Shown here: piece by piece, positions 1-64,000 of the stretch
Layout: each line of letters starts with the position of its first letter
How positions within the stretch are numbered: the stretch's first letter is position 1
Notes under the pieces: generated by a model
Seen by the model: the letters and a program-made list of their open reading frames with translations, nothing else
Databases searched by the model: none
What the model was told of the DNA's origin: nothing
Program-made: the position numbers and the translations under genes
Assembly (NCBI GenBank): GCA_964651475.1
Contig: CAZYXV010000019.1
Coordinates: 11,837 to 75,836, forward strand
Direction: 5' to 3'
DNA length: 64,000 nucleotides
DNA from: an uncultured Anaerolineae bacterium
Lineage (GTDB): Bacteria > Chloroflexota > Anaerolineae > Fen-1058

Positions 1-671
1 ACATCGTCAATATACCACTCGTCAGCCCAGTCGCCCTCATACCGGAAAGCCAGGCAGACGCGCTGACCTGCGTAGGCGCTCAAGTCAACACTTTTTTCTT
101 CCCAGGTATAGCCTGTGCCAACGCCCAATTCAACCACCTCAGCAAATTGGCCATCGTTAGGGTCGCAACTCCCTGTGGAGGCCCAGATGCCGTGGTATTC
201 ATAATAACTAGCATAGGTTTGATACTGCCAGAAGACGAGCGCGTTACTGACAGTTGGGGTAACAACTGGCATTACCAGCCAGGCGATGGCTGATGTAGCC
301 AAATCGTCATCATTGTGGTAAGCGGAGTGAGTAGGGGAGTGCGCATACGAAGTGTTCCACACCCAACCGGGGTCAGAAGCATCGCCGGTTTCGTAGAGGG
401 CCCAACCGGTCGGTGGGAATGTGCCCTCAAAATCCTCCGGTCCGAAAACATTTGCCAGAATGCCGTTGGGCGATTCGGTTGGCAAAGCTTTTGAAACCGG
501 CGCTGCCGCCTCAGGCTGTTTTTCAGTTTTTGCACCGGGCGCTCGCTCGCTCGTGCCGGTTTCCGTCTTGGCAGGCGGTTGAGGTGGGGCCGCCGCGGCC
601 GGCAATACGAGCAGGCCGGCGAGCAACAGCAAGGTCAAAGCGACAGTCGTAATAGTTGCGATCTTTTTCAT
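1..671 (-). CDS. Secreted protein, 5' part only (C-terminus lies beyond window start); signal peptide plus MAM/'choice-of-anchor'-like beta-sandwich domain
   Basis: Manual reverse-strand translation from ATG at 669-671 gives MKKIATITTVALTLLLLAGLLVLPAAAAP... with no stop to position 1; strong RBS GAGGAGAATC before the ATG; Pro/Ala/Thr linker then ...GQRVCLAFRYEGDWADEWYIDDV typical of MAM-like domains. Not in the ORF track because it runs off the window edge. Confidence 0.5.
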   Translation of the reverse strand, partial: MKKIATITTVALTLLLLAGLLVLPAAAAPPQPPAKTETGTSERAPGAKTEKQPEAAAPVSKALPTESPNGILANVFGPEDFEGTFPPTGWALYETGDASDPGWVWNTSYAHSPTHSAYHNDDDLATSAIAWLVMPVVTPTVSNALVFWQYQTYASYYEYHGIWASTGSCDPNDGQFAEVVELGVGTGYTWEEKSVDLSAYAGQRVCLAFRYEGDWADEWYIDD

Positions 672-691
672 GATTCTCCTCGCTATGTGTG

Positions 692-725
692 TTTGATGTG
701 AGGGGTGACATCATTTCACATCAAA
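692..725. promoter_or_regulatory. Inverted repeat TTTGATGTGA-N14-TCACATCAAA immediately upstream of the secreted-protein start codon (possible operator or 5'-UTR hairpin)
   Basis: Perfect 10-bp arms read directly from the sequence, 20-55 nt upstream of the minus-strand ATG at 671. Confidence 0.3.
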
Positions 726-1207
726 CGTTATGTGTTTAAATAATGCTGATGAGATTAAGATTATGGTTAGGTTAATTAAACAACAAGAGGATTGCACATT
801 CGTTTATTCACGCGACAAACGTATAAGAACCACCTCCTTCCAACAACCTGTTTGGGCCGGCACCCCTATGCCAGTCTCAACAGTCTCCGTATCCGTAGGA
901 GCGCCTTCCCTGTCTAGCGCCAGGCAGGCGCGTTGGTGACCTCCAGGCGCGACCGTCGCGCCCAGCCAGGCCGACAAAGCAATCTCGGTTCTGCAGCGTG
1001 GAGATTGCTTCGACCCTGCGGGTCTCGCAATGACGCCCACACTGCGCAAAAGAGCCAATCGTGAAACTCGAGGCAAGCGATTTTTTGCAAGCGTCCGCGT
1101 CTTGCATGCGCGGTCAAGGCTTGAATTGCCGCACCTGGGAGATAGTCCATTCGAGAGTCAATAGCAGCCCGTAAAGTATAACGGAAAACAGGCCGTTTGG
1201 ATATGGC

Positions 1208-3088
1208 CTATGGATAATTCATGAGCAGCGCCGGGAGATACACGCGCGCCCGCGCCGCAAAGAGCGTGATGTGAGCGGCATTGTTGCCAAGGTTCTGGTC
1301 CGATTTGGCGTCCATGGGCGCGCTGACCTGGATGGTGTACACGCCCGGCGTTGTGATGAGCAGCGTGCTGGTAAGCCTGGCCGACGCGCCCGGATCGAGC
1401 GCAGGCGATGGGATCGTTTGACTCAGGTACAACGTTCCCGCCGCGTAGGTGACGCTGGATTCGACCAGGCCGGGCGAGGCTGGCCAATTCCCCTCGTTGC
1501 TCAACGTGATCGTGATGGTGGCCGTGCTCGGCGCGCCCAGCAAAAACGTGGAAGGGACGCTGGCCGCCAGCGATGCGATGGCCAGGTCGGGCATCCAGCC
1601 AATGCGATAATCCAGGTGCTGGACGGTGCGCCGGGCATGGCTGATGGTCTGGCTGGGGTCGAGATCAAAGGTCAGCGTATACATCAGGCCGGGCGTCAAT
1701 ACCCAGCTGGCGTTTATTTGCGGTTGGGTTCCGCCGTAGCGCGTGAGCACCTGCCCTGCCGTCACGGCGCGGCTGGCATAGAGCTGGCCCGAAGCGTAAT
1801 CGCGCTGCGACAGGCGCGCCGGCACAGCCGGTTCGGAGCGCGTGCCGTGATTATCCACCTGCACCGCCAGCGAGGCGGTGAACGGCGCCGCGCCCCACAA
1901 GGGCATGGACGGCGTGGCCAGCGGCGCGGGGTACACGTCCGCGTAAAGCGTCCAGTTCTGGGCGGAAAGTTGCGCCATCGCCCCGCCGGCCGGCGTGAGC
2001 GATCCGTCAGGATACCCCGACACACCATAAAAAACCAGGTCGCCGCCGTAATAGGAATCGTACAACGAGTACCAGGCCCACAACTGCACCAGCCGGTTGC
2101 CGTCGGCGGGGTAGCCAATCAACTCGTCGGTGGCCGTCATAAAGTGCGTAAAGCAGCCCACCAGGTAATCGTGGCTAACCTGGCGCGTAAAGCGCAGGCC
2201 GTCCATGACGTACGAGCCGTCGTCGGGCACCAATTGCCCAAATTCGGTGATGATGAGAGGCTTGTCGCGCTCGCCGCGCTCGGCCATCCACTGGCGCATG
2301 GCGCGCAGGTTTTGCGCCAAGATGCCCAGGTCCACCATCTGCGCCCAGTTGTAGGTCCACCCCACGCTGCTGCTGGCGTCGGGCGGCACGCCCGCGCCCG
2401 AAAAGCCGGCGCGCTCCTGAAAAGCGTACAGGTGAATGTTCCACACATCCGTCGGCAGGCGCTCGCCGTACAATTGCTCGTAACGGTTCAGCACCTTGTC
2501 CAGGTATTCCAATCGCAGCGGCGAAGGCTGGACGATGGCGCCGATGGCGACCCGCGCCGTGGGATCGTGCGCCTTGATGAAGGTGTAAAACTCGTGATAC
2601 AGTTCGGCGTACAGGTTCGGCATGATGGGGCTGCAATTATAAATCGAATCCGGCTCGTTTCCGATCAGCCACAGCGCGCCGGGATTGGCGCGCAGGTTGT
2701 TGATCAGCGCCGTGCCGGTGATGGACTCTTGCACCTGGCTGCGCGTCGAGGCCGGGATTTTGCTGGTGCTGCAATTATTCGTGTTGACCTTGAAGCTGAT
2801 CGTGCGGGCGTATTCGGCGCCGTCGGGGTGATAGGGAGTGGAGCTGCTCCCCCAATCCACGTACCAACCCACTTTAAGCGCTGGGCTGTATACATAGCTC
2901 GACAGCGGCGGGCGCACGCCCATCCCCATCCGGTCGCTTTCGGAAGGATAAGGCGGGAAGAAAAAATCGCCGCTGGCATACGACTTGTACGCCAGCGCAG
3001 TCTCTTGCTCCGAGGCGCTCGACCACGCGGCGATCAACAACACCGCCAGCGCCGGAAGCACGGCCAGAACCAATCGCTTGAACCTCAT
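1208..3088 (-). CDS. Secreted glycoside hydrolase, GH5-like catalytic core with C-terminal DUF11/CARDB-like Ig domains
   Basis: N-terminal signal peptide (MRFKRLVLAVLPALAVLLIAAWSSA); LIGNEPD (GH5 acid/base NEP motif) and ITEFG (GH5 nucleophile region); C-terminal tail ...RVYLPALLMNYP. Confidence 0.6.
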   Translation of the reverse strand: MRFKRLVLAVLPALAVLLIAAWSSASEQETALAYKSYASGDFFFPPYPSESDRMGMGVRPPLSSYVYSPALKVGWYVDWGSSSTPYHPDGAEYARTISFKVNTNNCSTSKIPASTRSQVQESITGTALINNLRANPGALWLIGNEPDSIYNCSPIMPNLYAELYHEFYTFIKAHDPTARVAIGAIVQPSPLRLEYLDKVLNRYEQLYGERLPTDVWNIHLYAFQERAGFSGAGVPPDASSSVGWTYNWAQMVDLGILAQNLRAMRQWMAERGERDKPLIITEFGQLVPDDGSYVMDGLRFTRQVSHDYLVGCFTHFMTATDELIGYPADGNRLVQLWAWYSLYDSYYGGDLVFYGVSGYPDGSLTPAGGAMAQLSAQNWTLYADVYPAPLATPSMPLWGAAPFTASLAVQVDNHGTRSEPAVPARLSQRDYASGQLYASRAVTAGQVLTRYGGTQPQINASWVLTPGLMYTLTFDLDPSQTISHARRTVQHLDYRIGWMPDLAIASLAASVPSTFLLGAPSTATITITLSNEGNWPASPGLVESSVTYAAGTLYLSQTIPSPALDPGASARLTSTLLITTPGVYTIQVSAPMDAKSDQNLGNNAAHITLFAARARVYLPALLMNYP

Positions 3089-3160
3089 TCTCCTCGTACT
3101 CCTAACTTGTTTTGTAACTGCTCGGCCCGCCGTCCCCGGCGCGGCGAGCGAGGCTGGTAG

Positions 3161-4777
3161 TTACCCTGTTTTGAGCACCAGCGGCAAAAAGACATACCGC
3201 GACGTGTCAATCACGGTCACGTCGGCGACGGCGATAAAGACGCTCGGGCTGACTTGGGAGGTCGCCGTGATCACAGTCCACTCTACCACTCCATCGGCAG
3301 CGTCCGCCGGCGCGGTCAGGCTGAGCTGGACGGTAGCCGTCAGTCCCGCGCCTAACTGCACGGGCAGGCGCAGCGTGCCAGTAGAATAAGCGCCGCCCAA
3401 CAACGTCACCGGCCAGCGCCGCAGCGAAGCCGCCTCCAGGATAAACGTGCCAGACGTGCTGCCCGTGTTGGTGATCACGTGTTGGTACGTCACGGCGCCG
3501 CCGGGCCGCGCCGGCTGGCTGTAGCCGGGCGACAGGTCCACGTCAACCGCCGGCGTGTTCACGATGCGGCTTATCAACAATCCCAGCGCCGCCTCTACCT
3601 CGGCCGAGGTGAAATTGCAATGCCCGTAGCGCGCGCCCGGCGGGAAATTGTCGTGGCGATGTGCCCGCCCCTGCGCGGCTACTTTGGCCTGGTAAAGCGG
3701 CTCGTGCCAATACGGCACAATCTCGTCGAGCGTGGTGTGCAGCGTGACCAGCGGCGCGCGGAGCTGGCCGCTGGTTTGATAATCGGCCTCCAGCGCGTCG
3801 AGCGCGGCCGGGTCGGCGCTGAAACGCTGCGCGCCGGCGTTGAGCGCGTCGTCGTCGGCCGAGCCGGCATACACGCGGGATTGGTTATCGAATGGCTGGC
3901 CGCCCAACTTGGCCACGGCGTCGTTCGTCGCGAAAACATTGTACCACAGCACGGTGCGGATGGTATTCGAGATCGTCTCGGTGTCGGTGGGGACGTAGGC
4001 CGCGCCTGTGACGTTCAAAAGCTGCGTGACGCTGACGGCGTTGGCCGGCTCCAAAATCGCGGGCAAGATTGTCGTCTGGTAGTGCGCATCCCAATTTTCC
4101 CTCAGCGTCTGCGGGATGGAAATGGGGCTGCCCGGCATGAGGCCGGGGAAAAAGTAATCAAAGACGACGCGGAAATCGCCCACGTAATCAATCTGCTTGC
4201 GAAAATCGCCCACCGGCCCGCACGTGGCCAGGCCGCCGTCGAACACACCCGGATATTGCTCCACAGACAGCGCGGTGATCAACCCGCCTTCCGACGCTCC
4301 CACCAGGTAAACGCGCCTGAGCTGTGGATGCAACTGCCTGAAAATATCCACCAGGTCCACCAGGTCGGCCATGCCGGGGCGGATGGCCAGTCCGTTGACG
4401 CTGTAGCTGGTGGTGGCAAACGCCAGCCCCAACAAATTCACCCGGTCGGGGATGGACGTGCCATCGGGCAGCACGAGCTGCTCTTCGGGGATGCGAATGT
4501 CCTCGTCGGGAGACATGTAGCCGTGGGCAAAGACCACCAGGTCATTCCCCCAGATAAAGGGCATGCAGATGCGATACAGCGCGCCGCTGTCTTGCTCCCC
4601 GTCTATGCACGCCATGGGCTGGTCGGGTGAAAGGGGCTCTATCGCCGGTTCCACCGCCGGGTCCACCGCCTCGTCCGCATAAGCAGGGGCCGCCGGCAGC
4701 CACACGGCCAGGCCCAGCAAGGCAAGCGCGCCAGCAAGCCGAATCATCCAAAAAGAACATCGAGTCAATTGAAACAT
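3161..4777 (-). CDS. Secreted alpha/beta-hydrolase (esterase/lipase-like) with C-terminal DUF11-like domain
   Basis: Signal peptide; GXSXG nucleophile elbow in LVGASEGG; C-terminal tail ...RYVFLPLVLKTG. Confidence 0.6.
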   Translation of the reverse strand: MFQLTRCSFWMIRLAGALALLGLAVWLPAAPAYADEAVDPAVEPAIEPLSPDQPMACIDGEQDSGALYRICMPFIWGNDLVVFAHGYMSPDEDIRIPEEQLVLPDGTSIPDRVNLLGLAFATTSYSVNGLAIRPGMADLVDLVDIFRQLHPQLRRVYLVGASEGGLITALSVEQYPGVFDGGLATCGPVGDFRKQIDYVGDFRVVFDYFFPGLMPGSPISIPQTLRENWDAHYQTTILPAILEPANAVSVTQLLNVTGAAYVPTDTETISNTIRTVLWYNVFATNDAVAKLGGQPFDNQSRVYAGSADDDALNAGAQRFSADPAALDALEADYQTSGQLRAPLVTLHTTLDEIVPYWHEPLYQAKVAAQGRAHRHDNFPPGARYGHCNFTSAEVEAALGLLISRIVNTPAVDVDLSPGYSQPARPGGAVTYQHVITNTGSTSGTFILEAASLRRWPVTLLGGAYSTGTLRLPVQLGAGLTATVQLSLTAPADAADGVVEWTVITATSQVSPSVFIAVADVTVIDTSRYVFLPLVLKTG

Positions 4778-4789
4778 CTTGACCTCCCA

Positions 4790-4820
4790 GAAACCGGGTT
4801 TTTCCCAAAAACCCGGTTTC
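4790..4820. repeat. Palindrome GAAACCGGGTTTTT-CCC-AAAAACCCGGTTTC between the S8 protease and hydrolase genes (hairpin/terminator-like)
   Basis: Perfect 14-bp inverted arms seen in sequence; lies 3' of the S8 gene stop on the minus strand. Confidence 0.4.
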
Positions 4821-4835
4821 TATTAACCGTCACCT

Positions 4836-6620
4836 TTACTCATTTCTCACAATGACGGGCAAAAATATCGTGTACGGTCGAGCCGCCACTTGAATACGAG
4901 TCACGCAAGTCGCCGCCTCCACCGGGCGCGCAAAATCATTGTGCGTGAGCGTGGCCGTGACGCTCAAAGACGCGCCGGGCGACACAGTTATACTGGCAAT
5001 CAGCGTAAAAGTCAACTTGCCGCCGCCCTCGATCTCGCCCGACCATTCGTAAGTGGGAAAGGCCAGCGTGCCTTGCGGCGCCCAACTGGCCGAAACGTAA
5101 CCCTGGCGCGCATCGAGCGTGTAGGTGAACCAGCGCGTTTGCGGCAGCGCGCCGTCGTTGTTCAAGATCAAGGTATACGTGATCAGATGCGCGCCGGGCG
5201 CGCTGATCAGGGTGGGCGCGCACGTTGACACAAAAGGGTGTTCGCCGAGCACGGCCCGGTACGCATTGACCCGCCCCCAACCGGTATAGTCATCCACCCC
5301 TGGCTCGCCCACGTCGTCGGCGGCGCCGAGCAAGGTAGAGATTACGTCACTGGCCGCAAGATCGGGCTGGCGCGACCAGACCAGCGCCGCCGCGCCCGAC
5401 ACGTGCGGCGCGGCCATCGAGGTGCCCGATTTGGTAAAGTAATTGCCCCGATACCACGTACTGTAAATATCCGCCCCCGGCGCGGCCATGTCCACCTGCG
5501 GGCCGTAATTGGAAAAAGAAGCGCGCCGGTCTTGCGCGTCGGTAGCGGCCACGGCTAGCACCGGCTCGTAGGCTGCCGGGTAAAACACCGCGCCGCCGGT
5601 GTTGCCCGCAGAGGCTATCACCAGCGCGCCGCGCCCGCGCGCGTAATCCACCGCCGCGCGCAGCGTTTGCGAGTCTTGCAGCCCCCCCAGGCTCAAATTG
5701 ATGATGCGCGCGCCGCTATCGGCGGCGTATACTATGCCGGCGGCAATATCGCTATACCAGCCATCGCCGTATTGATCGAGCACCTTGACCGGCAAAATCC
5801 GCGCGCCCCAGGCAATGCCGGCGATGCCCCGCCCGTTATTCGTGGCCGCGGCGGCGATGCCGGCCACGTGTGTGCCGTGGCCATAGTCGTCGCGCACGTC
5901 GGCGTTTTCGGCCGGCGCGTATCCGCCATTATACCAGGAGTGAAAAAAATGCCAGCCGCGCACGTCATCTATTTTCCCGTTGCCGTCGTCGTCCACCTGG
6001 TTGCCGGGAATTTCGCCCGGATTGGCCCATAGCTTGGCCGCCAGGTCTTCGTGTTCCAGGCAAACGCCGGAATCTATCACGGCGATCACCACATCGGGCG
6101 TCCCAGTCACCACGTTCCACGCGGCGGGCGCGCCGATCCTGGCCGGCCCCCACTGGTTGGCCCAACCCGGATCGTTCGGAATGACGAATGACGAGTGACG
6201 AATGACGCCCGGCAAATGGCGAACGTCAAACGCCAAACGCCGGGCGTCAAATGCCAGGTCACGTCGAATGTCTGTGGAATGAGCGGCATAGTCCAGTTCG
6301 GCCCACGCCACGCGCGGGTCGCCGCGCAGCGCTTCTAGCAGCGCGCACTCCTGGCCGGCCGGCGCGCGCACCGTCCACACGTCCAGCCCCGGCAGCCTGG
6401 ATAGCGCCTGCGCCCCGGCCACTTCGTCGAGGCCGGAGCCGGTATCGCGCAGGCTTGCCAGCACAATGCCCGGCGCATAGCCGCCGGCGCAATCGGGAGC
6501 GGCCGGCAGCTCGCGCGGCGATAGCCCCACAAGGACCAACGCCAGCCCCATCAACGCCATCAACTCGATTGGGCGCAAAAGCCTTCCCTTCGTGTTCTTG
6601 GTGTCCTTTGTGGTTAACAA
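4836..6620 (-). CDS. Secreted subtilisin-like serine protease (peptidase S8) with C-terminal DUF11-like domain
   Basis: Catalytic triad motifs VIAVIDSGV (Asp), HGTHVAGIAAA (His), GTSMAAPHVSGAAAL (Ser); N-terminal hydrophobic signal (real start may be the internal Met of MALMGLALVLVG); C-terminal tail ...PYTIFLPVIVRNE. Confidence 0.85.
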   Translation of the reverse strand: MLTTKDTKNTKGRLLRPIELMALMGLALVLVGLSPRELPAAPDCAGGYAPGIVLASLRDTGSGLDEVAGAQALSRLPGLDVWTVRAPAGQECALLEALRGDPRVAWAELDYAAHSTDIRRDLAFDARRLAFDVRHLPGVIRHSSFVIPNDPGWANQWGPARIGAPAAWNVVTGTPDVVIAVIDSGVCLEHEDLAAKLWANPGEIPGNQVDDDGNGKIDDVRGWHFFHSWYNGGYAPAENADVRDDYGHGTHVAGIAAAATNNGRGIAGIAWGARILPVKVLDQYGDGWYSDIAAGIVYAADSGARIINLSLGGLQDSQTLRAAVDYARGRGALVIASAGNTGGAVFYPAAYEPVLAVAATDAQDRRASFSNYGPQVDMAAPGADIYSTWYRGNYFTKSGTSMAAPHVSGAAALVWSRQPDLAASDVISTLLGAADDVGEPGVDDYTGWGRVNAYRAVLGEHPFVSTCAPTLISAPGAHLITYTLILNNDGALPQTRWFTYTLDARQGYVSASWAPQGTLAFPTYEWSGEIEGGGKLTFTLIASITVSPGASLSVTATLTHNDFARPVEAATCVTRIQVAARPYTIFLPVIVRNE

Positions 6621-6660
6621 GATACCTGCCTGAATAGTTACTCGTACTCTTTATTGAAAA

Positions 6661-6777
6661 GGGTGTGACCAAAATCGGTGGGTCGCCTACGTAGGGGCAG
6701 GGCTTGCCCCTGCCCAATGCGGGCAACCGCAAGGGTTGCCCCTACGCCTCAACCAGAATTGGTCACACCCTATTGAA
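6661..6777. repeat. Nested palindromic REP-like element with GCAA tetraloop hairpins
   Basis: Outer inverted repeat GGGTGTGACCAA...TTGGTCACACCC, inner CGTAGGGGCA...TGCCCCTACG, and hairpins GGGGCAGGGCttGCCCCTGCCC and GGGCAACCgcaaGGGTTGCCC; a related copy in inverted orientation at 11555-11615. Confidence 0.5.
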
Positions 6778-6890
6778 AAAGCCACCGGGGTTGCCCCCAG
6801 TGGCTTTTCCGTTGTCAGGGAACCTGCCGGGTCTAGCAGGTCGTCAGAGCGGGCTGGCATTGGGATGCCAGCCTGCTCTCCGACAGGCTG

Positions 6891-9800
6891 CTAGTTGTTC
6901 TTCATAATGATGGGCAGGTAGATCATGTAACCCGTCGGGGTGACCTCTTCCACCCACGTCTCGGTCATGTCGGTGTTATCGGTGAAATCCATGTCCCAGT
7001 CGCTTGTAGTGATTTCGATATGGTTGGTTACCGTCATGCCAGAGACGGTGATGGTGATTGGCACGTACACCGTGAACACGTCACCCACATCCAACGTGCC
7101 AGAAATGGGCCACGCGTGCTGCCAAACAGCAGTGCCGCTCGCCACGACCGTGTCGGTGATCATCACGTCGTGGGCGGGCGCGTAACCATTGTTGCCATAG
7201 TTGACGGTAAAGGTCACAACGTCGCCCAGTTCGGCTGTGGCGGGACCTGACTTGGTTACCCACACGTCAGGGTGTAGCCCAACGTACGTGACCAACTCGT
7301 CAGTGGTCCGACCCATAGCGGCATCCTCGTGCGCAAAGTGGGTAATGAGGGCCACAGGCGGGTCACCCAGTCCAACCGTGACGCTGGCCACCAGTGTGTA
7401 CATCACCCCACCCGGAGGCACGTCGCCTTCCCACTCGAGTATGGGCAGGTGCGCCGTGCCGCCCGTCCAGTCGTGCGAAACGTAGGTCAGGGCCGGGTCG
7501 AGCGTGAACGAGAAATAGTGTGTCTGGGTCAATGCGCCAGCATTCATCAAATCCAACGTATAGGTGATCATGTGCGTGCCTGGCATGCTGATGTTAAGAG
7601 GCGTCACACTAACCTCGTACAGCCCCGGGTTAGACACGTGCACCAAGGCCCAGGTGTGATCGGCGCCTTCTTCGAGCAACTCGACGTGCCAGCCGTACTG
7701 GACGCCATAGTCGCCCGGATTGCCGGTGCCGCCATAGTAGCCCAGACCCGTGTTCGCGTTATACCAGTAGCAGCCCAAGCGTCCGGTGTTAGTGGAGGCG
7801 CAATCGAAGCGGAACTCGCTATCTGGGCTATTGCTGACTCCATCGTATCCGGGCGCGTTGAGCGGGTAGGACGCTTTGGCCGGAATGACCACGCTGGCGT
7901 CCCACTGCTTGGTGACCCACTTGTAAGAAGGCGGGACATAGCCCGGGCCGCGGCTGACGTACTCTGCGCCGGGATAGTAACCCAGCGCGTCGTTAAACTC
8001 GCTCACCGCAGGCCGCCCCTCAAAGTGGTTCGTAAAGAGTGTGGTCGTGAAGGGGAACGCATAGACTGTTGTATAGGTAAAGTCTACGGTATCTTGCAGC
8101 GTGAACGGCGCGTCGCGCATCTGCCCGCGCGAGGTCACGTTGCCGCCCTCGTTATCGTAACCGGCGGCGACCATGTCCGGCTCGCGGTATGGCTCGGGGT
8201 GCGCGTCAACCACCAGCGTGTTGCCCTTGGGGCCCCAGCTCGGCCACTCGGCCAGGTAGTTAAAGATTTCGGTGTCGCTCTTGCTGTTGTTGTTGTACCA
8301 CACCAGCATGCCGGTGTTGGCCGGGCCAAAGCGCCAGCGATCCTCGCCCAGCGCGCTGTCGTAGCCGCCGTTTTCGTTCACGTTGCGCCACTGGACATAA
8401 TAGTTGTGAGTAAAGCCAGTTGTGCCGTCGCTGCGAACCCATGGATCAGCATAAACCCAGTTGGCGTCGCCCGCCTCGGCGTTGTCGGCAAAAATTGTCG
8501 TCGCGCCATCCATCACGGCTACGTTATCCACAAACGCGCCCGTGTAGGTAGTGGCCCAGTCGGTCATGAACCAAAAGCGCAGCAAGATGTTTTGGCCGGC
8601 GTAGGCGGCCAGGTCAAACGTCTGCGCTTCAGGATCGGGCCAGTTAGCATTGTAGCCGTAAAAGCCTCCCAGGCCGGCGCCGCACAAGTCATCCGGGAAG
8701 CCATAGTTCCCGCCGATCCAGCCCGGATCGTGGTCGCATTGGGTATTGGCGTTGGTGAGCGTGTCCCACGTGGTTCCGCCATCGTCCGACGCCTGAATCC
8801 ACAAGAAATCCCACTCGTCTTCAATCTCATAGACCAGGTCAAAGGACAGCGTGGCGCCGCCAGCGGGAATGGCGATGGGATTGGCCGTCGTCATCATGGC
8901 ATTCGCCTGGTCCAACTTGCCGCCCCACCAGTAATAGTCGCCCTGCCAAACCGGCACGGCCATGGGAATGACCGCATCGGGCAACTCGATCTTGGCGCCG
9001 CGATAGGTGCGGGACGGGTCGGGCGAGGTGTTGGTAGAATAGTAGCTGGCCTGCCCCAGATAGAACGTGTACTCTCGGGTCGTGTCTGTGATGACGAGCG
9101 GTTCGAGCCAGCCCCACAGATCCAGATGCGTGGGATCAACCGCCGGCGGCTCAAAGCCGATGGGGAAGCCCGTCCAGTCATCGGACATCAACGACCAAAA
9201 GCCGGTCGAGGTTTGGCCTTCGCCGTAAGCGTACAGATCCCACGCGCCCAGGTTATGGCCATATTCGTGCGCGAACACGCCAATGCCGCCGTTTTCGGGC
9301 ATCATGATGTATGGGCCGGCGGCCACGTCTTGCGTCACCGAGTAAGGCGGGGTGACGGCCGACGAGTGCGACCAGACCGCCGCTTCGCCGTAGAACGCTT
9401 CAGGCACGGGCGTGGTGCGGGTAGGATCGTCGGGATCGGTTGGGTCGCGGTTCAACAGCGCGGTGCCGTCTTCCTCCCCATAACCGGCGTGGACGATCCA
9501 CAGGCGGTTAATGATGCCGTCGCCGTCCAGGTCATAGTTGGCCCAGCTAAAGTTGGGGATAGTATTGCTGATGGCATTGACGGCATCCAAGGCATCCCGA
9601 ACCAGAGTTTTGGTTGAGCCTGCATTGGGCATGTCGCCGTCGGCTCCCGCGCCGCTGCTCAAGCCTGAGCGATTGCCAGGGCAGCTATCAGCGCCGTACC
9701 ACCAGGTCGAGTGCGGCACTTTCAACCAGCCGATCACATCGCCGGTGATGGTATATACGCCGCTCGACAGGTCGCTATAGTAATCGGTCACCGATTGGCC

Positions 9801-10394
9801 AATAAAGCTTTCGTAGATGGGTGTGTCGTCTTGCATCGTGTAGCTGATCGCCACGCCGTTGCCGAACATAAAGTTATCGAACCACTGCGGGTCAAAGTCA
9901 TCGGTCCAGATGCTCTGGCCAGAGCGATCATCCAGCGCGCGCGGCCGCTCGATCATGTTGTGCAGCGGGCCGGTGTAGGTGAAGGTTGTGGTTTGGGTGA
10001 TGATGTTGGAACAGTCGCCGGTGGTGCCGGTGTATTCGTTCTCGTCGGCAATGCCTAGTGGATCCCAGGCATCGCCAGGATTCCAGGTGACCACGTCTGT
10101 GCCATCGAACTCGACCAGGATCACCAGCACGCGGTCGGTGCCGCTCTGGGCCAGCGCCGCCGCTTCGGCCGTCTGTCCGGCTTCCAGCAAACGCTGGCGC
10201 TCGCGCATGCGCAAATAATCCTTTACATTCGGCTGGTCAATCGGCTTGACCTTTTGAGTACCCGGCACGACGTCGGCCGGTTTAACGATCACTTCGTCCC
10301 CCGGCGCGGGCGGATTGGCCCCCACCGGCAGGACCGTCAATATGCTGCTGAGCAATACGACAATCGTCAATACGTTAAATAACCTGCGTTGCAT
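6891..10394 (-). CDS. Secreted zinc metalloprotease, M6 (immune inhibitor A/InhA-like) family, large multidomain (1167 aa) with DUF11-like repeats
   Basis: Signal peptide (MQRRLFNVLTIVVLLSSILTVLPVGA); HEYGHNLGAWDLY matches the M6 HEXXHXXGXXD zinc-binding motif; C-terminal tail ...GYMIYLPIIMKNN. Confidence 0.7.
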   Translation of the reverse strand: MQRRLFNVLTIVVLLSSILTVLPVGANPPAPGDEVIVKPADVVPGTQKVKPIDQPNVKDYLRMRERQRLLEAGQTAEAAALAQSGTDRVLVILVEFDGTDVVTWNPGDAWDPLGIADENEYTGTTGDCSNIITQTTTFTYTGPLHNMIERPRALDDRSGQSIWTDDFDPQWFDNFMFGNGVAISYTMQDDTPIYESFIGQSVTDYYSDLSSGVYTITGDVIGWLKVPHSTWWYGADSCPGNRSGLSSGAGADGDMPNAGSTKTLVRDALDAVNAISNTIPNFSWANYDLDGDGIINRLWIVHAGYGEEDGTALLNRDPTDPDDPTRTTPVPEAFYGEAAVWSHSSAVTPPYSVTQDVAAGPYIMMPENGGIGVFAHEYGHNLGAWDLYAYGEGQTSTGFWSLMSDDWTGFPIGFEPPAVDPTHLDLWGWLEPLVITDTTREYTFYLGQASYYSTNTSPDPSRTYRGAKIELPDAVIPMAVPVWQGDYYWWGGKLDQANAMMTTANPIAIPAGGATLSFDLVYEIEDEWDFLWIQASDDGGTTWDTLTNANTQCDHDPGWIGGNYGFPDDLCGAGLGGFYGYNANWPDPEAQTFDLAAYAGQNILLRFWFMTDWATTYTGAFVDNVAVMDGATTIFADNAEAGDANWVYADPWVRSDGTTGFTHNYYVQWRNVNENGGYDSALGEDRWRFGPANTGMLVWYNNNSKSDTEIFNYLAEWPSWGPKGNTLVVDAHPEPYREPDMVAAGYDNEGGNVTSRGQMRDAPFTLQDTVDFTYTTVYAFPFTTTLFTNHFEGRPAVSEFNDALGYYPGAEYVSRGPGYVPPSYKWVTKQWDASVVIPAKASYPLNAPGYDGVSNSPDSEFRFDCASTNTGRLGCYWYNANTGLGYYGGTGNPGDYGVQYGWHVELLEEGADHTWALVHVSNPGLYEVSVTPLNISMPGTHMITYTLDLMNAGALTQTHYFSFTLDPALTYVSHDWTGGTAHLPILEWEGDVPPGGVMYTLVASVTVGLGDPPVALITHFAHEDAAMGRTTDELVTYVGLHPDVWVTKSGPATAELGDVVTFTVNYGNNGYAPAHDVMITDTVVASGTAVWQHAWPISGTLDVGDVFTVYVPITITVSGMTVTNHIEITTSDWDMDFTDNTDMTETWVEEVTPTGYMIYLPIIMKNN

Positions 10395-10569
10395 TCTTAT
10401 GTCCTCCTGAAGACTAGAAAATGGGTTAATACGCCATTGCCCTTTACACGCTTGTCACGTTTCCGCCAACCACCTCCTTTCGTTCACGTTAGCCTGAAAA
10501 GTCAACGACCTCGAGAAACTGCACCAGCCTGTCTTGCCGGGCCTTGGCAAGCAAGCCAGCGCCGCTCTT

Positions 10570-10708
10570 TTAGGGGCGTGGAAAAAATAAACTGTCCCAA
10601 AATTCCCGTAGGAGCGCCCTTTGGGCGCGATAGTCGCGCCTGCCCGCCTGGCGGCCAGACAGGAAAGGCGCTCCTACGTGGCGACATTGGGACAATTATT
10701 TTCTTCCG
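10570..10708. repeat. ~140-bp long imperfect inverted repeat (MITE-like element or bidirectional terminator)
   Basis: GGAAAAAATAAACTGTCCCAA (10570-10590) pairs with reverse complement of TTGGGACAATTATTTTCTTCC (10688-10708); inner GTAGGAGCGCC (10598-10608)/GGCGCTCCTAC (10668-10678) plus internal hairpin GGCGCGAtagTCGCGCC. The overlapping track ORFs 10389..10718(+) and 10502..10711(-) are probably artefacts of this element. Confidence 0.5.
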
Positions 10709-10714
10709 CATCCC

Positions 10715-11392
10715 TTAACCGCCTCGACTGACCTTCCAGGATCCCGCGGATGAGTCGTAGCGCATGGAAAAAGTCCAGTCCACGGGTTCTTGAATCTCGT
10801 TCGCCTGGTGCCAGCTTTTGGAACCAATGTCAAAAGCCCAAAAGAGGCCGCTCTGTATGTGCACCTTCAAGGTACACTCTACATCCGACGCGCAGCCGCT
10901 CACCTCTACGGTGTACTGCGCCTTTTCAATAAACCCCGGCGCGCTCATGGCGCCGGGCGCGAACATTTGCCCGACCGATTGCAATTGCGCCGCCAGTCCC
11001 TCGTCCGTGTAAAAACGATTGAATTGTTCGACCCACCATCCCTTCTCATCGGGCCGGCCGCTCGCGCTGACTGATTCGTAGCTATTGATCGCGCGGAACA
11101 TTTCTTCCCAATCCGCAATGATGGCCTGGCTGAGCTCCTCGGATGGTTTGTACGGCGTGGCCGTAACTGCCCCTCCAACTCCAGCCGTTGCCCTGGCCCG
11201 GGCCGTGGCCGCCAGCACCGGCGACATTCGCCGCGTGGCAGTGGGTGTGGGAAGCGGCGCAGACGTATGGATCACTGCGGCGGGCGCCACGGCGATGGTC
11301 GGCGTTGCGGCGGCCGGCGTCACGCTGGCCGGCGCGTTACAGGCCGAAAGCGCGAGCGAGCCTATTGAAACTATAATGACAAATAACATTCC
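10715..11392 (-). CDS. Hypothetical lipoprotein (Ala/Pro/Thr-rich linker plus globular domain)
   Basis: Likely start at internal Met MLFVIIVSIGSLALSAC (lipobox LSAC); no recognisable catalytic motif. Confidence 0.45.
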   Translation of the reverse strand, partial: GMLFVIIVSIGSLALSACNAPASVTPAAATPTIAVAPAAVIHTSAPLPTPTATRRMSPVLAATARARATAGVGGAVTATPYKPSEELSQAIIADWEEMFRAINSYESVSASGRPDEKGWWVEQFNRFYTDEGLAAQLQSVGQMFAPGAMSAPGFIEKAQYTVEVSGCASDVECTLKVHIQSGLFWAFDIGSKSWHQANEIQEPVDWTFSMRYDSSAGSWKVSRGG

Positions 11393-11554
11393 CCCAGGAA
11401 TAGCCCTGTGGCATTTTGGCAATTGGCACATTCTCATCAGAATAACAAGCTGGTTTTTTGCGAGATAAAACAAATACGCCGGCGCCCGGATTGGGAGCCT
11501 AAACCGTTTTGAGGAAACGAAACGGTTGGCAGGCCGCCCGTATCATCTCAAAAT

Positions 11555-11615
11555 GTAGGGGCGACTCTTGCGGTCGCCCATATGAGGGCAGGGGCAAGCC
11601 CTGCCACTACCCCGG
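11555..11615. repeat. REP-like palindromic element related to 6661-6777, in inverted orientation
   Basis: GTAGGGGCGACTCTTGCGGTCGCC and GGGCAGGGGCAAGCCCTGCC match the reverse complement of hairpins at 6690-6745. Confidence 0.45.
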
Positions 11616-11845
11616 ATTATTGAGAAGATACGGCCACCCTTTATCATGCCATATTCCAAAAGAATTGTCAATGGCTCACCTTGGCATCTGCTCTATCCTG
11701 GCACACAGCAGTTGTCAAGGCAACGACCATGTGCTATAGTGTATAGAAATCGCCAGCTTGCTGTACCGGATTGGTTTTTGTCTACTCAGTATAACGGGAA
11801 AAAAGCGGGCCGGATACGGCCTGAAACGTAATAAGGAGGAACCCA

Positions 11846-14800
11846 TGTTTTGCCCAAAATGCGCCCATCCTAACCCGTCCGATGCTACAACGTGCCACAA
11901 GTGCAAGCACGATATCCACGACGCGCGCGACCGCGTGTTCATCGGCCGCGAATTTATCTTTGTGCAGGCCGACGAGCGCCGCCCCGTCGCGCTCAAGGTA
12001 GACGGCGCCGTACAAACGTATCGCGCCGCCGCCATCCTTTCACGGCACCAGCACGCGGTCAGTTTTGGCGACGCGCCCCCTGCAAGCAAAAAGCAGCGCG
12101 AAAGGTGGCCCTTGCCCGATCAACCCCAACTGCCTCTGCCATCGCTCAAGCTGCTGACCGTCGTCAGCGACCGCAAGATTTACAAGCCCAGCACCGAAGC
12201 GCACCTGTTCATCGTCGCGCCGGACGCGGCGGAAAAACAAGCCGCGCTCGAAATCAAGCTGGCGGGGCAAAAGGTGTACGAAGCCAGCGTGGCGCTCAAC
12301 CGGGATGGCCTGGCGCTGCACTGTTATCCGGATCTAAAAGAAGGCGAATACACGGCGCACGTCACGCTGCCCGGCGGGCAGGCCGAGTGTTCGTTCAGCG
12401 TGGCCGAGTTCACGCTTTCTCCGCTAATCGCTACGCTGGAAAAGCACGAATACGCCAAAAAGCGCCTCACCTTCACGCTCAAGCTGCTCTTGCTGTCTGC
12501 GCCTTACTCTGGCGAGGTCGAGCTTGGCTTGCAGTGCCAGGTGTGCGGCGAGCGCGTGGTGGCCACGCAAAAAGTCAAGGCCCAGGAGGGCGTGGCGCGC
12601 GGCGACTTTGACCTTTCGGGGCACGGCGGGCCGTTCCACGTGCAAATCACCACGCCCGACGGCAACACGGCGCTGGTGTCGTTCCCCGGCACAGGCGCCG
12701 TCGAGCGCGAGCACATCAAGATTAACCGATTGGGTCAAGAGTACGAGGCAGGGTTATTGCCGTGGGAAGGCGCCGAGCCTGTGCGCGGATTTTACATCGG
12801 CCCCGGCGCGATGAACGTGACGCCGCTGACGCTGGAAAGCGTCCACGCTGAAAGCGGCAAGTTAAAAGCGGCAAGCGACATATCATCGGCGCAGGTGGTA
12901 TCGTTCAATCCGCGCGCTCTGACGGTCACGCTGGACGAGGTAAAGAGTCTCAAGCGCGGCGACACAATCGAGTTTGCCGTAGACGCGCCATACACACTGT
13001 TCACCGTCGGCGCGTTCACCAAAGACAAGCCATTTGAAGGCTGGGGTATCGTCGTCAAACCAGTGGCGTTCGAGGCCGCGCTGACCGCGCCCCCAACGGC
13101 CCAACCCGGCCAAGAGATTGGGATTCAAATTTCCGAGTCTGGCGCTGGCGCGTTTTGCCTGCTGCTCGTTTACGACGCCCGGCTGGAACACGAAAGCCCC
13201 ACGCCCAAGCTGGCCAGGCGCATTTACGAAAGCGTGCGCGACGCCACCGGCAATCTGACCGCCGGCCAGGTGCCCAGCGCGAGAGAGCAAAAGCAATTTG
13301 TGCCAGAGGACGTGGTATTGGGAGGAGTGGATGGCATGCCGATGATGCCTTTTGCGGTGAGATCGCCGATGGCCGTGATGCGCGCCGCCGCGCCTCAGGG
13401 ATACGCCATGGCTGAAGAAGCCGAAGCCATGCCCACCAAATCCCTGGCCCAGACCGCCGTCGCCCAGGCGCCGACGATGGTGGTGGCGCCCACGCGCATG
13501 GAATTCCCCGAGCTGGCCTACATCGAAATGTTTTATCTCGAAGGCCAGGCCTCGCGCACCGTCAGGCTGGGCGACCAGATTGGCACGTGGCGCGCGCGGG
13601 CTTATGTGTTCAAGGGAGCAGACTATCGCGAACTCACTGCAGACGTCCAGGCCGACAAGCCCCTCTACGCCGAACTCGATCTGCCGGCGATTGCCAGCAC
13701 CGGCGACGACATCACGGCCGCCGTCAATTACTTTACCCGCGAGCCGGCCGAGCTGGTCGTCACGTCGCTGTTCGGAGAAACGCGCCACCGGGTGACGGGC
13801 GCGGGCGCTGAGCATTTCTCCATCCAAGGCCCGGGCCGCGTGGAGGTGCGCATCGAAAATCCGCATGGCTCGGATTGGAGTGTGCGAGACGTCGCCCCGC
13901 CCGGCGTGCAAAAAGTGACCGCCTCGCGCCTGGTGATCCTGGACAAGGGGCAAACCGCGCAAGGCGAAAAGGTGGTGATTTACGCTTCGATGGGGCAGGT
14001 GCTCAAAGACACCATTACGGCCCTCATTCACTATCCGTTTGGTTGAGCGGAGCAAACCTCGTCGGCCCTGTATGGGCTGGCTATAGCTTATCGCGGCATC
14101 ACCGGCGGCGTCGTGCCGGGCGACCTGGCCACCACGCAGGGGCGCATCCTGGCTGGCCTGCAGCGCCTGTCTACGTTCCAATATCCAGACGGCATGTACG
14201 CCATCTGGTGCGGCGGCCAGCCGGGCGTAGACATCACCTCGCGCGTGGCGCATCGCCTGTTGGGATTGCGCGGGCTGCCGTTCCCAATGTCCGAAGACAT
14301 GTTGATCAAGGCCAAAGACGCGCTGCTCAAGACCAAATACCACGATAATTCGCTCTTGCCGCTCGATGCGGGCTTTGGCAAAAAGATGGAAAGCGCCGAG
14401 GACGCGGTGGCGTATTATTTCGCGGGGAATGGCCAGCGCGACAAGGCGCTCCAACTCTTGCGCAAGACCGTTCAACGCGAAGGCAGCAAGGTCTATTGGA
14501 AAGCCACCTCCTCCTGGGGCGGGAACCTGGAAGTGAGCGCCGACGCGGCGAGGGTCATGTACCACGCTAAAGACGAGCTGTTCCGCCCGGCGTTCGCGTT
14601 CGTCACCGGCAAGCTGGTCAACGGCATGTTGTATTCCACCGCCGACACGCGCGCGCTGGTGCACTTGCTCGCCTCGCTCCAGTTCGACCCGGCCACGCGG
14701 GCGGTGATTGACGGGCAAGAAGTAGCGTTGGGCGACCCTTCGGCAGGCTCAGGGCAAGTCGTCACCGTCGGCAAGCAAGTGACGGCGCTCAGCGACAACT

Positions 14801-15159
14801 TGATTGTGCGCCTGGACGAAGAGATCGAGATCAATCACCTGGAGCCGCGCGCCGATTTCCAATTCGAGGTCAAGCCCACCAAGACCAAACTGGACGTGGG
14901 CGAACGCATCCAGATCACCGTCACGCCCAAAGAGCAGACGATTGCCCCGCTGGCGCGGCTGTTCTTGCCCGGCAACCTGGCGCTGCTCAAGGGCGGCGCC
15001 AACGCGCAGACGGCGCACTTGCCCATCGAGCGCAAGGAACTCGTCGTAGACGCGGTGGCCGTCAGGCCGGGGCGCGGCAAGCTCTACGTTTCGGTCCACG
15101 ACATGTACGACGCGGATAAAGTCGGCACCATGCCGGGCATTGAAATCAGCGTCAAGTAA
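11846..15159 (+). CDS. Alpha-2-macroglobulin-family protein with N-terminal zinc ribbon and no signal peptide; reading frame interrupted by an in-frame TGA (14044-14046) exactly at the thioester cysteine codon. Candidate selenocysteine recoding, or a pseudogene, or a sequencing error.
   Basis: Strong RBS AAGGAGG before ATG 11846; N-term CPKC...CHKC; Met/Ala-rich bait-like region (AVMRAAAPQGYAMAEEAEAMP); ...LIHYPFG-TGA-AEQTSSALYGLAIAY aligns with the canonical P-x-G-C-G-E-Q-N/T-M thioester motif; downstream TED-like QYPDGMYAIWCGG. ORFs 11758..14046 and 14113..15159 are in the same frame and read through continuously. Confidence 0.6.
14061..14081 (+). other. Candidate bacterial SECIS-like hairpin 3' of the in-frame UGA
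   Basis: GUCGGCCC (14061-68) / loop UGUAU (G at loop position 2) / GGGCUGGC (14074-81): 8-bp stem including G-U pairs, apical loop 23 nt after the UGA. This fits the 16-37 nt spacing of minimal bSECIS models as I recall them. Confidence 0.3.
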
Positions 15160-15162
15160 CCC

Positions 15163-16578
15163 ATGCGTCCATCGCGCCACGCTCGTATTCGCCGCGTGCC
15201 GCCTCCCGCTCGCCGCTTTAGCTGGCAGGGGGCGGCCGCCTTTGGAATCGTCGTGCTGACGTTGGCGGCCGCCCTGGGCGCTACCGCCATCTATGTTCTG
15301 CGGATGCTTCCCCCGCGTTACATCGTCGCCTACTTGCCCGAACCGCTTCAGGGGCTTGCCAGCCGGCCGCGCGTCGAGTTGCCCACGCCAGTCGCCACGC
15401 TGCCTTCCCATCAACTGGCCGCGCTGCTCACGCCGGTTGCAACCAGCCAGCCAGCAGATCAGCCAACCCCAACGGCGAGCCTCGCCCCCTCGCCCATGCC
15501 CGCCGCCCTCTCGTCTCCCGCTCCGCTTGCCGCTTCTCCCACCCCCACCACCACGCCCACGCCCACGCCCACGCTCACCCTCACGCCGGCCTACGCGCCC
15601 GGCCCCGCACAGATAGCGCGCAGCACGCCGGCGGTACTATCCGACACGAGCATACTCTTGACCGGCTTTACCCACGCGTACCAGACGTGGAACAATTGCG
15701 GGCCGGCCACGCTGGCCATGGCCCTGAGCTACTTTGGCTGGGCCGGCACGCAAAAAGACACCGCCGCCTTTTTAAAGCCCGACCCCGAGGATCGCAATGT
15801 ATCGCCGGACCAGGTCATCACTTATGTGCGTTCGCAGGGCTACCACGCCATGCTGCGCTCGGGCGGCACGCTGGATATTCTCAAGGCGATGTTGCACGCC
15901 GGCTTGCCGGTCCTTATCGAAAAAGGATTCGAGCCGGACGACAAGTTGGGCTGGATGGGCCACTATTTGTTGATCGTGGGCTATAGCGAGCCGCGCCAAG
16001 AGTTTGTGGCCATGGATTCGTACCTGGGACCGTCGCAATCCGCGCCGTTCGCCGAGACCGACCGCTACTGGCGGCAGTTCAACCGGACGTACATTGTGAT
16101 TTACGAAACCGCCGACCAGGAATTGATGGTGTCGCAGCTGATCGGCAGTTCAGCCAGCGACGCCGCCATGCATCAAAACGCCATGGCCGCCGCCCAGGCC
16201 GAAGTCGCCGCCAACCCACAAGACGCTTTCGGCTGGTTCAATATCGGGACGAATTACGAAGCGATGGGAATGCACGCCGAGGCCGCCGCCGCTTACGACC
16301 GCGCGCGGCAATTGGGTCTGCCCTGGCGCATGACGTGGTACCAGTTCGGCTGGTTCGAGGCTTACCTGGCCACGGGGCGATACGACGACGTATTGGCGCT
16401 GGCCGACGCCACGCTCAAGTCTAATCCGTACTCTGAAGAAATGTATTATTACAAGGGACGCATGCACGCCGCGCGCGGAGAGCTAGACGCGGCGCGCGAG
16501 CAATATCAACTGGCGCTCCAGCACAATGCCTACTTTTCCGCCGCGCAGCAAGCCCTGATGGCGTTAGGCAATCCATAG
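15163..16578 (+). CDS. Membrane-anchored peptidase C39-like domain protein with Pro/Thr linker and C-terminal TPR repeats
   Basis: N-terminal TM helix; YQTWNNCGPATLAMALSYFGW matches the C39-like catalytic Cys region; C-terminal TPR-like helices; 4-bp gap to the A2M-like gene suggests an operon. Confidence 0.6.
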   Translation: MRPSRHARIRRVPPPARRFSWQGAAAFGIVVLTLAAALGATAIYVLRMLPPRYIVAYLPEPLQGLASRPRVELPTPVATLPSHQLAALLTPVATSQPADQPTPTASLAPSPMPAALSSPAPLAASPTPTTTPTPTPTLTLTPAYAPGPAQIARSTPAVLSDTSILLTGFTHAYQTWNNCGPATLAMALSYFGWAGTQKDTAAFLKPDPEDRNVSPDQVITYVRSQGYHAMLRSGGTLDILKAMLHAGLPVLIEKGFEPDDKLGWMGHYLLIVGYSEPRQEFVAMDSYLGPSQSAPFAETDRYWRQFNRTYIVIYETADQELMVSQLIGSSASDAAMHQNAMAAAQAEVAANPQDAFGWFNIGTNYEAMGMHAEAAAAYDRARQLGLPWRMTWYQFGWFEAYLATGRYDDVLALADATLKSNPYSEEMYYYKGRMHAARGELDAAREQYQLALQHNAYFSAAQQALMALGNP

Positions 16579-16727
16579 AGCCATTTCAAGGCCTTGGTCA
16601 TCGTTTCGGCCATTTTCACCGCAGAGGCGCAGAGGCCGCCGGGTTTTCAATTGATTTTCCTCCGCGTTCCCCGCGTCTCTGCGGTGCACTACACCCCGTG
16701 TGGCCCACAGGATGACCAACACCCATT

Positions 16728-17618
16728 TCAAGGTTGCACCACTAGGGCGTTTCTGGCCAAAAAAGCGCCGTCAAACAAAATCGGCACTGGTTTGCTGCGC
16801 CGCCCATCCGTTTGAATGTGTAGATGGGGACGCCAGCTCTTGCCCGAGTTGCCCACCTTGGCCAGCGGATGGCCAACCTCGACCCGGTCCCCCACCTCCA
16901 CCACCACGCTCCCCTTGAGCAAATGCCCTAACAAAATCCGAATGTCGCCGCATTGCAGCACCACGCGGTTCATGGCCCTGCTGGCCATAAACAACTTGTT
17001 CACGGGAGAATCGGGAATGACATTCATGACCTCGACCACTTGTCCCTCACAAGGACTATAGACAGTCGCCCCGTAGATTACATAGTCGTCCACCTCCGAG
17101 GCGGCAAACCCATTGCTATGTCTTCCCCAGCCATTCAACGCTTCGATATCCACAGCGTACGTCGTCGAGTCGCTCATGAGGTGGCCGTTGAGCAGCGGGT
17201 GGCTGCCCCCATCGGCGATATAATAGATGCCGCCTTTTAGAGGGAAGGCAAGAGAAACAGGCTCACCTTCGTACCTGTACCCCCACAGGATACTCAGATC
17301 GAAAAAGATCAACACAGCCGCAATCGCCAGGCTAATGCCTGTGAGCAGCCAGCCGCCCGCGCTTTCGTGCCAAAAAGGTCGCGGCCTCACCCGCCAGTAA
17401 GCGGCGCGCGCCACGATTACAAACACTGCCACGAGAACGTACCTCAGCACGTAGCCGAGCATGGACCAGGTGCCGACCATAAAGCGCTGCATCACCACCG
17501 CCCCGCACACGCCGGCGCGCAGCAGCCAATCCACCTTGCGCTGGTCCCGGTCGAACCACAACCAGGCCATCAATCCAAGCGGAATCAGCAAATCAGCAAT
17601 GACCGCATCAGATAACAT
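16728..17618 (-). CDS. Membrane-bound M23 (LytM-type) metallopeptidase
   Basis: Four N-terminal TM helices; C-terminal HPLAKVGNSGKSWRPHLHIQ matches the M23 GNSG-x-S-x-GPHLHF motif. Confidence 0.75.
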   Translation of the reverse strand: MLSDAVIADLLIPLGLMAWLWFDRDQRKVDWLLRAGVCGAVVMQRFMVGTWSMLGYVLRYVLVAVFVIVARAAYWRVRPRPFWHESAGGWLLTGISLAIAAVLIFFDLSILWGYRYEGEPVSLAFPLKGGIYYIADGGSHPLLNGHLMSDSTTYAVDIEALNGWGRHSNGFAASEVDDYVIYGATVYSPCEGQVVEVMNVIPDSPVNKLFMASRAMNRVVLQCGDIRILLGHLLKGSVVVEVGDRVEVGHPLAKVGNSGKSWRPHLHIQTDGRRSKPVPILFDGAFLARNALVVQP

Positions 17619-17706
17619 TTATCCTCACCACTATGCTGCGTTCATTGCCTGAGCTTACCAGAAAATTCAACTTTTGACTAGCCGGCTGGAGAGGGCGTCG
17701 GCCCAC

Positions 17707-17737
17707 CTTCCTGGAAGCTCGGAGCTTCCAGGAAGGT
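17707..17737. repeat. 31-bp perfect palindrome CCTTCCTGGAAGCTC-G-GAGCTTCCAGGAAGG (copy 1)
   Basis: Seen directly; near-identical copy at 25578-25608; sits in the divergent intergenic region upstream of the giant membrane-protein gene. Confidence 0.6.
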
Positions 17738-17814
17738 AAATCCGCTCATTTTGTGTTATACTAGCCTCAGCCCAATCGCGGCGCGCAAGCCCATATCCAA
17801 ATGACCGAGGAGAT

Positions 17815-20800
17815 ATGCACTGTCCAGCTTGTGACCAGCCTGATTTTGATCCAACTGCGCCTTGCCCTCAATGCCAATTCAGCGGCGACCCGGCCCTGGT
17901 GGAGGAACTGGCCCACGTGGACTGGGTGCTGGATCAGATAGGGGGCTGGCCCGTGTTCAACGAGGCCGACCGGCAATCTATCCGCCAGCATTACGCCGCG
18001 CGCCAGCGTGAGCTTGAAATCAACCTGGGACTGCGCCTGCCCCCCTTCACCGATGAACAAGCCGCCGCCGCGTGGCCGGAACTTGTTCAGCGCGAGGCGC
18101 TGCTCCAATACCTGGCCGAATGGCTGGAGGAAGGCTCGCTTCAACCGCCGGCGGCGCAAACACTCGTTGAACAGGTCAAGCGTCAAATCAAAGACCTGCT
18201 CGAACAACTCGAGGGGCGCGCTCGCCCCGCCTTGCATCAAACCGATTTTGGGCGACTGGACCTGATTCGCTTTCTTTTGGAAGCGGTTGACCATCTGAGC
18301 CAGAAAGATGGCTTTGCCACGCCAGAGGCGCACGCATTGGTCCGCAGCCGGCTAGAGGCCCAGCAAGAACACCTTGAAATTAACCTGGGGCTGCGTCCCG
18401 CGCCAGCGCCCGAACCCCAGCCGGCGCCGCCCGAGCCCGAACCTGCGCCGCCCGCGCCGCCGCCCGCCCCGCCCGCCGCGCCGCCCCTTCCCTTCCGCGA
18501 TAGGCTGTTGCGCACGCTGCTTTCCGTGCGCACGCTGCAAGCGCTGCTCTTTTTGGGCATCTTTTTGACCTTTTCGGCGGCGCTCTCGTTTGTGGCCTGG
18601 GGATGGCGCGACTTTTCGGCCCCGCTGCGCGTGGCCATCCCCACCGGCTTTACGGCTCTCTTTTTCGCGATGGGTTGGTACGTCCGCACGCGGACGCCTC
18701 TGTATCGCTCGGGCATCGCGCTCAGCGCGATTGCATCGCTGCTCATTCCCATAGACTTTTACACGCTTTACGCCAACCTGAACATCTCGGCCGATTATGG
18801 GCCATCGTTCTGGCTGCTGACCTCGCTGGCCTGCCTGGCCGCCTACATTGTGACCACGCTGATTATCCAGAACCCGCTTTTCGGCTACCTGGTGGGCGTG
18901 GCCGCCGGCAGCACGGTGCTGGCCCTCATCCAGGTGGCGCACCAGGCTCTTGGCTTCTCGCTCGATTGGCGCACGGCGGGGCTATCGGCGCTGGCGCTGT
19001 GTTTCACCGTGCTATCGGCGCGGCGCTCGTCGCCCCGCCTGCCGCGCGTGTTCGCCGACCCGCTCCGCGCGCTGGCCCTGCTGGCGATGGGCGTGTTGAT
19101 GCCGCTGAGCTTTGGCTGGCGCTACATTGGCCGCAGCGCGTACGACACACTCCATTATGCCATGACAATCAACTGGTGGGTGGGCGGGTTCATCTTTGGA
19201 TGGGGGGCGGTGTACCACCGCAGCCGCAGCCTGGGGATACTGGCGGCAATGACGCTGCCCATCGCCACGTATATGGCCCAGGCCGCGCTCTTTGACTGGC
19301 GCGAGATTAATCCCGCGTGGCACGCGTTTGGATGGGCCTGCCTCGTGCCGCTTTATTTCGTCGTCGGCCATAGATTGCTGGCCCGTAAAGAGGACACTGT
19401 TCTGTATGGGCACGGGCGGACGGCAACGGGATGGGGCGCGGCGCTGCTCATCGCCGCGGCTTTGTGGTCCCTCACCGAGTTTAGCAGCGGCGCTGCGGCG
19501 GCCTGCAGCCACGCGGTCCTGGCCGGATCGGTGGTTTTGGCAACGCGATTGTGGCGGCGTCCCGCGTATCTTTACGGCGCGTCGCTTTTATCGTTTTCGG
19601 CCCTCACCTTTGCCCTCACCGAGTTGAACCTGAACCTGTCTCAACTCACGCCCGGCTGGGCCGCGCTTGCCATCGCGCACATGCTGATTGCCATTCGCCT
19701 CCGAGACGCCTCGGCGCAAGGGCAGGCCGGCGCGCCCTCTTTTTTTGCCACGCCGCTCGTGACGGCTGCCTACGCCCTGGCTGCCCTGGCAATCGCGCAG
19801 GCGCTCGCGCCTTACGATGGCGACAGTGTGGCGTATGTGTTGGGCAACTGGCTGGGGCTGGCGGCCTGGGGCGCGTGGCTGGCGCACACAGGACAGCCCG
19901 GTTTTGCCGCCTCCCCCCCTTCGCGCTCCACGTTTTTTTCACGCGTGCTATATGATTTTAGACGCTCCCGCTTTCATTGGTTCACGGCCTTGCCCCTGCC
20001 CGTGTGGCTGTGGGTCTTGTTTTCCAATCGCGGGCCGCTGGATTCCAGCTTTCCAATCGCGCTGGCCGTTTTAGCCTGGGGGCTGGGGGCGCTCAGTTAC
20101 CGGCTCGAACGGGTCGAGAGCGCGTATGGCCTGCCGTGGTACCTGATGGAATTGCTCGTCAGCATCGCCGCGCCGCTGGCAGCCTGGCTCGTCGCGCCGG
20201 AGGGTTTCACGCCGGCGTTGTGCTTGCTGGCGGTTGGCCTGCTTTACTTTGCGGACGCCGCCGCCAACCGGCAAACGATCGAGCTGTTGCCGGGCGGATT
20301 GGTGACGGCCTGGGGGCTGGAACGCTTGCTGGACAAGCTGCGCGTTTCTTTTGACGCCACAACCCTCATCCTGGCGCTGCTCGTGGCCGCGTACATTCTG
20401 GGCGCGCTGTGGATCGAGCGCAAGAAATCGCCCGTCTTTACCCATCGCTTCTTGATTCCGCTTTACCTGTCAGCCCACTTGATCAGCCTGGCCGTGCTGT
20501 GGCGGATTTACGTCCATCCCATCAACGACGTCTTGCGCGATATTGCATGGACGGACGAGATGCGCGCGTGGGGCGCGGCCGGCCAGATCGTGCTGGGCAT
20601 CGTTTACGGCCTGTACGCCTGGGGCATTTACAAAGAGCACTGGGCGCACGCGGCGGCGTGGCTGCTCATGGGCGGCGGGGGATTCGTGGCGATTGCCTAT
20701 AGCCAGGGGCGCGGCTCGTCGGCGGCCAAAGGCGCGCTGGCTGTGATCGCCTTTATCCTGGCCGAGCGCGCGCTGCACTGGCTCCGCGGGCGTCCCCTCC

Positions 20801-23694
20801 TCCACCGGACCAGGCGCACTGAAAGACGATGGCAGGCGATTTTCAGGCTGGCGTGGCGGCTGTATCGTCGTCCGCTGCTGGCAAGCGGGTGGATCGCTTC
20901 CGCCGGCGTTATCGGGCTGGCGCTGGTGCGCAACCTGTGGCTCTTGGGCGGGGGACGTATCCAGCAAACCTGGGCGGCGATTGGCCTGGCGCTGATCACG
21001 GGCCTGTACGCTCTTTCGGCGCGGCTGTTCCGGCAGGCGCGCTTTGTATGGATGGCGGCGGTGCTCGTCTTTGCGCCGTGGACGATCTTGACCAACCTGG
21101 GCTGGTTCGTTTTGCACAAGCCCACCACGCCGGGTTTCGCGCTCAGTTGGGTCGTGCTGGCGTGGGCGCTCTTTTTAGTCGGCCTGCTCGTGCAGCGCGC
21201 CACCCGTCCTTCGGCAAGCTCAGGACACCACCGCATCCACACAGGGGCGTATGCCCTGCCGCTCAGGACCGTGGCGCACGTCTTGCTGCCTCTTTCGCTC
21301 TTGTGGGGCATTGCCGACGTGAACACCAGCCGGATAACGTTCGCCCTGGCGATTGGGTTTTATACGCTGGCGGCCATACTTGATTACGTTGAAAGGGAAC
21401 CGGATCGGGCGGGGCAGGTTGTAAACCGGACGAAATTCCTTTACCCGGCGTTGGGCCTGATTCCCGTGTGGTGCGTTTACGTGTTGCGCTGGCTGCTGCC
21501 TGCGGCGCGCCACGAACATTACGGCCTGATGCTCCTGGTGTTTGGCCCGCTCGGAGTAGCCGCCGGCCAATCCCTCGAACGCTTTATCCTCGCCAGGAAA
21601 TCGAGCCTTCCAAATGTCCGCCAGCTTGCCGGCGGCTATGCCCTGCCGGCTTATCTCACAGGCTATATCTCGCTCATCGTCGGCACGATGCTGGTAGCGC
21701 ACCAGCCAGCGCTCCTGGCGCTGACGCTGCTCTACGATGCGCTGCTCGCGCTGGTTTCCGCCCGCATCTTCAGGCATCCACTATGGGTCTATCCGGCGGT
21801 CGCCCTGACGCCGCTCTCGCTCCTGATCGCGCTGAACCAGGCCGGCGTGGCCGGCAATCGTCATGGGTGGTGGTTGATCGGGCTGGGCGCGGTGTACCTG
21901 GGCCTGACGTGGGCGCTGCGCCGGCTCAAATCAGGCGCGTACAGCACGGCCACGCTGGCAAGCGGCTTTGCGCTGATTGCTTTAGGCTTGCCGCCCTCGA
22001 GCCAGGATAAAGACGGCGCACTGTGGGGCTACGGCGGCGCGGCGCTGCTGTACGCCGTCACCGCGTTTTGGCTGCGCCAGCCCTTGCTGTTGACCCCCGC
22101 CTGCGCGCTGGCCATCGTGCCTTACGCGATCGTGATTCAACGCTCGCCCCTCGCGCCGGACTATTACGGATTGGCGCTGTTTCCCGGCGCAGCGGCGGCG
22201 CTGGCGCTGGGTTGGCGGCTCGACGCCGGCTGGCGAGATTTTCCGTGGGGCCATCCGCCTAAATGGGGATTGGCGCTGGGCGAGCGTTTGCTGAATTGGT
22301 GGGCGCTGCCGCTCTACGCGCTGGGCTTTGGCCTGACAGCGGCCAGCCCCTTGTTCACACACTCCCGCGCAGGTCTAACGGCCCTCAACCTGGCGCTGAT
22401 GATGCCGCTGTTTGGATGGGCTATCTATCGCTTCCGGCTGCGCGGCTGGCTCCTGGCGCTGGCCGCGGCGGGACACCTGGCCGCGCTGTACTTTCTTAAA
22501 GAGTTGGGCTGGTGGCGCTATCCGCCGTATGCCTGGGCCAGATTCTTGCCGGTCACGCTGGCGGCGGCGGGAGCTGGCATGCTCATCGAATGGCGGCGCG
22601 AGGAAGGCTCGCCGCTTCACCCGGCGCGCCTCCTGGCGGGATGGTCGCGCCCGCTGTACGGCCTGGCGCTGCTCGACGTTATCGTGAGCCAACTGGCAAG
22701 CCTGGGCGGCACGAGCGATGGGGCGCTCGTCACCCTGACGCACGCGCTGCTAATCGCCGCGCTGGCCTCGTTTTGGATATCCGGCTCGCTGCCTTTTCTC
22801 AGCACGGCGTTGGGCATTGTAGCATTGCTGCAATGGCTTTTTACCCTGCGCGGCCTAATGGAAGGATTGCCGGTGGCGCTGGCGCAATTGGCGCTGGCGT
22901 ATGGATTGGTCGGCTACGGGTTGGCGTTCGCGCGCAAGCGGCCCGGCGCTGCCAGCCCCCGGCTCTGGATTTGGGAGACGCCCCTGATACAATCGGGCCT
23001 GTGGTTATCTTTTGCCATCCTGGTAATCACAGCCATATTTGGCATTGACCTGGTAGGGTGGACCCTCCGCGCCATGCTTGGTTTTTCTTTCCGAGACATT
23101 GTCGAACTAGAAACCGTGCGAATGATAGTTGGCGTGCTGGCCTTGTTAGGGCTGCTCTACGTGGGCGCGGCCTTTACGTATCGCCGCGTGCGGCTGGGAT
23201 ACGCGGCGATTGGGATGCTGTTGGCCGCCTGGATCACGCACGCCTTTTACGTCCAGCAGTGGGATGGCGCGGCGCACGTGCAGTGGTACGCCGTGCCGGC
23301 GGGACTGTACCTGGCTGGCGTGGCTTTTGTGGAATGGCAGCGCGGCAACAAGACCTTTTCTCGGTGGCTCGATTACGCGGCGCTGGCGTTGATGATGAGC
23401 TCGCTCTTTTGGCAGACGCTGCTCTTTGGCTGGCGCTACGCCCTCATGCTGGGCGCGGAGGGCTTTGCGTCTTTTTGGTGGGGCAGCGCCCGGCGGCTGC
23501 GCCGCTTTCTATACGCCGGCATGCTGGGCGTGGTGCTGGCGACTGTGGCGCAATTGATCAACTCGCTGCAATCCATCAACCAATGGATCGTCTTTGGGCT
23601 GATTGGACTGCTGGCGATTGCGGCCGCCGTGCTGATCGAGCGCAAGCTGGAAGAAATCAAGGCGTGGCTAGAAGTGTTGGAGACGTGGGAGTGA
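17815..23694 (+). CDS. Giant (1959 aa) polytopic integral membrane protein with N-terminal zinc ribbon, helical/Pro-rich linker and roughly 50 predicted TM helices; function unknown
   Basis: MHCPACDQPDFDPTAPCPQCQF zinc ribbon; PAPEPQPAPPEPEPAPPAPPPAPPAAPP linker; remainder dominated by hydrophobic Leu/Ala/Trp-rich helices. Confidence 0.6.
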   Translation: MHCPACDQPDFDPTAPCPQCQFSGDPALVEELAHVDWVLDQIGGWPVFNEADRQSIRQHYAARQRELEINLGLRLPPFTDEQAAAAWPELVQREALLQYLAEWLEEGSLQPPAAQTLVEQVKRQIKDLLEQLEGRARPALHQTDFGRLDLIRFLLEAVDHLSQKDGFATPEAHALVRSRLEAQQEHLEINLGLRPAPAPEPQPAPPEPEPAPPAPPPAPPAAPPLPFRDRLLRTLLSVRTLQALLFLGIFLTFSAALSFVAWGWRDFSAPLRVAIPTGFTALFFAMGWYVRTRTPLYRSGIALSAIASLLIPIDFYTLYANLNISADYGPSFWLLTSLACLAAYIVTTLIIQNPLFGYLVGVAAGSTVLALIQVAHQALGFSLDWRTAGLSALALCFTVLSARRSSPRLPRVFADPLRALALLAMGVLMPLSFGWRYIGRSAYDTLHYAMTINWWVGGFIFGWGAVYHRSRSLGILAAMTLPIATYMAQAALFDWREINPAWHAFGWACLVPLYFVVGHRLLARKEDTVLYGHGRTATGWGAALLIAAALWSLTEFSSGAAAACSHAVLAGSVVLATRLWRRPAYLYGASLLSFSALTFALTELNLNLSQLTPGWAALAIAHMLIAIRLRDASAQGQAGAPSFFATPLVTAAYALAALAIAQALAPYDGDSVAYVLGNWLGLAAWGAWLAHTGQPGFAASPPSRSTFFSRVLYDFRRSRFHWFTALPLPVWLWVLFSNRGPLDSSFPIALAVLAWGLGALSYRLERVESAYGLPWYLMELLVSIAAPLAAWLVAPEGFTPALCLLAVGLLYFADAAANRQTIELLPGGLVTAWGLERLLDKLRVSFDATTLILALLVAAYILGALWIERKKSPVFTHRFLIPLYLSAHLISLAVLWRIYVHPINDVLRDIAWTDEMRAWGAAGQIVLGIVYGLYAWGIYKEHWAHAAAWLLMGGGGFVAIAYSQGRGSSAAKGALAVIAFILAERALHWLRGRPLLHRTRRTERRWQAIFRLAWRLYRRPLLASGWIASAGVIGLALVRNLWLLGGGRIQQTWAAIGLALITGLYALSARLFRQARFVWMAAVLVFAPWTILTNLGWFVLHKPTTPGFALSWVVLAWALFLVGLLVQRATRPSASSGHHRIHTGAYALPLRTVAHVLLPLSLLWGIADVNTSRITFALAIGFYTLAAILDYVEREPDRAGQVVNRTKFLYPALGLIPVWCVYVLRWLLPAARHEHYGLMLLVFGPLGVAAGQSLERFILARKSSLPNVRQLAGGYALPAYLTGYISLIVGTMLVAHQPALLALTLLYDALLALVSARIFRHPLWVYPAVALTPLSLLIALNQAGVAGNRHGWWLIGLGAVYLGLTWALRRLKSGAYSTATLASGFALIALGLPPSSQDKDGALWGYGGAALLYAVTAFWLRQPLLLTPACALAIVPYAIVIQRSPLAPDYYGLALFPGAAAALALGWRLDAGWRDFPWGHPPKWGLALGERLLNWWALPLYALGFGLTAASPLFTHSRAGLTALNLALMMPLFGWAIYRFRLRGWLLALAAAGHLAALYFLKELGWWRYPPYAWARFLPVTLAAAGAGMLIEWRREEGSPLHPARLLAGWSRPLYGLALLDVIVSQLASLGGTSDGALVTLTHALLIAALASFWISGSLPFLSTALGIVALLQWLFTLRGLMEGLPVALAQLALAYGLVGYGLAFARKRPGAASPRLWIWETPLIQSGLWLSFAILVITAIFGIDLVGWTLRAMLGFSFRDIVELETVRMIVGVLALLGLLYVGAAFTYRRVRLGYAAIGMLLAAWITHAFYVQQWDGAAHVQWYAVPAGLYLAGVAFVEWQRGNKTFSRWLDYAALALMMSSLFWQTLLFGWRYALMLGAEGFASFWWGSARRLRRFLYAGMLGVVLATVAQLINSLQSINQWIVFGLIGLLAIAAAVLIERKLEEIKAWLEVLETWE

Positions 23695-23698
23695 GGCG

Positions 23699-25012
23699 AT
23701 GAAAATGGCAAACGGCCCCATGCCAACCTGGTTGAAGCAAGCGATTTTGGGCGCCGCTTTGCTCCTGGCGCTGCCGGGGCTGCCGGCGCTGGTGGGAACG
23801 TGCTGCGTGGCGTTGATGCTGGCGGCGGACGGGAGCCGCGAAGCGCCGAGTGTGGGCGTGGCCAGCCTGACGTTTGCGGCCGTGACGCTTGGAGCGGGCG
23901 GCGCGGTGGGCTGGCACGCGTTGCGCTCGCTGCGCGGCAAACCCTCCAGGCTGCTGCGCCTGCCGCCCGCCTGGGCACTGGCCGGGCTGTTCGGATTTTT
24001 CGTGGCCGTGGGGCTGCTTGTTTCCAGCGCCAACCTTGCCCCCGGATTCTTTTTCCCGCCCATCTTGTTGGTGGCCGCCAGCCTGCCGCCGCTGCTGGCC
24101 GTCTCGTGGTTTACCCCCATGCAGTCGCGGGGGTTCACACGCATGGAGGCAGATGGACTCACCTGGCGGCGCGGCGTGGTGGCTTTTGCCGGCGGCGCCA
24201 CGGTCAGCGTGGCGATTGCGCTCGTGCTGGAAACACTGCTGCCCGTGATCTTTATGGCGCTGATTTCCAACTTGTACGGCGCCGTCACCAAGAGCGTGCA
24301 GGTCCTGTTCGACGCGCTGGCCGGCCAGGAAATCGCCTCGGCCATCACCAGCCGCGGCTTTATATACGTTTTCGTGCAAATCGCCGTCGTCGCGCCGATG
24401 GCGGAAGAACTGGCCAAGCCGCTGGTCACGCTGCCGCTGGTGGGCCGCCTTTCGCGCCGAGACGCCTTTCTGGCGGCGGCCATGGCCGGGGCCGGATTTG
24501 CCGCGCTGGAAAATGTGATTTATGCCGGGCTGGGGTTCTATTTCTGGGCCGGCATCTTGATCGTGCGGGCGGTGGGCGGCGCGATTCACCCGCTGGGCGC
24601 GGGGCTGGTGGGCCTGGGCTGGCGCGACGTTTTGAGGGGCGAGCCGCGCGCCTGGCCCAGGTGGCTGGTCCGCTTTGGCGCGGCGGCCGGCATGCACGCG
24701 CTGTGGAACGGCGGCTCGCTGCTGGTCATCACGCTGGCCGGGGCGCGTTTTTTTGGCGAGCTGCCCCCCGAGATTGACGTGCTGGGGCTGTCGGCGGCGG
24801 GGACGACGCTGGCGTTACTGATCGTGCTGGGACTGGCCGCCCTGTGGATGGGGCGCGCCATCGCGCAGCGCTCCATGGCCGCCGCCCCCGAGCTTGCACC
24901 TACAGACATTGAATTTACGCTTTCGGATCGGGCCGCGGCGATTTGGGCGCTGGCCTGCCTGGCGGCGATTGTGCCGGCGGGAATCGCCGGCTTGCAGTTG
25001 TTGATGCGCTAA
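23699..25012 (+). CDS. PrsW-family (M82-like) intramembrane protease homolog
   Basis: Multi-TM protein with EExxK (MAEELAKP) and HxxxN (MHALWNGG) motifs characteristic of PrsW-like proteases; 4-bp gap from the upstream gene. Confidence 0.5.
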   Translation: MKMANGPMPTWLKQAILGAALLLALPGLPALVGTCCVALMLAADGSREAPSVGVASLTFAAVTLGAGGAVGWHALRSLRGKPSRLLRLPPAWALAGLFGFFVAVGLLVSSANLAPGFFFPPILLVAASLPPLLAVSWFTPMQSRGFTRMEADGLTWRRGVVAFAGGATVSVAIALVLETLLPVIFMALISNLYGAVTKSVQVLFDALAGQEIASAITSRGFIYVFVQIAVVAPMAEELAKPLVTLPLVGRLSRRDAFLAAAMAGAGFAALENVIYAGLGFYFWAGILIVRAVGGAIHPLGAGLVGLGWRDVLRGEPRAWPRWLVRFGAAAGMHALWNGGSLLVITLAGARFFGELPPEIDVLGLSAAGTTLALLIVLGLAALWMGRAIAQRSMAAAPELAPTDIEFTLSDRAAAIWALACLAAIVPAGIAGLQLLMR

Positions 25013-25014
25013 AG

Positions 25015-25569
25015 ATGAAGCAGTTAGCTAGTTTTCTCAAGCGACCCAACTTTTGGATAGCGGCCATTCTAATCGTGGCCAATCTCTATGCCTGGGGAAA
25101 AATGCTGTCATCCAGGGCAGCGGCTTATACCGTCGAGCCGATCCGCGACCCCGAGATCGAGACGCTGCTGGAATACATTCGTTCCGGCGACCATTCAGGC
25201 GAAAGCTGGCAGGTCACGCTCACCCAGTTGGAAGCCGAGCAAACCATCACGTGGTACCTGGAACGCTACCCACAAATTCCTTTCGAGTCTCCCCGCGTGC
25301 GCATCACGCCGGATTACGTGGGGGGCGAAGGCGACGCCACGCTGGCCGGGCTGCGTGTGCACGTGGGCGGCAAGGCGCGCATCACGCTGGCGAACGGCCT
25401 GCCGGTGGTCAACATCCTCGAATTGAGCATCCCCCTCCCCGGCCCCATCCGCCAGGCCATCGAAGACGAAATCCAGACACAATTGCAGCGCGCCGAGCTG
25501 CTGCCGGTGCGCTTTATCTCGGCGGAATGGTTCGACGGCCAGGTGATCGTAAAGGGAACGATACGCTGA
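25015..25569 (+). CDS. Small membrane-anchored hypothetical protein
   Basis: MKQLASFLKRPNFWIAAILIVANLYAWG N-terminal TM helix; immediately follows the PrsW-like gene. Confidence 0.4.
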   Translation: MKQLASFLKRPNFWIAAILIVANLYAWGKMLSSRAAAYTVEPIRDPEIETLLEYIRSGDHSGESWQVTLTQLEAEQTITWYLERYPQIPFESPRVRITPDYVGGEGDATLAGLRVHVGGKARITLANGLPVVNILELSIPLPGPIRQAIEDEIQTQLQRAELLPVRFISAEWFDGQVIVKGTIR

Positions 25570-25574
25570 CTGTC

Positions 25575-27326
25575 TTACCTTCCCGGAAGCTCTGAGCTTC
25601 CGGGAAGGTTTGCGCCGATTTCGCTCTGCAAGATGCAGCGCAATATGCGGCGCAAGATGGCCACGGCGCAGGCATACGAAGCATCCATCCCAAAATACAA
25701 CAGGCTCTTGGAAAGCAGCTCTTGCCGGCGGCTGTAGGGCGTATCCGACGCATAGTGCAAAAAGCCAATGTCGTAGCGCGCCAGCAAAAACAGGTTGACG
25801 ATCTCGTTGACGGGATGGCGCTTGGGCGCCAGGTCCTCGTACACCGCGCTGAGATAAGGCCCGGCCTCCATCTCGATATCGGTATAGCCCTCGCTATAGA
25901 ACACGTGCATAAACTCGCGGTTTTGCAGGAACGTGCCGCGCACGGTGACGGCCTTTTGATTGTCGAACACAGTGCCGTAGCGCAAATACGGCGCGACGTC
26001 GTCGGCGGCAAAGCAATTGCGGAACAGGTACGTGTTTTGCGAGTGCTGGTCGTACGCCACGTTGGGAATCATCACGTCGCCCACGCGCCCGTTGAGCGTG
26101 GCTGCCTTGCCCATCACGTACACCCCCGCCAGCTCCGAGGCAAAAGAAGCCACCTCGGTGAGAATGTTGTACGCCGCCGCGCCCAACGGATAATCAATGT
26201 TGACAATCACGGCGCGGCTGTCTTGCAGGCGCTCTAGGCCGGGCATGTGCAAGCGCGCGTCAAAGCGGGCCGGGTCGAGCCGGTTCAACTCGATCACCTG
26301 GGCATCCACATCCAGGTACGATTGCGCGCCGGCGTACCACACGCCGTGCTCGCGCTCAAACTCCAGGCAGGCGCGTAGTTCGTCCTGGCGGCCGGGCCGG
26401 CGCAAGTGCTGGCGCAGCAAGTAATAGAGCAGGTTATCCAGGCGGCCCGGCGCGCCTTCGCTCTGCGCCGCACTGACCTCGGCGCGCAGGTTTTCGGGGT
26501 CGTGCTCGTCCAGCGCGGCGATCAGATCGTCCTGCCGCTGGCGAGCGTATCCCACCAGCAAATTCACCAGGCTGTGAGGGTTGCTGGAAACAAAATACAC
26601 AGGCCGTTCGCACACGTCCACGCCGGGCGCCTGATCCAGCACGGCGTCCCACCAGCCGCGCGTGGCCTTGCGGTAATCGTTGGCCGAGCCGGCCAGCAGG
26701 CGCACCGCCATACGCTTGGGCGCGCGGGCAATGGCGCGCAAGGTGTCCCACAACGCCTCTTTCCACAGCGCCGCCAGCCGCGCAAAATCGCGCTCAGAAA
26801 GCCCCAACTCGTTTCTCACCAGCACGTGATCCTCGGCAGTGAGCGCGGCCTTTTCCAGGGTGGCCCTGGCCTGAGAATTGACCAGGCGCGTGTGCAGCTT
26901 GTTCCACTCGATTTCAAACGTGACCAGTTGCGGAATCAGATCGTCAATATCCGACACGCTGGCAATGTACGCCGCCAGCCGGTCTTGCCCATCAAAGAAC
27001 ATCCGGCGGCGGCGGGCCGGCGAGGCCGCCGCTTGCCACTGTTCCACGTCGGCGTAACCGCGCCGTGCAAACACCTCGCGCGATTGCCCCAGCAGCACCA
27101 GCCGCGTTTGAGCCAGGCAAGCCGGCAAACGCTGCACAACATAGATGAACGCGCCAACGTCCGGCTCGGGTTCGTCCGCCCCGGCGTGCAAGCTGGAATT
27201 CATCGAGCGGTGCGTTTCTTCCAGGCTGCGCACCTGTACCTCGCCGCTGGAGCGCAGCAGCGAATAGTAAGTGCGGATATACAGGTCAATCGAATCGCTG
27301 GTTGGCGAAGGCACGCGACGGTCCAT
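25575..27326 (-). CDS. Hypothetical protein with C-terminal nucleoside-phosphorylase-like (PNP/UDP family) domain
   Basis: C-terminal ...GYTDIEMEAGPYLSAVYE resembles the (V/I)EME(S/A)AA motif of the PNP_UDP_1 family; N-terminal ~350 aa has no recognised motif. Confidence 0.35.
   Translation of the reverse strand: MDRRVPSPTSDSIDLYIRTYYSLLRSSGEVQVRSLEETHRSMNSSLHAGADEPEPDVGAFIYVVQRLPACLAQTRLVLLGQSREVFARRGYADVEQWQAAASPARRRRMFFDGQDRLAAYIASVSDIDDLIPQLVTFEIEWNKLHTRLVNSQARATLEKAALTAEDHVLVRNELGLSERDFARLAALWKEALWDTLRAIARAPKRMAVRLLAGSANDYRKATRGWWDAVLDQAPGVDVCERPVYFVSSNPHSLVNLLVGYARQRQDDLIAALDEHDPENLRAEVSAAQSEGAPGRLDNLLYYLLRQHLRRPGRQDELRACLEFEREHGVWYAGAQSYLDVDAQVIELNRLDPARFDARLHMPGLERLQDSRAVIVNIDYPLGAAAYNILTEVASFASELAGVYVMGKAATLNGRVGDVMIPNVAYDQHSQNTYLFRNCFAADDVAPYLRYGTVFDNQKAVTVRGTFLQNREFMHVFYSEGYTDIEMEAGPYLSAVYEDLAPKRHPVNEIVNLFLLARYDIGFLHYASDTPYSRRQELLSKSLLYFGMDASYACAVAILRRILRCILQSEIGANLPGSSELPGR
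25578..25608. repeat. 31-bp palindrome CCTTCCCGGAAGCTC-T-GAGCTTCCGGGAAGG (copy 2); likely bidirectional terminator between convergent genes
   Basis: Differs from the copy at 17707 by one symmetric pair (T/C, A/G) plus the centre base; lies between stop codons at 25569(+) and 25575(-). Confidence 0.6.
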
Positions 27327-27396
27327 AAGCCCTCCTGTTGATTGTGTTTTATTCTACCACGTATTGCGCGGCGCGTAATTCCATAGCACACAGCAC

Positions 27397-27461
27397 GTTT
27401 GACGTTTCACGCCTGACGTTTGACATTTCACGCTTTACGTTTTGGGCTTTACGTTCTATAA
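27397..27461 (+). promoter_or_regulatory. Promoter region of the PBP2-like gene: tandem ~21-bp direct repeats plus a -10 TATAAT 8 nt before the ATG (probably leaderless or SD-less)
   Basis: TTTGACGTTTCACGCCTGACG / TTTGACATTTCACGCTTTACG tandem repeats; TATAAT at 27456-27461; no Shine-Dalgarno before ATG 27470. Confidence 0.35.
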
Positions 27462-27469
27462 TCACCCCT

Positions 27470-29617
27470 ATGAAACACCTGAGCCAATTCATTCTAATTT
27501 TGCTTGTCGCTTTGACGTTAGCCGGCTGCGGCGGGCCGCCGCCCACTCCCACCTCTACGCCCACCGCCCCCCCGCCGCCCACTCTCACACCCTCGCCCAC
27601 GCCGCTGCCCCGCCCGGAAAATACGGTGGGACAATTTTTTTCGGCGTGGCAATTGAGCGATTACACCACCATGTACCGGCTGCTTTCGCTCGACGCGCGG
27701 CAGGCCGTTTCCGAAGCCAGTTTTACCGAGCAATATCGCCAGGCGCAAAGCGCGGCCACCGTTACCGAGATTCGCACCACGCTGCGCTCTACGCTCCAGC
27801 GCGAGCGCACGGCCAACGCGGGCTTTGTGGTCGAATGGGACACGGCGCTGGTAGGCACGCTGCGCGCCGAGAGCACAATGACGCTGACTTTTTCCGGCGG
27901 GCAATGGAACATTGACTGGACGCCGGATTTGATCTGGCCGGGGTTGGACGGCGGCAACCTCATGCAAATGACGTGGAGCATTCCGCGCCGGGCAAACATT
28001 TACGACCGCGACGGGCGCGGGCTGGCCATTGAAGGCAAGCGCGTAATCGTGGGCATCATCCCCGGCGAGATGGCCGACGAAGAGACGACGCTGGCCACAC
28101 TGGGTACGATTGTGGGCGTCTCGCCCGAAGAACTCAAGGCGCGCTATAGCGGCTCGCAGCCCAACTGGTTCGTGCCGGTCGCCGAAATTTCCGGCGAGGT
28201 GAGCACGGCCAACTATCCCACGCTCAGCGCCTTGCCGGGCGTCAGTCTGCGCGAAAAGAACGTGCGCGTCTATCGCCCCGACGGGCTGGCGGCGCACACC
28301 ATCGGCTACGTGGGCGTGATCCCACAGGCGGGGGCAGATATTTACCGCGCGCGGGGCTACCGGGGCGACGAATGGGTGGGATTGACCGGCCTGGAGCAAT
28401 GGGGCGAGCCATATCTGGCCGGCGCGCACGGCGGGCAGTTGGACATTATCACGCCGCAAGGCCAGGTGGTGACGACGTTAGTGCAGCGCCAGCCGGTGCT
28501 TTCCCGGCCCATCTACACCACGCTCAAACGCGATTTCCAGGAAAAGGTCGAAGACATCTTGGGCGAGCGGCACGGCGTGATTATCGCCATGGACCCCAAC
28601 AACGGCCAGATTTTGGCCATCGCCAGCCATCCCGGCTTTGACCCCAACGAAATCGTCAGCCCGTCCACGGTCGAGGTCGCGCAGCCGCTCACACCCACCG
28701 AAAAATCCTATGTCAACCGCGCCACGCTGGGGCACTATCACCCCGGCTCGACCTTCAAGCCGATTGTGATGGCGGCCGCGTTGGAATCGGGACTGTTCAC
28801 GCCGCTATCTATTTTTAACGATCCCGGCTTTTGGGACGGGCTTGGGCCGGGTTTTCGCAAATACTGCTGGCTGAGGGAAGGGCACGGGACGATTGACCTG
28901 GTGACGGCGCTTTCGGCCTCGTGCAATGTGACGTTTTACCAGGTGGGTTATGCCATCAACGACAAGGATATCAATATCCTGCCGGAATTTGCCCGGCAAT
29001 TTGGACTGGGCAAACCCACCGGCATTGACGTTTTGGACGAAAACTCGGGCGTGATTCCCGATATCAATTGGAAAAAAGAAACGCGCGGCGAGCCGTGGTA
29101 CGCCGGCGACGCGGTGAACATGAGCATCGGTCAGGGCGACGTGGACGTGACGCCGCTGCAAATGGCCGTGATGTACAGCGCGATTGCCAACGGCGGCACA
29201 CTGTACAAGCCGCAACTGGCGCTCAAAATCGGCAGCCCGGACATGGGGCCGGAAGAAATCGTCCAGCCCCAGGTCACCGGCCAGTTGCCGGTCAGCGCGG
29301 AAAACCTGGCGGCGATACGGCAAGGACTGCGCTGGGTGGTGGCGGGGGCGCGCGGCACGGCGCGGCACATTTTTATCGGCATGCCGGTGGCGGTGGCCGG
29401 CAAGACCGGCACCGCCGAAACGGCCACCGAAAAGCCGGACGCCTGGTTCGCGGCGTATGCGCCTTCGGACGCGCCCGAGCTGACGGTGGTGGTGCTGATC
29501 GAAAACTCGGGGCAGGGCAGCGGGGTGGCCGCGCCGATTGCGCGCCAGGTATTCGAAGCTTACTACGGCTACGCCCTCACGCCGCTGCCGCCTATAGTAG
29601 AAGAGCCGGGCGATTGA
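27470..29617 (+). CDS. Penicillin-binding protein 2-like D,D-transpeptidase lipoprotein with NTF2-like N-terminal domain
   Basis: Lipoprotein signal MKHLSQFILILLVALTLAGC; transpeptidase motifs STFK (SxxK), SCN (SxN), KTGT. Confidence 0.8.
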   Translation: MKHLSQFILILLVALTLAGCGGPPPTPTSTPTAPPPPTLTPSPTPLPRPENTVGQFFSAWQLSDYTTMYRLLSLDARQAVSEASFTEQYRQAQSAATVTEIRTTLRSTLQRERTANAGFVVEWDTALVGTLRAESTMTLTFSGGQWNIDWTPDLIWPGLDGGNLMQMTWSIPRRANIYDRDGRGLAIEGKRVIVGIIPGEMADEETTLATLGTIVGVSPEELKARYSGSQPNWFVPVAEISGEVSTANYPTLSALPGVSLREKNVRVYRPDGLAAHTIGYVGVIPQAGADIYRARGYRGDEWVGLTGLEQWGEPYLAGAHGGQLDIITPQGQVVTTLVQRQPVLSRPIYTTLKRDFQEKVEDILGERHGVIIAMDPNNGQILAIASHPGFDPNEIVSPSTVEVAQPLTPTEKSYVNRATLGHYHPGSTFKPIVMAAALESGLFTPLSIFNDPGFWDGLGPGFRKYCWLREGHGTIDLVTALSASCNVTFYQVGYAINDKDINILPEFARQFGLGKPTGIDVLDENSGVIPDINWKKETRGEPWYAGDAVNMSIGQGDVDVTPLQMAVMYSAIANGGTLYKPQLALKIGSPDMGPEEIVQPQVTGQLPVSAENLAAIRQGLRWVVAGARGTARHIFIGMPVAVAGKTGTAETATEKPDAWFAAYAPSDAPELTVVVLIENSGQGSGVAAPIARQVFEAYYGYALTPLPPIVEEPGD

Positions 29618-29624
29618 GCACTGG

Positions 29625-29702
29625 TGACTTTCCGCTGCACTGACACGGACTTTGCACTGGCGACGGTTTTCCATTGCACTACTATGACTTTACGCTGCAC
29701 TG
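29625..29702. repeat. 18-bp direct repeats TGACTTT(C/A)CGCTGCACTG (29625-29642, 29685-29702) with a partial copy between, at the left boundary of the low-GC island
   Basis: Seen in sequence directly after the PBP2 stop; 17/18 identical. Confidence 0.4.
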
Positions 29703-30238
29703 GGTGGGGGTGGACGCGTAAAAGCGGTAACGCGACAACGGCGGGAACGCTATAAAAAATACAACGGCTCGCCCGCCACCCGCAGGCCAGCCGCTAAAAA
29801 CCAATATTCAGTTGTAGTATGCTCGCTGGCGTTTATGGGGAGAGCTTACTCTCCGCTGTGAGCGCCGCTCTATGGCCGCTCCTATACCCTATTATTTGCC
29901 AGACGATGTGTGAGGGTAATTTATTCATTATTGGTCAGTAGACACCTCCCAAGGCCCCTAACGACAAGACTAGACCAGTAAAATCTTGCTTTTCACCTCC
30001 CTTCTGCCTTATATCTGATATTAGCTTACCACATCCTGTGGCTGATGCGCTTGCACATTTCTCAGGGGTGGCTTAACTCAATCTTGTCCACATCTCACAG
30101 CAAACTCACAGGTTGAAAAACGGATAAACGGGTTGCACATTCTGCCAGTAGTTGTGATACAATTACATCTGGGTGATTTTCTCATTTATCTATCGCTATC
30201 CCTGTGGCTCGCTCACAAATATGAAACGAAAATAGACC

Positions 30239-31756
30239 GTGACACGAGAGCGCAAAACTCGATTGAATCCTAAAGATGTCCCGCCATTAGGGCTGTCTGC
30301 GTTCGAAAGCCTGCGTGCTGAAGACGAACCCTGGCTAGCCGAACGTGCTTACATTTTGCCGCCAGAGTTCGAACTTATGGCCGGGGCGCGCTCGATCATA
30401 GTCTATGGGCAGCCTGGTTCCGGGAAAACAGCGTTGCGCCGTGCGCTGGAATATCGCGCCCTGTCCTTGATTCCAGCTCGGCTAATCGTGCATTGGCGAC
30501 CGACCCTGCCTGCCGATGCGCTCACCACCGGGACCCTGGCTGCCCGGACGCAACTTGCACAAGCTATGGATGCGTGTGCAATTGCATTACTCAAACATCT
30601 GGCTGATTCCCCTGCGGCTTACGGCCAGGCGCCTGACTGGGCGCAGCAAACATTGACGTGGTTTATTCACCGTTATAGCAATGATTTGCCAGGACAAATT
30701 ACTTTTTTATCGGATAGAGCCAGAGGATCAAGTCAAGCCCTCGTTCGCCAGTTGGCGACACGCCCTAATCGCGAGATTTTGGCAGCGGACGCTCCGCTGG
30801 ATGCTGTTGTGGCACGTTTGACAGAGGCGCTGGGGACAATCGGGCTTGAAGGGATATGGGTGATGGCCGATAGCGTCGAAGGTTTGACCGAAATCGAGCC
30901 GGAGCGCTTAGCGTCCGCGCTAACCGCTTTTCTGTCCTGTCTGGCTTATTTCGAGCAATCGCCGCTTTTTTACAAGCTAACCTTGCCCATCGCGCTTCAA
31001 TCGCGCCTGAACACTTCGAGCAGCATCGTTCGCGGGCGCGTCTTTCTTCATCAGCTTGCATGGACAGCCGATCACCTGAAGCAAATTGTGGAACGACGAT
31101 TGGCTTTGGTAACAGGCAAAGATGATTTCAAACTTGGCGATATTTATTCTCCTTCCCCCTCCAAGCGCCAATCCGCACAAATAACAAAACGCCCCAAACG
31201 GCCCAAGATTAACCCGGTTCAGGCCTGGTTAGCCGGCTGCGGCGGCGCTGTGCCGCGTGGTTGGTTAAACTATGCCAGCCCACTTGCATCAGCCTGCCTT
31301 CAACTCAGGGCGCAACAACAAATTCGTTCCCTCACCTGCCAGGAATGGTTAGAGGCGCGCGGTCGCGTGCCATTGATGCTTTCGCTTGATCAACAAACAG
31401 GCCTGGTGCATATTGGCTGGCGTACAATTGACCGGCTTTCCCCTCTCGAACAGTCTGTGTTGCAATACCTGATGGCTAACCATGGCCGCATCTGCACCAA
31501 AGAAGAGCTGTACGAAAATGCGTACCTGGCCAGTGAGCAGGCCGGCCTGAAAGCGAGTCAGCTCTCAGAAACACAGCCCAAACTGCCGGAACGACCAAGC
31601 CTCAAGAGCAAAGGCGGTTATAATAGCGTAATTGATACAGTGCTATGGCGATTGCGCGAGGCCATCGAGCCGGATATGGACAATCCCGTTTTCCTGCTAA
31701 CCAGCAAGGGGCAAGGCGTTGTGTTGCATCCGCAGCCCTTTGTAAAGGACGTGTGA
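30239..31756 (+). CDS. P-loop NTPase fused to a C-terminal OmpR/PhoB-type winged-helix DNA-binding domain (putative ATP-dependent transcriptional regulator)
   Basis: Walker A GQPGSGKTA, Walker B IWVMADSVEG; C-term ...SVLQYLMANHGRICTKEELYENAY...VIDTVLWRLREAIEPDMDNPVFLLTSKGQGVVL matches the Trans_reg_C pattern; GTG start. Confidence 0.55.
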   Translation: MTRERKTRLNPKDVPPLGLSAFESLRAEDEPWLAERAYILPPEFELMAGARSIIVYGQPGSGKTALRRALEYRALSLIPARLIVHWRPTLPADALTTGTLAARTQLAQAMDACAIALLKHLADSPAAYGQAPDWAQQTLTWFIHRYSNDLPGQITFLSDRARGSSQALVRQLATRPNREILAADAPLDAVVARLTEALGTIGLEGIWVMADSVEGLTEIEPERLASALTAFLSCLAYFEQSPLFYKLTLPIALQSRLNTSSSIVRGRVFLHQLAWTADHLKQIVERRLALVTGKDDFKLGDIYSPSPSKRQSAQITKRPKRPKINPVQAWLAGCGGAVPRGWLNYASPLASACLQLRAQQQIRSLTCQEWLEARGRVPLMLSLDQQTGLVHIGWRTIDRLSPLEQSVLQYLMANHGRICTKEELYENAYLASEQAGLKASQLSETQPKLPERPSLKSKGGYNSVIDTVLWRLREAIEPDMDNPVFLLTSKGQGVVLHPQPFVKDV

Positions 31757-31918
31757 GGTTGCTGAGAGATTGCAGCAAGATTACAACAAGATTACAGTTG
31801 TAAATCAATGGGGAAAACGAGTGTATTATACAAGTACACCTCCTTTTATCGGGGTTAAACGTCATGACGATCAAACAAGCACATCTAGACTGTTGACCAT
31901 GGGGAAAGAGTGTATTGA

Positions 31919-33136
31919 ATGTTGGCTGGCAAGGAGCAGTATGAACAGGAACTGGAACCCCTTTTTTATACGTGGCTGAAAACAGTTGGGCTTGACTTTA
32001 ACCCCTTTGCCATTCTGGATGCCGGCCAGGATCCCGATATTCCTGCTTATCTCGTTGGTCACACCGACTTTGAAAAACTGTGGGGTGATTGGCCGGCGTT
32101 TATATTTGCGCCGGCTGGCGGCGGCAAGACGGCTTTTCGCGTCCGGCTGGCGCGCGCTTGCCGGGTGGGTGAAGATGGCCGGCGGGTGTTCCCCATTGTT
32201 TATCATCGCTTGCCAGCGCCCGGCGAAATTGCCGAGGAGCATGGGCAGGCCATTCACCTAAAAAACATTGCCCGGCAAGCCGCCCAGGAACTCTTGTTTT
32301 GGCTGGCGTATCACCCCCTAAAATTGACCGAATTAGATAATGCCGCACTTGCCGCCATACGCCTCGTTTTCGACGCACATCTACCTTCACAACTCGATGA
32401 TTACCTGGATCGCCTGCGCTACTTTGGCGACCTGTCTCCCCTGGCGCACGAATTTGACCGCACGACCAGCTATCTCATCAACCCTCCCGGCCCTCAAGAT
32501 GTGCGACTATTTTGCGAACGCATGGCCCAGAGCCTGCCGAAAACTGCGTCCGGATTATTCCACGGTCAACAATTTGAACATCTAATCAACCTTCTCCTGA
32601 ATCAATTACATTTCGACGCGATTTATCTTTTGATTGACGGAGTAGATGCCTACCCGGAAACCGCTTCTGATTCCAAAGCCGCCTTGCCCATCCTCGATTG
32701 GCTGCTACGTCAAACACCGCAGTGGGCCGGCCAACACATCTTTGCCAAGTTTTTCTTGCCCGCCGAACTTGAAAATCCACTTCAACAACAAATGCCCACC
32801 CTATTGACAACGCCTTCAAAAGTTGCTATTATAGAATGGTCAGTTGCAACGTTAGTAGAGGTTATCCAAAGGCGGTTGAGCGTCGCCAGCCAGGGAATGT
32901 ATGATAGCCTGGATGCTCTCAGCAGCCCAGGTTTGCGCGGCGCAGAAAAGAAACTGGCGCGCACCGTCTGGCCGCGCGTCCCGCGCCAGATGTTAATCTT
33001 GACCGAACGATTGCTGGTCGAACACGTCCAACGCGCCGGCCCGCACGGCAAGCTTGAACCTCAAGATTTGGAACTGGCTTGCAACTGGTACGCCGGACAA
33101 AAAAAAGCCACCTTGCCGCTCGCAAGCTCTCCCTAG
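31919..33136 (+). CDS. P-loop NTPase, paralog of the upstream gene but without a DNA-binding domain
   Basis: Walker A APAGGGKTA, Walker B IYLLIDGVDA; N-terminal ...GLDFNPFAILDAGQD; collinear similarity to 30239..31756 through the NTPase core. Confidence 0.45.
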   Translation: MLAGKEQYEQELEPLFYTWLKTVGLDFNPFAILDAGQDPDIPAYLVGHTDFEKLWGDWPAFIFAPAGGGKTAFRVRLARACRVGEDGRRVFPIVYHRLPAPGEIAEEHGQAIHLKNIARQAAQELLFWLAYHPLKLTELDNAALAAIRLVFDAHLPSQLDDYLDRLRYFGDLSPLAHEFDRTTSYLINPPGPQDVRLFCERMAQSLPKTASGLFHGQQFEHLINLLLNQLHFDAIYLLIDGVDAYPETASDSKAALPILDWLLRQTPQWAGQHIFAKFFLPAELENPLQQQMPTLLTTPSKVAIIEWSVATLVEVIQRRLSVASQGMYDSLDALSSPGLRGAEKKLARTVWPRVPRQMLILTERLLVEHVQRAGPHGKLEPQDLELACNWYAGQKKATLPLASSP

Positions 33137-33297
33137 GCATATTGCGCCGCGGGTGAGTGCGGCGCAGTGGCCTCCATAACGATGCAGACGCCGGAGGTAA
33201 CAAGGTGATCAATGACGGGACATGACGATGTTTTATCGGTTATGTCCCGCTGCGTTTATCACGCTCTGCCAGTCTCTATGGGGAGAGGAATAAGAAC

Positions 33298-34725
33298 ATG
33301 ACCATTCAATCTGATTGGCTCTTTTACACCCGTGACAAGTTTGTAAACCGCACCAACGAAATAACATTAGTGACTGAAAAAGCGCAGAGGCTAACGGCCG
33401 GCCTCCCTGTAGACAAGCGCCTGGTGGTTTTCCGTGGCGCATGCCGATCGGGCAAGAGTTGGCTATTGCGCGAGATTGAGCGCCAGCTAAAAGAGCATTT
33501 GCCAACTATTCCAGTGATTTATCTGGACATGGTGCAGGTGAGTATTGAGGCGTTCCAGGTTGCTTCAAGAAACCCATCAAGATATATAGACCAGGCAAGC
33601 TTGCACCAAATAGTCGCGACCAGTTTTGATACAAGTGAACTATTCGATCTTTGCCATAGGTTGGGCGTAGAACATGAAGATCTGCACGAAAATGATAAAG
33701 TTTGGGGGTTGATCAATTACCTTGATCGCCGTGACCGCCTTACCGAGTTAGTAAGGGTGTGCTATCAATTGAGGCCCAATATCCTTGGATGGAATGCGTT
33801 TGAAGAGATATCAAAGGCCTCTGACGTCATGCAAGTCATCATTTGGCAGGTGGGAGAGCTTGTTGGCTTTCAGACTTACAAGGGCGCGAAATGGGGCGCG
33901 CTCATTGACGCTTTTCTCGGCAGTATACGCAAGGCAGGGGGTTTAATCCTTTTGCTTGATCATCTGGATGAGTTGTCACGTAATGCACAGGAGACCTTGG
34001 AAAATCGCTTCCTATCACCACTCGCTGTGCTGCCGGGAACCTTAATTATCTCTGGCAAACGCCTTACAGAACGCCCCTGGATAATGCCAGAGCTGCACCT
34101 CAAATCCAGAGAATATGATCTGCACAGCTTTGATTTGCCCACCACACAGGAGCAACTCCAAAAACAGATTCCTGGGCGTGAGCTAGCCGCCGACGAGGTC
34201 CAGCCATTGAGCGCCGGCTATCCTGGGTTAAATTATATTTTGGGCATGAATTGGGGCAACCGAGCCAGAGCGATAGAGCAATGTGCTCAGATCTTGATCG
34301 GAAACGAGGTTGAAGATTTGCGCCCCTACCTGGAAGCTCTGTGCGTGTTGCGCTCGTTCCACGAATCAGCTATGCCGGCCATGTTCACTGCGCGTCTGAA
34401 TGGGCCATTAACTGAATATAGTGTCCCCATTTGTCGAGATATTCGGGAAAGATTGACTCAAGCAAGGTTAGCCAGGTGGGACAAAGCAAAAGGCAATTTT
34501 AACGTGGATCCGGCGGTCAAAGCGGCGCTTGAAAACACTTTGCGCGAGAACAATTTTGCCTTGTGGATCGTATTACATTGCGCCGCTCATTGCTTGTACA
34601 ACAATTGGGCGACTCGCTACTCTCATAACTCAGAGTGGCAGATTGAAGCAGCTTATCACGCTGATTGTTTGCGAGCAGCAGGTTACAATCCCAATCAGTG
34701 CGACTGTCAGGAGGAAAAATCATGA
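33298..34725 (+). CDS. STAND/AAA_16-like P-loop NTPase
   Basis: RBS GGAGAGGAATAAGAAC-ATG; FVNRTNEI...VVFRGACRSGKSWLLREI (the F-x-x-R...GxxGxGKS pattern of STAND N-termini), Walker B LILLLDHLDEL. Confidence 0.5.
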   Translation: MTIQSDWLFYTRDKFVNRTNEITLVTEKAQRLTAGLPVDKRLVVFRGACRSGKSWLLREIERQLKEHLPTIPVIYLDMVQVSIEAFQVASRNPSRYIDQASLHQIVATSFDTSELFDLCHRLGVEHEDLHENDKVWGLINYLDRRDRLTELVRVCYQLRPNILGWNAFEEISKASDVMQVIIWQVGELVGFQTYKGAKWGALIDAFLGSIRKAGGLILLLDHLDELSRNAQETLENRFLSPLAVLPGTLIISGKRLTERPWIMPELHLKSREYDLHSFDLPTTQEQLQKQIPGRELAADEVQPLSAGYPGLNYILGMNWGNRARAIEQCAQILIGNEVEDLRPYLEALCVLRSFHESAMPAMFTARLNGPLTEYSVPICRDIRERLTQARLARWDKAKGNFNVDPAVKAALENTLRENNFALWIVLHCAAHCLYNNWATRYSHNSEWQIEAAYHADCLRAAGYNPNQCDCQEEKS

Positions 34726-37700
34726 GCCCACAGCTTGCTATAGAATACCTCGGCGCGCGCGCCACGCCAGAACTGGTCAACCGGAAACAAATTCTAAATA
34801 CAATCCAGATGACACTGGATAGTGCCGAGTGCCGGGTCGTCTACATCACTGGCAAAGGAGGCATGGGCAAGACACGCCTGCTGCGTGACATCCTGCAACG
34901 ATGCGCGCCTGGAGGCGAATGGTTCCGCCCGGGACTTCTTTCAATGTGGGATGTGCTCGACCTTTATCATACCCACACCCACGTTCAAGACGGATTCGCT
35001 CAAAGCATCTTGGATGCCTTGAGCGAAAGAGCGGCGCAAACCCACGACGCGCAGTCGCTCAAAAAATGTAGGGTTGCATTTGGCAAGTATCAAGAGGCCT
35101 ACAATCATTTTGAGAAAAGTAAATATCACCTGGCCGGTATGCTCAAAGAATTGTCAGAATTGCGTGACCAGGTGGCGCAAGAATTTGTCAACGCCCTCAA
35201 TGCCCTGGCGCAGTCTTATCACCTTGTCCTGGCAATTGACACAGCCGAAAAACTTTTCTACGAAACAGACGAGATCCAACAAGCCATCGAGTTAGGTGAA
35301 GAAGGCATTGCTGTCCTCTCCTGGCTATTGAAGAAGGTGCTGCCAGTTTTACGTAATGCGACGATACTTGTGGCTGGCCGCCCTGACCCCGAGAGCGGGC
35401 ACAAGCGACTGCGGAAGGATCTAAAAGCCGCCTTGCGCGACTGCTTGATTGAGCGCAACCTGGATAGATTTGAACTAGAGGATACCCAGGACTATTTCCG
35501 AGCCGCGGCCAGGGCTGTCGAACAAGAAGGCCAAGCTGAAGAGGCAAAACGCATTGAGGGTATTCCGCCTGAAACACAAACCGTCATCTGGCGTTATACA
35601 GGCGGGCGGCCGATTCGGCTCGCGCTGATGATTGACTATCTGCTCGAATCTCAGGATCTGCTCCCGCAAGTCAAAGACCCACCCGAAATCGCCTACAAAC
35701 GAACGGATGGTGAATTGGCCACCATTCAACAGGATATTGAACAAGACCTGGTGCGCTTTTGGGAAGAAACACGGCGAGCGACCAATCTGGCTATTATCAC
35801 GTTGGCGTGGGCGCGCAAGGGAATGGACGCTGAATTGCTGGCGCGCGCAGCCGATCTCAAACGAGACGAAATGTGGGATATTGAAAAAGCGCAGCAACTC
35901 TTGGATGCAATCAGGGGGCTCTCTTTTGTCAAAACCCGTTCCTTTGACGGGCGCTTTTTTCTGCACGACGAAATGTACGATTTGCTCGACCGTTACGTTT
36001 TGGCGCGCGTCCCAGAAATCGAACGTGAACGGGTGCACGCAGCCATTCTTAAATATTATGAAGAGCGAGTAGGCCGGGCCAGAAAAAGGGTGTTTGATTT
36101 AGGGCAGCCCCATCTTGAAAAAATGCCAGAGTGGGAGAGAGTGCCCTTGGGCGTGCCCAAACCACCCGACGATCCCAGGGCGTTGGCTGCTGCCATGACC
36201 GAACTGTACAATCTAATGGCCGAAGAGGTCCATTATCGCCTGCGCCACAACTCGCAATATGGCTATCAGGTTTACTATCATTATGCCCAAGAGGCTCACT
36301 GGGCTAGCGAAGACACTCTGGACCTGCTGCTACGTAGTGAGATACTGGATTTTCTAACTATCCTTGGAGCCAAAGAACGTATTGAGGGGTTGCGCTACAG
36401 CGAACCACTCATTGATACTGGATTACGTTGGGTGACTCGCAACACTCGGCGCAGAGCATATGCAACAGCAGTGAGCATCGCCGAACGGTTGCGGACAAAA
36501 TGCGAGAGCATTTTGGACGATGTGGGAGCATTGGCATGGGCGCGGCTGGATTCACAGCAAGGCGAAGCCATGACTTATCAGGGTATTGAACTGGAACGCG
36601 CCAAGGAGCTTTTGACATCTGCCGTGAGCAATCTGCAGACATTGGGAGCTTTATCAGGTTTTGAAGGATGGCAGCGCGATGTGTTGCTGGCAGAGGCTTT
36701 TAACAATTTGGGGTATTTGTACCGCACCCGGGGGCAGTTTCAAGATGCGATTGATACCTATGAAAAAGCCATCCCGCTCTGGCGCAAACTGGGTGAACGG
36801 GAGCCAGCCACCGAAAAGAAAGGTGTCTCGGACGCTCAGCACGCCAACACGCTCAACAACCTAGCCTGGGCCTGCGCCGAAGTGGGCGAATTCAGCAAAG
36901 CTGAGCGATATTGTCTCGATGCATTGCACAAGCGCCAACAACTTGGGCCGCTGGCCCCAGTTGCCTTTAGCTTGAACACACTGGGACTCATTTTGATGCG
37001 CGACGACAAGCCGCACCGGGCCAAAGTACATTGTGAGCGCGCACTGGGTATCTTTCGCGACCTGGGGCAACCGCGCGGCGTTGGGTTGGCGTGTATTGCG
37101 TTGGCCGAAGTGTATCGCCGCATGAGCGATGTGCCTGATCTGTACGCTCCTGAAGAAAGCGCCGACTTGTTGAAACAGGCCGCCCGCCACGCCCAGGAGG
37201 CCGTTGAGATTTTTGATAAATCGGTGCCCGAACGCCCCAGAAAAATTGAGGCGCTGCTTGAACTGGGCTGCGTGTATCGCCAATGGGCTTGGTTGCGGCC
37301 TAGCTACACATCAGTGACCGATAATGCTCCCCACGTCCTGGCCCAGAACAGCGAAGAGGCGCTAAGACAAGCCATCCAGGTAGCTGGAGAGGATTTGTTG
37401 CATCGCGGTGTGGATGCCCATGTTAACCTGGCTTGGCTATATTACTATGTAAGAGACAATGAAAAAGCGCGCGCTGAAGCGGAGACCGTCATCCAACGCA
37501 TTGACCAACGTTATCATATCACATCGAATGGCTGGCCAGATCAATCGCTCCCCCAGGCATTTTTCTGGGTGCAACTTGGCAAGGCGTGCTTGCTGCTTGG
37601 GCAAATCGCTTTCCGAGAATTTCAGCGCAGCCAGGGGCCGGCGCATTTGGAAAAAGCCGCCAGATATTATACTCTTGCATTAGCATATAACGAATTATTT

Positions 37701-37901
37701 GCTCCTGATTTTCGAGACGTTCGCCGAGGGCAGGATCGCATTTACGATCGCTTGAAGGGGCTAAATACCCAAGAATTTCAGGCTGTCTATCAAGGTATCC
37801 GGCAGGCTATTTATGAATATTCTCTACCCACGCCAACCCGTATGCAGCAATTTCTCAAAGACTTTGGATTACCCGAAATGCCCGGCGAAGAGGTCGGATG
37901 A
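34722..37901 (+). CDS. NB-ARC-type STAND NTPase with C-terminal TPR repeat array (signal-transduction ATPase; no recognisable effector domain)
   Basis: ATGA start/stop overlap with the upstream gene; VVYITGKGGMGKTRLLRDIL Walker A, HLVLAIDTAEKL Walker B; multiple TPR-like repeats (NNLGYLYRTRGQFQDAIDTYEKAI, LNNLAWACAEVGEFSKAERYCLDAL, ...). Confidence 0.6.
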   Translation: MSPQLAIEYLGARATPELVNRKQILNTIQMTLDSAECRVVYITGKGGMGKTRLLRDILQRCAPGGEWFRPGLLSMWDVLDLYHTHTHVQDGFAQSILDALSERAAQTHDAQSLKKCRVAFGKYQEAYNHFEKSKYHLAGMLKELSELRDQVAQEFVNALNALAQSYHLVLAIDTAEKLFYETDEIQQAIELGEEGIAVLSWLLKKVLPVLRNATILVAGRPDPESGHKRLRKDLKAALRDCLIERNLDRFELEDTQDYFRAAARAVEQEGQAEEAKRIEGIPPETQTVIWRYTGGRPIRLALMIDYLLESQDLLPQVKDPPEIAYKRTDGELATIQQDIEQDLVRFWEETRRATNLAIITLAWARKGMDAELLARAADLKRDEMWDIEKAQQLLDAIRGLSFVKTRSFDGRFFLHDEMYDLLDRYVLARVPEIERERVHAAILKYYEERVGRARKRVFDLGQPHLEKMPEWERVPLGVPKPPDDPRALAAAMTELYNLMAEEVHYRLRHNSQYGYQVYYHYAQEAHWASEDTLDLLLRSEILDFLTILGAKERIEGLRYSEPLIDTGLRWVTRNTRRRAYATAVSIAERLRTKCESILDDVGALAWARLDSQQGEAMTYQGIELERAKELLTSAVSNLQTLGALSGFEGWQRDVLLAEAFNNLGYLYRTRGQFQDAIDTYEKAIPLWRKLGEREPATEKKGVSDAQHANTLNNLAWACAEVGEFSKAERYCLDALHKRQQLGPLAPVAFSLNTLGLILMRDDKPHRAKVHCERALGIFRDLGQPRGVGLACIALAEVYRRMSDVPDLYAPEESADLLKQAARHAQEAVEIFDKSVPERPRKIEALLELGCVYRQWAWLRPSYTSVTDNAPHVLAQNSEEALRQAIQVAGEDLLHRGVDAHVNLAWLYYYVRDNEKARAEAETVIQRIDQRYHITSNGWPDQSLPQAFFWVQLGKACLLLGQIAFREFQRSQGPAHLEKAARYYTLALAYNELFAPDFRDVRRGQDRIYDRLKGLNTQEFQAVYQGIRQAIYEYSLPTPTRMQQFLKDFGLPEMPGEEVG

Positions 37902-37902
37902 A

Positions 37903-38376
37903 ATGGTCTTTTCTCTTGCCCCCGGACATCGCGTTGACCTTGTTGCCGCTATTAACACTGTGTGCAGCGAGAGCCCGTATATGGCAACCACACGCTTTGA
38001 GCCTACGCCGGCCTGGATGCATGCGCTAGATACACCTGATTGTCAATGTCATTGTATCCTGACGATTCAAGACACCGGTCGTATTATTGGCTGGTGTCGA
38101 ATGTTTCCGGCCAATCGCAATGAGGCGCTGTCGCAGGTGGAACTGGGCGTCGGCTTGCTTGCGCCGTACCGCTTGTGTGGGTTGGGGACATTGCTTGTCA
38201 GACAAGCGTTAGGCTGGGCCAGTCAAACCGGTTACGAGACGGCCATACTGCAAGTCCATCCAGATAATGCTGTAGCGCGTCATGTATTTGAACGTTGTGG
38301 GTTTGAATACGATGGCATGGTAGGTGGGCTGATGACGATGATTCGTCACCTGCGCCATGAGGAGCAATATTTGTGA
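37903..38376 (+). CDS. GNAT-family N-acetyltransferase
   Basis: Acetyl-CoA-binding motif region LCGLGTLLVRQALGWA; ATG 2 nt after the NB-ARC gene stop; stop overlaps the GTG of the next gene. Confidence 0.55.
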   Translation: MVFSLAPGHRVDLVAAINTVCSESPYMATTRFEPTPAWMHALDTPDCQCHCILTIQDTGRIIGWCRMFPANRNEALSQVELGVGLLAPYRLCGLGTLLVRQALGWASQTGYETAILQVHPDNAVARHVFERCGFEYDGMVGGLMTMIRHLRHEEQYL

Positions 38377-39845
38377 ACAGCTTGACAGAACAAGTTCCAC
38401 GAGTACTATGGGGTTTAGCTGGCGAGTGGGTAGAGCAAGATTGTGCATGCGCTGAAAACATACCGCACCTGTGGCGAATGCCGCCCGGCATCTCCAGCGA
38501 AACGGATTGCGCCTGCGCCGAACCGCTTTTGTCGCCCGCCCCCCCCACTTCATTAATGGCAACTGCCTGGCGCATTGCACCGGAGATCTATCGCGCCCCA
38601 TTGCCAGACATGCACGAACTAGTCTTTGCTTCTACCGGTCAGGCTGGCCTGATCATTCTTAACCAACCCGCCCGCGCTATCCTGAATGCTTACCGCCAAC
38701 CTCACACTCTAACCAACGACACAGCCCGCCAATTGGCACCACTTGGGTTACTCGTTACAACCTATCACCCTCAGTCCCCAGTCCCCAATCCCCAATCCAC
38801 CCTCACCGCCTGGCTACATATTACCAACGCCTGTAACCTAAACTGTGATTACTGCTACGTAAAAAAATCAAGCACGGCAATGACCCAAGAGGTAGGCTGC
38901 GCTGCCATTGACGCTGTCATCCGTTCAGCGCAGGTCAATGGCTACCAGGCTATCAAGCTCAAGTACGCCGGCGGCGAACCCACGCTGCATCCAGCGTTGG
39001 TCAATCGCCTGCACAACTATGCCGTTGATCGAGCCAACCACGCCAAGCTGAAATTGCGCGAAACGCTGCTGTCCAACGGCGTAGCAGTGACCGACGAATT
39101 GCTCGCCTGGCTGCGCGACGAGAACATGCGCGTAATGATCTCAATAGATGGGCTGGGCCAGGCGCACGACAAACAGCGCCATTTTGCCGATGGGCGCGGC
39201 ACAGCGTCGTTGGTATGCAATACTATTGAGCGCGCGCTGCGGTTGGGGCTAAAACCCTATCTATCCATCACCATCAGCGCAGATAACGCGCACGGGCTAT
39301 CCTCAACAGTTGCTTTTGCATTGGAACGCGGTGTGCCTTTTAATCTCAATTTTGTCCGGGCGGCTGGAGGCATTACAAACTCGCGTAAAATCATTGCCGG
39401 CGTGCGCGCGGCGTTTGAGGTAATAGAGAACAACCTGCCGCCTTATCCGCTGACCGGCATCCTCGACCGCGCCAATTTTGCCGCGCCGCACCCCTATACC
39501 TGTGGCGCCGGGCGCGATTACCTGGTGATTGACCCGGCCGGCAAAGTGGCGCGCTGCCAAATGGAACTTGAGCAGGCTGTGACTGATGTCTGGGCTGATA
39601 ATCCACTGCTTGCTGTGCGCGCTGCGCCAACTGGCTTTCAGGCAGTAACCGTAGATGAAAAAGAAAACTGCCGCGCTTGCCTGTGGCGCTATGCTTGCGG
39701 CGGGGGTTGCCCGCTTTTGACGCACCAGGCCACCGGTCACAATCAAGCCCCATCACCCTATTGCGAGGTGTACCAGGCGCTCTATCCTGATCTCTTGCGC
39801 CTGGAAGGATTGCGGCTGCTCAAGTGGGGAAAGCAGGCAGCATAA
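38373..39845 (+). CDS. Radical SAM / SPASM-domain enzyme (peptide-modifying maturase-like) with ~150-aa N-terminal extension containing two DCACAE motifs
   Basis: CNLNCDYCY (CxxxCxxC radical-SAM cluster motif); C-terminal CRACLWRYACGGGCP (SPASM auxiliary cluster Cys); N-term ...EQDCACAENIP...ETDCACAEPLL. Confidence 0.8.
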   Translation: MNSLTEQVPRVLWGLAGEWVEQDCACAENIPHLWRMPPGISSETDCACAEPLLSPAPPTSLMATAWRIAPEIYRAPLPDMHELVFASTGQAGLIILNQPARAILNAYRQPHTLTNDTARQLAPLGLLVTTYHPQSPVPNPQSTLTAWLHITNACNLNCDYCYVKKSSTAMTQEVGCAAIDAVIRSAQVNGYQAIKLKYAGGEPTLHPALVNRLHNYAVDRANHAKLKLRETLLSNGVAVTDELLAWLRDENMRVMISIDGLGQAHDKQRHFADGRGTASLVCNTIERALRLGLKPYLSITISADNAHGLSSTVAFALERGVPFNLNFVRAAGGITNSRKIIAGVRAAFEVIENNLPPYPLTGILDRANFAAPHPYTCGAGRDYLVIDPAGKVARCQMELEQAVTDVWADNPLLAVRAAPTGFQAVTVDEKENCRACLWRYACGGGCPLLTHQATGHNQAPSPYCEVYQALYPDLLRLEGLRLLKWGKQAA

Positions 39846-39867
39846 CAGCATCAACTCCGGCTCTAAA

Positions 39868-39904
39868 CGAGGGAGAAGGTTACAAGCCTTCTCCCTCGTT
39901 TTTT
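39868..39904 (+). terminator. Rho-independent terminator after the radical SAM gene
   Basis: ACGAGGGAGAAGG-ttacaag-CCTTCTCCCTCGT followed by TTTTTT. Confidence 0.7.
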
Positions 39905-40094
39905 GCGTGAGATTGTTGTGAGATGGTAGTAAGAAAAGAGCCAGAAAGTAGCAACCCGCTCGCAAACACTTTTTCAGATTATTGTACGACTCTTGCAAGA
40001 GCTGGCACGCTATTTAGCAGTATGATGTAGGCAGGATAAACAATCAACATTCTTGTGATAAAAGAAAGCAACTGGCACAGAAAGGAAGGTTAAT

Positions 40095-40214
40095 ATGGGA
40101 GAAATAATTCAAGCAATTCCTGTCATCATCATAGCGTTACCGTTTCTGCTTGTGCTTACACGAATGCTCACCGCATCCCATGACGATGGTGACGGCTGGG
40201 GGCAGTGGTCTTAG
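40095..40214 (+). CDS. Short (39 aa) hydrophobic peptide ORF with acidic Gly/Trp-rich tail (small membrane protein or possible precursor peptide)
   Basis: RBS GGAAGG 5 nt before ATG; MGEIIQAIPVIIIALPFLLVLTRMLTASHDDGDGWGQWS; below the ORF-track size cutoff. Confidence 0.3.
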   Translation: MGEIIQAIPVIIIALPFLLVLTRMLTASHDDGDGWGQWS

Positions 40215-40258
40215 CCGAGGTGTAAGCACCCGGCTCCAGGCTCGAGGGGAGACGAAAA

Positions 40259-40777
40259 ATGTCCAACAACTCTTTGCCCTGCTGCGTTGTCTTGATAGAC
40301 GTCAAAAACATTTCGCCCAACATAATAGGTGGGCTGATGCGGCAGTTGAAGTCGAGATACACCATTACTCAAGCCATTGGCTTTGCCGATTTTGGCCAGC
40401 CAGAGATTTCTAACACCAAAGCAGCGCTACGGCGGCTGGGTATCACGCTCCGCCACGTCCCGAGTCTGCAATCTGGGCGCTTTCGTAAAAGCCTGGTGGA
40501 TCAGACGTTAATGATTGAAATGATGATGATCCACGCTCACTGTCGCAATCAAATTGATGCTTACGTGCTCGTTTCCGGCGATGGGCATTTTGTGCCGATG
40601 GTGCAGGCGCTGCGTAGAGATGGCAAGCGTGTGATTGTAGCCGCGCCGCGACAATCGTCCAGCCGTGCACTACGCAGGGTGGCCAGTCAGTTTTTTACAG
40701 TGCGGATGCACGCGCGCAAGTCATCGGCCTCAACTACACTGCCTGGAATCGCACCGAGAACAGAGAGGCCGCAATGA
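40259..40777 (+). CDS. NYN-domain (LabA/PIN-like nuclease fold) protein
   Basis: DAYVLVSGDGHFVPMV matches the conserved NYN hh-SGDGDF-xPL motif; RBS GAGGGGAG before the ATG. Confidence 0.6.
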   Translation: MSNNSLPCCVVLIDVKNISPNIIGGLMRQLKSRYTITQAIGFADFGQPEISNTKAALRRLGITLRHVPSLQSGRFRKSLVDQTLMIEMMMIHAHCRNQIDAYVLVSGDGHFVPMVQALRRDGKRVIVAAPRQSSSRALRRVASQFFTVRMHARKSSASTTLPGIAPRTERPQ

Positions 40778-40854
40778 TTGCTCTGGTCATCATTGGCACG
40801 GTCAATTTGATAGCACTATTTGTGTTGGCGTTGCACCAACCAGTTGCACGATAA
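40774..40854 (+). CDS. Short (26 aa) hydrophobic peptide ORF, ATGA-coupled to the NYN gene stop
   Basis: MIALVIIGTVNLIALFVLALHQPVAR; start overlaps the NYN stop (caATGAtt). Confidence 0.2.
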   Translation: MIALVIIGTVNLIALFVLALHQPVAR

Positions 40855-40868
40855 GAGGAGGTGTATAA

Positions 40869-40967
40869 ATGAAACGACAAATTACCATTCATGATCTATT
40901 GGTGATCTTGTTGCTGCCACCCTTGCTAATATTGACCGAAATAATCAAACTGATAGGCGGGCCTTGA
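40869..40967 (+). CDS. Short (32 aa) hydrophobic peptide ORF
   Basis: Strong RBS AAGAGGAGG 7 nt before ATG; MKRQITIHDLLVILLLPPLLILTEIIKLIGGP. Confidence 0.3.
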   Translation: MKRQITIHDLLVILLLPPLLILTEIIKLIGGP

Positions 40968-41089
40968 ATTTTTTCTCGGGCGAAGCAAGCTATTGGTTTT
41001 TGCAAAAACTACTTGCTTCGCCCGGAATGATAGATCTGCGATCTTGGATATTTGTTCCAACATTTGAATTTATCGAAAGGACGTATCTG

Positions 41090-41227
41090 ATGTTCACTTA
41101 TATTTTCTTGCTGATCACAGTACCTCTCATAGTTGCTTTGGGAACAGGCATAAACCACACAGTGGCAGATTACAGACGGCGGCGCATTTACGCCCAACGG
41201 CTCAGGCAAGTGCTGGCGCAAAATTAA
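41090..41227 (+). CDS. Short (45 aa) single-TM peptide with Arg-rich C-terminus
   Basis: RBS AAAGGA 7 nt before the ATG; MFTYIFLLITVPLIVALGTGINHTVADYRRRRIYAQRLRQVLAQN (internal start within the 40964..41227 track ORF). Confidence 0.25.
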   Translation: MFTYIFLLITVPLIVALGTGINHTVADYRRRRIYAQRLRQVLAQN

Positions 41228-41502
41228 ACAGCCAAATGAATCTCTGATGTGCAACCCGCTCGCTCGAAATCGTCGTGTAGCGCAACCTGTTGACCATCCA
41301 CGAAAAGCGCGAGTTCATTGATCCGCGCAGCGCCCCGCCGGATTTGGAAGAGGCGGAGAGACGCACGCGAAAAGAGATCGCGGACATTGAGGCGCGATTG
41401 GCAAAATTGGGGTAGAATATAGCTAGAAAATTGCCAGTGCAAAATACCGCCGCAACCAGTGCGCGGAAAGTCGCAAGCTACACTTTTTAAAGGAGGAAAA
41501 GC

Positions 41503-41715
41503 ATGGACGAGTTAATCAAGCTGGTTGTAAACAAGACCGGGCTGCCGGAAGCGACGGCCCAAAAGGCCGTAGAGGTTGTGATTGGCTATTTGAAGAAAAA
41601 GCTGCCCGCGCCCATTGGCGCGCAGATTGATGCGCTGCTGGCCAGCGGCCAGGCAGCCCAGGGCGTTGAAAGCGCGGCGCAGGCATTGGGTGGGCTGTTG
41701 GGCAAAAAGAAATAG
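41503..41715 (+). CDS. Small (70 aa) helical hypothetical protein
   Basis: Strong RBS AAAGGAGGAAAAGC-ATG; MDELIKLVVNKTGLPEATAQKAVEVV... resembles an HU-like N-terminal helix pair but lacks the beta arms. Confidence 0.4.
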   Translation: MDELIKLVVNKTGLPEATAQKAVEVVIGYLKKKLPAPIGAQIDALLASGQAAQGVESAAQALGGLLGKKK

Positions 41716-41744
41716 CCGCTCGCCGCGCACACTGCACATCGGGG

Positions 41745-42893
41745 CTAAAGACTCCCGGCATCTTGCGAGACGCCGGGAACGAGTCCTTGGGCCGCCCGGT
41801 ACATTGCCACAATGTTTTCCGGCGGCGTATCGGGCTGAAAATTGTGCGCCGGGGCCAGGATATAGCCCCCGCCCGGCGACAGTATTTCCAGGACGCGCCG
41901 CACGTTTGCCCTCACCTCTTCTGGCGCGCCGCGCGGCAGGGTACGTTGTTCGTCAATGCCGCCGTGGAAGCATAGCCGCGCGCCAAAGTCGCGCTTGAGC
42001 GCGGAGGGATCCATGCCGGCGGCGTGCGGTTGAATGGGGTTGAGCACATCCAGTCCGATCTCGATCAAATCCTCGATGAAGGGCCTGACGCCGCCGCAGG
42101 TGTGCATAAAAATCTTGGCGCTGGTGCGCGCCTTGATTTCGGCGAACAATTGGCGATGCAGCGGTTTGATCAGCTCGCGGTACAGCGCGGGCGAAAGCAT
42201 CGGCCCGGTCTGAATGCCCAGGTCGTCGGCAGTTTCGACCATTTGCACATACGGGCCAACGGCATTCAGCATCACCTCGTATTGGCCGCAAATCACTTCA
42301 AAGACCTTGTGCAATAACCTGTCGGCAAAGCGCTTGTTACGTTTGAGGTCGCCCAAAAAGGCGGCAAAGCCGCGCAGGTACAGGGCCGTCTCGAATACGC
42401 CGCCGGGCAGGTGCGCCACCAGTGCGTAATCGCTTTGCTCGTACAGTTGGCGGGCCTGTTCGGCCAGGCCAGCCACCCGCGCGGGGTCAAAGGGATCAGG
42501 CCAGGCAAAGCGGCCCAAATCGGCTTCGTGGGCCTCTGCTAAGGGGTGCGCCACCATCACCGCATAGTGTCCCACCTTCTTTTGACGCAGCCCCCACTCG
42601 TCGGCCCAACTGCCATCGTCAAAGTGCGGCGAAACAAAATCGGATGGAGGGCGCAAGCGCACGCGGCGAAAATCAATCTCGAGCGCCCGCAGCACGCGCT
42701 CGTCCAGGTCAAGCATAACAAAAATGGGGCTGATCGTTTCACCGCCATCGCCCTGAAGGCCCAGGTGCGCTTTGAGCGGCCAGTAAGCGCCTTCCATCAG
42801 GCTGGCTACGCTGCCGCCCATATCCTGCGGGGGCCTATCGGGCTGTTGGTGATCGAGCGCCGTGACAACACGTTGGCGTGGGGTTAATCTCAT
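41745..42893 (-). CDS. Uroporphyrinogen decarboxylase (URO-D) family protein (URO-D/MtaA-like)
   Basis: N-terminal RQRVVTALDHQQPDRPP (URO-D family signature region); ~380 aa, TIM-barrel-size. Confidence 0.65.
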   Translation of the reverse strand: MRLTPRQRVVTALDHQQPDRPPQDMGGSVASLMEGAYWPLKAHLGLQGDGGETISPIFVMLDLDERVLRALEIDFRRVRLRPPSDFVSPHFDDGSWADEWGLRQKKVGHYAVMVAHPLAEAHEADLGRFAWPDPFDPARVAGLAEQARQLYEQSDYALVAHLPGGVFETALYLRGFAAFLGDLKRNKRFADRLLHKVFEVICGQYEVMLNAVGPYVQMVETADDLGIQTGPMLSPALYRELIKPLHRQLFAEIKARTSAKIFMHTCGGVRPFIEDLIEIGLDVLNPIQPHAAGMDPSALKRDFGARLCFHGGIDEQRTLPRGAPEEVRANVRRVLEILSPGGGYILAPAHNFQPDTPPENIVAMYRAAQGLVPGVSQDAGSL

Positions 42894-42931
42894 GGTATGG
42901 AACTACTTGTGGGAATCCCGGTACAGCAGCG

Positions 42932-45928
42932 TCACTCTTTCTTTTTGATTCCGATAAAGACCTGCACCTTGTTGCTTTCGACCACGTTGCCGGCCTTGTC
43001 GTACACCTTGACCCACAGCGAGTGCTTGCCGGCCTTGCCGCCGCTATCCAGCAGCCACTTGTCGTGGAAAGGCGCCACCCGCCGCACGGTAAACGGTTTT
43101 TCTTCCTGGTCAACGTAAAACTCGACGCGATCAATGCCAAAATTATCCGAGACTTCGGCGTTGACGTTGACCCACTCGTCTTTCCCCAACACGTACTCTT
43201 CGTCCGGCAGGGGATAGTTCAGCTCGACCTTGGGCGGCGTGTTGTCTACCGTCACCTGCACGGTGAATTGCTGCACACTTTGATCGTGACGGATGACGCT
43301 CAATTGCAGGCTGTACAAACCGTCCAGGCCATTCGTATCCCAAAACTCGAGCACGTTATTATCCACCTGGTTGCCGTGATCCGGTCCAATCTGCACCCAC
43401 TCGGACGGATTCATCCCTTTGCCAAAAGCCACGCGATACATGTTAAAGTCGCCGCCGCGCGCGTTGCCGCGTATCTCGATGGCGCCGTGAATGGCGCTGT
43501 AGGCGGTTGGGCTAATGATGCCCACGTCCCCCACCTCCGGCGCGCCGCCGTAGATCGTATCATATTCTGAGGGCGGCTGCGGGATCTCGGACTCGCGCAC
43601 CCAGTCGGCGGCCTCGGGCGGATATATCTCGAACACCTTTTCTTCAACGCGGTCAGGCGGGGTGAACACTGTGGCCAGCTTGCCCGTCTCGCGGTCAATC
43701 AAAAACGCCTGGTGGATAGTGTCGTACGCCTTGGGTTCAGTGCCGGGAATAAATAGCTCGGTCACGGTGGGACAGTACTTGGTAGGCAGCAAGCCGGATA
43801 TGGCGCACACCGACTGCGTCACCAATCCCTCGGGCCGCGCAAACTGCTCGACGGCCAGGTCCCGGTGCACATACAGCATAACGTCGTGCCAGATGGGCGC
43901 CGCGCCGTCGCGGCCAGAGACGTTTTTCATCTCCGAATTATCCGTATTGCCGACCCAGACCGCCGTGACGTATTGCGGCGTATAGCCGATGGTCCAGTTA
44001 TCGCGAAAGTCGTTCGTTGTCCCCGTCTTGACGGCCGCCGGGCGATCAATCTCCAGGGGATTGGGATTGCCAAAGGCGGCCCATCGCGCCGCGTTATCAG
44101 ACAACATGCTGTTCATGATATACGCCAGGCGAGGATCGAGGATAGACTGTGTACCCGGCTGCTTGTATTCCCACAACACTTTGCCGGAGCGATCCTCAAC
44201 GCGCAGCACGGGCGACGGTTCCAACGCACGGTAGCCTGGGCGCAGTTGGTCGGGAAGCACATCCACCCCTACCATCGTCCCGCCGTTTGCCAGCACGCCA
44301 AAGGAATACGCCATGTCAATCACCTTGACCTCGCCCCCGCCCAACGTCAACGCCAGGCCATAATAATCCAGCCCGCGATTGAGCGTAGTGATGCCCATCT
44401 TGTGCGCCGTGCGGATCACGTTCTCGATGCCCGCCATTTGCAGCGCCTTGACGGCCGGGATGTTATAGCTGCGCGCCAGGGCCATGCGCATGCGCTGCAT
44501 GCCATGATACTTGCGGTCGTAATTTTCGGGCACATAAGGCGCCTGGCCAGGCTGCTCGAAACCGGTGCGCACGTCCAAAAACGCCGTCGAGGCCGGATAG
44601 CCCTGCGCCAGCAAGGTGAGATACGTAAAGGGCTTGAACGAACTGCCCGGCTGGCGCAGGCCAATCGCCACGTTAAACTTGCCATCTATGGCGTCGTTCC
44701 AATAATCCACACTGCCGAGCATGGCCACAATTTCGCCCGTGCGGGGTCGAATGACGACGACGGCGGCATTGTTGACATTGTGCCCCCCATCGTTGAGCTT
44801 TTGAACGTGAGCGGCGGCAATGCGCTGCACCTCGTCGTTCAGGTCGAGATCGAGCGTGGTATACACGCGCAGGCCGCCGCGATACACGGCGTCTGGGCCA
44901 AAGCGATCTTCCAACCACTTGCGCACGTAAATCGAAAAGTGCGGCGCTTTGATGTCAAAGCGTTCCGCCACGCCGCCGGCCAGTTTCAACTCCCGGTACT
45001 TGGTCGCAACGGACTCTTCAGGCGTGATGTACCCTTCGCGCACCAATGCGTCCAACACCAACGCCTGGCGCTCTTTGGCCTCTTGCGGCGCGTCAATTGG
45101 ATTCATGCCGGGGAACTGGGGAATGGCCGCCAGCATGGAACATTCGGCCAGGTCTAGTTGATCAACGTTTTTGCCAAAGTACACCTGCGCCGCCGCTTCC
45201 AATCCGTACGCCAGGTTGCCATAGTGGTTCGTATTGAGATACCACTCCAGGATTTGATCTTTGCTGTAGCGGCGGCTGATCTCCATTGCCAGGAGCGCCT
45301 CTTTGATCTTGCGCGTATAGCTCTTTTGGTAACGCTCTTCGGGATCAATCAACGTGTTCTTGATGAGCTGGACGGTGATGGACGAGCCGCCCTGAACAGA
45401 GCCTCCCTGCAAATTGGACCAGAAAGCGCGGGCGATACCTCTGAGGTCTATGCCGGGATTCGCGTAAAAGCTCTTGTCTTCGAGCGCTATCGTCGCCTGC
45501 TGGCACAACAACGGAATGCGGTCGAGCGTGGCCCACTGCCGGTCGCCGGTGCGCGGATCAATCACTTCGTACAACAGCGTCTTGCCCGTCCGGTCATAGA
45601 TTTTCGTCGTTTCAAAAAACTCGCTAGAGGTAGACTGTTGGAAGCGCGTTTCCAACTGGCCGGGATCGGGCAAGTCTTTGGTAAGGTTGAGATAAGCGGC
45701 GACTGTGCCGCCGGCTGCCGCTACCAGGCCGGTGAACGAAGCTGCAATCGTCGCCAAGACGACGACGATCATTAACCGCGCGAGAATCATCACTGTCCCG
45801 CCGCCCTGCGCGCTGCGGCCGCGGCGCGCGCGGCGCGTGTGAACAATGTGCTTCTTGTAATGTGTATTCCAACTTGACACGACAACCTCTTCTCGAACAG
45901 ATGCTCTATTAGCTTGTGCAACAGCCAA
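42932..45928 (-). CDS. Class A penicillin-binding protein (PBP1A-type glycosyltransferase plus transpeptidase) with C-terminal Ig/fibronectin-like domains
   Basis: N-terminal TM; GT51 motif ALEDKSFYANPGID; transpeptidase SSFK, KTGTT. Confidence 0.85.
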   Translation of the reverse strand: MAVAQANRASVREEVVVSSWNTHYKKHIVHTRRARRGRSAQGGGTVMILARLMIVVVLATIAASFTGLVAAAGGTVAAYLNLTKDLPDPGQLETRFQQSTSSEFFETTKIYDRTGKTLLYEVIDPRTGDRQWATLDRIPLLCQQATIALEDKSFYANPGIDLRGIARAFWSNLQGGSVQGGSSITVQLIKNTLIDPEERYQKSYTRKIKEALLAMEISRRYSKDQILEWYLNTNHYGNLAYGLEAAAQVYFGKNVDQLDLAECSMLAAIPQFPGMNPIDAPQEAKERQALVLDALVREGYITPEESVATKYRELKLAGGVAERFDIKAPHFSIYVRKWLEDRFGPDAVYRGGLRVYTTLDLDLNDEVQRIAAAHVQKLNDGGHNVNNAAVVVIRPRTGEIVAMLGSVDYWNDAIDGKFNVAIGLRQPGSSFKPFTYLTLLAQGYPASTAFLDVRTGFEQPGQAPYVPENYDRKYHGMQRMRMALARSYNIPAVKALQMAGIENVIRTAHKMGITTLNRGLDYYGLALTLGGGEVKVIDMAYSFGVLANGGTMVGVDVLPDQLRPGYRALEPSPVLRVEDRSGKVLWEYKQPGTQSILDPRLAYIMNSMLSDNAARWAAFGNPNPLEIDRPAAVKTGTTNDFRDNWTIGYTPQYVTAVWVGNTDNSEMKNVSGRDGAAPIWHDVMLYVHRDLAVEQFARPEGLVTQSVCAISGLLPTKYCPTVTELFIPGTEPKAYDTIHQAFLIDRETGKLATVFTPPDRVEEKVFEIYPPEAADWVRESEIPQPPSEYDTIYGGAPEVGDVGIISPTAYSAIHGAIEIRGNARGGDFNMYRVAFGKGMNPSEWVQIGPDHGNQVDNNVLEFWDTNGLDGLYSLQLSVIRHDQSVQQFTVQVTVDNTPPKVELNYPLPDEEYVLGKDEWVNVNAEVSDNFGIDRVEFYVDQEEKPFTVRRVAPFHDKWLLDSGGKAGKHSLWVKVYDKAGNVVESNKVQVFIGIKKKE

Positions 45929-46027
45929 CCAAACCGCAGCCGTATCATACCATAGGGCGCTCTATTGCGCCACCAAACAAAAGGTCCCTTGCGGATTGCA
46001 AGGGACCTGGCATCAACATAGATGTCG

Positions 46028-48514
46028 TTACTTGGCCAGCTTTTTAGCCTGCCTGATCCACGACTTGGGATCAATCTTGCGCCAGCCCGCGACGCTCATA
46101 ATGGTTCTGATTTGTTCCGGCGTTGCGTTAGCGAGTTGTTCAAAAGTGTAAATACCCGCCTGATACAACTTTTCCTGGTAGACCGGGCCAATGCCGTTAA
46201 TGACAATCAGGTCATCCTTCTGGGGCGGCGCTTGAGGCGCTTCCGATTGGACCGAAAGAGCCTGCAGCCTGTCCTGATAGCCTTGGATGGCGGTTTCCAG
46301 CTGGTGGATGGCACTTGCTTTTTCGTCCGCCTCTGCGCGCAGCGCGGCGATGACGTGCTCCCGTTCCTGGAGCGATGCCTCCAATCCGCCAGTGTGCGCT
46401 TCCGCCTCGGCCACGCGGCCCGTCAGCCCGGCAAGCTGGCTATCCCGCTCCTTCACCGCCTGCTTTAGCCCCTCGAGTTCGCTGTGCAGCGCGTTGAGCC
46501 GATCCTGCCGCTCAGCAACACCCGCCTCCAATTGCCGGATAGCGTTGACCCTTTCGTCCGCCTCTGCGCGCAGCCCGGCGATGATGTGCTCACGCTCCTG
46601 GAGCGATGCCTCCAATCCGCCAGCGCGCGCTTCCGCCTCGGCCGCGCGAGCCGTCAGTCCGGCAAGCTGGCTATCCCGCTCCTTCACCGCCTGCTTTAGC
46701 CCCTCGAGTTCGCTGTGCAGCGCGTTGAGCCGATCCTGCCGCTCAGCAACGCCTGCCTCCAATTGCCGGATAGCGTTGACTCTTTCGTCCGCCTCTGCGC
46801 GTAGCCCGGCGATGATGTGCTCACGCCCCTGGAGCGATGCCTCCAATCCGCCAGCGCACGCTTCCGCCTCGGCCGCGCGAGCCGTCAGTCCGGCAAGCTG
46901 GCTATCTCGCTCCCTCACCGCCTGCTCCAACTCGCCAACGTGGCCTTGCAGCGCGTTGAGCCGATCCTGCCGCTCGGCAACACCCGCCTCCAATTGCCGG
47001 ATAGCGTTGACCCTTTCGTCCGCCTCTGCGCGCAGCCCGGCGATGATGTGCTCACGCTCCTGGAGCGATACCTCCAATCCGCCAGCGCGCGCTTCCGCCT
47101 CGGCCGCGCGGGCCGTCAGCCCGGCAAGCTGGCTATCTCGCTCCCTCACCGCCTGCTCCAACTCGCCGAGAGTCTTGGTTTGCTCGTCGAGCCGCGCCTT
47201 TAACTCGACGTTGACCTTTTCTCTTTCGGCAAGTTGATCGCGCAGTTGCACCGCACGCGCATCGGATTCACCCAGGCATTCCTGAAGATCGGCCACGACC
47301 TGTCCCTTGCTGCCGAGTTCGGCTTGCAGGCCGCGCACCTGCGCTTCGCGTTCGTCCACCGTCGCTTCCAGGCGCTTGACGGCAATAGTCTTTTCCTCCA
47401 ATCCGGCCCGCAAAGCAACAAGCGATTGATCCTTGTCCTTTAGCAATGCTCCCAGGTTATTTGCCGTCACTTCAGTCTCGGCCAAGCGCGTCCTGAGGTT
47501 CTCGATCTGTCCCTCGCGCTCACCAGCTATTCGTTCCAAATTGCCAAATGCCAGGCGCCGCTCCTCGAGTTGCGCTTTCAAATCGAGAACGGCCTTTTCT
47601 CCCCCGCTCACCTGGTCGCGCAACTGCGCCGCGCTTGCCTCGAATTCGCCCAGGCGCGCCTGGAGGCCGGCTATCGCCTGTCCCTTGCCGTCCAGTTCGG
47701 CTTGCAGGGTGTTGATTCGTTCCGCGCGTTCGGCGGCAGCCTCCTCCAGCCGCTGCATCGCGATCGCTTTCGCCTCTGCCTCTTTTTGCAGAGCGGCAAG
47801 CGCCTGCTCCCTTTCTCGGAGCGCGGCTTCAAGCCGGCCGAGGGCATTGGCGCGCTCGTCAAGTTGCGCCCTTAACTCGAGCGCAGCTTTTTCTTTTTCG
47901 CCCACCTGGTCGCGCAGTTGGGCGGCGTTTGCCCCGGACTCACCCAGGCGGGTCTGAAGATCGGAGATGATTTGATCTTTGCTGTGGATTTCAACTTGCA
48001 TACCACGCGCGCGCTCCTCTCGCTCGGCGGCGGCCTCTTCCAGGCGTTTGATCGCACCGGCCTTGTCGGCCATCTCTGCGCGCAAAGCGTCAATCGCCCG
48101 CGTTTTTTCGTGGAGGGATGATTCCAGCCCGCCGGCTCTGGCCTCAACTTCTGCAAGGCGAATCGTCTTGGCTTCGATCTGGCTTTCGCGTTCGCTCAGA
48201 ACGTGCTCGAGGTTGCCAAGCGCCTGACTCCGCTCATCGAGTTGCGTCTTGAGATGGTGGGTGGATTTTTCTCCTTCGCTTACCAGGGTGCGCAAGCGCG
48301 TTGCATGCGCCTCAGACTCGCTCAGGCGCACCTCGAGGTCAGCCACCGTCCGCTCTCTGTTCCCCAGAGTCGCTTGCAAATTGTTCGCGTGGTCCTGGCG
48401 CTGTCGCACCTGTTCTCGCCAATACAACCACGTAACCAGCCAGCCCAAAATTATGCCTGCGACCAGGGCAATGATCGCCACAAATATATTATTTGGCATT
48501 GTTTGGCTCCTCAT
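46028..48514 (-). CDS. Membrane-anchored long coiled-coil protein with four near-identical ~77-aa repeats and C-terminal helix-hairpin-helix-like domain
   Basis: N-terminal TM (IFVAIIALVAGIILGWLVTWLYW); repeated ELEQAVRERDSQLAGLTARAAEAEARAGGLE.SLQEREHIIAGLRAEADERVNAIRQLEAGVAERQDRLNAL; C-term INGIGPVYQEKLYQAGIYTFEQLANATPEQI. Confidence 0.6.
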   Translation of the reverse strand: MRSQTMPNNIFVAIIALVAGIILGWLVTWLYWREQVRQRQDHANNLQATLGNRERTVADLEVRLSESEAHATRLRTLVSEGEKSTHHLKTQLDERSQALGNLEHVLSERESQIEAKTIRLAEVEARAGGLESSLHEKTRAIDALRAEMADKAGAIKRLEEAAAEREERARGMQVEIHSKDQIISDLQTRLGESGANAAQLRDQVGEKEKAALELRAQLDERANALGRLEAALREREQALAALQKEAEAKAIAMQRLEEAAAERAERINTLQAELDGKGQAIAGLQARLGEFEASAAQLRDQVSGGEKAVLDLKAQLEERRLAFGNLERIAGEREGQIENLRTRLAETEVTANNLGALLKDKDQSLVALRAGLEEKTIAVKRLEATVDEREAQVRGLQAELGSKGQVVADLQECLGESDARAVQLRDQLAEREKVNVELKARLDEQTKTLGELEQAVRERDSQLAGLTARAAEAEARAGGLEVSLQEREHIIAGLRAEADERVNAIRQLEAGVAERQDRLNALQGHVGELEQAVRERDSQLAGLTARAAEAEACAGGLEASLQGREHIIAGLRAEADERVNAIRQLEAGVAERQDRLNALHSELEGLKQAVKERDSQLAGLTARAAEAEARAGGLEASLQEREHIIAGLRAEADERVNAIRQLEAGVAERQDRLNALHSELEGLKQAVKERDSQLAGLTGRVAEAEAHTGGLEASLQEREHVIAALRAEADEKASAIHQLETAIQGYQDRLQALSVQSEAPQAPPQKDDLIVINGIGPVYQEKLYQAGIYTFEQLANATPEQIRTIMSVAGWRKIDPKSWIRQAKKLAK
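46300..47180. repeat. Tandem ~231-bp repeats (about 3.8 copies) inside the coiled-coil gene
   Basis: GCGCGTTGAGCCGATCCTGCCGCTC recurs at 46489, 46720, 46951 (period 231 bp); units >90% identical. Confidence 0.7.
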
Positions 48515-48704
48515 AAGTGTCTGTTATTGTATTCGGCTACAGTGTAGCGCACTTTATCTTCTCAATAATTCGGGGTAGCCAGTCAGCCTGAGCCGTTCTG
48601 AGCTCACGTCGAAGCCTGTCGAAGGCTGATTGTCAAGTATGAAAAATCACCCTTCGACAGGCTCAGGGTGCTTTTCACCCCTACTTTTTGAGAAGATACA
48701 GCGA

Positions 48705-50564
48705 TTACACCAACTTGATCGCCGCCTCCATAATTGCCTGGATGCGCCCCACCATATCGGCGGGGTTGGGATGAATTCCCTCTACCAGGAGCGCGTTTTC
48801 GTACAACTGCTCAATAGACAAATCAATCAGCGCCTCCTCCGGCCGCTCGGTCGCCCATCGCGCCAGGTTCTTGATCATGGGATGGGCGCGGTTGATTTCG
48901 AGCAGTTTCTTGGGCGTCTCAAAGGTCTGATCCAGCAAGCGCCGCACGCGCGCCATATCACGCTCGGCGGCGTCTTCGGGTGAAACCAGGCGGCACGGGC
49001 TATCGGTCAACAGCCGCGACTCGCGCACATCGGTGACGCGGCTGCCCAACGTCTTGCGGAATCGCTCGACCAGCGTATTGAACTGGTCTTCGGGCGCTTG
49101 CTCGGCGGCGGGCTGGTCGGCCGGCGGCAAATCCAGCCCCGCGTCGTCTACGTTTTTGACCGGCTTGCCATCAAACTCGCGCAGCCCCAGCACCATAAAA
49201 CTGTCAATCGTCTCGGTCAGGTACAGCACTTCGATATCGTGCGTCCTGAAATAATCCAGGTGCGGGCTGCGTGTCACAGACTTGGGATCGTCACCCAGGA
49301 TATAATAGATTGTCTTTTGATCCTCCTTCATCCGCCCCACATAGTCAGCCAGTGAGGCCAATGAGTCGCCCGACTTGGACGTGCGAAAGCGCAGCAGCGG
49401 CAAGAGCGGTTCGCGCCCGGCCAAATCGGTCGCCACACCTTCTTTGATGAACACGCCAAACTGTTCCCAGAATTTTTGATAGGTCTCCGGCTCGTCTCGG
49501 GCGATGCGCCCCAACTCATCCAGCACCTTGCGCGTGATGTTGGCCTTCATCTTTTCCATCAAGCGCGTGGCCTGGATCGTTTCTCGGGAGATATTGAGCG
49601 GCAAGTCTTCGCTATCTACCACGCCTTCCACAAAGCGCAAGTGATTGGGCAGCAGATCTTTGCAATAGTCTTGAATCAAGACCTTGCGCGAATACAGCTT
49701 GAGGCCGTGATCGGTGCGCAGGGCCAACATACCCCGCTCGCGCTTGGAGGGCACGTACAACACCGCGTACATTTGCACCGGCGCGTCGGTGACCAGGTGA
49801 ACGCGCGCCAGCGGCTTTTCAAAATCCAGCGTCAGGTGCTTGTAAAATTCGTCGTACTGCTCCGCTGTCACCTCGCGCGGCGATTGCCGCCACAACGCTG
49901 TCCGGCGATTGACCGCCTGTTCCTTATCGCCGACGTAAATCGGGAACGCCACGAAATCCGAATGTTTCTTGATAATCTGCTCCAGCCGCCAGGCCGCGGC
50001 AAATTCGGCTGCGTCTTCTTTCAGCTTGATCTCGACGCTCGTGCCGCGTGTGGACTTGTCGGCGGCGGCCAACGTATAGGTATTATCGCCGCGCGAGGTC
50101 CACGCGCACGCTTCTGCGTCGGGCCAGTAAGAGCGCGACGTCACCGTAACCTCGTCGGCCACCATGAACACGCTGTAAAAGCCCACGCCAAACTGCCCGA
50201 TGAGGTCGGTGGAAATTGGCCTGTCGGTGTCTTGCAACTTTTTGAGGAATTCGATCGCGCCAGAGTGGGCAATCGTGCCCAGGTTCTCGATCAACTCTTC
50301 GCGCGTCATGCCGATGCCAGTATCGGCGATGGTCAATGTCTTGGCCTGCTCGTCGAACGCGATGCGCACGGCCAGCTCGGCGTCTGGATCGAGCACGTCC
50401 CGATTGGTCAACATCTCGAATTGCAGCCGGTGCAGCGCATCCGAAGCGTTCGAGACCAGCTCGCGCAAAAATATCTCGCGATCTCGGTACAACGAGTGGA
50501 CCAGGATGTGCAGCAATTGCTGGATTTCGGCCCGAAATTCAAATGATTGAGGTCCTTGTGACAT
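48705..50564 (-). CDS. htpG: Molecular chaperone HtpG (Hsp90 family)
   Basis: N-terminal EIFLRELVSNASDAL GHKL ATPase signature and overall Hsp90 collinearity; likely start at MSQGPQSF. Confidence 0.9.
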   Translation of the reverse strand: MSQGPQSFEFRAEIQQLLHILVHSLYRDREIFLRELVSNASDALHRLQFEMLTNRDVLDPDAELAVRIAFDEQAKTLTIADTGIGMTREELIENLGTIAHSGAIEFLKKLQDTDRPISTDLIGQFGVGFYSVFMVADEVTVTSRSYWPDAEACAWTSRGDNTYTLAAADKSTRGTSVEIKLKEDAAEFAAAWRLEQIIKKHSDFVAFPIYVGDKEQAVNRRTALWRQSPREVTAEQYDEFYKHLTLDFEKPLARVHLVTDAPVQMYAVLYVPSKRERGMLALRTDHGLKLYSRKVLIQDYCKDLLPNHLRFVEGVVDSEDLPLNISRETIQATRLMEKMKANITRKVLDELGRIARDEPETYQKFWEQFGVFIKEGVATDLAGREPLLPLLRFRTSKSGDSLASLADYVGRMKEDQKTIYYILGDDPKSVTRSPHLDYFRTHDIEVLYLTETIDSFMVLGLREFDGKPVKNVDDAGLDLPPADQPAAEQAPEDQFNTLVERFRKTLGSRVTDVRESRLLTDSPCRLVSPEDAAERDMARVRRLLDQTFETPKKLLEINRAHPMIKNLARWATERPEEALIDLSIEQLYENALLVEGIHPNPADMVGRIQAIMEAAIKLV

Positions 50565-50583
50565 ATTCACCTCCTCTTGCAAG

Positions 50584-51696
50584 CTAGACCGGGATTACCC
50601 GCAGCGCCCGGTCAAACGTGGTTAAACTTTTACAACCCTCGTCCGTAATCACCACATCATCCTCTATTCTCACCCCCCCTTTGCCAGGAATGTACACGCC
50701 TGGTTCAATCGTAAACGTCATGCCGCTCTCTAAGAGCGTCACGTCTCCCTCGCGGGCAAACGGCGCTTCGTGCACATCCAGACCCAGGCCATGCCCGGTC
50801 CTGTGAGTAAAATTTTCTTTGTAACCGGCCTCGTTAATGACCTTTCTGGCCGCCCGGTCTACCTCCTGAATCTCTACGCCGGGGCGGGCCGCGGCGCGCC
50901 CCGCTTCGTTGGCCTCCAACACAATCTTGTAGATGCGTTTCAGTTCCTCGTCCTCGACTTCGCCCAGGGCAAACGTGCGCGTAATGTCGCTGACATAGCC
51001 ATTCACGCTCACGCCAAAATCGAACAACAACAACTGGTTGCCGCGAATGACCTTGTCGCCGGGTCCGCCGTGCGGCAAGGCCGTATTCGCGCCCACCAAC
51101 ACAATCGGCTCAAACGACGCGCCCTCCGCCCCGTAGCGCAGACAGGCCACTTGCAACTCGGCGGCCAGTTCCTTTTCCGTCATGCCGGCGCGCACTTTTT
51201 CGAGCGTATCCGCCAGCGCCGCCTCAGCAATCTCGACGGCACGGCGCATGGCGGCGATCTCGCTTTCGTCTTTGCGCATGCGCAGGCCGCCCACTAGCGG
51301 CTCGGCGGCGGCCAGCCTGACGCCGCTGGTGCTGGCCTTGAGCAGCTTGAGCTCCATCACGCGCAAGATCAATTCTTCCACCGCCAGCGTGTGCCCTGAA
51401 AGGTTCAACGCTTCGCACGCCTGCTTGAACGCATTCGCCGGGCCTTCCTCGTCGGTCCAGGGGAACAAGCGCCAATCAATCGTCACCGGCCCGGCCTCCG
51501 GCTTGCTCGCCTCCAGCGCCGGCAAAATGAGCGCGGGGTCGCCTTCAACCGGGAACAGCGCCAGCGTGGGGCGCTCGCTCAAGTGAAAGGACAGACCCGT
51601 AAGATACATCATATTCACGCCGGGCATCACAGCCACGCAATCCACGCCGACGTTCCTCGCCGCGGCCATCAATTTGTCAATGCGTTCTCCGTTCAT
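50584..51696 (-). CDS. Xaa-Pro aminopeptidase / M24B family metallopeptidase
   Basis: HRTGHGLGLDVHE and GMTFTIEPGVY metal-binding motifs of M24. Confidence 0.85.
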   Translation of the reverse strand: MNGERIDKLMAAARNVGVDCVAVMPGVNMMYLTGLSFHLSERPTLALFPVEGDPALILPALEASKPEAGPVTIDWRLFPWTDEEGPANAFKQACEALNLSGHTLAVEELILRVMELKLLKASTSGVRLAAAEPLVGGLRMRKDESEIAAMRRAVEIAEAALADTLEKVRAGMTEKELAAELQVACLRYGAEGASFEPIVLVGANTALPHGGPGDKVIRGNQLLLFDFGVSVNGYVSDITRTFALGEVEDEELKRIYKIVLEANEAGRAAARPGVEIQEVDRAARKVINEAGYKENFTHRTGHGLGLDVHEAPFAREGDVTLLESGMTFTIEPGVYIPGKGGVRIEDDVVITDEGCKSLTTFDRALRVIPV

Positions 51697-52114
51697 TGTT
51701 TTTCCTTGTATATTTACTCACGGAGCCAACTGGCCCCTTTGACCACAGCCAGCAACATTATTGTTGCCAGCCACTCAAAATCGTGCTACAATTCTATCGG
51801 CAATTGGAAACGCTCCTTCTCCTTGAGGTTCGGCCTCGTTTGAAAGACTGTTTCCTTGCCCTGTGAGTGGCCACGAATGAGTAGGTGGTATCGTACGGAT
51901 ACGCCTGACGAACAAGGTTGTGGGTCTCACAGGCCTTCGAGGGTGATTGCCGATCAGTCGTTAGCATTTTCTGGTTTTGCTTTGCCAATAGGATCCTCTT
52001 TCGTGGGTTGAATATATCCTTCAACCTACTCTATTTGCTTGCCACATATCCGCCTGTCGCTCACTTGTCATAGTAGGTCTTTCTATTCTATGTTGCGCAT
52101 TGCGCGTTCACGCA

Positions 52115-53671
52115 TCACGCTCGACGTATCACCTGTGGCGCTCTACGTTTCACCAGGTCCAGCGCCGCCCGCGCCTCTTCCGCGCCAAGCAGCCAGGCGG
52201 CGCCCCCGTATACCGCCGCGCCAACCACAACACCGCTGGCGGCCAATGCCATGCTCGAGCGCATCGGCGCAATGGACAGGAATCCCCACACTGCCACGCC
52301 CATGATCAACGAGGATACTGCCGTCTTGGCGATAGAACGCCACTCACTCCACTGGCCCCATCCCCCCAGGCGCGGCCGTATGAACCACAGCAGCAAAACC
52401 ATTTCCGCGTACGCGGCCAGCGTATTCGCCAGCGCCAGCCCCGCCATGTGCATCGGCCCGATCAGCAAGAGGCTAAGGGCAAGATTGGCGAGCATCGCCG
52501 CCACCCCAATAATCACCGGCGTGTGAGTATCGTGCATGGCGTAAAACGCGCGCACCAGGATTTCGATGCCGGAATGAGCCGCCAGCCCGGGCGCGTAAAA
52601 CGCCAGCGCCAGCGCCACCATCCCGGTCGAGCTTGCCTGGAACTTGCCGCGCTCGAACAGAGCCGCTACCAGCGGCGCGCGCAGCGCCCACAATCCCACC
52701 GCCGCCGGCAGGGTTACAAACACAATCGCCCGCAGCGTAGCGCCCAGCGCGCCGCGCATAGCCTCTTGCTGGCCTCGCGCGGCTTGCTCGGCAAACGTGG
52801 GAAACGCTGCCGTCGCCACCGATTGGGCAAAAACGCCCTGCGGCAACAACATGACGCGCCAGGCATAATCGAGCGCCGCCACCGCGCCGCTGCCCAGCCG
52901 CGAGGCCAGATTCGTGCTCACCAAAATGTTGACCTGCACCACGGCCACGCCCAAGATGCGCGGCCCCATCAGCCACAGAACCTCGCGCACGCCGCTGTCT
53001 CGCAACGACAGCACCGGCGTATAGCGCCAACCCATCCTGATCAATCCCGGCAACTGAACCAGGAAATGCAGCCCCGCGCCACCCACTGCGCCCAACGCCG
53101 CGCCCATCGGCCCCATCGTCGGGACAAGCCACCACGCGCCCAGGATGATGCCCAGGTTGTATGCCGCCGGCGCAATCCCCGGCAGCAAGAACTGCTGCTG
53201 CGCGTTGAGCACCCCCATCATCAACCCCGACACGCTAAAAATCACCGGGCTGATCAACATCACGCGCACTAATGTCGCAGTCAAGGCTTGCTTTTCCGGG
53301 CCAAAACCCGGCGCCAGCACGCCCCTCACCAATTGCGGCGCCAAGAGGGCAGCCACCACGGCAACCGCGCTCACACTCACCAACAGCAAGTTGATCATAG
53401 CGCTGGTCAGATGCCATGCCCCTTCACGGTCGCCGCGCGCTGTGTAGCTGGCAAAAGTAGGTATAAACGCCGAAGCCAACGCGCCCCCCGCCATGAGCAC
53501 AAAGATAATATCTGGGATGCGAAAGGCAGATAAATAAGCATCGGCGGCATCGCTGGTACCCAATTGCGCGGTGATAACAACATCACGCGCCACCCCCATC
53601 AAGCGGCTGACGGCGAAGGCAATCATGACAGTGACGCTGGCGCGCGCAATCTGGCGGTTACTTGATGTCAT
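52115..53671 (-). CDS. murJ: Lipid II flippase MurJ (MviN)
   Basis: 14-TM protein with MurJ N-terminal signature ...VSRLMGVARDVVITAQLGTSDAADAYLSAFRIPD. Confidence 0.85.
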   Translation of the reverse strand: MTSSNRQIARASVTVMIAFAVSRLMGVARDVVITAQLGTSDAADAYLSAFRIPDIIFVLMAGGALASAFIPTFASYTARGDREGAWHLTSAMINLLLVSVSAVAVVAALLAPQLVRGVLAPGFGPEKQALTATLVRVMLISPVIFSVSGLMMGVLNAQQQFLLPGIAPAAYNLGIILGAWWLVPTMGPMGAALGAVGGAGLHFLVQLPGLIRMGWRYTPVLSLRDSGVREVLWLMGPRILGVAVVQVNILVSTNLASRLGSGAVAALDYAWRVMLLPQGVFAQSVATAAFPTFAEQAARGQQEAMRGALGATLRAIVFVTLPAAVGLWALRAPLVAALFERGKFQASSTGMVALALAFYAPGLAAHSGIEILVRAFYAMHDTHTPVIIGVAAMLANLALSLLLIGPMHMAGLALANTLAAYAEMVLLLWFIRPRLGGWGQWSEWRSIAKTAVSSLIMGVAVWGFLSIAPMRSSMALAASGVVVGAAVYGGAAWLLGAEEARAALDLVKRRAPQVIRRA

Positions 53672-53700
53672 CGGGGAGAATTATACCACTTAAATGGACA

Positions 53701-53729
53701 GGGCCTGCACCAAAGATCCGTGCAGGCCC
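53701..53729. promoter_or_regulatory. Palindrome GGGCCTGCAC-N9-GTGCAGGCCC in the divergent murJ / glycosyltransferase intergenic region (candidate operator)
   Basis: Perfect 10-bp inverted arms. Confidence 0.3.
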
Positions 53730-53945
53730 CGAAAGGATAATGGATAGATAAAAGCTAAAGAGCCAGGGACGCCGCCCCCTGGCTCTTGCTAAAAGGAGGA
53801 GAAGAAATACCCGCCCGCTGCTCTTATCTGGCTACATCATAACACATGATTATATTACGTACTGGACGCGAAACCTACGATTAGCCTACGCATCCCCCAT
53901 CGCGCGTTTGCCAGCAGCTATGATGTCAGGTATAATCAGCCCACC

Positions 53946-56816
53946 ATGAACCTGTTTCAAAAACTCCCCCACCCGCCGCGTTGGTTAGAATATGGTTTAT
54001 TAATCGTCATCTTGTGGATTGGGCTGTGGCTGCGTGTTTACGATCTGGCGCAGTTGCCCTACGGTCCCTACTACGACGAGGCTGCCAACATTATTCTAGC
54101 CGGCGAGATTTCCACCGGGCAATATCTGCCGATCTTTATCGAGCCGTACACGGGCAAAGAAGTTTTGTTTTTTTACCTGGCCGCCGTGCTGATGCGGCTG
54201 GTGGGCATCAGCACGTGGGCGCTGCGGCTCACCTCGGCGCTGGTGGGCGTGATCAGTATTCTGATGGCCTATCGGTTAACGCGCGAACTATTCGCCGACG
54301 AGCCGTTGGTCGGGGCGCGTTGGCTGGCGCTGTTGACCGCCGCGCTCATGGCGGCAGCGTTCTGGCCCATGGTCGTCAATCGCTATGGCTACCGCGCCAA
54401 CACCTTGCCCCTGACGCAATCAGTTATGCTGTGGGCCATGTGGCGAGGGCTTGAACAGCCAGGCAAGCGAGGGCAAATCGAGTGGATGGCGCTGGCCGGC
54501 GCGTGGTGCGGGCTGACGGCCTACACATACCTCTCCAGCCGATTCGTCCCCTTTGCACTGGCGGTGGTGTGGGCGCTGATCTTGTCCGCCGACCGCGCCA
54601 TGCTTCGCCGCCGGCTGCTCCAACTGCTCGTATTCGGCCTGGCCGCTTTGATCGTCTTTGCGCCGTTGGGTTGGTTCTTTTACACGCACCCCCAAACTTT
54701 TACCGTGCGTTTATCACAAGTGGTGGACCAGGGCATCGCTGGCGGCCCGAACACATTTGTAACGTCGTCGCTGCGCGCGCTGGAAATGTTTACACTGCGC
54801 GGCGACCCGCAGGTGCGTTTTGGCGTGCCGGAATTGCCCGCTTTTCCGGGACCGCTGGGGTGGCTTTTTTACGCAGGGGTTCTAACGCTGGCCGTGCGGT
54901 TGTTTAGTTTTAGCGGGCCGCGCGGACAGGTGCGTTATTTGATGCTGGTAATATGGATACTGACCATGCTCGTTCCCAGCATATTGGCCGTGCCTTACGA
55001 AGTTCCGCACAGCCTGCGCTCAATTGGCGTGATGCCCATGATGTACACACTGGCAGCGCTGGGCGGCGTGGCTGTGTTGAGTGTGATATATCGCTACATT
55101 GTGCGCAGCCGCGTTACGCTCAATGCGCTGGCGGCGCTTTGCACCGTTGTCGTGTTGGGCGCGGGAAGCATTTTCTCGTTTCACAATTATTTTGCAATTT
55201 GGGCCAGTTCGCCCAATGCCTACCGGGATCTGGACGGCGACATGGCCGACGCCGCGAGATACCTCAATAGCCGCGACTTGAGCAACACACTGGTGTACGT
55301 CTCATCATATCACTATCGCCACCCCACCGTTGCCGCACTGGCGCGCCAGTACGAGCAAATCAAATGGATCACGGGGGAAAACACGCTTGTATTCCCTCAA
55401 GTGCGGCCCGGCCAGACGGCGCTATTCATTTTCCCCTATTCCGCCATGCCCGAAGAGGACTGGCTGTCCCAATATTTTCCGCCTGGAGCCCAGGTTGCCC
55501 GATATCTTGCCGCCGGCGACCAGACTGCCTACCGCGCCTACGAATTGCGCGCCCTTCCGGTCATCTCGCCGCAACACACGCTAAATATGAATTTTGGCGG
55601 TATCATCGAGCTTTTAGGTTACGATGTGCTTCGCCCGGCTTATTCGGGGCAAAATATTCACGTGGCGTTGTATTGGCGTGTGCTGAAAACGCCGGATCGA
55701 GGCGATTATCAATTCTTTGGCGAACTGACCGACGCTTGGGGCATCGAGTTTGGCAAGCACAGTTCGTTCGCATACCCCTCGGAGCAATGGTCGCCTGGCG
55801 AAATTATTGTAGACTGGTGGCGCGTGCCAACTCCGGCCGGCGCGCCGCCAGGCGAGTATGTGCTCAAAGCCGGCGTGTGGTCGCCCACCGACGCCAAACG
55901 CTTGACGGCGACCAACGAGCAGGGGCGCTTTGCCGGCACAACCGCCAGGCTCGCGCCAATATCAGTTGGGGCGCCCAGGCGCGTTTTTGCGCCAACGGAC
56001 GTGGATATTGCCCATCGGCTAAATGCCCGCATGGGTGAGTTGAATTTGCTTGGCTACGTCCAGTGGCCGGATACAATACGCCAGGGCGACACGCTTTTTG
56101 CGGGACTTTATTGGCAAGCGTCGCAAACGCCCTCGGTGAATCATCGTGTGCGCATCAGTCTAAAGGACGGTGGAACAAATCTCGTGCCGTTATATCAAGA
56201 CGCGCCCGTTCACGGCACGCTGCCCACAACCCAATGGCAGCCTGAGCAAATTGTCGCGGATATAAGCGGGCTGCGGCTGCCCTCGGATATTCCACCCGGC
56301 GAGTACGTTTTGCAAGTTGAGTTGACCGACCCAGCTGGCGGCAGCACCGGCCCGGCTCAAACCTTGGGCGCCGTAACCGTCGAAGCGACACAACGTGCAT
56401 TCAACGTCCCGCCCATCACACACCCCCTGAACGTCAATCTAGGCGAACAAGTAACCTTATTGGGTTACGATTTGGAAACCAGCACTCTGCAGCCAGCGCA
56501 CCCCCTCAAAGTCACGCTCTACTGGCAGTCGCTCGCGCCGATGGAGACCAGTTACACCGTCTTTGTACACCTGGTAGACGGCTCGGGCGCGCCGCGCGCC
56601 CAGGCAGATAGCCCGCCGGTTCGTGGAACATATCCAACCACGTTGTGGGCGCCGGGCGAGGTCGTCACCGACCAGTACGACATCAACCTGCCGCCCGACT
56701 TGCCCGCTGGTGCCTATACCCTCGTGGCCGGCTTGTACGAAGCAGAAAGCGGCGCGCGGCTGTCTTCAGGCGATACGGACAGGGTCGTGCTAGGCGCGGT
56801 CAACCTTGCGCCATGA
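53946..56816 (+). CDS. GT39/ArnT-like polytopic membrane glycosyltransferase with three C-terminal repeated beta-sandwich modules
   Basis: N-terminal multi-TM region with PYGPYYDEAANI (DE motif region of PMT/ArnT-type GTs); three repeats LLGY...LYWQ in the C-terminal half. Confidence 0.55.
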   Translation: MNLFQKLPHPPRWLEYGLLIVILWIGLWLRVYDLAQLPYGPYYDEAANIILAGEISTGQYLPIFIEPYTGKEVLFFYLAAVLMRLVGISTWALRLTSALVGVISILMAYRLTRELFADEPLVGARWLALLTAALMAAAFWPMVVNRYGYRANTLPLTQSVMLWAMWRGLEQPGKRGQIEWMALAGAWCGLTAYTYLSSRFVPFALAVVWALILSADRAMLRRRLLQLLVFGLAALIVFAPLGWFFYTHPQTFTVRLSQVVDQGIAGGPNTFVTSSLRALEMFTLRGDPQVRFGVPELPAFPGPLGWLFYAGVLTLAVRLFSFSGPRGQVRYLMLVIWILTMLVPSILAVPYEVPHSLRSIGVMPMMYTLAALGGVAVLSVIYRYIVRSRVTLNALAALCTVVVLGAGSIFSFHNYFAIWASSPNAYRDLDGDMADAARYLNSRDLSNTLVYVSSYHYRHPTVAALARQYEQIKWITGENTLVFPQVRPGQTALFIFPYSAMPEEDWLSQYFPPGAQVARYLAAGDQTAYRAYELRALPVISPQHTLNMNFGGIIELLGYDVLRPAYSGQNIHVALYWRVLKTPDRGDYQFFGELTDAWGIEFGKHSSFAYPSEQWSPGEIIVDWWRVPTPAGAPPGEYVLKAGVWSPTDAKRLTATNEQGRFAGTTARLAPISVGAPRRVFAPTDVDIAHRLNARMGELNLLGYVQWPDTIRQGDTLFAGLYWQASQTPSVNHRVRISLKDGGTNLVPLYQDAPVHGTLPTTQWQPEQIVADISGLRLPSDIPPGEYVLQVELTDPAGGSTGPAQTLGAVTVEATQRAFNVPPITHPLNVNLGEQVTLLGYDLETSTLQPAHPLKVTLYWQSLAPMETSYTVFVHLVDGSGAPRAQADSPPVRGTYPTTLWAPGEVVTDQYDINLPPDLPAGAYTLVAGLYEAESGARLSSGDTDRVVLGAVNLAP

Positions 56817-57036
56817 GGGGACGTCTTGCCTTGTGAAGCGATTCCTGAGATAATACACCTTGCGTAATACTATAGAAATGATGCTCTTGGTTTTGGCTTG
56901 TCCGGGTTAGGAGCTTGTTGGAGAAGCGCTCCACGCGCCGTCCCTGCTTGCACCTTGGAGCGTAGTGAAGAGGCTGACGCGTGCGGACCGCTGAGAACGG
57001 CGGCCTGAGTGGGGTTCTCCGACAGCGGGCTAGGAT

Positions 57037-58227
57037 ATGACTAGACAAGTTTTTGTTTACTTTCTCATCATTCTGGTATTAATAACAAGCCTGGGCAGCG
57101 CGCCCGGCGCCCGCGCCCAGGCTGACCCGGTAACAGACATGTTTAACCGGATCAACACTGCGCGCGTGGCACAGGGACTTGTTCCTTACGCACCTAACCA
57201 GGCGCTGGTATCTGCCGCCGAACGGCACAGCAAAGACATGGCTGCCACTGGCAATGTAGATCACACCGGCTCGGATCAGTCTTCTTATCGCGAGCGCATC
57301 CTGACCGCCGGTTATGGACAGTGGACATTCGGGCCTATTGTGAACGAAATCATCTATGGCGGCACCGGCGGCGCGGACATTGCATTTGAATGGTGGATGG
57401 GTTCAGATACACAACGCGGGCAAATTCTCAGTTCTCGCTACCGTGAAGTTGGGATCGCGGCCGTCACCGGCACAAACGGGTGGACGTACTGGGTGCTGGC
57501 GTTCGGCGCGCAGCCCAACACTTTGCCGGCTTTTGTCAACGACGGCGCCAGCCAGGCGGACAAACTCGACGTATTGATTACACTCACGAATGAAAATGCA
57601 GTGCCGGCAGGCGACGGCATGTCTACGATGGGGCAAGCATTGCAAGTGCGGCTGGCGCACGACGACCAATTCACGGACGCCCAGTGGCAACCCTGGCAGC
57701 CGCGTATCCCGTTCCAGTTGCTGCCGGAGGGCGGCGAACAAAAGGTATACGTGCAATATCGCGACGCACAAGGGCGCACGGCGGTGACTTCGGACACTGT
57801 CACGTTGAGCCACGTGCCGCCGACATCTTCACCTTCACCCACCCCAAGCCCCACGGCGACGTCTCCGGCTACAGATACACCGACACCCTCCAGTACGCCC
57901 ACAGCTGGCCCAACCGCCACTCACACGCCCACGCCGCCCGAAATGTCGCCTACCCCACTGCTAACCGAGCCAACACCGAGGGGAACGGCTTCCACATCAC
58001 TCACATCCGCGCCATCCCCTTCACCGCAGCCCGCCACACGCTCGCCAGCGCGAACAAGCACGCCGCGTCCCCGTCCCAGCCCGCGCCCGGTTGCCACGCC
58101 GACAGCTTATTCTATCAGCCTGAATGGAGACTCCTTGCCATCCAGCTTTTTGATTATCTGGCTAGTTTTGCAGGGCACAGCGATTCTCCTGGGCATCGCA
58201 CTGCTGGCCCGCAAAGCCCACCCTTAA
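57037..58227 (+). CDS. CAP/SCP (PR-1-like) domain protein with Pro/Thr/Ser-rich linker and C-terminal TM anchor
   Basis: Signal peptide; CAP-domain-like region NRINTARVAQGLVPYAPNQALVSAAERHSKDMAATGNVDHTG...; PT-rich stretch; C-terminal hydrophobic helix. Confidence 0.55.
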   Translation: MTRQVFVYFLIILVLITSLGSAPGARAQADPVTDMFNRINTARVAQGLVPYAPNQALVSAAERHSKDMAATGNVDHTGSDQSSYRERILTAGYGQWTFGPIVNEIIYGGTGGADIAFEWWMGSDTQRGQILSSRYREVGIAAVTGTNGWTYWVLAFGAQPNTLPAFVNDGASQADKLDVLITLTNENAVPAGDGMSTMGQALQVRLAHDDQFTDAQWQPWQPRIPFQLLPEGGEQKVYVQYRDAQGRTAVTSDTVTLSHVPPTSSPSPTPSPTATSPATDTPTPSSTPTAGPTATHTPTPPEMSPTPLLTEPTPRGTASTSLTSAPSPSPQPATRSPARTSTPRPRPSPRPVATPTAYSISLNGDSLPSSFLIIWLVLQGTAILLGIALLARKAHP

Positions 58228-58240
58228 GGAAAAGAACCCG

Positions 58241-59257
58241 TTGATCGAACCACTCTACATTCTTTCAACCGCCCGCTTTAACCAAGAACTCTTGGCGCGC
58301 ATCCAGGCTGTTTCGGACCGCATCGTGCTGACGCAACATCCAACACGCAATCCGGTCGAGATTCCCGCAGACGAGTTTGCCCGGGCAGAGATTATATACA
58401 CACTCAGCGCCCTGCCGCAGCCCAATCAGGCGCCGCATCTGAGGTGGGTACAACTCCACAGCGCCGGGGCCGACCACGTCTTGAATCATCCCTTGCTCCA
58501 GGCCGGCGTGACGTTCACCACAACCAGCGGGCTGCACGCCACCAACATTACCGAGTACGTGATGGCCTCTATCCTGGCGTGGACGCGGCATTTGCACATC
58601 TTGTTCGACTACAAGCGCCGCCGCGAATGGCCCGGCGGCGCGGAACGCTGGACGCGCTTTGTGCCGCACGAGTTACGCGGGGCGATTATGGGCATTGTGG
58701 GCTATGGGAGCATCGGGCGCGAGGTAGGCCAGTTAGCCTGCACATTTGGCATGCAAGTGCTGGCGCTCAAACGCCACCCGCAGCGCCGCGACGACGCCGG
58801 CTATAGCTTTGTGGGCGATTCAGATGGCTGCTTGCCCAAGACAATGTACGGGCCAGACCAGCTTGCAGATATGCTGCCGTTGTGCGATTACGTCGTGCTG
58901 GCCGTGCCGCTCAACGCCGACACGCATCACATGATCGGCGAGCGCGAACTGCGCGCCATGAAGCCCAGCGCGTACCTGGTCAATATCGCGCGCGGCGCCG
59001 TGGTGGACGAAACGGCGCTGATACGCGCTTTGCAAGAAGGCTGGATCGCCGGGGCCGGCCTGGACGTGTTCGAGCAAGAACCGCTGCCCCCAGATAGCCC
59101 GCTGTGGACAATGGACAACGTGATTCTCACGCCGCACACCGCCGGCTTCAGCCCTCACTACGAAGAACGCGCCGTCGAGATTTTCACGGAAAATCTGCGG
59201 CGCTACCTGGAAGGCAGGCCGCTGTTGAACGTGGTGGACGCGGCGTTGGGTTATTGA
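58241..59257 (+). CDS. D-isomer-specific 2-hydroxyacid dehydrogenase family (NAD-binding)
   Basis: Rossmann motif GIVGYGSIGREVG; catalytic His region TPHTAG. Confidence 0.8.
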   Translation: MIEPLYILSTARFNQELLARIQAVSDRIVLTQHPTRNPVEIPADEFARAEIIYTLSALPQPNQAPHLRWVQLHSAGADHVLNHPLLQAGVTFTTTSGLHATNITEYVMASILAWTRHLHILFDYKRRREWPGGAERWTRFVPHELRGAIMGIVGYGSIGREVGQLACTFGMQVLALKRHPQRRDDAGYSFVGDSDGCLPKTMYGPDQLADMLPLCDYVVLAVPLNADTHHMIGERELRAMKPSAYLVNIARGAVVDETALIRALQEGWIAGAGLDVFEQEPLPPDSPLWTMDNVILTPHTAGFSPHYEERAVEIFTENLRRYLEGRPLLNVVDAALGY

Positions 59258-59275
59258 TGGATGCTCAACTTGTAA

Positions 59276-59359
59276 AAAGCGCACGGCGGCACGATCAAAG
59301 CCGAAAGCATTGAAAAATCAGGCACGCGTTTGGTGGTAACGCTGCCCGAAGCAAAATAA
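59276..59359 (+). pseudogene. Relic of a sensor histidine kinase C-terminus (HATPase_c tail), 27 codons with no start
   Basis: KAHGGTIKAESIEKSGTRLVVTLPEAK* is a textbook HK C-terminal G2-box/tail; preceded by an in-frame stop and no upstream ORF. Confidence 0.4.
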
Positions 59360-59389
59360 AAAAAAGCCGGGTCCCAAAGCCCGGCTTTT
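59357..59389. terminator. Bidirectional rho-independent terminator between convergent dehydrogenase and P-type ATPase genes
   Basis: AAAAAAAA-GCCGGG-tcccaaa-GCCCGGC-TTTT. Confidence 0.75.
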
Positions 59390-59405
59390 GATTCAAAGCA
59401 AGAGT

Positions 59406-62264
<2,859 letters not shown>

Positions 62265-62334
62265 GTGTTGAGCTTTCGCGCCAGCTAATTATACTCAAAT
62301 GTAACTGGCTTGACAATGTTAGCTTGCAGGGAGG

Positions 62335-63351
62335 TTACTCGGCGTTTCCCAGTACAGCGTGTCGCTGCGCCGCCAGGTTGACCAGATGACTGCCTAATTG
62401 CCCGTAGGAATAGCCCGCCATCTGAGCAGCAAAGCTCAGGCTACCGCCCTGGCTAAAGCCCGCGTTGGGGTTGACGTCCAACACGTAAAACACGCCATCT
62501 TGCAGCCGGATATCCAGGCGGGCGTAATCCCGGCAACCTATCGTCTGATAGGCCAGCCGGGACGTTTGTTCGAGCAAACGTTGCTCATCCTCGCTCAACT
62601 CTGCAGACACAAGATAGGTCTTTTCGTAGTGGATGGACCCGGGGACATATTTGAAATCGTACGCGCATATCTGGTCTCGCACATCGCTGAACTCGGAAAA
62701 ATCAATTTCCACCGGCGGCAGCACCTGCGGGGGGGCGTTGCCCAACAACGTGACGTGAAATTCCGGGCCGCTGATAAAGGTCTCTACCAATGCCGGTTGG
62801 TGAAACGTGGCGAGCACAAAAGTAACCCGGTCGTGCAATTCGTCGGGCGTCATGACCACCGCCTCGGGCGTTATGCCAAAGCTGCAATGTTCTTGCGCCG
62901 GCTTGACGATAGCAGGAAAATGCTCCCAGCCATCCAGCTCCGGCGACGCGTACACTTGCCATTCGGGAGTGGGGATATGGTGCCTGTCCAGCAACTCCTT
63001 GACCTGCTGCTTGTCCTGACTCAGTGCCAGAACCTGGGGCGATGAACCGGTATACGCAAAGTTCAAAGTTTCGAGTGTTTCTGCCACCAGCGCATCGCTA
63101 TGCGGCACACCGGGCACGCCTTCGCACCAGTTAAAAACAACCAGTTCTTGGGGATGATATTCGTCGAGCGCGGAAACCAGGTCGGCATCGTAGACCGGCA
63201 CGGGGGTAACGGGGTGCCCTTGCTCACGGAGGGCCGATTCAAGTTGGGAAACATCGTCAAGTGAGTCTTGAATTTCTTCGAGCGCCCAGGTGTGGTCCAG
63301 ATTGTAAAGCAGAAGCACGGGCAGATCAGTGCAAACGTCAAGCAATGTCAT
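62335..63351 (-). CDS. D-alanine--D-alanine ligase-family ATP-grasp enzyme
   Basis: C-terminal RDYARLDIRLQDGVFYVLDVNPNAGFS typical of the Ddl-type ATP-grasp C-domain. Confidence 0.7.
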   Translation of the reverse strand: MTLLDVCTDLPVLLLYNLDHTWALEEIQDSLDDVSQLESALREQGHPVTPVPVYDADLVSALDEYHPQELVVFNWCEGVPGVPHSDALVAETLETLNFAYTGSSPQVLALSQDKQQVKELLDRHHIPTPEWQVYASPELDGWEHFPAIVKPAQEHCSFGITPEAVVMTPDELHDRVTFVLATFHQPALVETFISGPEFHVTLLGNAPPQVLPPVEIDFSEFSDVRDQICAYDFKYVPGSIHYEKTYLVSAELSEDEQRLLEQTSRLAYQTIGCRDYARLDIRLQDGVFYVLDVNPNAGFSQGGSLSFAAQMAGYSYGQLGSHLVNLAAQRHAVLGNAE

Positions 63352-63487
63352 GAAGCATTCTCTCCTTTTTTGTGCAGTCCAGGCTGGCGTCTGGTTAAAG
63401 ACCTCCTGTCAAAACAAACTCGCGGCGCAATAAAAGCCTCATCCACAGGCGAACTGACAGATGAGGCCACGATGGCAAACAATGCAA

Positions 63488-64000
63488 TCAGGCTCCTAAA
63501 GTGGGATGGCGCGCCGCCGCCAGGTTGACCAAATGGCTGCCCATCATGCCATAAGAATAACCGAGGACCTGGGCCGCGCAGGCAATGCTGGCTTCGGAAC
63601 TGATATCGGCATTGGGGTTGACGTCCAGCACGTAAAACGCGCCATCGCGCAGCCGGATGTCCAGCCTGGCATAATCGCGGCATCCCAAAGTGCGGTACGC
63701 CGCCGTAGACACGGTTTCCAAAAGCTGGTATTCGTCTTGGGACAAGGGAGCAGGCAACAATAGTCCGATTTTGTTATAATGAACCGATTCTGGATTGAAC
63801 TTGGAATCGTACGTGCACAGGCGATCCCTCGCGCTGCTGAACATAGAAAAATCCATCTCGGCTGGCGGCAGCATTTGGATAGAGCCATTGCCCCACAAGG
63901 CCACGTGGAATTCTCGGCCATCAATGAAATCTTCGACTACCGCGGGCTGGTGGAACTCGTCCAAAACGTAAGCGACGCGAGAGCGCAGTTCTTCCGGGTC
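63488..64000 (-). CDS. Second Ddl-family ATP-grasp paralog, C-terminal part only (gene continues past the window end)
   Basis: RDYARLDIRLRDGAFYVLDVNPNADIS; reading frame open to position 64000 (DPEELRSRVAYVLDEFHQPAVVEDF...) and collinear with the adjacent paralog. Confidence 0.65.
   Translation of the reverse strand, partial: DPEELRSRVAYVLDEFHQPAVVEDFIDGREFHVALWGNGSIQMLPPAEMDFSMFSSARDRLCTYDSKFNPESVHYNKIGLLLPAPLSQDEYQLLETVSTAAYRTLGCRDYARLDIRLRDGAFYVLDVNPNADISSEASIACAAQVLGYSYGMMGSHLVNLAAARHPTLGA

Follow-up and report, generated by a model that had tools for sequence, protein, structure and literature searches.

A catalogued YLP-box tail with a putative sorting role closes four consecutive secreted hydrolases of an Anaerolineae bacterium

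Introduction

Near the left end of a 64,000-nucleotide stretch of contig CAZYXV010000019.1 from an uncultured Anaerolineae bacterium (the whole stretch analysed, hereafter the window), four consecutive minus-strand genes for secreted enzymes share a C-terminal tail of the form h-[FY]-L-P-h-h-h-[KRM]-x(2-3)-stop, where h is a hydrophobic residue. The locus raises the question of what this tail is, whether it belongs to the domains that it follows, and what it may do on exported proteins.

Four secreted hydrolases with a common tail

The four genes, their tails and an adjacent gene are:

1208..3088, minus strand: ORF of 626 aa for a secreted glycoside hydrolase, clan-A-like, with CARDB at residues 500-604 and a somewhat degenerate YLP-box tail
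1211..1246, minus strand: glycosidase tail RVYLPALLMNYP, in which Ala replaces L/V/I after Pro and Met replaces K/R
3161..4777, minus strand: secreted alpha/beta hydrolase of 538 aa, with an Ig-like domain ahead of its YLP-box tail; Hydrolase_4 and Peptidase_S9 matches
3164..3199, minus strand: hydrolase tail RYVFLPLVLKTG, 13.0-13.7 bits on NF050076 (cut-off 15)
4836..6620, minus strand: secreted subtilase of family S8, 594 aa from a TTG start, whose beta-rich C-terminal domain is followed by a YLP-box tail; Peptidase_S8, E 1e-62
4839..4877, minus strand: S8 tail PYTIFLPVIVRNE, passing NF050076 and NF053834 as a 20-residue tail
6891..10394, minus strand: secreted M6 (InhA-like) metalloprotease with MAM, VEG, Ig-like and DUF11/CLIPPER domains and a YLP-box tail, 1167 aa
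6894..6932, minus strand: M6 tail GYMIYLPIIMKNN, 12.7 bits on NF050076 (cut-off 15)
3..710, minus strand: exported protein that combines a signal peptide with a choice-of-anchor J domain (NF038128 choice_anch_J, E 1.9e-13), its C-terminus lying beyond the window's left edge

The choice-of-anchor J gene (3..710) encodes a fifth co-oriented exported protein of the cluster. A synthetic peptide carrying the tag would read AARPYTIFLPVIVRNE.

The enzyme families proposed in the sequence-only reading stand for the S8 protein (on its Peptidase_S8 match), the M6 protein (InhA MAM, VEG and DUF11 matches) and the alpha/beta hydrolase (Hydrolase_4). The glycosidase had been called GH5-like; its catalytic part has no Pfam match of its own and no sequence relative in the PDB, but NEP and ITEFG motifs, together with PF11790 (Glyco_hydro_cc) in some homologues, are consistent with a clan-A-like enzyme. 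At each of the four N-termini, a basic n-region precedes a hydrophobic core, and, judged by eye, these N-termini resemble Sec signals.

The tail had also been placed immediately after DUF11/CARDB-like domains. This holds in part: CARDB and DUF11 domains are seen in the glycosidase and the M6 protease, but residues 421-523 of the hydrolase give only a weak, sub-threshold Ig_VWA7 match, the C-terminal domain of the S8 protein has no Pfam match, and a linker of 3-5 residues lies between the last strand and the tag. The AlphaFold model of the S8 protein has a pLDDT of ~30 over the C-terminal 135 residues and is uninformative on the conformation of the tail. After the three aliphatic residues, only 3-4 residues are left before the stop codon, and there is, as first noted, no transmembrane helix behind the tail.

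The tail is C-terminal by position and modular by context

Counts across the window bear out the sharing of one tail by four co-located enzymes. The strict tail pattern matches 4 of the 509 window ORFs of at least 60 aa, exactly the four enzymes. Its core, [FY]LP followed by three hydrophobic residues, occurs five times in the 35 likely genes (18,855 aa), with four of these five occurrences starting 9-10 residues from the C-terminus, these being the four tagged proteins; 0.0035 genes with the core at this position are expected, and the probability of at least four is ~6e-12. The same preference is seen beyond the window: among the 44 metagenomic pattern matches that had a genuine stop codon and an intact 5' end, 30 close ORFs of at least 90 aa, against a background of 4.9% (P 2e-29). 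In control DNA from other phyla and viruses, the motif occurs at chance level, this control including contigs mostly of other phyla that were retrieved with overly universal S8 peptide patterns.

Homologues define the motif more fully. The consensus is (G/P-rich linker)-[Y/x]-[K/R/x]-[VIL]-[YF]-L-P-[LIV]-[IVL]-[LMV]-[KR], with 0-4 residues before the stop, ~11 residues in all. The tag lies within the last 32 residues in 112 of 120 S8 homologues, and the YLP box is terminal in 101 of 120 glycosidase homologues, these homologues standing at 31-64% identity. In the homologue tails Y/F-L-P is nearly invariant (P in 112/112, L in 95/112), the basic position after the aliphatic residues is R in 45 and K in 17, and an unbroken stretch of hydrophobic residues (-1 to +5) has basic or aromatic flanks. 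G and P are frequent at positions -4 and -5, which fits a free tail attached through a linker. Usually 4-7 residues follow the Pro; some homologues carry 10-27 additional residues beyond the motif, and there the C-terminus is not always near. Where the window glycosidase has its degenerate tail, its orthologues read YLPLxLRxxP, and the syntenic orthologue of the M6 protease at locus L082 ends in LFLPLIMKAF. The L and P codons differ among copies, which points to selection on the peptide rather than on the DNA.

The tag is not bound to one kind of domain. In many homologues it stands directly behind the catalytic core of the S8 protease or glycosidase, no Ig domain lying between, and the proposed tie to DUF11/CARDB domains does not survive this observation. 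The 44 tag-ending metagenomic proteins fall into 42 Pfam families, all extracytoplasmic in type, among them DUF11/CLIPPER, CARDB, SBBP, beta-helix, S8, M23, solute-binding protein, PKD and CBM, and neighbouring tagged genes encode SdrD_B/SpaA and cohesin domains. Elsewhere, the same stalk domains bear LPXTG or other anchors. Carriers are not only enzymes but also a solute-binding protein, a cohesin protein and repeat proteins of ~100 aa, and at least one of them, a protein of 415 aa (locus L126, 39-1286), has a canonical N-terminal lipobox. All homologues with a named organism are from Chloroflexota (Thermoflexales, Anaerolineae and Caldilineae); cultured carriers include Litorilinea aerophila, Caldilinea aerophila and Thermoflexus hugenholtzii.

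The tail matches a catalogued motif

The sequence-only reading took the tail to be undescribed, and itself counted a match to a catalogued C-terminal sorting domain as a refutation. Here it has to be corrected: by profile match of the S8 tail and of related tails, it is the 'YLP-box putative sorting motif' of Chloroflexota, already known and catalogued in NCBIfam. Two models, NF050076 (sort_motif_YLP) and NF053834 (ultrashort_CTERM), carry this label, with curated cut-offs of 15 and 10 bits, respectively. Both describe the same 10-11 residues, xYxh[YF]LPhhh[KR], and align to P-Y-T-I-F-L-P-V-I-V-R of the S8 tail. As an isolated 20-residue segment, the S8 tail gets 15.1 bits with NF050076 and 14.8 with NF053834. 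It is the only one of the four to pass: on NF050076 the tails of the hydrolase and the M6 protease lie 1.3-2.3 bits too low, and the glycosidase tail, with its A and M substitutions, matches neither model. Orthologous and related tails pass with 15.7-19.0 bits on NF050076 and 11.5-17.3 bits on NF053834.

Scans of the four full-length proteins reported no YLP-box NCBIfam match; because the models are silent on full-length proteins here, standard annotation overlooks the tag. The NCBIfam entry is a label only, without a mechanism. Literature searches for 'YLP-box' and for Chloroflexi/Anaerolineae sorting signals returned no relevant paper, and the myxosortase paper by Haft mentions neither YLP nor Chloroflexi. 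A profile of the tail had no PDB match at E <= 10, and no PDB chain bearing the tail was found. The present result is thus the rediscovery of a catalogued, uncharacterised motif.

Candidate partners

A sorting enzyme linked to the tag, such as a sortase, an exosortase or a member of the CPBP or PrsW families, had been anticipated; none could be tied to it. Clustering of 47 neighbourhoods of tagged loci gave no consistent partner enzyme, no sortase gene was seen among the scanned window genes, and secretion-system genes were seen in none of the neighbourhoods. The PrsW-like gene of the window (23699-25012) lies 5 bases behind the gene for a 1959-aa membrane protein and 13 kb from the cluster, and was set aside. 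Wzy_C-TPR proteins were likewise discarded, as was a polytopic membrane protein of 560 aa; each is found at 3 of 47 loci and lacks a window homologue. Two ideas about the chemistry of recognition were also dropped: a Lys nucleophile, as in pilin-like motifs, given that Arg outnumbers Lys at the basic position, and a PDZ-type reading of the C-terminus, given a trailing length of 0 to 27 residues.

One further gene of the window is a weak lead as a putative tag reader:

15163-16578: C39-like cysteine peptidase, extracytoplasmic and anchored in the membrane, with TPR repeats and an ectodomain at residues ~145-471

The protein has an invariant Gln-Cys-His-Asp set and is 50-75% conserved across Chloroflexota; by structure, it is matched best by a pseudomurein endoisopeptidase. 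Its conserved neighbours are genes for a MurJ-like flippase and LysM-M23 proteins, the flippase gene elsewhere lying directly downstream on the same strand, apparently co-transcribed. In the 75 kb around these conserved neighbours, there is no tagged gene. Were it the reader, it might transfer tagged proteins to a lipid-linked wall precursor. A bolder proposal, and a long shot, would make the YLP box the first C-terminal sorting signal in bacteria to work with neither a transmembrane segment nor a folded domain, read by a new class of envelope enzyme or receptor (such as this peptidase).

Discussion

What the tail may do is best approached from its distribution. We favour, with a probability of roughly 0.55, the reading that it serves as a modular tag for sorting or retention, lacking a transmembrane segment, placed on Sec-exported envelope proteins and probably read by a dedicated factor. 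A portable linear motif of ~11 residues would be appended to exported proteins of many unrelated folds and would act after translocation, as a sorting or retention signal; the dedicated envelope factor that reads it would keep hydrolases, adhesin-like proteins and binding proteins on the filament surface rather than letting them diffuse off. The sequence-only reading had likewise suggested a signal for sorting, anchoring or recognition; a portable, position-specific tag on exported proteins and the same label at NCBI favour this, although no enzyme could be linked to it. We infer a sorting function from this pattern of sequences. By analogy with sortase and PorU, the tag might be read through cleavage and transpeptidation, which we consider somewhat unlikely, and non-covalent docking would be a similarly tentative suggestion. 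For the 415-aa carrier, a purely anchoring role would be redundant, as its lipobox is canonical.

One other explanation is that the tail needs no partner: its 7-9 contiguous hydrophobic residues and terminal basic residue could form a self-sufficient stub that pauses at the lateral gate of SecYEG or partitions into the outer leaflet or a hydrophobic layer of the envelope, giving weak, reversible retention. The hydrophobic run with its basic or aromatic flanks and the lack of a partner in the neighbourhoods fit this explanation, as does the finding that the three positions after Pro keep their composition more tightly than their exact residues. However, the near-invariant Y/F-L-P is far more specific than such a stub requires, and seven residues are, from membrane biophysics, too short for stable insertion; we regard this explanation as unlikely.

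The tail might instead be a signal for maturation or turnover, recognised or cut by extracellular proteases such as the co-encoded S8 and M6 enzymes, or by an enzyme that processes C-termini; it would then activate or time-limit the exoenzymes rather than place them. The S8 and M6 genes are indeed syntenic with tagged genes in three lineages (the window, L081 and L082), and a conserved gene for an alpha-2-macroglobulin-like inhibitor adjoins the cluster. Yet the solute-binding, cohesin and ~100-aa repeat proteins are tagged without being enzymes, and the tag also occurs at protease-free loci such as L208, leaving this proposal decidedly doubtful.

Very unlikely, in our estimate, is a second export step, comparable to that served by the T9SS C-terminal domain in Bacteroidota, through which proteins exported by Sec would go on to cross an outer sheath, an S-layer or some further outer layer. 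The tag lacks a transmembrane segment and its carriers come with a Sec signal peptide of their own, and Wzy-type surface-glycan genes adjoin some tagged genes (L081, L122 and L156), but these glycan-gene links are limited to 3 of 47 loci, the neighbourhoods contain no secretion-system genes, and the lipoprotein carrier would hardly take such a route.

Finally, that the tail is merely the last strand of a shared Ig-like domain, duplicated among four paralogous C-terminal modules, is extremely improbable: Ig-like (CARDB/DUF11-type) domains do close all four proteins, and the C-terminal domain of the S8 protein shares 41% identity with residues 929-1038 of the M6 protein, but that M6 domain is penultimate rather than tail-adjacent, the terminal domains of the four proteins are just 20-27% identical, and both the homologues tagged straight behind a catalytic core and the 42 Pfam families exclude simple duplication.

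If the favoured sorting reading is true, the tag would govern the retention of exoenzymes, adhesin-like proteins and binding proteins across a phylum of abundant filamentous degraders that is common in wastewater, sediments and hot springs. In practice, it could serve as a cheap surface-proteome marker for metagenome-assembled genomes of Chloroflexota.

Comparison with known sorting systems

No model for LPXTG, PEP-CTERM, GlyGly-CTERM, PGF-CTERM or T9SS signals matched the tails, in agreement with the dissimilarity to these signals noted at the outset. LPXTG signals, on which sortase acts in Gram-positive bacteria, are nonetheless close in outline: both signals are C-terminal and combine L-P with a hydrophobic part and then one or more basic residues, and both are found on Sec-exported surface proteins with SdrD_B, SpaA and DUF11/CLIPPER stalks. 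By contrast, the YLP box has no T-G, and its hydrophobic part spans 3-4 instead of ~20 residues; with so few aliphatic residues it would not retain its substrate in the membrane, unlike characterised sortase-type signals. LPXTG-type NCBIfam models matched neither the tails nor the full-length proteins.

The PEP-CTERM, PGF-CTERM, GlyGly-CTERM and MYXO-CTERM signals consist of a signature motif, a transmembrane helix and an Arg/Lys cluster. Like the YLP box, they are modular, C-terminal, lineage-restricted and present many times per genome, and some are tied to surface-glycan loci. Signals for exosortase, archaeosortase, rhombosortase and myxosortase depend on a transmembrane helix accessible to an intramembrane enzyme (bioRxiv 10.1101/2023.06.07.544157; PMC11980579). 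The YLP box differs from this group in having no such helix, and the corresponding models gave no match at E <= 10 in the NCBIfam scans.

The C-terminal domain of T9SS substrates shares with the YLP box the lack of a transmembrane segment and its occurrence on Sec-exported hydrolases and adhesins. This signal is cut off by the cysteine peptidase PorU, which attaches the protein to a surface glycolipid. However, it is a folded beta-sandwich of 70-100 residues in a diderm envelope, whereas the YLP box has 11 residues; T9SS models of type A or B had no match in the NCBIfam scans, the terminal domains here being of CARDB/DUF11 type instead.

Parallels in brevity are PTS1 (-SKL, read by the TPR domain of PEX5) and the CaaX box, ultrashort C-terminal motifs that have soluble or peripheral readers and no transmembrane segment. 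Both differ from the YLP box in being eukaryotic, cytosolic, unrelated in sequence and placed at the exact C-terminus, where the YLP box allows 0-27 trailing residues. The PTS1/PEX5 analogy was the reason for attention to the TPR-bearing C39 peptidase. Should its sorting role be true, the YLP box would be an exception to the rule that bacterial C-terminal signals contain a membrane-spanning segment.

A C-terminal tail shared by neighbouring exported proteins

Five genes for exported proteins, all in the same orientation, occupy the left end of the window:

3-710, minus strand, choice-of-anchor J protein whose C-terminus lies beyond the window edge
1208-3088, minus strand, CARDB-domain protein carrying the clan-A glycosidase motifs NEP and ITEFG, 626 aa
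3161-4777, minus strand, alpha/beta hydrolase, 538 aa
4836-6620, minus strand, S8 subtilase, 594 aa
6891-10394, minus strand, M6 InhA-like metalloprotease, 1167 aa

The sequence-only reading had described a common tail at the C-termini of the latter four, and the ORF ends bear this out: RVYLPALLMNYP in the glycosidase-like protein, RYVFLPLVLKTG in the hydrolase, PYTIFLPVIVRNE in the subtilase and GYMIYLPIIMKNN in the metalloprotease. In all four, three aliphatic residues are followed by one basic residue (Met in the glycosidase-like protein) and two to three more before the stop; the motif indeed has neither a transmembrane helix nor a basic stretch behind it. Only these four genes, among 509 window ORFs of at least 60 aa, match the tail pattern. 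Among the 35 likely window genes there are five instances of the core [FY]LP-hhh, four of them 9-10 residues from a C-terminus; the chance probability of four genes having it there is ~6e-12. The codons for L and P vary between copies, so it is the peptide that is constrained.

That the tail arose with a duplicated domain, the outcome named beforehand as fatal to a shared signal, is contradicted outright: identity among the four terminal Ig-like domains is only 20-27%, and the sole clear domain match, between the S8 C-terminal domain (4836-6620) and M6 residues 929-1038 (6891-10394; 41% identity, E 8e-20), involves the penultimate M6 domain and not the tail-bearing one. This likeness indicates that the adjacent genes have exchanged a domain.

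Portability and lineage

[FY]-L-P-h-h lies within the last 32 residues of 112 of the 120 best S8 homologues, with 4-6 residues after the Pro in 74 of the 112. In many, the tag stands straight behind the S8 catalytic domain (...GWGRIDAYAAV...FLPLIRR); elsewhere the preceding domain is PKD, DUF11 or another. The glycosidase-like protein gives a similar picture: at 31-62% identity, 101 of its 120 best homologues have the same ending, most commonly as YLPLVLR-stop and YLPLxLRxxP-stop, which shows the odd tail of the window's glycosidase to be a slightly decayed YLP box; short homologues consist of the catalytic core and the tag, nothing else. Unbiased positions pooled from two data sets, numbered relative to [YF], are G/P-rich at -5 and -4, consistent with a linker, often Y at -3, K, R or another polar residue at -2, and V/I/L at -1 (48/54). 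The core is Y or F, then L (95/112) and P (112/112), followed by three aliphatic residues (the third sometimes serine or other), then R, K, H or Q and 0-4 residues; 10-27 residues trail the motif in a minority of tagged proteins.

A locus syntenic with the window cluster (L082), in a metagenome-assembled Thermoflexales genome, encodes tagged S8-PA-PKD (IYLPIVMKNF), M6 (LFLPLIMKAF), S8 (SYLPLVIR) and CARDB (YYMPAILRGSATQQIR) proteins, the M6 and S8 proteins being orthologues of those in the window. At both loci, the protease cluster adjoins a gene (window 11758-14046 and 14113-15159, plus strand; L082 1-1731) for an alpha-2-macroglobulin-like product that begins with a zinc ribbon and may shield the cell against the proteases it secretes. 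The two loci also share, in synteny, a small lipoprotein-like gene (window 10715-11473; L082 5668-6303).

Metagenomes were scanned with a DNA pattern encoding [YF]LP[LIV][IVM]hKNx-stop, and the figures cover the matches listed. Where the stop codon was real and the 5' end complete, 30 of 44 such matches closed an ORF of 90 aa or longer; the background rate for stop codons in general is 4.9% (P 2e-29). The 44 tag-ending proteins taken from the listed matches for annotation, some of them cut at a contig edge, hit 42 Pfam families, all extracytoplasmic in type. Nearby genes that the pattern had not chosen are often tagged as well, four of them consecutively in one locus (L093), and include SdrD_B/SpaA and cohesin proteins. 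At 18 of the 80 listed loci (for example L089, L092, L097, L103, L114, L117 and L134) the match is no C-terminus: TGG read-through there gives the N-terminus M[LF]R[YF]LPL[IV]LKNCW of a conserved protein that looks like an ABC-type permease, whose YLP-like string is convergence.

In 1.27 Mb around S8 genes of other phyla, 3969 ORFs gave four loose tail matches, three in short junk ORFs and one in a Caldilineaceae contig; the DNA pattern of the metagenome scan matched once in a viral collection, non-stop over 32 codons, which is chance level. Named homologues are all from Chloroflexota (Thermoflexales, Anaerolineae, Caldilineae), including a 1915-aa S8 protein of Litorilinea aerophila that ends YQIFLPISMKP.

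Catalogue status

The claim that the motif was undescribed fails: NCBIfam already lists the YLP box, in an 11-position model, NF050076 ('sort_motif_YLP', cut-off 15 bits), and in a 10-position one, NF053834 ('ultrashort_CTERM', cut-off 10 bits). A scan of the tails alone brought up the two models, each described as 'YLP-box putative sorting motif-containing protein'. Scores were 15.1 and 14.8 bits, respectively, for the S8 tail and 15.7-19.0 and 11.5-17.3 bits for related tails; the hydrolase and M6 tails reached 13.7 and 12.7 bits against the NF050076 cut-off of 15, and the glycosidase tail had no NCBIfam match in the tail-only scan. Both models were silent on the full-length window proteins, so routine annotation would miss them. 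Literature searches found no paper on the motif, and a PDB search with the tail profile no chain bearing such a tail.

Candidate partners of the tag

A co-occurring sorting enzyme had been suggested as a check. All neighbours in 47 tag-bearing loci were clustered and the recurrent ones annotated; none of the recurrent genes is of the sortase, exosortase, rhomboid or CPBP type. Three groups recur in only 3 of the 47 loci each: Wzy_C-type (O-antigen-ligase-like) membrane proteins, one fused to TPR repeats; tail-fibre-like proteins; and, directly downstream of DUF11-type tagged genes on independent metagenome contigs, a 560-aa polytopic membrane protein (L112 3722-4054, L115 25-1698, L120 838-2538). 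The last has no Pfam family, conserves a PLDDAWIH loop behind its first helix and looks GT-C-like. The tail-fibre-like proteins, one with a Peptidase_S74 chaperone domain (L139), lie beside a ~100-aa secreted family with STNY-type repeats and the end GYW.G....Y.[IL]YLPLILKN (L126 1348-1647, L139 292-594, L156 3329-3619; also L130 and L128). They share an N-terminal domain, and in L156 the ~100-aa family also adjoins a Wzy_C-TPR membrane protein.

Further features of the window are:

15163-16578, plus strand, C39-TPR protein (N-terminal TM helix, Pro/Thr linker, Peptidase_C39_2, TPR repeats)
17815-25012, plus strand, pair of a zinc-ribbon 1959-aa protein and a PrsW-family protease
25575-27326, minus strand, 583-aa protein with a full-length DUF6909 match (E 4e-220)
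~30000-41500, lower-GC stretch (52-56% versus ~61%)
57037-58227, plus strand, exported CAP/YkwD-domain protein (long Pro/Thr/Ser linker, conventional C-terminal TM helix, basic end ...LGIALLARKAHP)

The C39-TPR protein is membrane-anchored and extracytoplasmic, and its family is uniform in length, with 50-75% identity across Chloroflexota and, in the alignment, invariant Gln174, Cys179, His267 and Asp285. The confidently predicted structure (mean pLDDT 81) matches pseudomurein endoisopeptidase PeiR most closely, followed by C39 double-glycine proteases, staphopains and phytochelatin synthase. At four other loci (L203-L206, from three gene look-ups) a MurJ-like flippase gene follows it directly downstream and a LysM-M23 peptidase gene is close by; the 75 kb covered contain no tagged gene. 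The structural match and these neighbours point first to cell-wall work; that the protein might attach tagged proteins to a wall precursor is a speculative possibility.

The PrsW-family intramembrane protease (437 aa, 23699-25012) starts 5 bases past the gene of the 1959-aa protein, which combines its N-terminal zinc ribbon with an SCO7613-type C-terminal membrane domain, and lies 13 kb from the tagged cluster. The CAP/YkwD protein shows that the same genome also uses ordinary membrane anchors at the C-terminus. Encoded in the low-GC stretch are a radical SAM protein, an NYN-domain protein and two AAA_16 STAND-type NTPases, of which one carries TPR repeats and the other a Trans_reg_C domain; the stretch may have been acquired as an island for regulation or defence. 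The DUF6909 match is unusually strong for a family of unknown function.

Interpretation

The YLP box is most likely a sorting or retention tag. This reading fits the data best because the tag is strictly terminal, portable across folds and under purifying selection, because it occurs only on exported proteins of one lineage, and because its carriers share their domain repertoire with anchored surface proteins elsewhere. The sorting or anchoring proposal is partly supported, by position, portability and exported carriers, and falls as to novelty. That the tail is a hydrophobic stub acting without a partner is less likely, Y/F-L-P being nearly invariant; a maturation signal is also less likely, since non-enzymes carry the tag too.

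The sorting or retention tag resembles sortase-type signals in its order of motif, hydrophobic residues and basic residue, repeated here in miniature, but differs from them in being too short to span a membrane. Any factor that recognizes it would therefore have to act off the membrane or where proteins leave the translocon; the tag would then either be cleaved, with the protein becoming covalently attached, or serve for docking alone.

Follow-up and report, generated by a model that had tools for sequence, protein, structure and literature searches.

A compact A2M-like protein family with an in-frame UGA at the thioester Cys codon, a probable selenoprotein of Chloroflexota and other lineages

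A gene resembling alpha-2-macroglobulin (A2M), on the plus strand of the window (the whole 64-kb stretch of DNA analysed here, from an uncultured Anaerolineae bacterium), carries an in-frame TGA exactly at the codon for the thioester Cys. The evidence as a whole is best explained, and in our judgement quite probably so, if this UGA is read through, with selenocysteine (Sec) decoded by way of a hairpin in the coding sequence and used as a putative seleno-ester warhead. The sequence comparisons set out below make the A2M-like protein most likely a previously uncatalogued selenoprotein.

Positions 11845-15159 (+) constitute one gene, whose product, after read-through of the TGA at 14044-14046, is an A2M-like protein of 1104 amino acids. 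The original prediction that an in-frame TGA joins two same-frame ORFs into a single A2M-like protein is borne out by the translation and by the Pfam matches. Its gene start had to be moved, from the TTG at 11758 that opens the first ORF to the ATG at 11845 (MFCPKC...), which matches the starts of the homologues, MFCP or MYCP. The N-terminal 733 codons (11845..14043, +) encode a zinc ribbon (CPKC at 11851-11862 and CHKC at 11893-11904, both on the plus strand and read from the translation), macroglobulin-type beta domains, a bait-like segment and, directly before the recoded codon, the residues YPFG (14032-14043, +). The paired CxxC motifs recur in 101/120 of the best homologues. Inspection by eye of the N-terminus of the A2M-like protein, which is the zinc ribbon, shows no evident signal peptide. 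The bait-like linker, rich in Met and Ala (approximately residues 482-557; 13288..13515, +), is poorly conserved and highly variable among homologues, and its counterpart is the sole long low-confidence segment (510-555) in the structure model of the homologue P0002; it lies where a bait region would be looked for. In frame, the sequence around the TGA reads ...LIHYPFG-[TGA]-AEQTSSALYGLAIAY..., where the TGA (14044..14046, +) is residue 734, the proposed Sec codon at the thioester position. The following Ala-Glu-Gln (14047..14055, +) would complete a U-A-E-Q motif with Gln737 (14053-14055, +) as the would-be acyl partner; AEQ is invariant in 44/44 of the TGA-bearing genes compared (hereafter Sec forms), while its codons vary synonymously. 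The C-terminal 370 codons and the TAA stop (14047..15159, +) cover a thioester-type alpha/alpha domain, recognized by Pfam as TED_complement, and a C-terminal beta domain.

Membership in the A2M superfamily is indicated by both sequence and modelled structure. In the read-through product, Pfam models A2M (PF00207, residues 566-632) and TED_complement (PF07678, residues 715-804) both score above their gathering cut-offs, by small margins (21.4 bits against 21 and 24.6 against 22, respectively). A phmmer search against the PDB aligns YPFG[TGA]AEQTSS with YPYGCLEQTAS of ECAM, so that the TGA does fall exactly on the thioester Cys, as had been predicted, in a match that is itself marginal (E = 0.002). 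The thioester Cys of C-x-E-Q is thus not encoded, TGA standing in place of TGY, while the Glu and Gln are invariant; if Sec is inserted, the Cys would be replaced by its selenium analogue. In ECAM, Tyr1183 and Tyr1185 lie in the pocket that protects the thioester (PMC4498604), and these align with the Tyr at -4 and the Tyr or Phe at -2 from the TGA. An AlphaFold2 model of P0002, a Cys form 62% identical to the window protein, has a pLDDT of 88 and a pTM of 0.73; it is all-beta up to residue 726, helical from 729 to 957, and ends in a beta domain. A Foldseek search with this model against the PDB retrieves A2ML1, CD109, ECAM, SaA2M, C5 and TEP1, with E-values of 1e-36 to 1e-32 and TM-scores near 0.5. 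The modelled fold is clearly A2M-like, with macroglobulin beta-sandwich domains and an alpha/alpha thioester domain. No family in NCBIfam or PADLOC matches the A2M-like protein.

Among characterized relatives, the type I bacterial A2Ms ECAM/YfhM and SaA2M (5a42, 4ziq and 4u48) share the macroglobulin beta domains and the alpha/alpha thioester domain (Foldseek E-values around 1e-35). With ECAM, the motif Y-P-[YF]-G-[C/U]-x-E-Q aligns residue by residue. The family also has a putatively disordered, bait-like linker, and the mechanism proposed for the type I proteins, a protease-triggered covalent trap, could apply here as well. The window protein differs from ECAM/YfhM in having UGA for the Cys codon and in its length, about 1100 amino acids against some 1650 for ECAM, which has extra N-terminal domains. 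Unlike the lipoprotein ECAM/YfhM, it begins with a zinc ribbon and has no lipoprotein signal, nor does its gene sit beside one of the pbpC type: its neighbours encode peptidases, and 28 kb separate it from the nearest class A PBP. The best structural matches are eukaryotic thioester proteins (7q1y, 8s3o and 4lnv), a group comprising human A2M, A2ML1, CD109, complement C3/C4 and insect TEP1. These have in common with the window protein the concept of an internal Cys-Gln ester and activation through a bait region, but they are secreted, glycosylated and keep the Cys, in a CGEQ motif.

The gene immediately downstream, 3 nt past the stop (15163..16578, +), encodes a C39-like cysteine peptidase with TPR repeats, as identified by Pfam and NCBIfam, and is possibly co-transcribed with the A2M-like gene. 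The same arrangement is seen in locus L144, and other loci have different neighbours. No gene neighbour is conserved across the A2M-like loci examined, and the C39-like gene is not a conserved partner.

Homologues repeat the interruption with great regularity. Among the 120 best database homologues (43-74% identity), 118 end in YPFG, and the only two of full length read YPFG-C-AEQ or SSFG-C-AEQ. YPFG is the terminus of 118/118 split forms, and the matching C-terminal fragments are annotated in GenBank as separate adjacent genes. At the nucleotide level, TGA occupies the thioester codon in 44/44 distinct split-type loci, followed by 362-370 open in-frame codons. Five further divergent loci (30-37% identity) likewise have TGA, for a total of 49/49, and across these 49 distinct loci the codon is never TAA or TAG, with 360-490 open codons past the TGA. 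The original prediction had left orthologues to be sorted into those with Cys, TGA or a split at this position; the split type is uniformly TGA, and other homologues have Cys at the same codon. The TGA form is present in, among others, GCA_040961635.1, GCA_035559535.1, JBGSMF01 and GCA_037446235.1, and a Cys form in GCA_964638395.1. Identical sequences were recovered in independent assemblies and runs, and one contig is present in 14 samples. TGA serves as the ordinary stop of 13 of the 30 genes in the window, which argues against a change of genetic code; the remaining 17 end in TAA or TAG. Over the 19 codons right after the TGA, ahead of any start codon, dN/dS is 0.14-0.19 at a dS of about 1.3, and Ser codons switch between TCN and AGC among the codons following the TGA. 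The 22 codons from the TGA to the first possible start are the best conserved part of the region. This purifying selection implies that the downstream frame is translated; by these comparisons, the UGA is evidently conserved throughout the family. The only other long in-frame TGA case in the window, at 23692, proved to be a shadow frame of a PrsW gene and was rejected.

Homologues with Cys at the position of the TGA form, as judged from the alignments, a classic Sec/Cys pair with the window protein. A Cys codon (TGC or TGT) is present in P0002, P0005, P0212, L003-L010 and L124, and the outgroup homologues with TGC or TGT come from Thermoprotei, Atabeyarchaeia, Bacillota, Vulcanimicrobiota and Spirochaetales. 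The compact Cys proteins (L003-L010, L124, P0002 and P0005) belong to the same family, with 30-62% identity, lengths in the same class and the motif YPFG-C-AEQTS; they differ in having TGC or TGT, in lacking the conserved 11-nt element described below, and mostly in having Glu at position +55 from the thioester codon. In a neighbour-joining tree, the main Sec forms make up one clade in which three Cys forms are nested. Given these nested Cys forms, and other Sec lineages with different hairpins bearing AGGU loops, Sec and Cys appear to have been exchanged at the UGA codon more than once.

Just downstream of the UGA lies a conserved 11-nt core, CCCUGUAUGGG (14066..14076, +), which can be written CCC-UGUAU-GGG, a 3-bp stem closed by a UGUAU loop that begins 22 nt after the UGA and in which the G at position 2 precedes a U. 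The core is exact in 42/44 Sec forms, with UAC in the remaining two. Put in terms of codons, positions 7-10 past the UGA read xCC-CTG-TAT-GGG in 42/44 Sec forms, where codon usage would lead one to expect about 1.5%. Within the 1.77 Mb of DNA searched, the 11-mer occurs 52 times, every time in the context of an A2M-like gene, and it is retained even in one locus of 47% GC. None of the three close Cys forms has the exact 11-mer (Fisher p = 6e-4), the loop being altered in all three and the stem gone in two. The comparison leaves little doubt of a constraint at the RNA level downstream of the UGA, over and above what the protein sequence requires.

The 8-bp stem with a UGUAU loop, which the original prediction described, does appear in the minimum-free-energy fold, where GUCGGCCC pairs with GGGCUGGC around the core (14061..14081, +). 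It belongs to the window and its closest relatives, and what the family keeps is CCC/GGG with UGUAU; because RNAalifold and pair counting retain only three invariant C-G pairs, the 8-bp stem has been dropped as a family-wide structure. These two methods found no covariation among the 44 sequences in either of two stem registers, and neither register performed better than controls. In other lineages, the lower stem has a 1x1 internal loop or a 2-nt 3' bulge instead. The window hairpin is more stable, at -15.3 kcal/mol, than RNAs recoded synonymously for its peptide (-7.8 +/- 2.4 kcal/mol, p = 0.0055), and the same comparison in other loci gives p-values from 0.002 to 0.39, significant in some only. 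Folding of the 67-nt segment as a whole is unremarkable (z = -0.5), and an Rfam scan of 13900-14300 at E-values up to 10 returned no match. The window hairpin conforms to the published bSECIS model in its 5-nt loop with a U after G2, its stem of 8 bp, its spacing of 22 nt and its energy of -15.3 kcal/mol. Our own strict implementation of the bSECIS rules passes 18/44 members and also 15% of random in-frame positions, a background that renders it too unspecific to decide. Other hairpins, with AGGU loops, occur in the divergent loci L147 and L148 (both at 37 nt) and L149 (at 19 nt). In all of the hairpin types, a small loop 19-37 nt from the UGA has G, then G or U, close to its start.

With its in-frame UGA, Cys homologues and a coding-region hairpin just downstream, the A2M-like gene resembles known bacterial selenoproteins that have Sec for a catalytic Cys. 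Searches for selA, selB and selD (tblastn with the E. coli proteins SelA, SelB and SelD) and for tRNA-Sec (ARAGORN) found none in the 64-kb window or in the homologous loci and flanks examined. SelB and the Sec machinery, together with Sec-containing formate dehydrogenases, have been reported in Anaerolineales (PMC4959059). No selenium-containing A2M or thioester protein is described in the literature and reviews searched. In glutamine amidotransferases, the Cys that becomes replaced is the acyl-enzyme nucleophile, so that a selenoprotein of this kind goes part of the way towards a precedent for a seleno-acyl species. There is no A2M-like or thioester-domain entry among the 119 families in a catalogue of prokaryotic selenoproteins from 2026, whose Table 1 includes a predicted selenoprotein of just this type, a CTP-synthase-related glutamine amidotransferase (PMC13188914). 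Unlike in that enzyme, the acyl bond proposed here would be a stable, stored intramolecular crosslink that is used once, rather than a catalytic intermediate.

In the mechanism that we propose, the UGA would be read through and decoded as Sec by SelB and Sec-tRNA(Sec), with the hairpin inside the coding sequence directing the decoding through its CCC-UGUAU-GGG core. Residues U-A-E-Q could then form an internal Sec734-Gln737 seleno-ester analogous to the Cys-Gln thioester, which is a reasonable inference. Cleavage of the bait region would expose an acyl donor more reactive than a thioester and lead to covalent capture of the attacking protease. Termination at the UGA under Sec limitation would also yield a truncated product of 733 amino acids. 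On chemical grounds, a seleno-ester should form less favourably from a Gln amide than a thioester. The fuller proposal, in which a stored Sec-Gln seleno-ester acts as a one-shot warhead, has evolved or been exchanged with Cys repeatedly at one and the same codon, both in Chloroflexota and in one or two further lineages at least, and is accompanied in the main clade by a co-evolved Cys that handles the released selenol, we put forward tentatively, as a conjecture with nearly even prospects.

Three other explanations would do without Sec. A pseudogene, or a sequencing or assembly error in which TGC was read as TGA, would require a single-base change and would account for the window taken alone; it is scarcely conceivable once the same codon is found in 49 loci from many samples and assemblers, independent runs agree exactly, and both halves of the gene are under in-frame purifying selection, which together exclude nonsense mutation and miscalled base alike. 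A true stop, with the thioester-domain protein made separately by re-initiation as part of a natural two-gene split, is what gene callers and GenBank annotate, as two adjacent proteins, and a GTG is available at 14113. We nonetheless consider it very improbable: conservation in the region peaks in the 22 codons ahead of the first possible start (dN/dS about 0.15), the predicted downstream starts vary among loci from 50 to approximately 250 nt past the TGA, and the split would delete the reactive Cys while AEQ stays invariant. Nor would a genuine stop be expected to avoid TAA and TAG, which end more than half of the genes in the window. Read-through without Sec, whether by a suppressor tRNA or by near-cognate decoding as, for example, Trp, Cys or Arg, in which case the hairpin would stimulate read-through, is improbable too, if somewhat less so. 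The evidence here for read-through is only indirect, searches of the window and the available loci turned up no Sec machinery, and the generic bSECIS model is of low specificity, all of which would be in keeping with such decoding. Against it are the exclusive use of UGA in all 49 loci, the identity of the replaced residue, Cys being the hallmark of Sec sites, and hairpins whose loop bases and spacing are as in bSECIS elements; moreover, for a protein of 1100 amino acids, inefficient decoding at its key residue would carry a high cost, and such decoding is unlikely to last in several lineages.

A different chemistry for the Sec itself deserves more weight, although we regard it as unlikely: Sec could be inserted and the acyl bond lost, leaving Sec734 in a redox or metal-binding role and, in the main clade, paired with Cys789 as a selenenylsulfide. 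Cys789 (14209..14211, +) lies in the motif IW-C-GG, 55 residues past the Sec codon. Among homologues, this +55 site is Cys in 35/35 Sec-form loci and in 112/113 C-terminal fragments, as opposed to only 1/12 Cys forms, where Glu is found in 9/9 outgroup members and Gln and Arg in two of the nested ones. The Trp beside Cys789 corresponds by residue count to Phe1047 of human C3, which we take to be part of the thioester pocket, and on that correspondence Cys789 would be close to Sec734. A redox role would also be in line with the redox motifs of most catalogued prokaryotic selenoproteins (PMC13188914). Four divergent Sec forms, however, have another residue in place of the extra Cys (Glu in L147 and L151, Lys in L148, Thr in L149), which rules out Cys789 as a universal, obligatory partner of Sec, and Cys789 could equally capture the selenol released once the ester reacts. 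Moreover, the pocket motif Y-P-F/Y-G is invariant in every Sec form, as are Glu and Gln in U-A-E-Q, which argues that the acyl chemistry is retained.

To our knowledge, the role of Sec in nearly all selenoproteins lies in redox or metal chemistry. Seleno-esters are far more reactive than thioesters, and chemists exploit them for that very reason. Sec at the A2M thioester position, if true, would add a stored acyl bond to the natural biochemistry of selenium, which would there serve acyl transfer, not redox. Because the protein occurs naturally in both a Sec and a Cys version, the family allows the benefit of Sec outside redox to be probed directly. Hundreds of database entries would be mis-annotated as two hypothetical proteins, and the A2M-like family becomes an added candidate for the catalogue of the prokaryotic selenoproteome. 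The comparisons also delineate an A2M-like family of compact proteins, apparently not secreted, whose members come from Chloroflexota, other bacteria and archaea.

The A2M-like gene (window 11845-15159, plus strand) is interrupted by an in-frame TGA at 14044-14046, residue 734, and the flanking sequences, ...ALIHYPFG and AEQTSSALYGLAIAY..., share one frame. It starts at ATG 11845 (MFCPKC...), as do all homologues, and not at the TTG at 11758 given in the original prediction, and it stops at TAA 15157-15159, giving a read-through product of 1104 residues that matches Pfam TED_complement and A2M with scores barely exceeding the gathering cut-offs. A phmmer search against PDB pairs YPFG-[TGA]-AEQTSS with YPYG-C-LEQTAS of ECAM, the E. 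coli type I A2M, and the TGA position is therefore exactly that of the thioester Cys. The translation and this alignment thus bear out the original claim that two ORFs in one frame are separated at that codon. TGA is an ordinary stop in 13 of the 30 genes of the window, so the genetic code is standard.

The read-through sequence was searched against 5.8 billion proteins, and the best 120 matches (43-74% identity) were analysed. All but two are 620-800 aa long, end in ...YPFG and cover no more than the first 66% of the query; the two full-length proteins contain YPFG-C-AEQTSS and SSFG-C-AEQTSS. A C-terminal query returns the complementary fragments, of ~300-370 aa. In GenBank MAGs, N- and C-terminal fragments carry neighbouring locus tags, such as JW850_15905 and JW850_15900, as judged from the annotations of three pairs of homologous proteins (P0011/P0190, P0050/P0173 and P0107/P0232). 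ACE5G8_07165 and ACE5G8_07170 are a second example of the gene annotated as two adjacent hypothetical proteins. Public annotation of this family is systematically wrong, splitting one gene in two.

Homologous DNA gathered from MAGs and metagenomes comprises 44 distinct sequences, every one of which has TGA at the thioester codon and none TAA, TAG or TGY; where enough sequence is available, 362-370 in-frame open codons follow. The orthologue alignment suggested with the original prediction thus gives TGA throughout the split type and Cys in the outgroups. Independent Logan assemblies contain the identical sequence, one contig being found in 14 samples. In the 19 codons directly 3' of the TGA, which lie upstream of every candidate start codon, dN/dS is 0.14-0.19 at a dS of ~1.3, and the changes include Ser switches between TCN and AGC. 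Such low values before any candidate start imply that the region after the TGA is translated in this frame. Conservation of the TGA, the independent assemblies and dN/dS together exclude, or render very unlikely, a sequencing error, a pseudogene and a simple split into two genes. Decoding of UGA734 as Sec is the interpretation with the best support and would give the motif U-A-E-Q.

Homologues at 30-40% identity have TGC or TGT within the same motif, YPFG-C-AEQT, and come from Thermoprotei, an Atabeyarchaeia chromosome, Bacillota, Vulcanimicrobiota, Spirochaetales and others. In a rough neighbour-joining tree without support values, the main TGA forms make up one clade with three Cys forms (L140, L141 and L146) nested inside it, and the outgroups are all Cys. 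When 1.84 billion cluster representatives were searched exhaustively with a profile, only 388 family members emerged, among them additional proteins (30-37% identity) that likewise terminate in YPFG or YPYG; in the DNA of five such divergent loci, TGA is followed by 360-490 open codons. Two of the five, L147 and L148, fall outside the main clade and cluster there with Cys forms. Given their position and the nested Cys forms, Sec and Cys were exchanged repeatedly at the thioester codon.

The hairpin of the original prediction (14061-14081) is present in the minimum-free-energy structure of the window and contains a conserved core, the 11-mer CCCUGUAUGGG (14066-14076). Its 8-bp stem is ruled out as a family-wide structure, as RNAalifold retains three invariant C-G pairs alone and neither of two stem registers shows covariation above controls. 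The lower stem differs by lineage, being perfect in the window and having a 1x1 internal loop or a 2-nt 3' bulge elsewhere. In 42 of the 44 Sec forms, codons 7-10 downstream of the UGA read GCC or ACC followed by CTG, TAT and GGG (TAC replaces TAT in the other two), a combination expected in ~1.5% of sequences from the genes' own codon usage; nearby Leu, Tyr and Gly codons outside the 11-mer vary freely. All 52 copies of the 11-mer in 1.77 Mb of collected DNA occur in this gene context. The 11-mer is retained even in a locus with 36% protein identity and 47% GC. It is absent from all three close Cys forms (Fisher p = 6e-4), each of which has TAC and two of which no longer have the CCC/GGG pairing. 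The window hairpin conforms to the published bSECIS model, having a 5-nt loop with G at position 2 and U next to it, an 8-bp stem, a spacing of 22 nt and a folding energy of -15.3 kcal/mol. The model is unspecific, however, our implementation passing only 18 of the 44 family members against 15% of random in-frame positions. Folding energy relative to synonymous recodings is significant in some loci only, and a scan of 13900-14300 gives no Rfam match. The three most divergent TGA lineages (L147:12176-12235, L148:3418-3477 and L149:2259-2318; 30-34% identity, without the zinc ribbon described below) have the UGA at the thioester codon followed by hairpins unrelated to that of the window, all with the apical loop AGGU, spaced 37, 37 and 19 nt away from it. 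The same loop type with different sequences at a permitted spacing is what SECIS turnover would produce, and these hairpins point to either such turnover or repeated Sec gain.

Cys789 (14209-14211, IW-C-GG) lies 55 positions after the Sec codon. Cys occupies this position in 35/35 Sec-form loci and in 112/113 fragments; 11 of 12 Cys forms have another residue there, namely Glu in the outgroups, Gln in one nested form and Arg in another. Four divergent Sec forms (L147, L148, L149 and L151) are without it, so Cys789 is not universal to Sec forms and cannot be required for Sec function. It may serve as a selenenylsulfide partner, or as a keeper for the released selenol.

A confident AlphaFold2 model (pLDDT 88) of P0002, a Cys form with 62% identity, has beta domains to residue 726, followed by a helical domain (729-957) that starts at the Cys itself and then by a C-terminal beta domain. 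Its single long disordered stretch (510-555) corresponds to the bait-like segment rich in Met and Ala. Foldseek relates it to A2ML1, CD109, ECAM, SaA2M, C5 and TEP1 (E ~1e-36 to 1e-32). All 44 Sec forms have A-E-Q directly 3' of the Sec codon, and the preceding Y-P-F-G corresponds to Tyr1183 and Tyr1185 of the thioester-protecting pocket of ECAM (PMC4498604). Unlike ECAM-type proteins (~1650 aa), family members have ~1100 aa, an N-terminal CxxC...CxxC zinc ribbon (window 11851-11904; 101 of the 120 homologues P0001-P0120), no evident signal peptide and no adjacent pbpC gene. No NCBIfam (release 20) or PADLOC model matches the protein. A zinc ribbon without an evident signal peptide suggests a non-secreted A2M-like protein, unusual for the family. 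Most outgroup Cys forms have neither.

The surroundings (3161-10394 and 15163-25012) are rich in peptidase genes, encoding an S33-like hydrolase, S8 subtilase, M6 InhA-like metalloprotease, M23 and PrsW, with a C39-like Cys peptidase with TPR repeats 3 nt downstream of the A2M-like stop. Genes near the homologous locus L081 likewise include S8 and C25 peptidases; no neighbour gene is conserved across homologous loci. A 1959-aa protein (17815-23694) matches the NCBIfam SCO7613 C-terminal membrane domain and no Pfam domain; the 360 open in-frame codons after its TGA are just a shadow of PrsW, which is encoded in a different frame. Elsewhere in the window are a full-length DUF6909 protein (25575-27326, E = 4e-220) and a possible conflict-system cluster (30239-37901) of a Trans_reg_C + AAA_16 protein, an Effector-associated domain 7 (EAD7) protein and an AAA_16 + TPR STAND-type NTPase, followed by GNAT, radical SAM and NYN-domain genes (37813-40777). 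Near the window end, two adjacent minus-strand ORFs (62335-63351 and 63488-63964) match the D-Ala-D-Ala ligase C-terminal domain; they may be paralogues or the two halves of one split gene.

No selA, selB, selD or tRNA-Sec gene occurs within the 64-kb window or the flanks examined of homologous loci. SelB and Sec-containing formate dehydrogenases have been reported from Anaerolineales single-cell genomes, and SelB from Anaerolinea thermophila (PMC4959059). The Sec trait is therefore present in this part of the Chloroflexota, which is background and no proof for the TGA-form genomes. Among the 119 prokaryotic selenoprotein families tabulated in a May 2026 review (PMC13188914) there is no A2M-like or thioester-related protein and no protease inhibitor. 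Selenium goes unmentioned in a 2026 review of A2M evolution, and no paper in the literature searched brings together selenocysteine, macroglobulin, UGA and thioester. Within that literature, the A2M-like proteins most likely constitute a selenoprotein family not described before. If U-A-E-Q behaves like the motif of the Cys-Gln thioester, a Sec-Gln seleno-ester would form within it and remain hidden until the bait region is cut, whereupon the exposed ester would acylate a nucleophilic group of the attacking protease. Since selenols are better nucleophiles and leaving groups, on chemical reasoning the warhead should be more reactive than a thioester. This would be an unusual and probably non-redox use of Sec.

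What the first reader, a model, noticed from the sequence alone, without database searches (positions are those of the whole stretch)
17815..25569. Operon of a 1959-aa zinc-ribbon polytopic membrane protein, a PrsW-like intramembrane protease and a small membrane protein, bracketed by two copies of a 31-bp palindrome
The giant protein has a cytoplasmic Zn ribbon (CPAC...CPQC), a helical/Pro-rich linker and then about 50 TM helices with no recognisable transporter or enzyme motifs, which is extremely unusual in size. It is followed 4 bp later by a PrsW-family protease homolog (EExxK, HxxxN) and a small single-TM protein. The near-identical palindrome CCTTCC(T/C)GGAAGCTC-N-GAGCTTCC(A/G)GGAAGG occurs just upstream (17707-17737) and just downstream (25578-25608) of this three-gene unit, delimiting it.
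Basis: seen in the sequence. Interest (0 to 1): 0.6.

Follow-up and report, generated by a model that had tools for sequence, protein, structure and literature searches.

The report
Giant repeat membrane protein with PrsW protease
A real, widely conserved Chloroflexota operon encodes a 1959-residue protein with more than 50 membrane-spanning helices, mostly tandem four-helix repeats, next to its own membrane protease; its function is unknown, and the flanking palindromes are copies of a common genome-wide repeat.

Summary
ORFs 17815-23694 (1959 aa), 23699-25012 (437 aa, PrsW family) and 25015-25569 (184 aa) are tightly coupled, and two near-identical palindromes flank them. The giant ORF is not a mis-assembly. 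More than 200 full-length homologues (50-66 % identity) occur in Anaerolineae/Chloroflexota assemblies, some on 1-4.5 Mb contigs.

Its parts, in order, are:
- a Cys4 zinc ribbon;
- about 170 aa of helical hairpins;
- a Pro-rich linker;
- a DUF2157-like membrane block;
- roughly 12 tandem ~120-aa (four-helix) repeats;
- a C-terminal domain matching NCBIfam SCO7613_CTERM.

The giant gene has a PrsW gene in the same gene cluster in 9 of 10 other genomes examined (next gene in 7, one and three genes away in 2), including a clade only ~30 % identical. The small protein is clade-specific.

The palindrome is a 33-bp REP-like element with at least 118 copies in Caldilineaceae/Anaerolineae genomes, and at least 42 in one MAG. 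It is absent from orthologous cassettes, so it does not define this unit.

Function is untested. My best inference is a membrane-embedded sensor or scaffold that is the substrate or partner of its PrsW protease. No fold or literature match was found. It is an interesting orphan system, but the mechanism is weakly supported.

The parts
17705..17737 (.). Upstream copy of a 33-bp REP-like perfect palindrome (ACCTTCCTGGAAGCTC-G-GAGCTTCCAGGAAGGT). It sits in the divergent intergenic region between the M23 peptidase gene (16728-17618, -) and the giant gene.
   Evidence: 16-nt arms, 100 % complementary. (15-bp stem, 3-nt loop, z = -5.5). The family is dispersed in other genomes.
17815..23694 (+). Giant polytopic membrane protein gene, 1959 aa, about 50-57 membrane helices.
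   Evidence: More than 200 full-length homologues. The identical protein is found on independent Logan contigs. Helix counts.
17815..17889 (+). aa 1-25: Cys4 zinc ribbon (CPAC-x10-CPQC), inferred cytoplasmic.
   Evidence: C3, C6, C17 and C20 are invariant in alignment A4. Weak zf-ChsH2 / Zn_ribbon matches.
17890..18399 (+). aa 26-195: soluble helical domain of six helices, with two segments ending in the motif LEINLGLR.
   Evidence: Model pLDDT 75-88 over 1-195 and helices H26-190. Sequence. Relative P0338 has about 520 aa of similar helical repeats instead.
18400..18510 (+). aa 196-232: Pro-rich low-complexity linker.
   Evidence: Sequence. pLDDT < 50 over 198-226.
18511..19284 (+). aa 233-490: first membrane block, DUF2157-like, not part of the internal repeats.
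   Evidence: PF09925 is matched by 6 of 8 orthologues, best E 3.4e-8, at about aa 233-340. No repeat hits fall below residue 492.
19285..23133 (+). aa 491-1773: array of tandem ~120-aa (about four-helix) membrane repeats.
   Evidence: Profile self-comparison: 132 of 703 segment pairs score >= 25, against 0 of 703 with reversed templates. Offsets cluster at multiples of ~120 aa. Coverage runs 492-1947. Relatives carry recent tandem duplications.
23134..23679 (+). aa 1774-1955: SCO7613_CTERM domain, about six helices. The protein ends in a conserved acidic tail, ...ETWE.
   Evidence: NCBIfam NF047321, 54.4 bits against a cut-off of 45. The domain always lies at the extreme C-terminus in 517 representative proteins. 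W-[DE] ends in distant relatives.
23699..25012 (+). PrsW-family intramembrane metalloprotease, 437 aa, about 10-12 helices. It has the catalytic motifs and an extra N-terminal 4-helix extension.
   Evidence: Pfam PF13367, 53.2 bits against a cut-off of 23.5. Motifs conserved. 33 % identical to the PrsW of the distant cassette in L134, including the N-terminal extension.
25015..25569 (+). 184-aa protein: an N-terminal hydrophobic helix (signal anchor or signal peptide) followed by a highly conserved ~150-aa alpha/beta domain, inferred extracytoplasmic.
   Evidence: 562 homologues at 67-79 % identity with no Pfam family. Model pLDDT 69. No significant structural neighbour.
25577..25609 (.). Downstream copy of the REP-like palindrome (ACCTTCCCGGAAGCTC-T-GAGCTTCCGGGAAGGT), between the convergent small gene and the DUF6909 gene. 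It overlaps the last 11 codons of the DUF6909 ORF.
   Evidence: DUF6909 ORF is 25575-27326 (-).

Best explanation
Shown:
- The region is a genuine, vertically conserved Chloroflexota (Anaerolineae) operon.
- Its first gene encodes a giant integral membrane protein of the uncharacterised SCO7613_CTERM superfamily.
- That protein has a zinc ribbon and helical domain, joined by a Pro-rich linker to a DUF2157-like membrane block. About 12 tandem four-helix repeats follow, and then a conserved six-helix C-terminal domain.
- Both termini are inferred to be cytoplasmic. Almost nothing protrudes from the membrane.
- The second gene encodes an apparently active PrsW-type intramembrane metalloprotease. 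It is the evolutionarily conserved partner of the giant.
- The third gene encodes a clade-specific small protein with an N-terminal hydrophobic helix and a globular domain inferred to lie outside the cell.

Inferred mechanism:
- The giant is a large-area, membrane-embedded sensor or scaffold that acts together with PrsW.
- PrsW cleaves the giant, or the small protein docked on it, when the membrane or envelope is perturbed. This would work like PrsW site-1 cleavage of RsiW in Bacillus.
- The cleavage would release or remodel the tethered zinc-ribbon domain.

The two flanking palindromes are copies of a 33-bp REP-like element scattered through related genomes. The downstream copy occupies the usual hairpin position at the operon's end. 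They are not a specific part of the system.

The confidence given applies to the whole statement. The identity, architecture and giant-PrsW linkage are near certain. The proteolytic sensing mechanism is the weak part.
For: Real and conserved:
- 212 or more homologues, the 120 best nearly all 1900-2000 aa at 49-66 % identity.
- The identical protein occurs on independent assemblies.
- Homologues lie on 1.2-4.5 Mb contigs.

Architecture:
- SCO7613_CTERM above its cut-off.
- The C-terminal domain is always terminal, in 517 representative proteins up to 2776 aa long.
- DUF2157-like block.
- Cys4 invariant.
- Confident soluble N-terminal domain and a disordered Pro-rich linker.
- Internal repeats well above a reversed-sequence control, with offsets at multiples of ~120 aa.
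- Recent tandem duplications in relatives.

Partnership with PrsW:
- The order giant, PrsW, small protein recurs with unrelated flanks in the window and in L004/L005, L006, L129, L130, L131 and L132.
- A PrsW gene is also present in the ~30 %-identical clade: immediately downstream in L133, one gene away in L134, three genes away in L135.
- The PrsW of the distant cassette is orthologue-like at 33 % identity, including the N-terminal extension.
- Intergenic gaps are 4 bp and 2 bp.
- The catalytic motifs are conserved.

Analogy:
- PrsW is the site-1 protease of the membrane-tethered zinc-binding anti-sigma factor RsiW. PrsW versions linked to Zn-ribbon and other signalling domains were predicted to be signalling peptidases (PMC3482391).
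- DUF2157 was unified with the LiaI-LiaF-TM envelope-stress domain (bioRxiv 10.1101/2020.09.24.301986).

Palindromes:
-.
Against: - No experiment or solved structure bears on any of the three proteins.
- The N-terminal domain matches no DNA-binding, sigma or anti-sigma family.
- No regulator gene is conserved next to the cassette.
- One genome (L128) has the giant and the small protein with no adjacent PrsW.
- L133 has the giant and PrsW without the small protein.
- A signalling role does not by itself explain why more than 50 helices are needed.
- The membrane part of the model is of low confidence (pTM 0.38), so nothing can be said about a pore, cavity or blade shape.
- The DUF2157 match is absent for the window protein itself at E <= 0.1 and is below Pfam's cut-off in P0001.
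Confidence: 0.4

Rival explanations
1. Structural membrane scaffold. The repeat array is a passive, extended intramembrane platform that organises membrane domains, septa or the cell-envelope machinery of filamentous Anaerolineae. PrsW would be only a maturation or quality-control protease for this very large substrate.
For: - Tandem repeats whose number varies between relatives (1700-2776 aa), which is typical of structural or ruler proteins.
- Very short loops and no catalytic motif.
- Near-universal presence in Anaerolineae assemblies.
- The window is rich in envelope genes: M23 peptidase, PBPs, MurJ, Ddl and a crescentin-like coiled coil.
Against: - The flanking envelope genes are not conserved in other genomes.
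- The conserved zinc ribbon and helical domain on a flexible linker look more like an interaction or signalling module than a brick.
- There are no localisation data.
Confidence: 0.25
2. Transporter, flippase or polymerase. The giant moves or assembles an envelope polymer or lipid-linked precursor, like Wzy, O-antigen ligase, GT-C or MurJ-type proteins. The small extracytoplasmic protein would be an accessory factor.
For: - It is polytopic with many invariant polar, aromatic, Pro and Gly residues inside helices.
- In some genomes glycosyltransferase or ABC-2 genes lie nearby.
- A weak, non-significant resemblance of the small protein to lipid-binding folds such as CETP, ToxS and Bet v 1.
Against: - No match to any transporter or glycosyltransferase family in Pfam or NCBIfam, or in the PDB by sequence or fold.
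- The neighbouring glycosyltransferases are not conserved.
- A twelve-fold repeat array is not the architecture of known flippases or polymerases.
- The fold hits have TM-scores <= 0.28 and E > 0.01.
Confidence: 0.1
3. PrsW-dependent toxin or conflict system. PrsW would process and release a toxin or effector, as proposed for polymorphic toxin systems, and the cassette would be a mobile unit bounded by the palindromes.
For: - PrsW domains are used for toxin processing in some bacteria (PMC3482391).
- Identical repeats flank the unit in this genome.
Against: - This PrsW has no fused toxin domain.
- No PADLOC match for any of the three proteins.
- The cassette is single, vertically conserved and shares the GC content of its surroundings.
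- The palindromes are generic, absent from orthologous cassettes and lack conserved flanks.
- PMC3482391 itself separates signalling-type PrsW versions from toxin-type ones.
Confidence: 0.03
4. The palindromes are functional boundaries of this operon: an operator or attenuator upstream and a terminator downstream.
For: - Both copies form a very stable 15-bp hairpin.
- The downstream copy sits exactly between convergent genes, where L004 and L006 have an ordinary terminator palindrome.
- In other genomes the family favours convergent (30) and tandem (39) intergenic positions over divergent ones (6).
- The upstream copy ends about 17 bp before a possible extended -10 (TGT-TATACT, 17754-17762; read).
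Against: - There is no U-tract. The terminator scan does not call either copy.
- The element is not conserved at orthologous cassettes.
- It is dispersed in large numbers with unrelated flanks.
- So any terminator or insulator effect would be generic, not specific to this system.
Confidence: 0.3

Closest known systems
NCBIfam NF047321, 'SCO7613 C-terminal domain-containing membrane protein' (prototype Streptomyces coelicolor SCO7613)
   Same: The last ~185 residues (1774-1955) match the model above its cut-off. Distant giant relatives match it too. The domain always lies at the extreme C-terminus.
   Different: SCO7613 itself is reported as an 81.9-kDa protein and was proposed, on weak similarity, to be a PHA synthase (PMC8313934). 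The window protein is 2.5 times larger. It has a zinc ribbon, a DUF2157-like block and about 12 repeats, and it is paired with PrsW. Nothing here supports PHA synthase activity. Whether actinobacterial members are linked to PrsW was not testable with these tools.
PrsW (YpdC) of Bacillus subtilis, site-1 protease of the anti-sigma-W factor RsiW; Pfam PF13367
   Same: It is a family member by Pfam score and by the conserved EExxK, FxxxE, H and HxxxN motifs. It is a polytopic intramembrane metalloprotease encoded next to a membrane protein that carries a cytoplasmic zinc-binding N-terminus.
   Different: No sigma or anti-sigma genes are present. The candidate substrate is a protein with more than 50 helices, not a single-pass one. 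This PrsW has about 4 extra N-terminal and 2 extra C-terminal helices. The zinc site is a Cys4 ribbon, not a ZAS HxxxCxxC motif.
DUF2157 (PF09925) / LiaI-LiaF-TM domain, and the DUF2157-DUF4401-GDYXXLXY gene trio
   Same: The first membrane block is DUF2157-like in 6 of 8 orthologues. In L135 a full DUF2157-DUF4401-GDYXXLXY trio lies directly upstream of a giant relative and overlaps it. Both sets combine polytopic membrane proteins with a small protein that has an N-terminal helix and an outside domain.
   Different: The window protein itself does not reach the Pfam threshold. The small protein is not homologous to GDYXXLXY. DUF2157 proteins are about 300 aa long. None of these families has a known function.
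Piezo mechanosensitive channels (eukaryotes); comparison from general knowledge only
   Same: A very large polytopic protein built mostly from a tandem array of four-helix membrane units, followed by a distinct conserved C-terminal membrane module.
   Different: No sequence or fold match was obtained. No Piezo chain appears among the 50 best Foldseek hits listed, though only residues 1-1200 were modelled and at low confidence. There is no evidence for oligomerisation, a pore or mechanosensitivity. This is an architectural analogy, not membership.
REP (repetitive extragenic palindromic) elements
   Same: A short perfect palindrome, dispersed in tens of copies or more per genome, mostly intergenic and biased towards gene 3' ends. 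Arm changes are compensatory and flanks are unrelated.
   Different: This is a different sequence family, found in Caldilineaceae/Anaerolineae. Association with a RAYT-type transposase was not tested. The copy number in the window's own genome is unknown (2 copies in 64 kb).

Membership tests
PrsW intramembrane metalloprotease (Pfam PF13367) | Profile match above the curated gathering score | tested here: met
   53.2 bits against a cut-off of 23.5, E 3.6e-14, residues 160-342.
PrsW intramembrane metalloprotease (Pfam PF13367) | Conserved catalytic motifs (EExxK/R, FxxxE, H, HxxxN/D) within membrane helices | tested here: met
   AEELAK 235-240, FAALEN 267-272, H297 and HALWN 333-337 are all invariant in three orthologues. 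The four-motif description comes from PMC3482391.
PrsW intramembrane metalloprotease (Pfam PF13367) | Proteolytic activity on a membrane-anchored substrate | not testable with these tools
   Needs biochemistry.
SCO7613_CTERM superfamily (NCBIfam NF047321) | Profile match above the curated cut-off, located at the C-terminus of a polytopic protein | tested here: met
   54.4 bits against 45, residues 1774-1955 of 1959. The same position is seen in 517 representative proteins.
DUF2157 (PF09925) / LiaI-LiaF-TM | Profile match above the gathering score (32.4 bits) | tested here: inconclusive
   The window protein has no hit at E <= 0.1. P0001 scores 27.4 bits, below the cut-off. 6 of 8 orthologues match at E <= 1, best 3.4e-8.
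RsiW-type (ZAS) anti-sigma factor as PrsW substrate | HxxxCxxC zinc-binding anti-sigma domain, a single membrane helix, and an adjacent ECF sigma factor gene | tested here: not met
   The zinc site is CxxC-x10-CxxC. The protein has more than 50 helices. No sigma factor gene lies next to the cassette in any of 11 genomes.
PrsW-dependent polymorphic toxin system | PrsW domain fused to, or adjacent to, a variable toxin domain with an immunity gene | tested here: not met
   There is no extra domain on PrsW, no PADLOC hit, and the neighbours are conserved rather than polymorphic.
REP-like dispersed palindrome | Many dispersed copies per genome with unrelated flanks, mainly intergenic | tested here: met
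   At least 118 stretches, with at least 42 in MAG UBA9854 and the scan truncated. Flanks are not conserved. 75 of 94 classifiable copies are intergenic. The count in the window's own genome was not testable.
REP-like dispersed palindrome | Associated RAYT (IS200/IS605-like) transposase in the genome | not tested
Rho-independent (intrinsic) terminator | GC-rich hairpin followed by a U-tract | tested here: not met
   The hairpin is present, but the tails are UUUGCGCC and UAAAUCC, and neither copy is called by the terminator scan.
Piezo-like tandem four-helix-repeat mechanosensor | Structural similarity of the repeat units and the C-terminal pore module; trimeric assembly | tested here: inconclusive

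The most novel reading that the evidence does not exclude
The giant protein is a bacterial counterpart, by convergence, of blade-type membrane mechanosensors. An extended array of about 12-14 four-helix units would report membrane tension, curvature or thickness over a large area. Deformation would expose a cleavage site to the co-encoded PrsW protease, which frees the tethered zinc-ribbon/helical domain as the cytoplasmic signal. This would be a previously undescribed kind of envelope-stress sensor, specific to Chloroflexota and possibly Actinobacteria.
Probability: 0.12. Interest if true: 0.85.

Novelty: new variant of a known kind. Interest (0 to 1): 0.5.

Why it matters
Proteins with more than 50 membrane helices in one chain are very rare, and this one is a conserved, apparently core gene of a whole bacterial class.

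This work gives the family a concrete anatomy: a tethered zinc-ribbon domain, a DUF2157-like block, a four-helix repeat array that grows by tandem duplication, and the SCO7613_CTERM module. It also gives the family a conserved enzymatic partner, PrsW.

That turns an anonymous 'hypothetical protein' into a testable protease-substrate hypothesis. It links three orphan families (SCO7613_CTERM, DUF2157, PrsW) that annotation currently treats separately.

If PrsW does cleave the giant, it would extend regulated intramembrane proteolysis to a new type of substrate. It could also reveal how monoderm filamentous Chloroflexota sense membrane state.

The work also removes a false lead: the palindromes are an ordinary genome-wide repeat.

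Tried and rejected
- Mis-assembly or gene fusion of the giant ORF: rejected. Full-length homologues occur in over 100 clusters, on closed or megabase contigs, and the identical protein is on independent assemblies.
- Palindrome specific to the locus: rejected.
- Palindrome as a known RNA family: no Rfam hit anywhere in the window. No tRNAs either.
- Canonical intrinsic terminator: not called.
- Pfam, NCBIfam and PADLOC on all three proteins. Only PrsW and SCO7613_CTERM are significant. The DUF5959 hit of the small protein (E 0.07) was ignored.
- Sequence search of the PDB. Nothing for the N-terminal domain, the C-terminal domain or PrsW. The small protein's hits to antibody light-chain framework 3 (about 36 aa; best single-stretch E 1.6e-4) are a motif coincidence (…SGxxxTLTxLEAEQ…) that contradicts the predicted secondary structure, so they were rejected.
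- Fold search of the small-protein model. No hit with E <= 1e-3. The lipid-binding-like folds have TM <= 0.28 and were not accepted.
- Fold search of the giant 1-1200 model. Only alpha-solenoid/TPR proteins with TM <= 0.15, which is uninformative.
- Homology of the small protein to GDYXXLXY, or to the proteins that follow the giant in L134 and L135: none.
- tblastn of the C-terminal domain against plasmids: no match.
- SCO7613 as a PHA synthase (PMC8313934). That claim rests on a GASAG 'lipase box' in a polytopic membrane protein. Nothing here supports transferring it.
- A first blastp self-comparison script returned nothing for technical reasons. It was redone on split sequences.


Full report
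OBSERVATION

- The giant runs 17815-23694 (+), 1959 aa.
- PrsW runs 23699-25012 (+), 437 aa, starting 4 bp after the giant's stop.
- The small gene is best read from ATG 25015 to 25569 (184 aa), 2 bp after the PrsW stop. Independent gene calls on other assemblies of the same organism give the same three products.

The palindrome pattern occurs exactly twice in the 64-kb window, at 17706-17736 and 25578-25608, with none expected in shuffles. The perfect inverted repeat is in fact 33 bp, at 17705-17737 and 25577-25609. It has 16-nt arms, and a compensatory T:A to C:G change distinguishes the two copies.

THE GIANT ORF IS REAL

A search of 5.8 billion proteins gave at least 212 homologues. Of the 120 best, nearly all are 1900-2000 aa long and align over the whole query at 49-66 % identity. 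All named ones come from Anaerolineae/Chloroflexota MAGs. Some lie on 1.2, 1.9 and 4.5 Mb contigs. A 28-sequence alignment is collinear, with about 54 % mean column identity and many invariant W, Y, G, P, R, D and E residues. Mis-assembly or gene fusion is excluded.

ANATOMY OF THE GIANT

- Residues 1-25 form a Cys4 zinc ribbon. C3, C6, C17 and C20 are invariant in 8 orthologues.
- Residues 26-195 are a soluble six-helix domain, modelled with pLDDT 75-88. Two of its segments end in LEINLGLR.
- Residues 196-232 are a Pro-rich, disordered linker.
- From residue 233 to 1944 the chain is almost entirely membrane helices with short loops. Alignment-averaged hydropathy gives about 54 segments. The model has one helix per ~30 residues.
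- By the positive-inside rule the C-terminal tail is cytoplasmic, like the N-terminus. This is an inference.

1. Residues 1774-1955 match NCBIfam NF047321 (SCO7613_CTERM) at 54.4 bits against a cut-off of 45.
2. The first membrane block, about 233-340, matches Pfam DUF2157 in 6 of 8 orthologues (best E 3.4e-8). The window protein itself does not match at E <= 0.1.
3. Most of the membrane region is internally repeated.

The repeat evidence is as follows. All-against-all profile comparison of 150-residue segments gave 132 of 703 pairs scoring >= 25. The same comparison against reversed templates gave 0 of 703, with a maximum of 21.6. The offsets cluster at about 100, 218-240, 346-366, 496, 716-739 and 956 residues. 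These are multiples of ~120 residues, or about four helices. The repeats cover 492-1947 but not the DUF2157-like block.

Relatives show the process at work.
- P0010 carries a 50 %-identical duplication of residues 823-1139 at 1185-1496.
- P0320 and P0338 carry 42-55 %-identical tandem copies at offsets of 253-262 residues.

THE WIDER FAMILY

A profile of the last 270 residues found 517 cluster representatives (E <= 1e-3) among 1.84 billion proteins. The domain always sits at the extreme C-terminus, in proteins up to 2776 aa long.

Distant members keep the overall plan.
- P0334 has a zinc ribbon and a Pro-rich linker.
- P0338 replaces the ribbon with about 520 aa of helical repeats.
- P0334, P0338 and P0320 end in W-D, as the window protein ends in W-E.

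In L135 a stand-alone 211-aa SCO7613_CTERM protein is encoded directly after a giant relative. A DUF2157-DUF4401-GDYXXLXY trio lies directly before it.

PARTNERS

Gene 2 is a PrsW-family protease: PF13367 at 53.2 bits against a cut-off of 23.5. The EExxK, FxxxE, H and HxxxN motifs are invariant among orthologues. It also has extra N- and C-terminal helices.

The order giant, PrsW, ~180-aa protein recurs in seven genomes. These are the window's own organism plus L004/L005, L006, L129, L130, L131 and L132. The flanks are entirely different in each.

In a second clade only ~30 % identical, a PrsW gene is again present:
- immediately downstream of the giant in L133;
- one gene away in L134;
- three genes away in L135.

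The L134 PrsW is 33 % identical to the window's PrsW, including the N-terminal extension. One genome, L128, has the giant followed by the small protein with no adjacent PrsW. So the giant-PrsW pair is the deep core, and the small protein belongs to the window's clade.

The small protein has 562 homologues at 67-79 % identity and no Pfam family. That makes it more conserved than the giant. It has an N-terminal hydrophobic helix (signal anchor or signal peptide) and an alpha/beta domain modelled at pLDDT 69. No structural neighbour is significant.

THE PALINDROMES

The 24-specified-base core TTCCNGGAAGCTCNGAGCTTCCNGGAA is expected about 0.002 times by chance in 596 Gb. This estimate is my own arithmetic, 596e9 / 4^24.

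Nearly all copies are in Caldilineaceae/Anaerolineae MAGs:
- 42 stretches in UBA9854;
- 14 in Caldilinea sp. N1_Bin_METABAT__52_1;
- 12 in the Caldilineaceae MAG binchicken_co107_138;
- 10 in UBA3905.

Only the 33-bp palindrome is conserved. The flanks are unrelated, and the variable arm positions co-vary.

By position, 30 copies lie between convergent genes, 39 between tandem genes and 6 between divergent genes. A further 19 lie inside crude ORF calls, and 26 lie at locus edges and could not be classified.

No such element flanks the orthologous cassettes, allowing up to 4 substitutions in the 27-bp core. L004 and L006 have an ordinary A-tract/T-tract terminator palindrome after the small gene. 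L130 has its own palindrome family.

The hairpin is very stable (15-bp stem, z about -5), but it lacks a U-tract and is not called as a terminator.

The palindrome is therefore a REP-like genome-wide element. Flanking this operon is incidental, or at most reflects a generic 3'-end hairpin role.

MECHANISM

Shown: a conserved operon, the domain and repeat architecture, the intact protease motifs, and the conserved giant-PrsW linkage.

Inferred: the two act together. The known function of PrsW is site-1 cleavage of the membrane-tethered, zinc-binding anti-sigma factor RsiW. PrsW versions linked to Zn-ribbon domains were predicted to be signalling peptidases (PMC3482391). DUF2157 has been unified with the LiaI-LiaF-TM envelope-stress domain (bioRxiv 10.1101/2020.09.24.301986).

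The most economical model is that the repeat array is a large-area membrane sensor or scaffold. PrsW would cleave it, or the small protein, on perturbation. That would release or remodel the tethered zinc-ribbon domain.

Against this:
- no regulatory domain is recognised in the N-terminus;
- no regulator gene is conserved nearby;
- PrsW is not adjacent in L128;
- the membrane part of the model is too uncertain (pTM 0.38) to reveal a shape.

The rivals are a passive scaffold with PrsW as a maturation or quality-control protease, a transporter or polymerase, and a toxin system. They are weighed in their own section. The toxin reading is essentially excluded.

COMPARISON AND NOVELTY

By curated thresholds the proteins are members of PF13367 and NF047321. 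DUF2157 membership is inconclusive. RsiW-type and toxin-type PrsW systems fail their defining features.

Literature searches found no description of this cassette or of a function for SCO7613_CTERM, DUF2157, DUF4401 or GDYXXLXY proteins. The one exception is a weakly based PHA-synthase proposal for SCO7613 (PMC8313934).

I class it as a new variant of a known kind: a PrsW-type protease with a dedicated membrane partner, the partner being an unprecedented tandem four-helix-repeat protein. The Piezo-like reading is an analogy from general knowledge. It is not excluded and not supported.

VERDICT

This is a notable orphan system with a weak mechanism. Interest 0.5.

Noticed in passing
window 17705-17737 and 25577-25609; loci L007-L124: A 33-bp REP-like palindrome family, A(Y)CTTCCnGGAAGCTC-n-GAGCTTCCnGGAAG(R)T, is dispersed in Caldilineaceae/Anaerolineae MAGs. 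There are at least 118 stretches, at least 42 of them in UBA9854. The arm positions co-vary and the copies favour gene 3' ends. I found no description of it.
   Followed up: partly
window 25575-25609 (- strand): The last 11 codons (…LPGSSELPGR*) of the DUF6909 ORF (25575-27326, -) are encoded by the palindrome itself. The Pfam match ends 20 residues before the stop. The repeat insertion may therefore have replaced the gene's natural C-terminus and stop codon.
   Followed up: no
L135 3434-17338: In one Chloroflexota MAG the genes run in this order: DUF2157, DUF4401, GDYXXLXY, giant (2541 aa), stand-alone 211-aa SCO7613_CTERM protein, metallophosphatase, unknown, PrsW. The order links several orphan membrane-protein families in one cluster.
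   Followed up: partly
P0010 (also P0012, P0018, P0026, P0045; 2316-2339 aa): A sub-group of orthologues is about 370 aa longer. In P0010 the extra length is a tandem duplication of about three repeat units (residues 823-1139 copied at 1185-1496, 50 % identity). P0010 is the only member checked.
   Followed up: partly
window 30000-42000: A low-GC stretch (0.52 against ~0.62 elsewhere) encodes AAA_16/TPR STAND-type NTPases, an EAD7 effector-associated domain protein, a GNAT, a radical SAM enzyme and a NYN nuclease. It looks like a horizontally acquired conflict or defence island.
   Followed up: no
window 46028-48514 (-): An 828-aa coiled-coil protein gives crescentin-rod, tropomyosin-like matches and has a C-terminal HhH motif. 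It may be a cytoskeletal element in a filamentous bacterium. It lies next to a class A PBP with a Big_7 domain (42932-45928, -).
   Followed up: no
window 4789-4821: A perfect 15-nt-arm palindrome, AGAAACCGGGTTTTT-n3-AAAAACCCGGTTTCT, lies between two minus-strand genes. It has A and T tracts on both sides, so it looks like an ordinary bidirectional intrinsic terminator, unlike the REP-like element.
   Followed up: no
L130 507-535, 2427-2456, 2613-2642: Another Anaerolineae genome has its own short palindrome family, ACCCTAAAGGTCT…AGACCTTTAGGGT, with three copies in 22 kb. This suggests lineage-specific REP-like families are common in this class.
   Followed up: no
window 17754-17762: A possible extended -10 element (TGT-TATACT) lies about 53 bp upstream of the giant gene's ATG and 17 bp after the upstream palindrome. 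The consensus promoter scan did not call it because there is no good -35.
   Followed up: no
window 25015-25569, residues 57-94 of the product: The invariant stretch HSGETWEVTLTELEAEQTITWYL of the small protein gives a spurious profile match to antibody light-chain framework 3 (…GSGTDFTLTISSLQPED…YYC). This is a trap for automated annotation.
   Followed up: yes

Follow-up and report, generated by a model that had tools for sequence, protein, structure and literature searches.

The closest described relatives of the locus analysed here are the EAD-coupled NTP-dependent conflict systems of multicellular bacteria (Kaur, Burroughs, Iyer and Aravind 2020, eLife; PMC7159879), for which the occurrence of the same EAD on effector and NTPase was formulated as the EAD-coupling rule, and the Death-like/TRADD-N systems of a 2021 paper (PMC8195603). 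The sole mention of radical SAM found in the former concerns FtsH ternary systems, in which the peptide has a gene of its own, and a full-text search of the latter for 'radical SAM' returned no occurrence. Anti-phage activity of the P-loop ATPase DS-41, named 'AAA2' as a system in the DefensePredictor study (PMC13092281), has been validated by experiment. In Avs/AVAST and bacterial NACHT proteins an N-terminal effector is fused in a single polypeptide to a P-loop STAND module and a TPR or other repeat sensor, and oligomerization is ligand-triggered. The thioether-forming peptide maturases CteB (SCIFF; PDB 5wgg/5why), PapB (ranthipeptides) and anSME combine RRE, radical-SAM and 7-Cys SPASM domains, and act on Cys-containing peptides in which Asp/Glu partners and tandem repeats are frequent.

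The window (the whole stretch of 64,000 nucleotides that was analysed) contains six co-oriented, closely packed genes spanning 30239-39845 on the + strand, which encode four P-loop NTPases (g1 to g4), a GNAT and a radical-SAM/SPASM enzyme (rSAM). The features are as follows.

29620-29703, no strand: four ~20-nt tandem units (GACTTT..GCACTG) containing the 18-bp direct repeat pair
30239-31756, +: g1, P-loop ATPase with C-terminal OmpR/PhoB-type winged helix (Trans_reg_C match)
31919-33136, +: g2, distant paralogue of g1 lacking the DNA-binding domain (NCBIfam/profile relation)
33298-34725, +: g3, P-loop NTPase with EAD7 adaptor, core (Pfam match)
34722-37901, +: g4, STAND NTPase (AAA_16) with TPR array, core (Pfam matches)
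37903-38376, +: GNAT acetyltransferase, accessory (Acetyltransf_1, 54.9 bits; cut-off 20.7)
38373-39845, +: radical-SAM/SPASM enzyme, core (Radical_SAM, 56.8 bits; cut-off 29.5)
39865-39907, +: intrinsic terminator at the end of the six-gene operon (hairpin, then U run)
40095-40214, +: 39-aa hydrophobic ORF with a good Shine-Dalgarno sequence
40259-40777, +: NYN-domain protein (NYN, 82.7 bits; cut-off 24.2)

A sequence-only reading of this DNA had described a low-GC locus of this make-up, and the ORF check (every ORF it named is present, on the + strand and with unchanged coordinates), the Pfam domains and the GC profile bore this out. GC per kb is 0.50-0.56 over 30-42 kb and 0.59-0.68 in most flanking kb; the flanks, put at ~65% in that reading, are closer to 60-65%. 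Both gene overlaps that it reported were read from the sequence, ATGA between g3 and g4 and GTGA at the GNAT/rSAM junction, with a gap of 1 nt from g4 to GNAT. Through the ATGA overlap g4 is predicted to be translationally coupled to g3. The strong terminator proposed after rSAM has a perfect 15-bp stem at 39865-39901 and then a U run, at -36 kcal/mol (z = -6.6).

The gene neighborhood was compared across 51 orthologous rSAM loci from Chloroflexota, Nostoc, Actinomycetota and Ca. Vecturithrix, 48 of them testable. A g4-like (STAND-TPR) gene lies immediately upstream of rSAM on the same strand in 43 of these 48, and a g3-like gene precedes it in 31 loci. The complete order g1-g2-g3-g4-GNAT-rSAM recurs in four (L005, L006, L015 and L057). 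As a negative control, loci with only distant rSAM relatives were used (L064-L088 minus L066 and L074), and g3/g4-type NTPases were found in 0 of 24; L066 and L074 are contig-truncated orthologues of this rSAM family and both carry the NTPases. Across three phyla or more, gene order and adjacency are kept and start and stop codons overlap. As the order recurs in other genomes, the genes form one conserved unit, and the refutation envisaged earlier, a gene order found nowhere else, fails. The conserved core is g3, g4 and rSAM and not the four NTPases together, which had been taken as the unit. The cassette-bearing taxa are filamentous lineages, and one genome can contain several diversified copies (L008, L020, L029, L056 and L062). 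PADLOC matched no known system, no PADLOC or NCBIfam model reached threshold for the system, and no description of the combination was found in the defense, RiPP and literature resources searched, in agreement with the earlier view. The island is one instance of a conserved, apparently undescribed cassette of filamentous bacteria.

The EAD7 of g3 (46.4 bits; cut-off 32) occupies residues 102-160 (nt 33601-33777), as an insertion that separates Walker A from Walker B. In g4, AAA_16 (35.3 bits; cut-off 32.6) and TPR_12 (68.6 bits; cut-off 30.1) were matched, the TPR array as detected by Pfam covering residues 656-810 (nt 36687-37151). The previous assignment of g4 as an NB-ARC+TPR STAND protein thus stands for its STAND and TPR parts, whereas NB-ARC, like NACHT, stayed sub-threshold. 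No effector domain was found in g4 and no conserved Cys tail in g3 or g4. NTPases at the g3 position elsewhere carry TIR, SEFIR, trypsin, bDLD1, EAD9 or EAD7; on equivalent genes, TIR/SEFIR was seen in L016, L017, L020 and L045, trypsin in L050, bDLD1 in L030 and EAD9 in Nostoc, besides EAD7. The g2-type proteins of other genomes bear caspase, CHAT or EAD7 modules, and a caspase occurs in L011 and EAD7+CHAT in L074. In Nostoc loci, Trypco1 and trypsin-EAD9 adjoin an EAD9-NTPase, which fits the EAD-coupling rule (PMC7159879).

Such TIR, SEFIR, trypsin, caspase, CHAT, Death-like and EAD modules mark NLR-like conflict systems, not biosynthetic regulators. They strengthen the suggestion of a conflict island, and the cassette probably belongs to this class. 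It shares with the EAD-coupled systems the STAND/AAA+ NTPase cores, the EAD7, EAD9 and bDLD1 adaptors, the TIR, caspase, CHAT and trypsin+Trypco1 effectors of sister cassettes, the common EAD of effector and NTPase in Nostoc, the restriction to filamentous lineages and the multiple copies per genome. Nevertheless, it is devoid of MoxR-vWA, GAP1 or any other core defined there, and its invariant partner, a radical-SAM/SPASM maturase whose N-terminus carries Cys-rich repeats, appears in neither PMC7159879 nor PMC8195603. Avs/AVAST and bacterial NACHT proteins offer the same STAND-then-repeat architecture and oligomerization logic, but the TPR-STAND protein here is effector-less and pairs with a second NTPase and rSAM, with no PADLOC match. 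In having two NTPases, the arrangement comes closer to the sensor/helper NLR pairs of plants. As EAD7 occurs just once in the window and TIR, caspase and trypsin effectors are absent from it, the killing arm would have to be encoded at another place in the genome, be supplied by rSAM and GNAT themselves, or be lacking altogether.

Protein g1 combines Walker A (GQPGSGKT) and Walker B (WVMAD) motifs with an OmpR-type winged helix at about nt 31379-31753 (Trans_reg_C, 32.3 bits; cut-off 26.2), as had been proposed; AAA_16 and ORC-CDC6-like matches are sub-threshold. Its long GTG start is favored over the 459-aa database annotation because the NCBIfam match begins at residue 22. For g2, Pfam gave a single weak match, AAA_22. 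The NCBIfam DS41_1 and Sll1717 models are common to both proteins, and their family profiles cross-match at 1e-25 to 1e-29, which upholds the description of g2 as a g1 paralogue without the DNA-binding domain; with a pairwise identity of just 22% over 103 aa, it is a distant one. Along almost the full DS-41 profile (NCBIfam NF053860) g2 can be aligned (E 1.3e-25), and g1 more weakly. Nevertheless, 90 bits against an equivalog cut-off of 370 means that they are not DS-41 members, and while a single DS-41 gene suffices in E. coli, here an ATPase pair, one with a winged helix, sits in a six-gene operon. Cassettes with g1 form a Chloroflexota subset and the winged-helix component is missing from most lineages; the pair is a lineage-specific addition. 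So is the GNAT, which is limited to seven related loci, the closest relatives; a CHAP-ricin protein takes its place in L008.

The radical-SAM enzyme has its CxxxCxxC motif at C154/C158/C161 (nt 38832-38855) and a full 7-Cys SPASM pattern at the C-terminus. The AF2 model (pLDDT 81) contains an RRE-like domain at residues 66-130, with residues 14-60 disordered; no confident docking of the N-terminal tail was obtained. CteB, TigE, anSME and ChlB were the best sequence and fold matches and PapB the best NCBIfam match; all equivalog scores fell well short of their cut-offs (PapB 133 vs 340; SCIFF 108 vs 425). It thus resembles CteB, PapB and anSME in its RRE, radical-SAM and 7-Cys SPASM architecture. 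In contrast to those enzymes, no separate precursor gene was found and the genomic partners are NTPases. Residues 9-50 (nt 38397-38522) form two ILW..AE-x-DCAC units, with DCAC encoded at nt 38439-38450 and 38505-38516, a motif distinct from CxxxD (PapA) and CxPxR (sulfatases). Orthologues carry one to four tandem 'ILW-x6-AE-x-DCAC' units at the N-terminus, in which D-C-A-C is conserved at 98-100% and E at -3 at 89%; in two (L027, L052) the motif is degenerate. No conserved small ORF was found downstream of rSAM in related loci.

An exhaustive profile search showed that free-standing proteins of 85-135 aa with two to four DCACP repeats exist elsewhere. At all four loci found from these peptides the next gene is an RRE+rSAM maturase, and a DCACP ORF lies upstream at both of the testable loci to which those maturases led; the repeat protein is thus immediately upstream of the maturase in 6/6. 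This adjacency suggests that the DCAC repeats are a fused substrate. That the repeats are a cis-substrate of their own enzyme is put forward tentatively, with the chances a little short of even. The split-system maturases are generic relatives of rSAM (~100 bits, as with unrelated SPASM maturases), and the motif in common may have arisen by convergence; an alternative role for CxC repeats would be metal or Fe-S cluster binding. To our knowledge, borosins are the only well-known RiPP class with the core peptide inside the modifying enzyme. Borosins occur as OphMA-type fused precursor-methyltransferases and as split clusters, a parallel to the repeats that are fused to rSAM here and to those in DCACP peptides encoded beside a separate maturase, but they belong to a methyltransferase class with a C-terminal core, not N-terminal as here, and with no NTPase link, and cis-modification here is putative.

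As a whole, the cassette may be an NLR-like (STAND NTPase) conflict or programmed-cell-death system with a cis-substrate on rSAM, a reading from sequence that we regard as evenly poised. The triad would comprise an NTPase bearing or recruiting effectors through an EAD or Death-like adaptor (here g3 with EAD7), the effector-less STAND-TPR protein g4 and the radical-SAM/SPASM maturase, extended here by the DS-41-like pair, one with an OmpR-type DNA-binding domain, and the GNAT. By family analogy, the TPR array of g4 would sense a ligand, with NTP-dependent oligomerization as the switch; g3 would link this switching to effectors via EAD7, and g1 would provide a transcriptional output. From sequence and Rosetta-stone considerations, rSAM would modify its own disordered ILW-x6-AE-x-DCAC repeats in cis, most likely at the cysteines, by thioether cross-linking or similar chemistry of the CteB, PapB and anSME kind. 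Speculatively, the NTPase pair might read or deploy the modification state of the tail or a released peptide; such a link between the tail and TPR sensing is doubtful.

Alternatively, rSAM might be a trans-acting effector or maturase of the STAND pair, directed at a host or invader protein, an NTPase or a small molecule. In that case the DCAC repeats would not be substrate but would hold a metal or Fe-S cluster, act as an autoinhibitory pseudo-substrate or dock onto the g4 TPR array. The lack of an effector domain in g4 and its translational linkage to rSAM in most loci are consistent with this, as are the metal-binding look of CxC/CxCxCxC runs (QCDCDCDCAC in L016 and L030), an RRE that implies a peptide ligand but not necessarily the enzyme's own tail, the absence of a sister relationship to the split-system maturases, and a radical-SAM effector noted in another NTPase system (PMC7159879). 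However, a copy number of one to four and predicted disorder are unusual for a structural metal site, and retention of the repeats in RRE-less variants is expected if tethering replaces leader recognition. Together with the upstream position of free-standing DCACP proteins and the failure to find another conserved Cys-bearing candidate substrate in the cassette, this makes trans action fairly unlikely.

In an ordinary RiPP cluster, rSAM, with GNAT, would mature a peptide natural product that is cut from the enzyme's N-terminus or has its gene elsewhere, and the NTPases would be LAL/SARP/MalT-like ATP-dependent regulators. The winged helix of g1 and the bona fide RRE+SPASM maturase type would suit this, and the split DCACP-peptide/rSAM pairs, one of which includes an MFS exporter, resemble minimal RiPP clusters. 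HaaT (NF041717, the NCBIfam model of a TPR protein from a cyclophane RiPP pathway) and SARP/AfsR-type regulators are also cases of a large TPR protein or an OmpR-wHTH ATPase beside a maturase or biosynthetic cluster. Nevertheless, g4 matches HaaT weakly and in its TPR part only (37.7 vs 1125 bits), FxsB reaches 61 vs 370 bits, and g1 has its winged helix at the C-terminus, without BTAD, and partner NTPases with death/effector modules. Protease, exporter and immunity genes are absent from the cassette in the window and none recurs as a conserved neighbor in related loci, the wHTH-less g3+g4 pair is near-universal, and the TIR, caspase, CHAT, trypsin, Death-like and EAD modules of the NTPases belong to conflict systems, so a plain RiPP cluster is unlikely. 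Of the RiPP-like module proposed for rSAM and GNAT, the maturase type and a candidate fused substrate remain; the rarity of GNAT and the lack of a separate precursor, protease or exporter speak against the rest.

That the genes are no functional unit, being chance neighbors in a variable acquired region or housekeeping ORC/DnaA-like ATPases, could draw on the GC trough and weak ORC-CDC6-like and Hda matches but is highly improbable, given synteny over phyla with overlapping codons, which already contradicts it, ORC and Hda scores far below cut-offs, by which a housekeeping role of g1 to g4 was rejected as the sequence-only reading had expected, ordinary chromosomal genes on the flanks, and no plasmid- or phage-borne copies found.

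The NYN gene and the mini-ORFs, proposed as parts of the system, lie beyond the terminator in a separate transcription unit, are missing from nearly all related loci and are probably outside the system. The NYN protein had no relatives at E<=1e-10; a dissimilar one follows rSAM in just one other locus (L060).

The low GC had been taken to suggest horizontal acquisition. Cassette GC is below that of the flanks in 35 of 42 related loci; because most genomes' cassettes are GC-low, the trough is no sign of recent transfer here and is weak evidence for acquisition. As anticipated, no tRNA genes were found in the window and no sufficiently large ORF for an integrase inside the island; there were no Rfam matches over 27-44 kb, and no att-like repeat, tRNA or integrase bounds the cassette. 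The 18-bp direct repeats reported at the left boundary are present (29625-29642 and 29685-29702; 17/18 identical). With only these two copies in the window and none at the right boundary, an att site was rejected. No comparable repeat was found upstream of g1 orthologues. The tandem units lie immediately 3' of the PBP2 stop codon, ~540 nt upstream of g1, and are possibly an operator.

Six genes on the plus strand occupy positions 30239–39845 of the window. Together with their relatives in other genomes they are referred to here as the cassette.

Genes of the operon (positions in the window)
30239–31756, +, g1: P-loop ATPase with a C-terminal OmpR-type winged helix (Trans_reg_C, 32.3 bits; cut-off 26.2)
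31919–33136, +, g2: distant g1 paralogue lacking the DNA-binding domain (22% pairwise identity over 103 aa)
33298–34725, +, g3: P-loop NTPase whose Walker A and Walker B motifs are separated by an EAD7 adaptor insert (46.4 bits; cut-off 32)
34722–37901, +, g4: 1059-aa AAA_16 STAND NTPase with a TPR array
37903–38376, +, GNAT acetyltransferase, between g4 and rSAM
38373–39845, +, rSAM: radical-SAM enzyme bearing CxxxCxxC and all seven cysteines of the SPASM pattern

The sequence-only reading had described these genes correctly: all six are co-oriented and lie in a GC trough (0.50–0.56 per kb at ~30–42 kb, compared with 0.59–0.68 in most flanking kb). Walker motifs GxxGxGK[ST] and hhhhD are legible in all of g1–g4, the AAA_16 match of g4 exceeds its cut-off, and G52, K53 and D221 are invariant across the g3 family. 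The family profiles of g1 and g2 match each other at 1e-25 to 1e-29, and both proteins touch the NCBIfam DS41_1 and Sll1717 models. A PDB sequence search with g1 and g2 gave no informative match, and the single-sequence structure model of g3 was unusable (pLDDT 38). The coupled gene starts and the strong terminator after rSAM were also confirmed from the sequence. Start and stop codons overlap at g3/g4 (ATGA) and GNAT/rSAM (GTGA), g4 and GNAT are spaced by 1 nt, and the operon closes at ~39905 with a perfect 15-bp hairpin and U-run (−36 kcal/mol, z = −6.6). Public annotation begins g1 46 residues late (a 459-aa form, compared with the start at 30239) and rSAM at Met36 (455 aa, compared with 38373), so that the first DCAC repeat is lost. 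The longer forms of both proteins are supported because the upstream residues are conserved across homologues.

The hairpin after rSAM (39865–39901) is nearly identical in the related locus L005 (~11505–11585). Both copies read EGEG.KPSPSFF in one frame, in loci whose proteins are only 57% identical, and the hairpin may be a shared repeat element.

Hundreds of full-length homologues of the rSAM protein were found at ~45–57% identity. For a census, one genome per GTDB species was scanned, profiles of g1–g5 were built iteratively and the loci were tabulated; orthologous rSAM was defined by E<1e-85 (n = 51 loci). A g4-like STAND-TPR gene lies directly upstream of rSAM on the same strand in 43 of 48 testable loci, and in 31 of those 43 a g3-like NTPase directly precedes it. 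These counts define g3, g4 and rSAM as the conserved core. The exceptions are a convergent arrangement (L013), contigs that end at rSAM (L012, L024, L041) and a NACHT-HEAT variant (L008). The 24 loci with distant rSAM relatives only (L064–L088 minus L066 and L074) lack these NTPases and so serve as a negative control; L066 and L074 are contig-truncated orthologues of the present rSAM family, and the NTPases are present there.

The full order of wHTH-ATPase, paralogue, AAA_16/ATPase_2 NTPase, STAND-TPR, GNAT and rSAM is found again in L005 and L006. The genes g1 and g2 are confined to a subset of Chloroflexota, and GNAT is present in seven of the related loci. Multiple cassettes or additional g4 copies are found in several genomes (L008, L020, L029, L056, L062); one of the two cassettes of L008 has a NACHT-HEAT protein and a CHAP-ricin protein. 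The combination of STAND NTPase and rSAM occurs in at least ~50 species of four phyla (Chloroflexota, Cyanobacteria, Actinomycetota and the Ca. Vecturithrix/UASB14 lineage). The possibility that the gene order is peculiar to this genome is thus discounted, since it recurs across phyla. The named hosts are Anaerolineae, Ardenticatenaceae, Caldilineaceae, Chloroflexus, Roseiflexus, Oscillochloris, Dictyobacter, several Nostoc, Pseudonocardiaceae, Solirubrobacteraceae and Ca. Vecturithrix/UASB14; all belong to filamentous lineages.

The domains found in related loci bear on the function of the NTPases. By Pfam, proteins at the g3 position carry N-terminal TIR/SEFIR (L016, L017, L020, L045), trypsin (L050), bacterial Death-like domain 1 (L030), EAD9 (Nostoc) or EAD7. 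A caspase domain (L011) or EAD7 with CHAT (L074) is present in longer proteins of the g2 type. In five Nostoc loci the order is Trypco1 protein, trypsin-EAD9 protein, EAD9-NTPase, STAND-TPR and rSAM. One EAD shared by an effector and the core NTPase is the rule in NTP-dependent conflict systems of multicellular bacteria (Kaur et al., 2020; PMC7159879), and the Nostoc trypsin-EAD9 and EAD9-NTPase proteins match it exactly. The EAD7-CHAT protein of L074 is a further case among sister cassettes. In the 64-kb window EAD7 was found in g3 only, with no second EAD7 partner. The effector candidates of this copy are GNAT, rSAM and possibly the NYN protein, with TIR, caspase/CHAT or trypsin swapped in among relatives. 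Variable, swapped effectors are a feature shared at family level with the EAD-coupled systems of Kaur et al. (2020).

DS-41 is a single-gene P-loop ATPase with validated anti-phage activity (DefensePredictor study, PMC13092281). Against its model NF053860, g2 scored 90.3 bits and g1 48.1 bits, compared with an equivalog cut-off of 370. Judged by these scores, g1 and g2 are homologous to DS-41 and are not members of it. The effector and EAD modules, the kinship with DS-41 and the multiple copies together mark the cassette as an NLR-like system of conflict or cell death and argue against a role as a plain regulator of a biosynthetic cluster.

Reading the NTPases as a conflict island, as originally proposed, thus gains from the TIR, caspase, CHAT, trypsin and EAD modules of relatives. 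The inclusion of the NYN protein and mini-ORFs in that island was not supported. About 190 nt past the terminator a separate unit begins, comprising a hydrophobic 39-aa ORF that has a Shine-Dalgarno sequence of its own, the NYN protein (40259–40777; strong Pfam NYN match, 4.9e-23) and more small ORFs. Only in the window and in L060 does a NYN gene follow rSAM, and the L060 protein (543 aa) is dissimilar. No NYN relatives were found at E<=1e-10 in a 5.8-billion-protein collection, a threshold too strict at that size. The NYN gene and mini-ORFs are most likely bystanders.

Against the named NCBIfam maturase families (PapB, SCIFF/CteB, nif11, FxsB and others), all 73 matches were below their cut-offs. 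For the rSAM protein the best are PapB (133 bits, compared with 340), nif11-type and SCIFF maturases, each well short of its threshold. Its closest solved relatives by sequence and fold are CteB (5wgg/5why), TigE, anSME and ChlB. The AlphaFold model (pLDDT 81, pTM 0.84) shows an RRE-like beta-sheet/helix domain at aa 66–130, preceded by a disordered stretch at aa 14–60. Tandem units make up this stretch; their consensus is (I/V)LW-x6-A-E-x-D-C-A-C-(A/P/S), in which D, C, A and C are 98–100% conserved and the E at −3 is 89% conserved. Among 120 homologues one copy is present in 29, two in 75 and three in 10, and one aligned protein has four. Variants in Nostoc and other lineages include QCDCDCDCAC, DCDDCDCP and QCDCAF. 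The motif persists in short rSAM forms without the RRE; that several lineages have lost this domain is what a tethered substrate would lead one to expect.

The pairing of rSAM with GNAT had been taken to indicate RiPP-like peptide modification. The maturase is indeed of that type, sharing an RRE and SPASM auxiliary-cluster cysteines with rSAM/SPASM RiPP clusters; a separate precursor, protease or exporter was not found. When ORFs of 15–130 aa within 1.5 kb downstream of rSAM were clustered for ~50 orthologues, no conserved small ORF emerged, only local nucleotide-level similarities (Nostoc siblings and the shared terminator hairpin). The window cassette contains no leader protease or exporter, and none recurs among the clustered neighbour ORFs of related loci; where sister cassettes do encode proteases, these are trypsin, caspase or CHAT proteins linked to EADs.

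A profile of the DCAC repeats was searched against 1.84 billion representative proteins. Besides truncated family members, it retrieved free-standing proteins of 100–135 aa with 3–4 DCACP repeats (P0259, P0263, P0270, P0264), in which a hydrophobic stretch lies ~10 residues upstream of each repeat, as in the fused rSAM. In all four genomic contexts the next gene encodes an RRE and radical-SAM maturase. Metagenome searches with these maturases yielded two more testable loci, both with a DCACP ORF directly upstream.

ORFs for free-standing DCACP proteins (locus and positions; a radical-SAM gene comes after each)
L092, 293–700
L093, 697–1047
L094, 576–974
L095, 84–386
L098, 706–963
L099, ~230–380

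These proteins have 1–4 tandem repeats and most end in (I/V)RV.VV.P; in L099 an MFS transporter is encoded downstream. No NCBIfam model matched the peptides or their maturases above threshold, and the DCACP-repeat peptides with their adjacent maturases are a candidate unnamed RiPP family. Among other matches, P0257 (101 aa), a repeat copy that looks stand-alone, was uninformative, as it adjoins truB on a 669-bp contig. P0255, a large, secreted-looking, unrelated protein of 905 aa, has at least 12 copies of HxHxFVEG(E/K)CxCGE.(D/N)PNYxPP and matched the profile through its CxC core only.

DCAC(P) repeats accompany maturases in two settings, in trans in the split loci and in cis in the present rSAM. 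This provides a Rosetta-stone argument, by which the N-terminal repeats of rSAM are probably a fused substrate. Alternatively, the repeats may have a metal-binding or docking role. The C-terminus of g3 or g4 was rejected as a substrate tail, being neither conserved nor Cys-rich. The maturases of the split systems are generic relatives of the window rSAM and not its sisters, since the family profile gives them ~100 bits, as it does for unrelated SPASM maturases; the DCAC motif of the two groups may be convergent.

Beyond the conserved linkage, domain content and DCAC motif, all of which are observed, we infer or speculate on the mechanism. By analogy with their families, g4 would act as a sensor through its TPR array, with NTP binding leading to oligomerization, g3 would connect to effectors through EAD7, for which the window has no partner, and g1 would provide a transcriptional output. 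By analogy with CteB and PapB, rSAM would abstract hydrogen at or beside the DCAC cysteines of its own N-terminal tail, giving a thioether-type cross-link. More speculatively, what the NTPase pair reads or releases as a signal could be the modification state of the tail, or a peptide cut from the tail by proteases such as the trypsin, caspase or CHAT proteins of sister cassettes; acetylation by GNAT might act on the tail or on some other component. A more specific scheme, which we consider improbable, is that rSAM steadily cross-links, or modifies in some other way, its own DCAC repeats and the TPR-STAND/adaptor-NTPase pair reads the state of the tail. The oxygen-, SAM- and Fe-S-dependent self-modification would then be the integrity signal guarded by an NLR-like switch for immunity or cell death in multicellular bacteria, or else would supply that switch with a released alarm peptide.

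STAND/NLR-like receptors have a central place in the immunity of bacteria, plants and animals, as radical-SAM maturases do in the chemistry of peptide natural products; the cassette joins NLR-like receptors with radical-SAM peptide maturation. If the tail is a cis-substrate, this would be a second enzyme class, after borosins, with enzyme and core peptide in one protein, and a compact system in which a single protein bears a modification readable by MS. The self-modification reading, if true, would make rSAM the first RiPP-type radical-SAM maturase to contain its own substrate and the cassette the first link between RiPP chemistry and NLR-type signaling. As an immune or cell-death switch, the cassette would offer a bacterial model of paired NLRs, with post-translational cysteine modification as input or output.

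The combination had not been recognized as a described system, and this agrees with our searches. No PADLOC-DB v2 system matched, with weak generic matches only (pVip radical-SAM core, TPR, NYN), and no description of the cassette was found in full-text literature searches or in defense or RiPP resources. The sole radical-SAM passage found in Kaur et al. (2020; PMC7159879) concerns FtsH ternary systems, which differ in having a separate peptide gene. A full-text search of the 2021 Death-like/TRADD-N paper (PMC8195603) did not find the term "radical SAM". The cassette is genuine and conserved, and it is an apparently undescribed form of the NLR-like NTPase conflict systems; its constant partner is an rSAM/SPASM maturase.

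The low GC of the island had been taken as a sign of horizontal acquisition, for which no recent event was evidenced here. In 35 of 42 related loci the cassette has a lower GC content than the DNA on either side (mean −3.9 points), and the trough is therefore a trait of the family; either frequent transfer or compositional bias would agree with it. No cassette occupies the corresponding position in relatives whose PBP2 is 72% and 60% identical, and synteny with them is poor. No rSAM homologues were found in plasmid and phage collections. As first noted, the window has no tRNA and the island no integrase-sized ORF; nor was an Rfam element (27–44 kb searched) or an att-like repeat pair found. 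Site-specific integration was not supported, as tRNA, integrase-sized ORF and repeats on both sides are all missing. The 18-bp direct repeats reported at the left boundary are real, and both copies lie at the left end and do not form a flanking pair. An imperfect 15-nt inverted repeat (13/15) at the edges of the GC trough (29621–29635 and 41463–41477) is equalled by many chance pairs.

The 18-bp pair belongs to four tandem units of ~20 nt (GACTTT..GCACTG) at 29620–29703, whose spacing suggests a fit to an OmpR-type winged-helix protein such as g1; nothing consistent in the way of comparable or operator repeats was found upstream of g1 orthologues.

The flanking genes are ordinary chromosomal ones: PBP2, DUF6909, a PrsW protease, an MtaA/URO-D-like gene, a class A PBP and a coiled-coil protein. 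PBP2 (27338–29617, +) abuts the cassette, and in L006 (21407–) it is ~10 kb off. A class A PBP lies ~3 kb downstream in the window (42932–45928, −) and adjoins the cassettes of L020 (3–968) and L062 (4448–7000). In L008 the CHAP-ricin protein, a peptidoglycan hydrolase, takes the GNAT position (8372–9748). The recurring cell-wall genes near cassettes could reflect a chromosomal hotspot or a functional link. A Band_7/SPFH gene is directly downstream of rSAM in L017 (12795–13706), L018 (2719–3534), L039 (11772–12551) and L044 (11711–12505). Farther upstream in the window, a 1959-aa ORF without Pfam match (17815–23694, +) lies in a stretch that combines high GC with a strongly negative AT skew (−0.25 to −0.31), and the PrsW-family protease gene comes after it.
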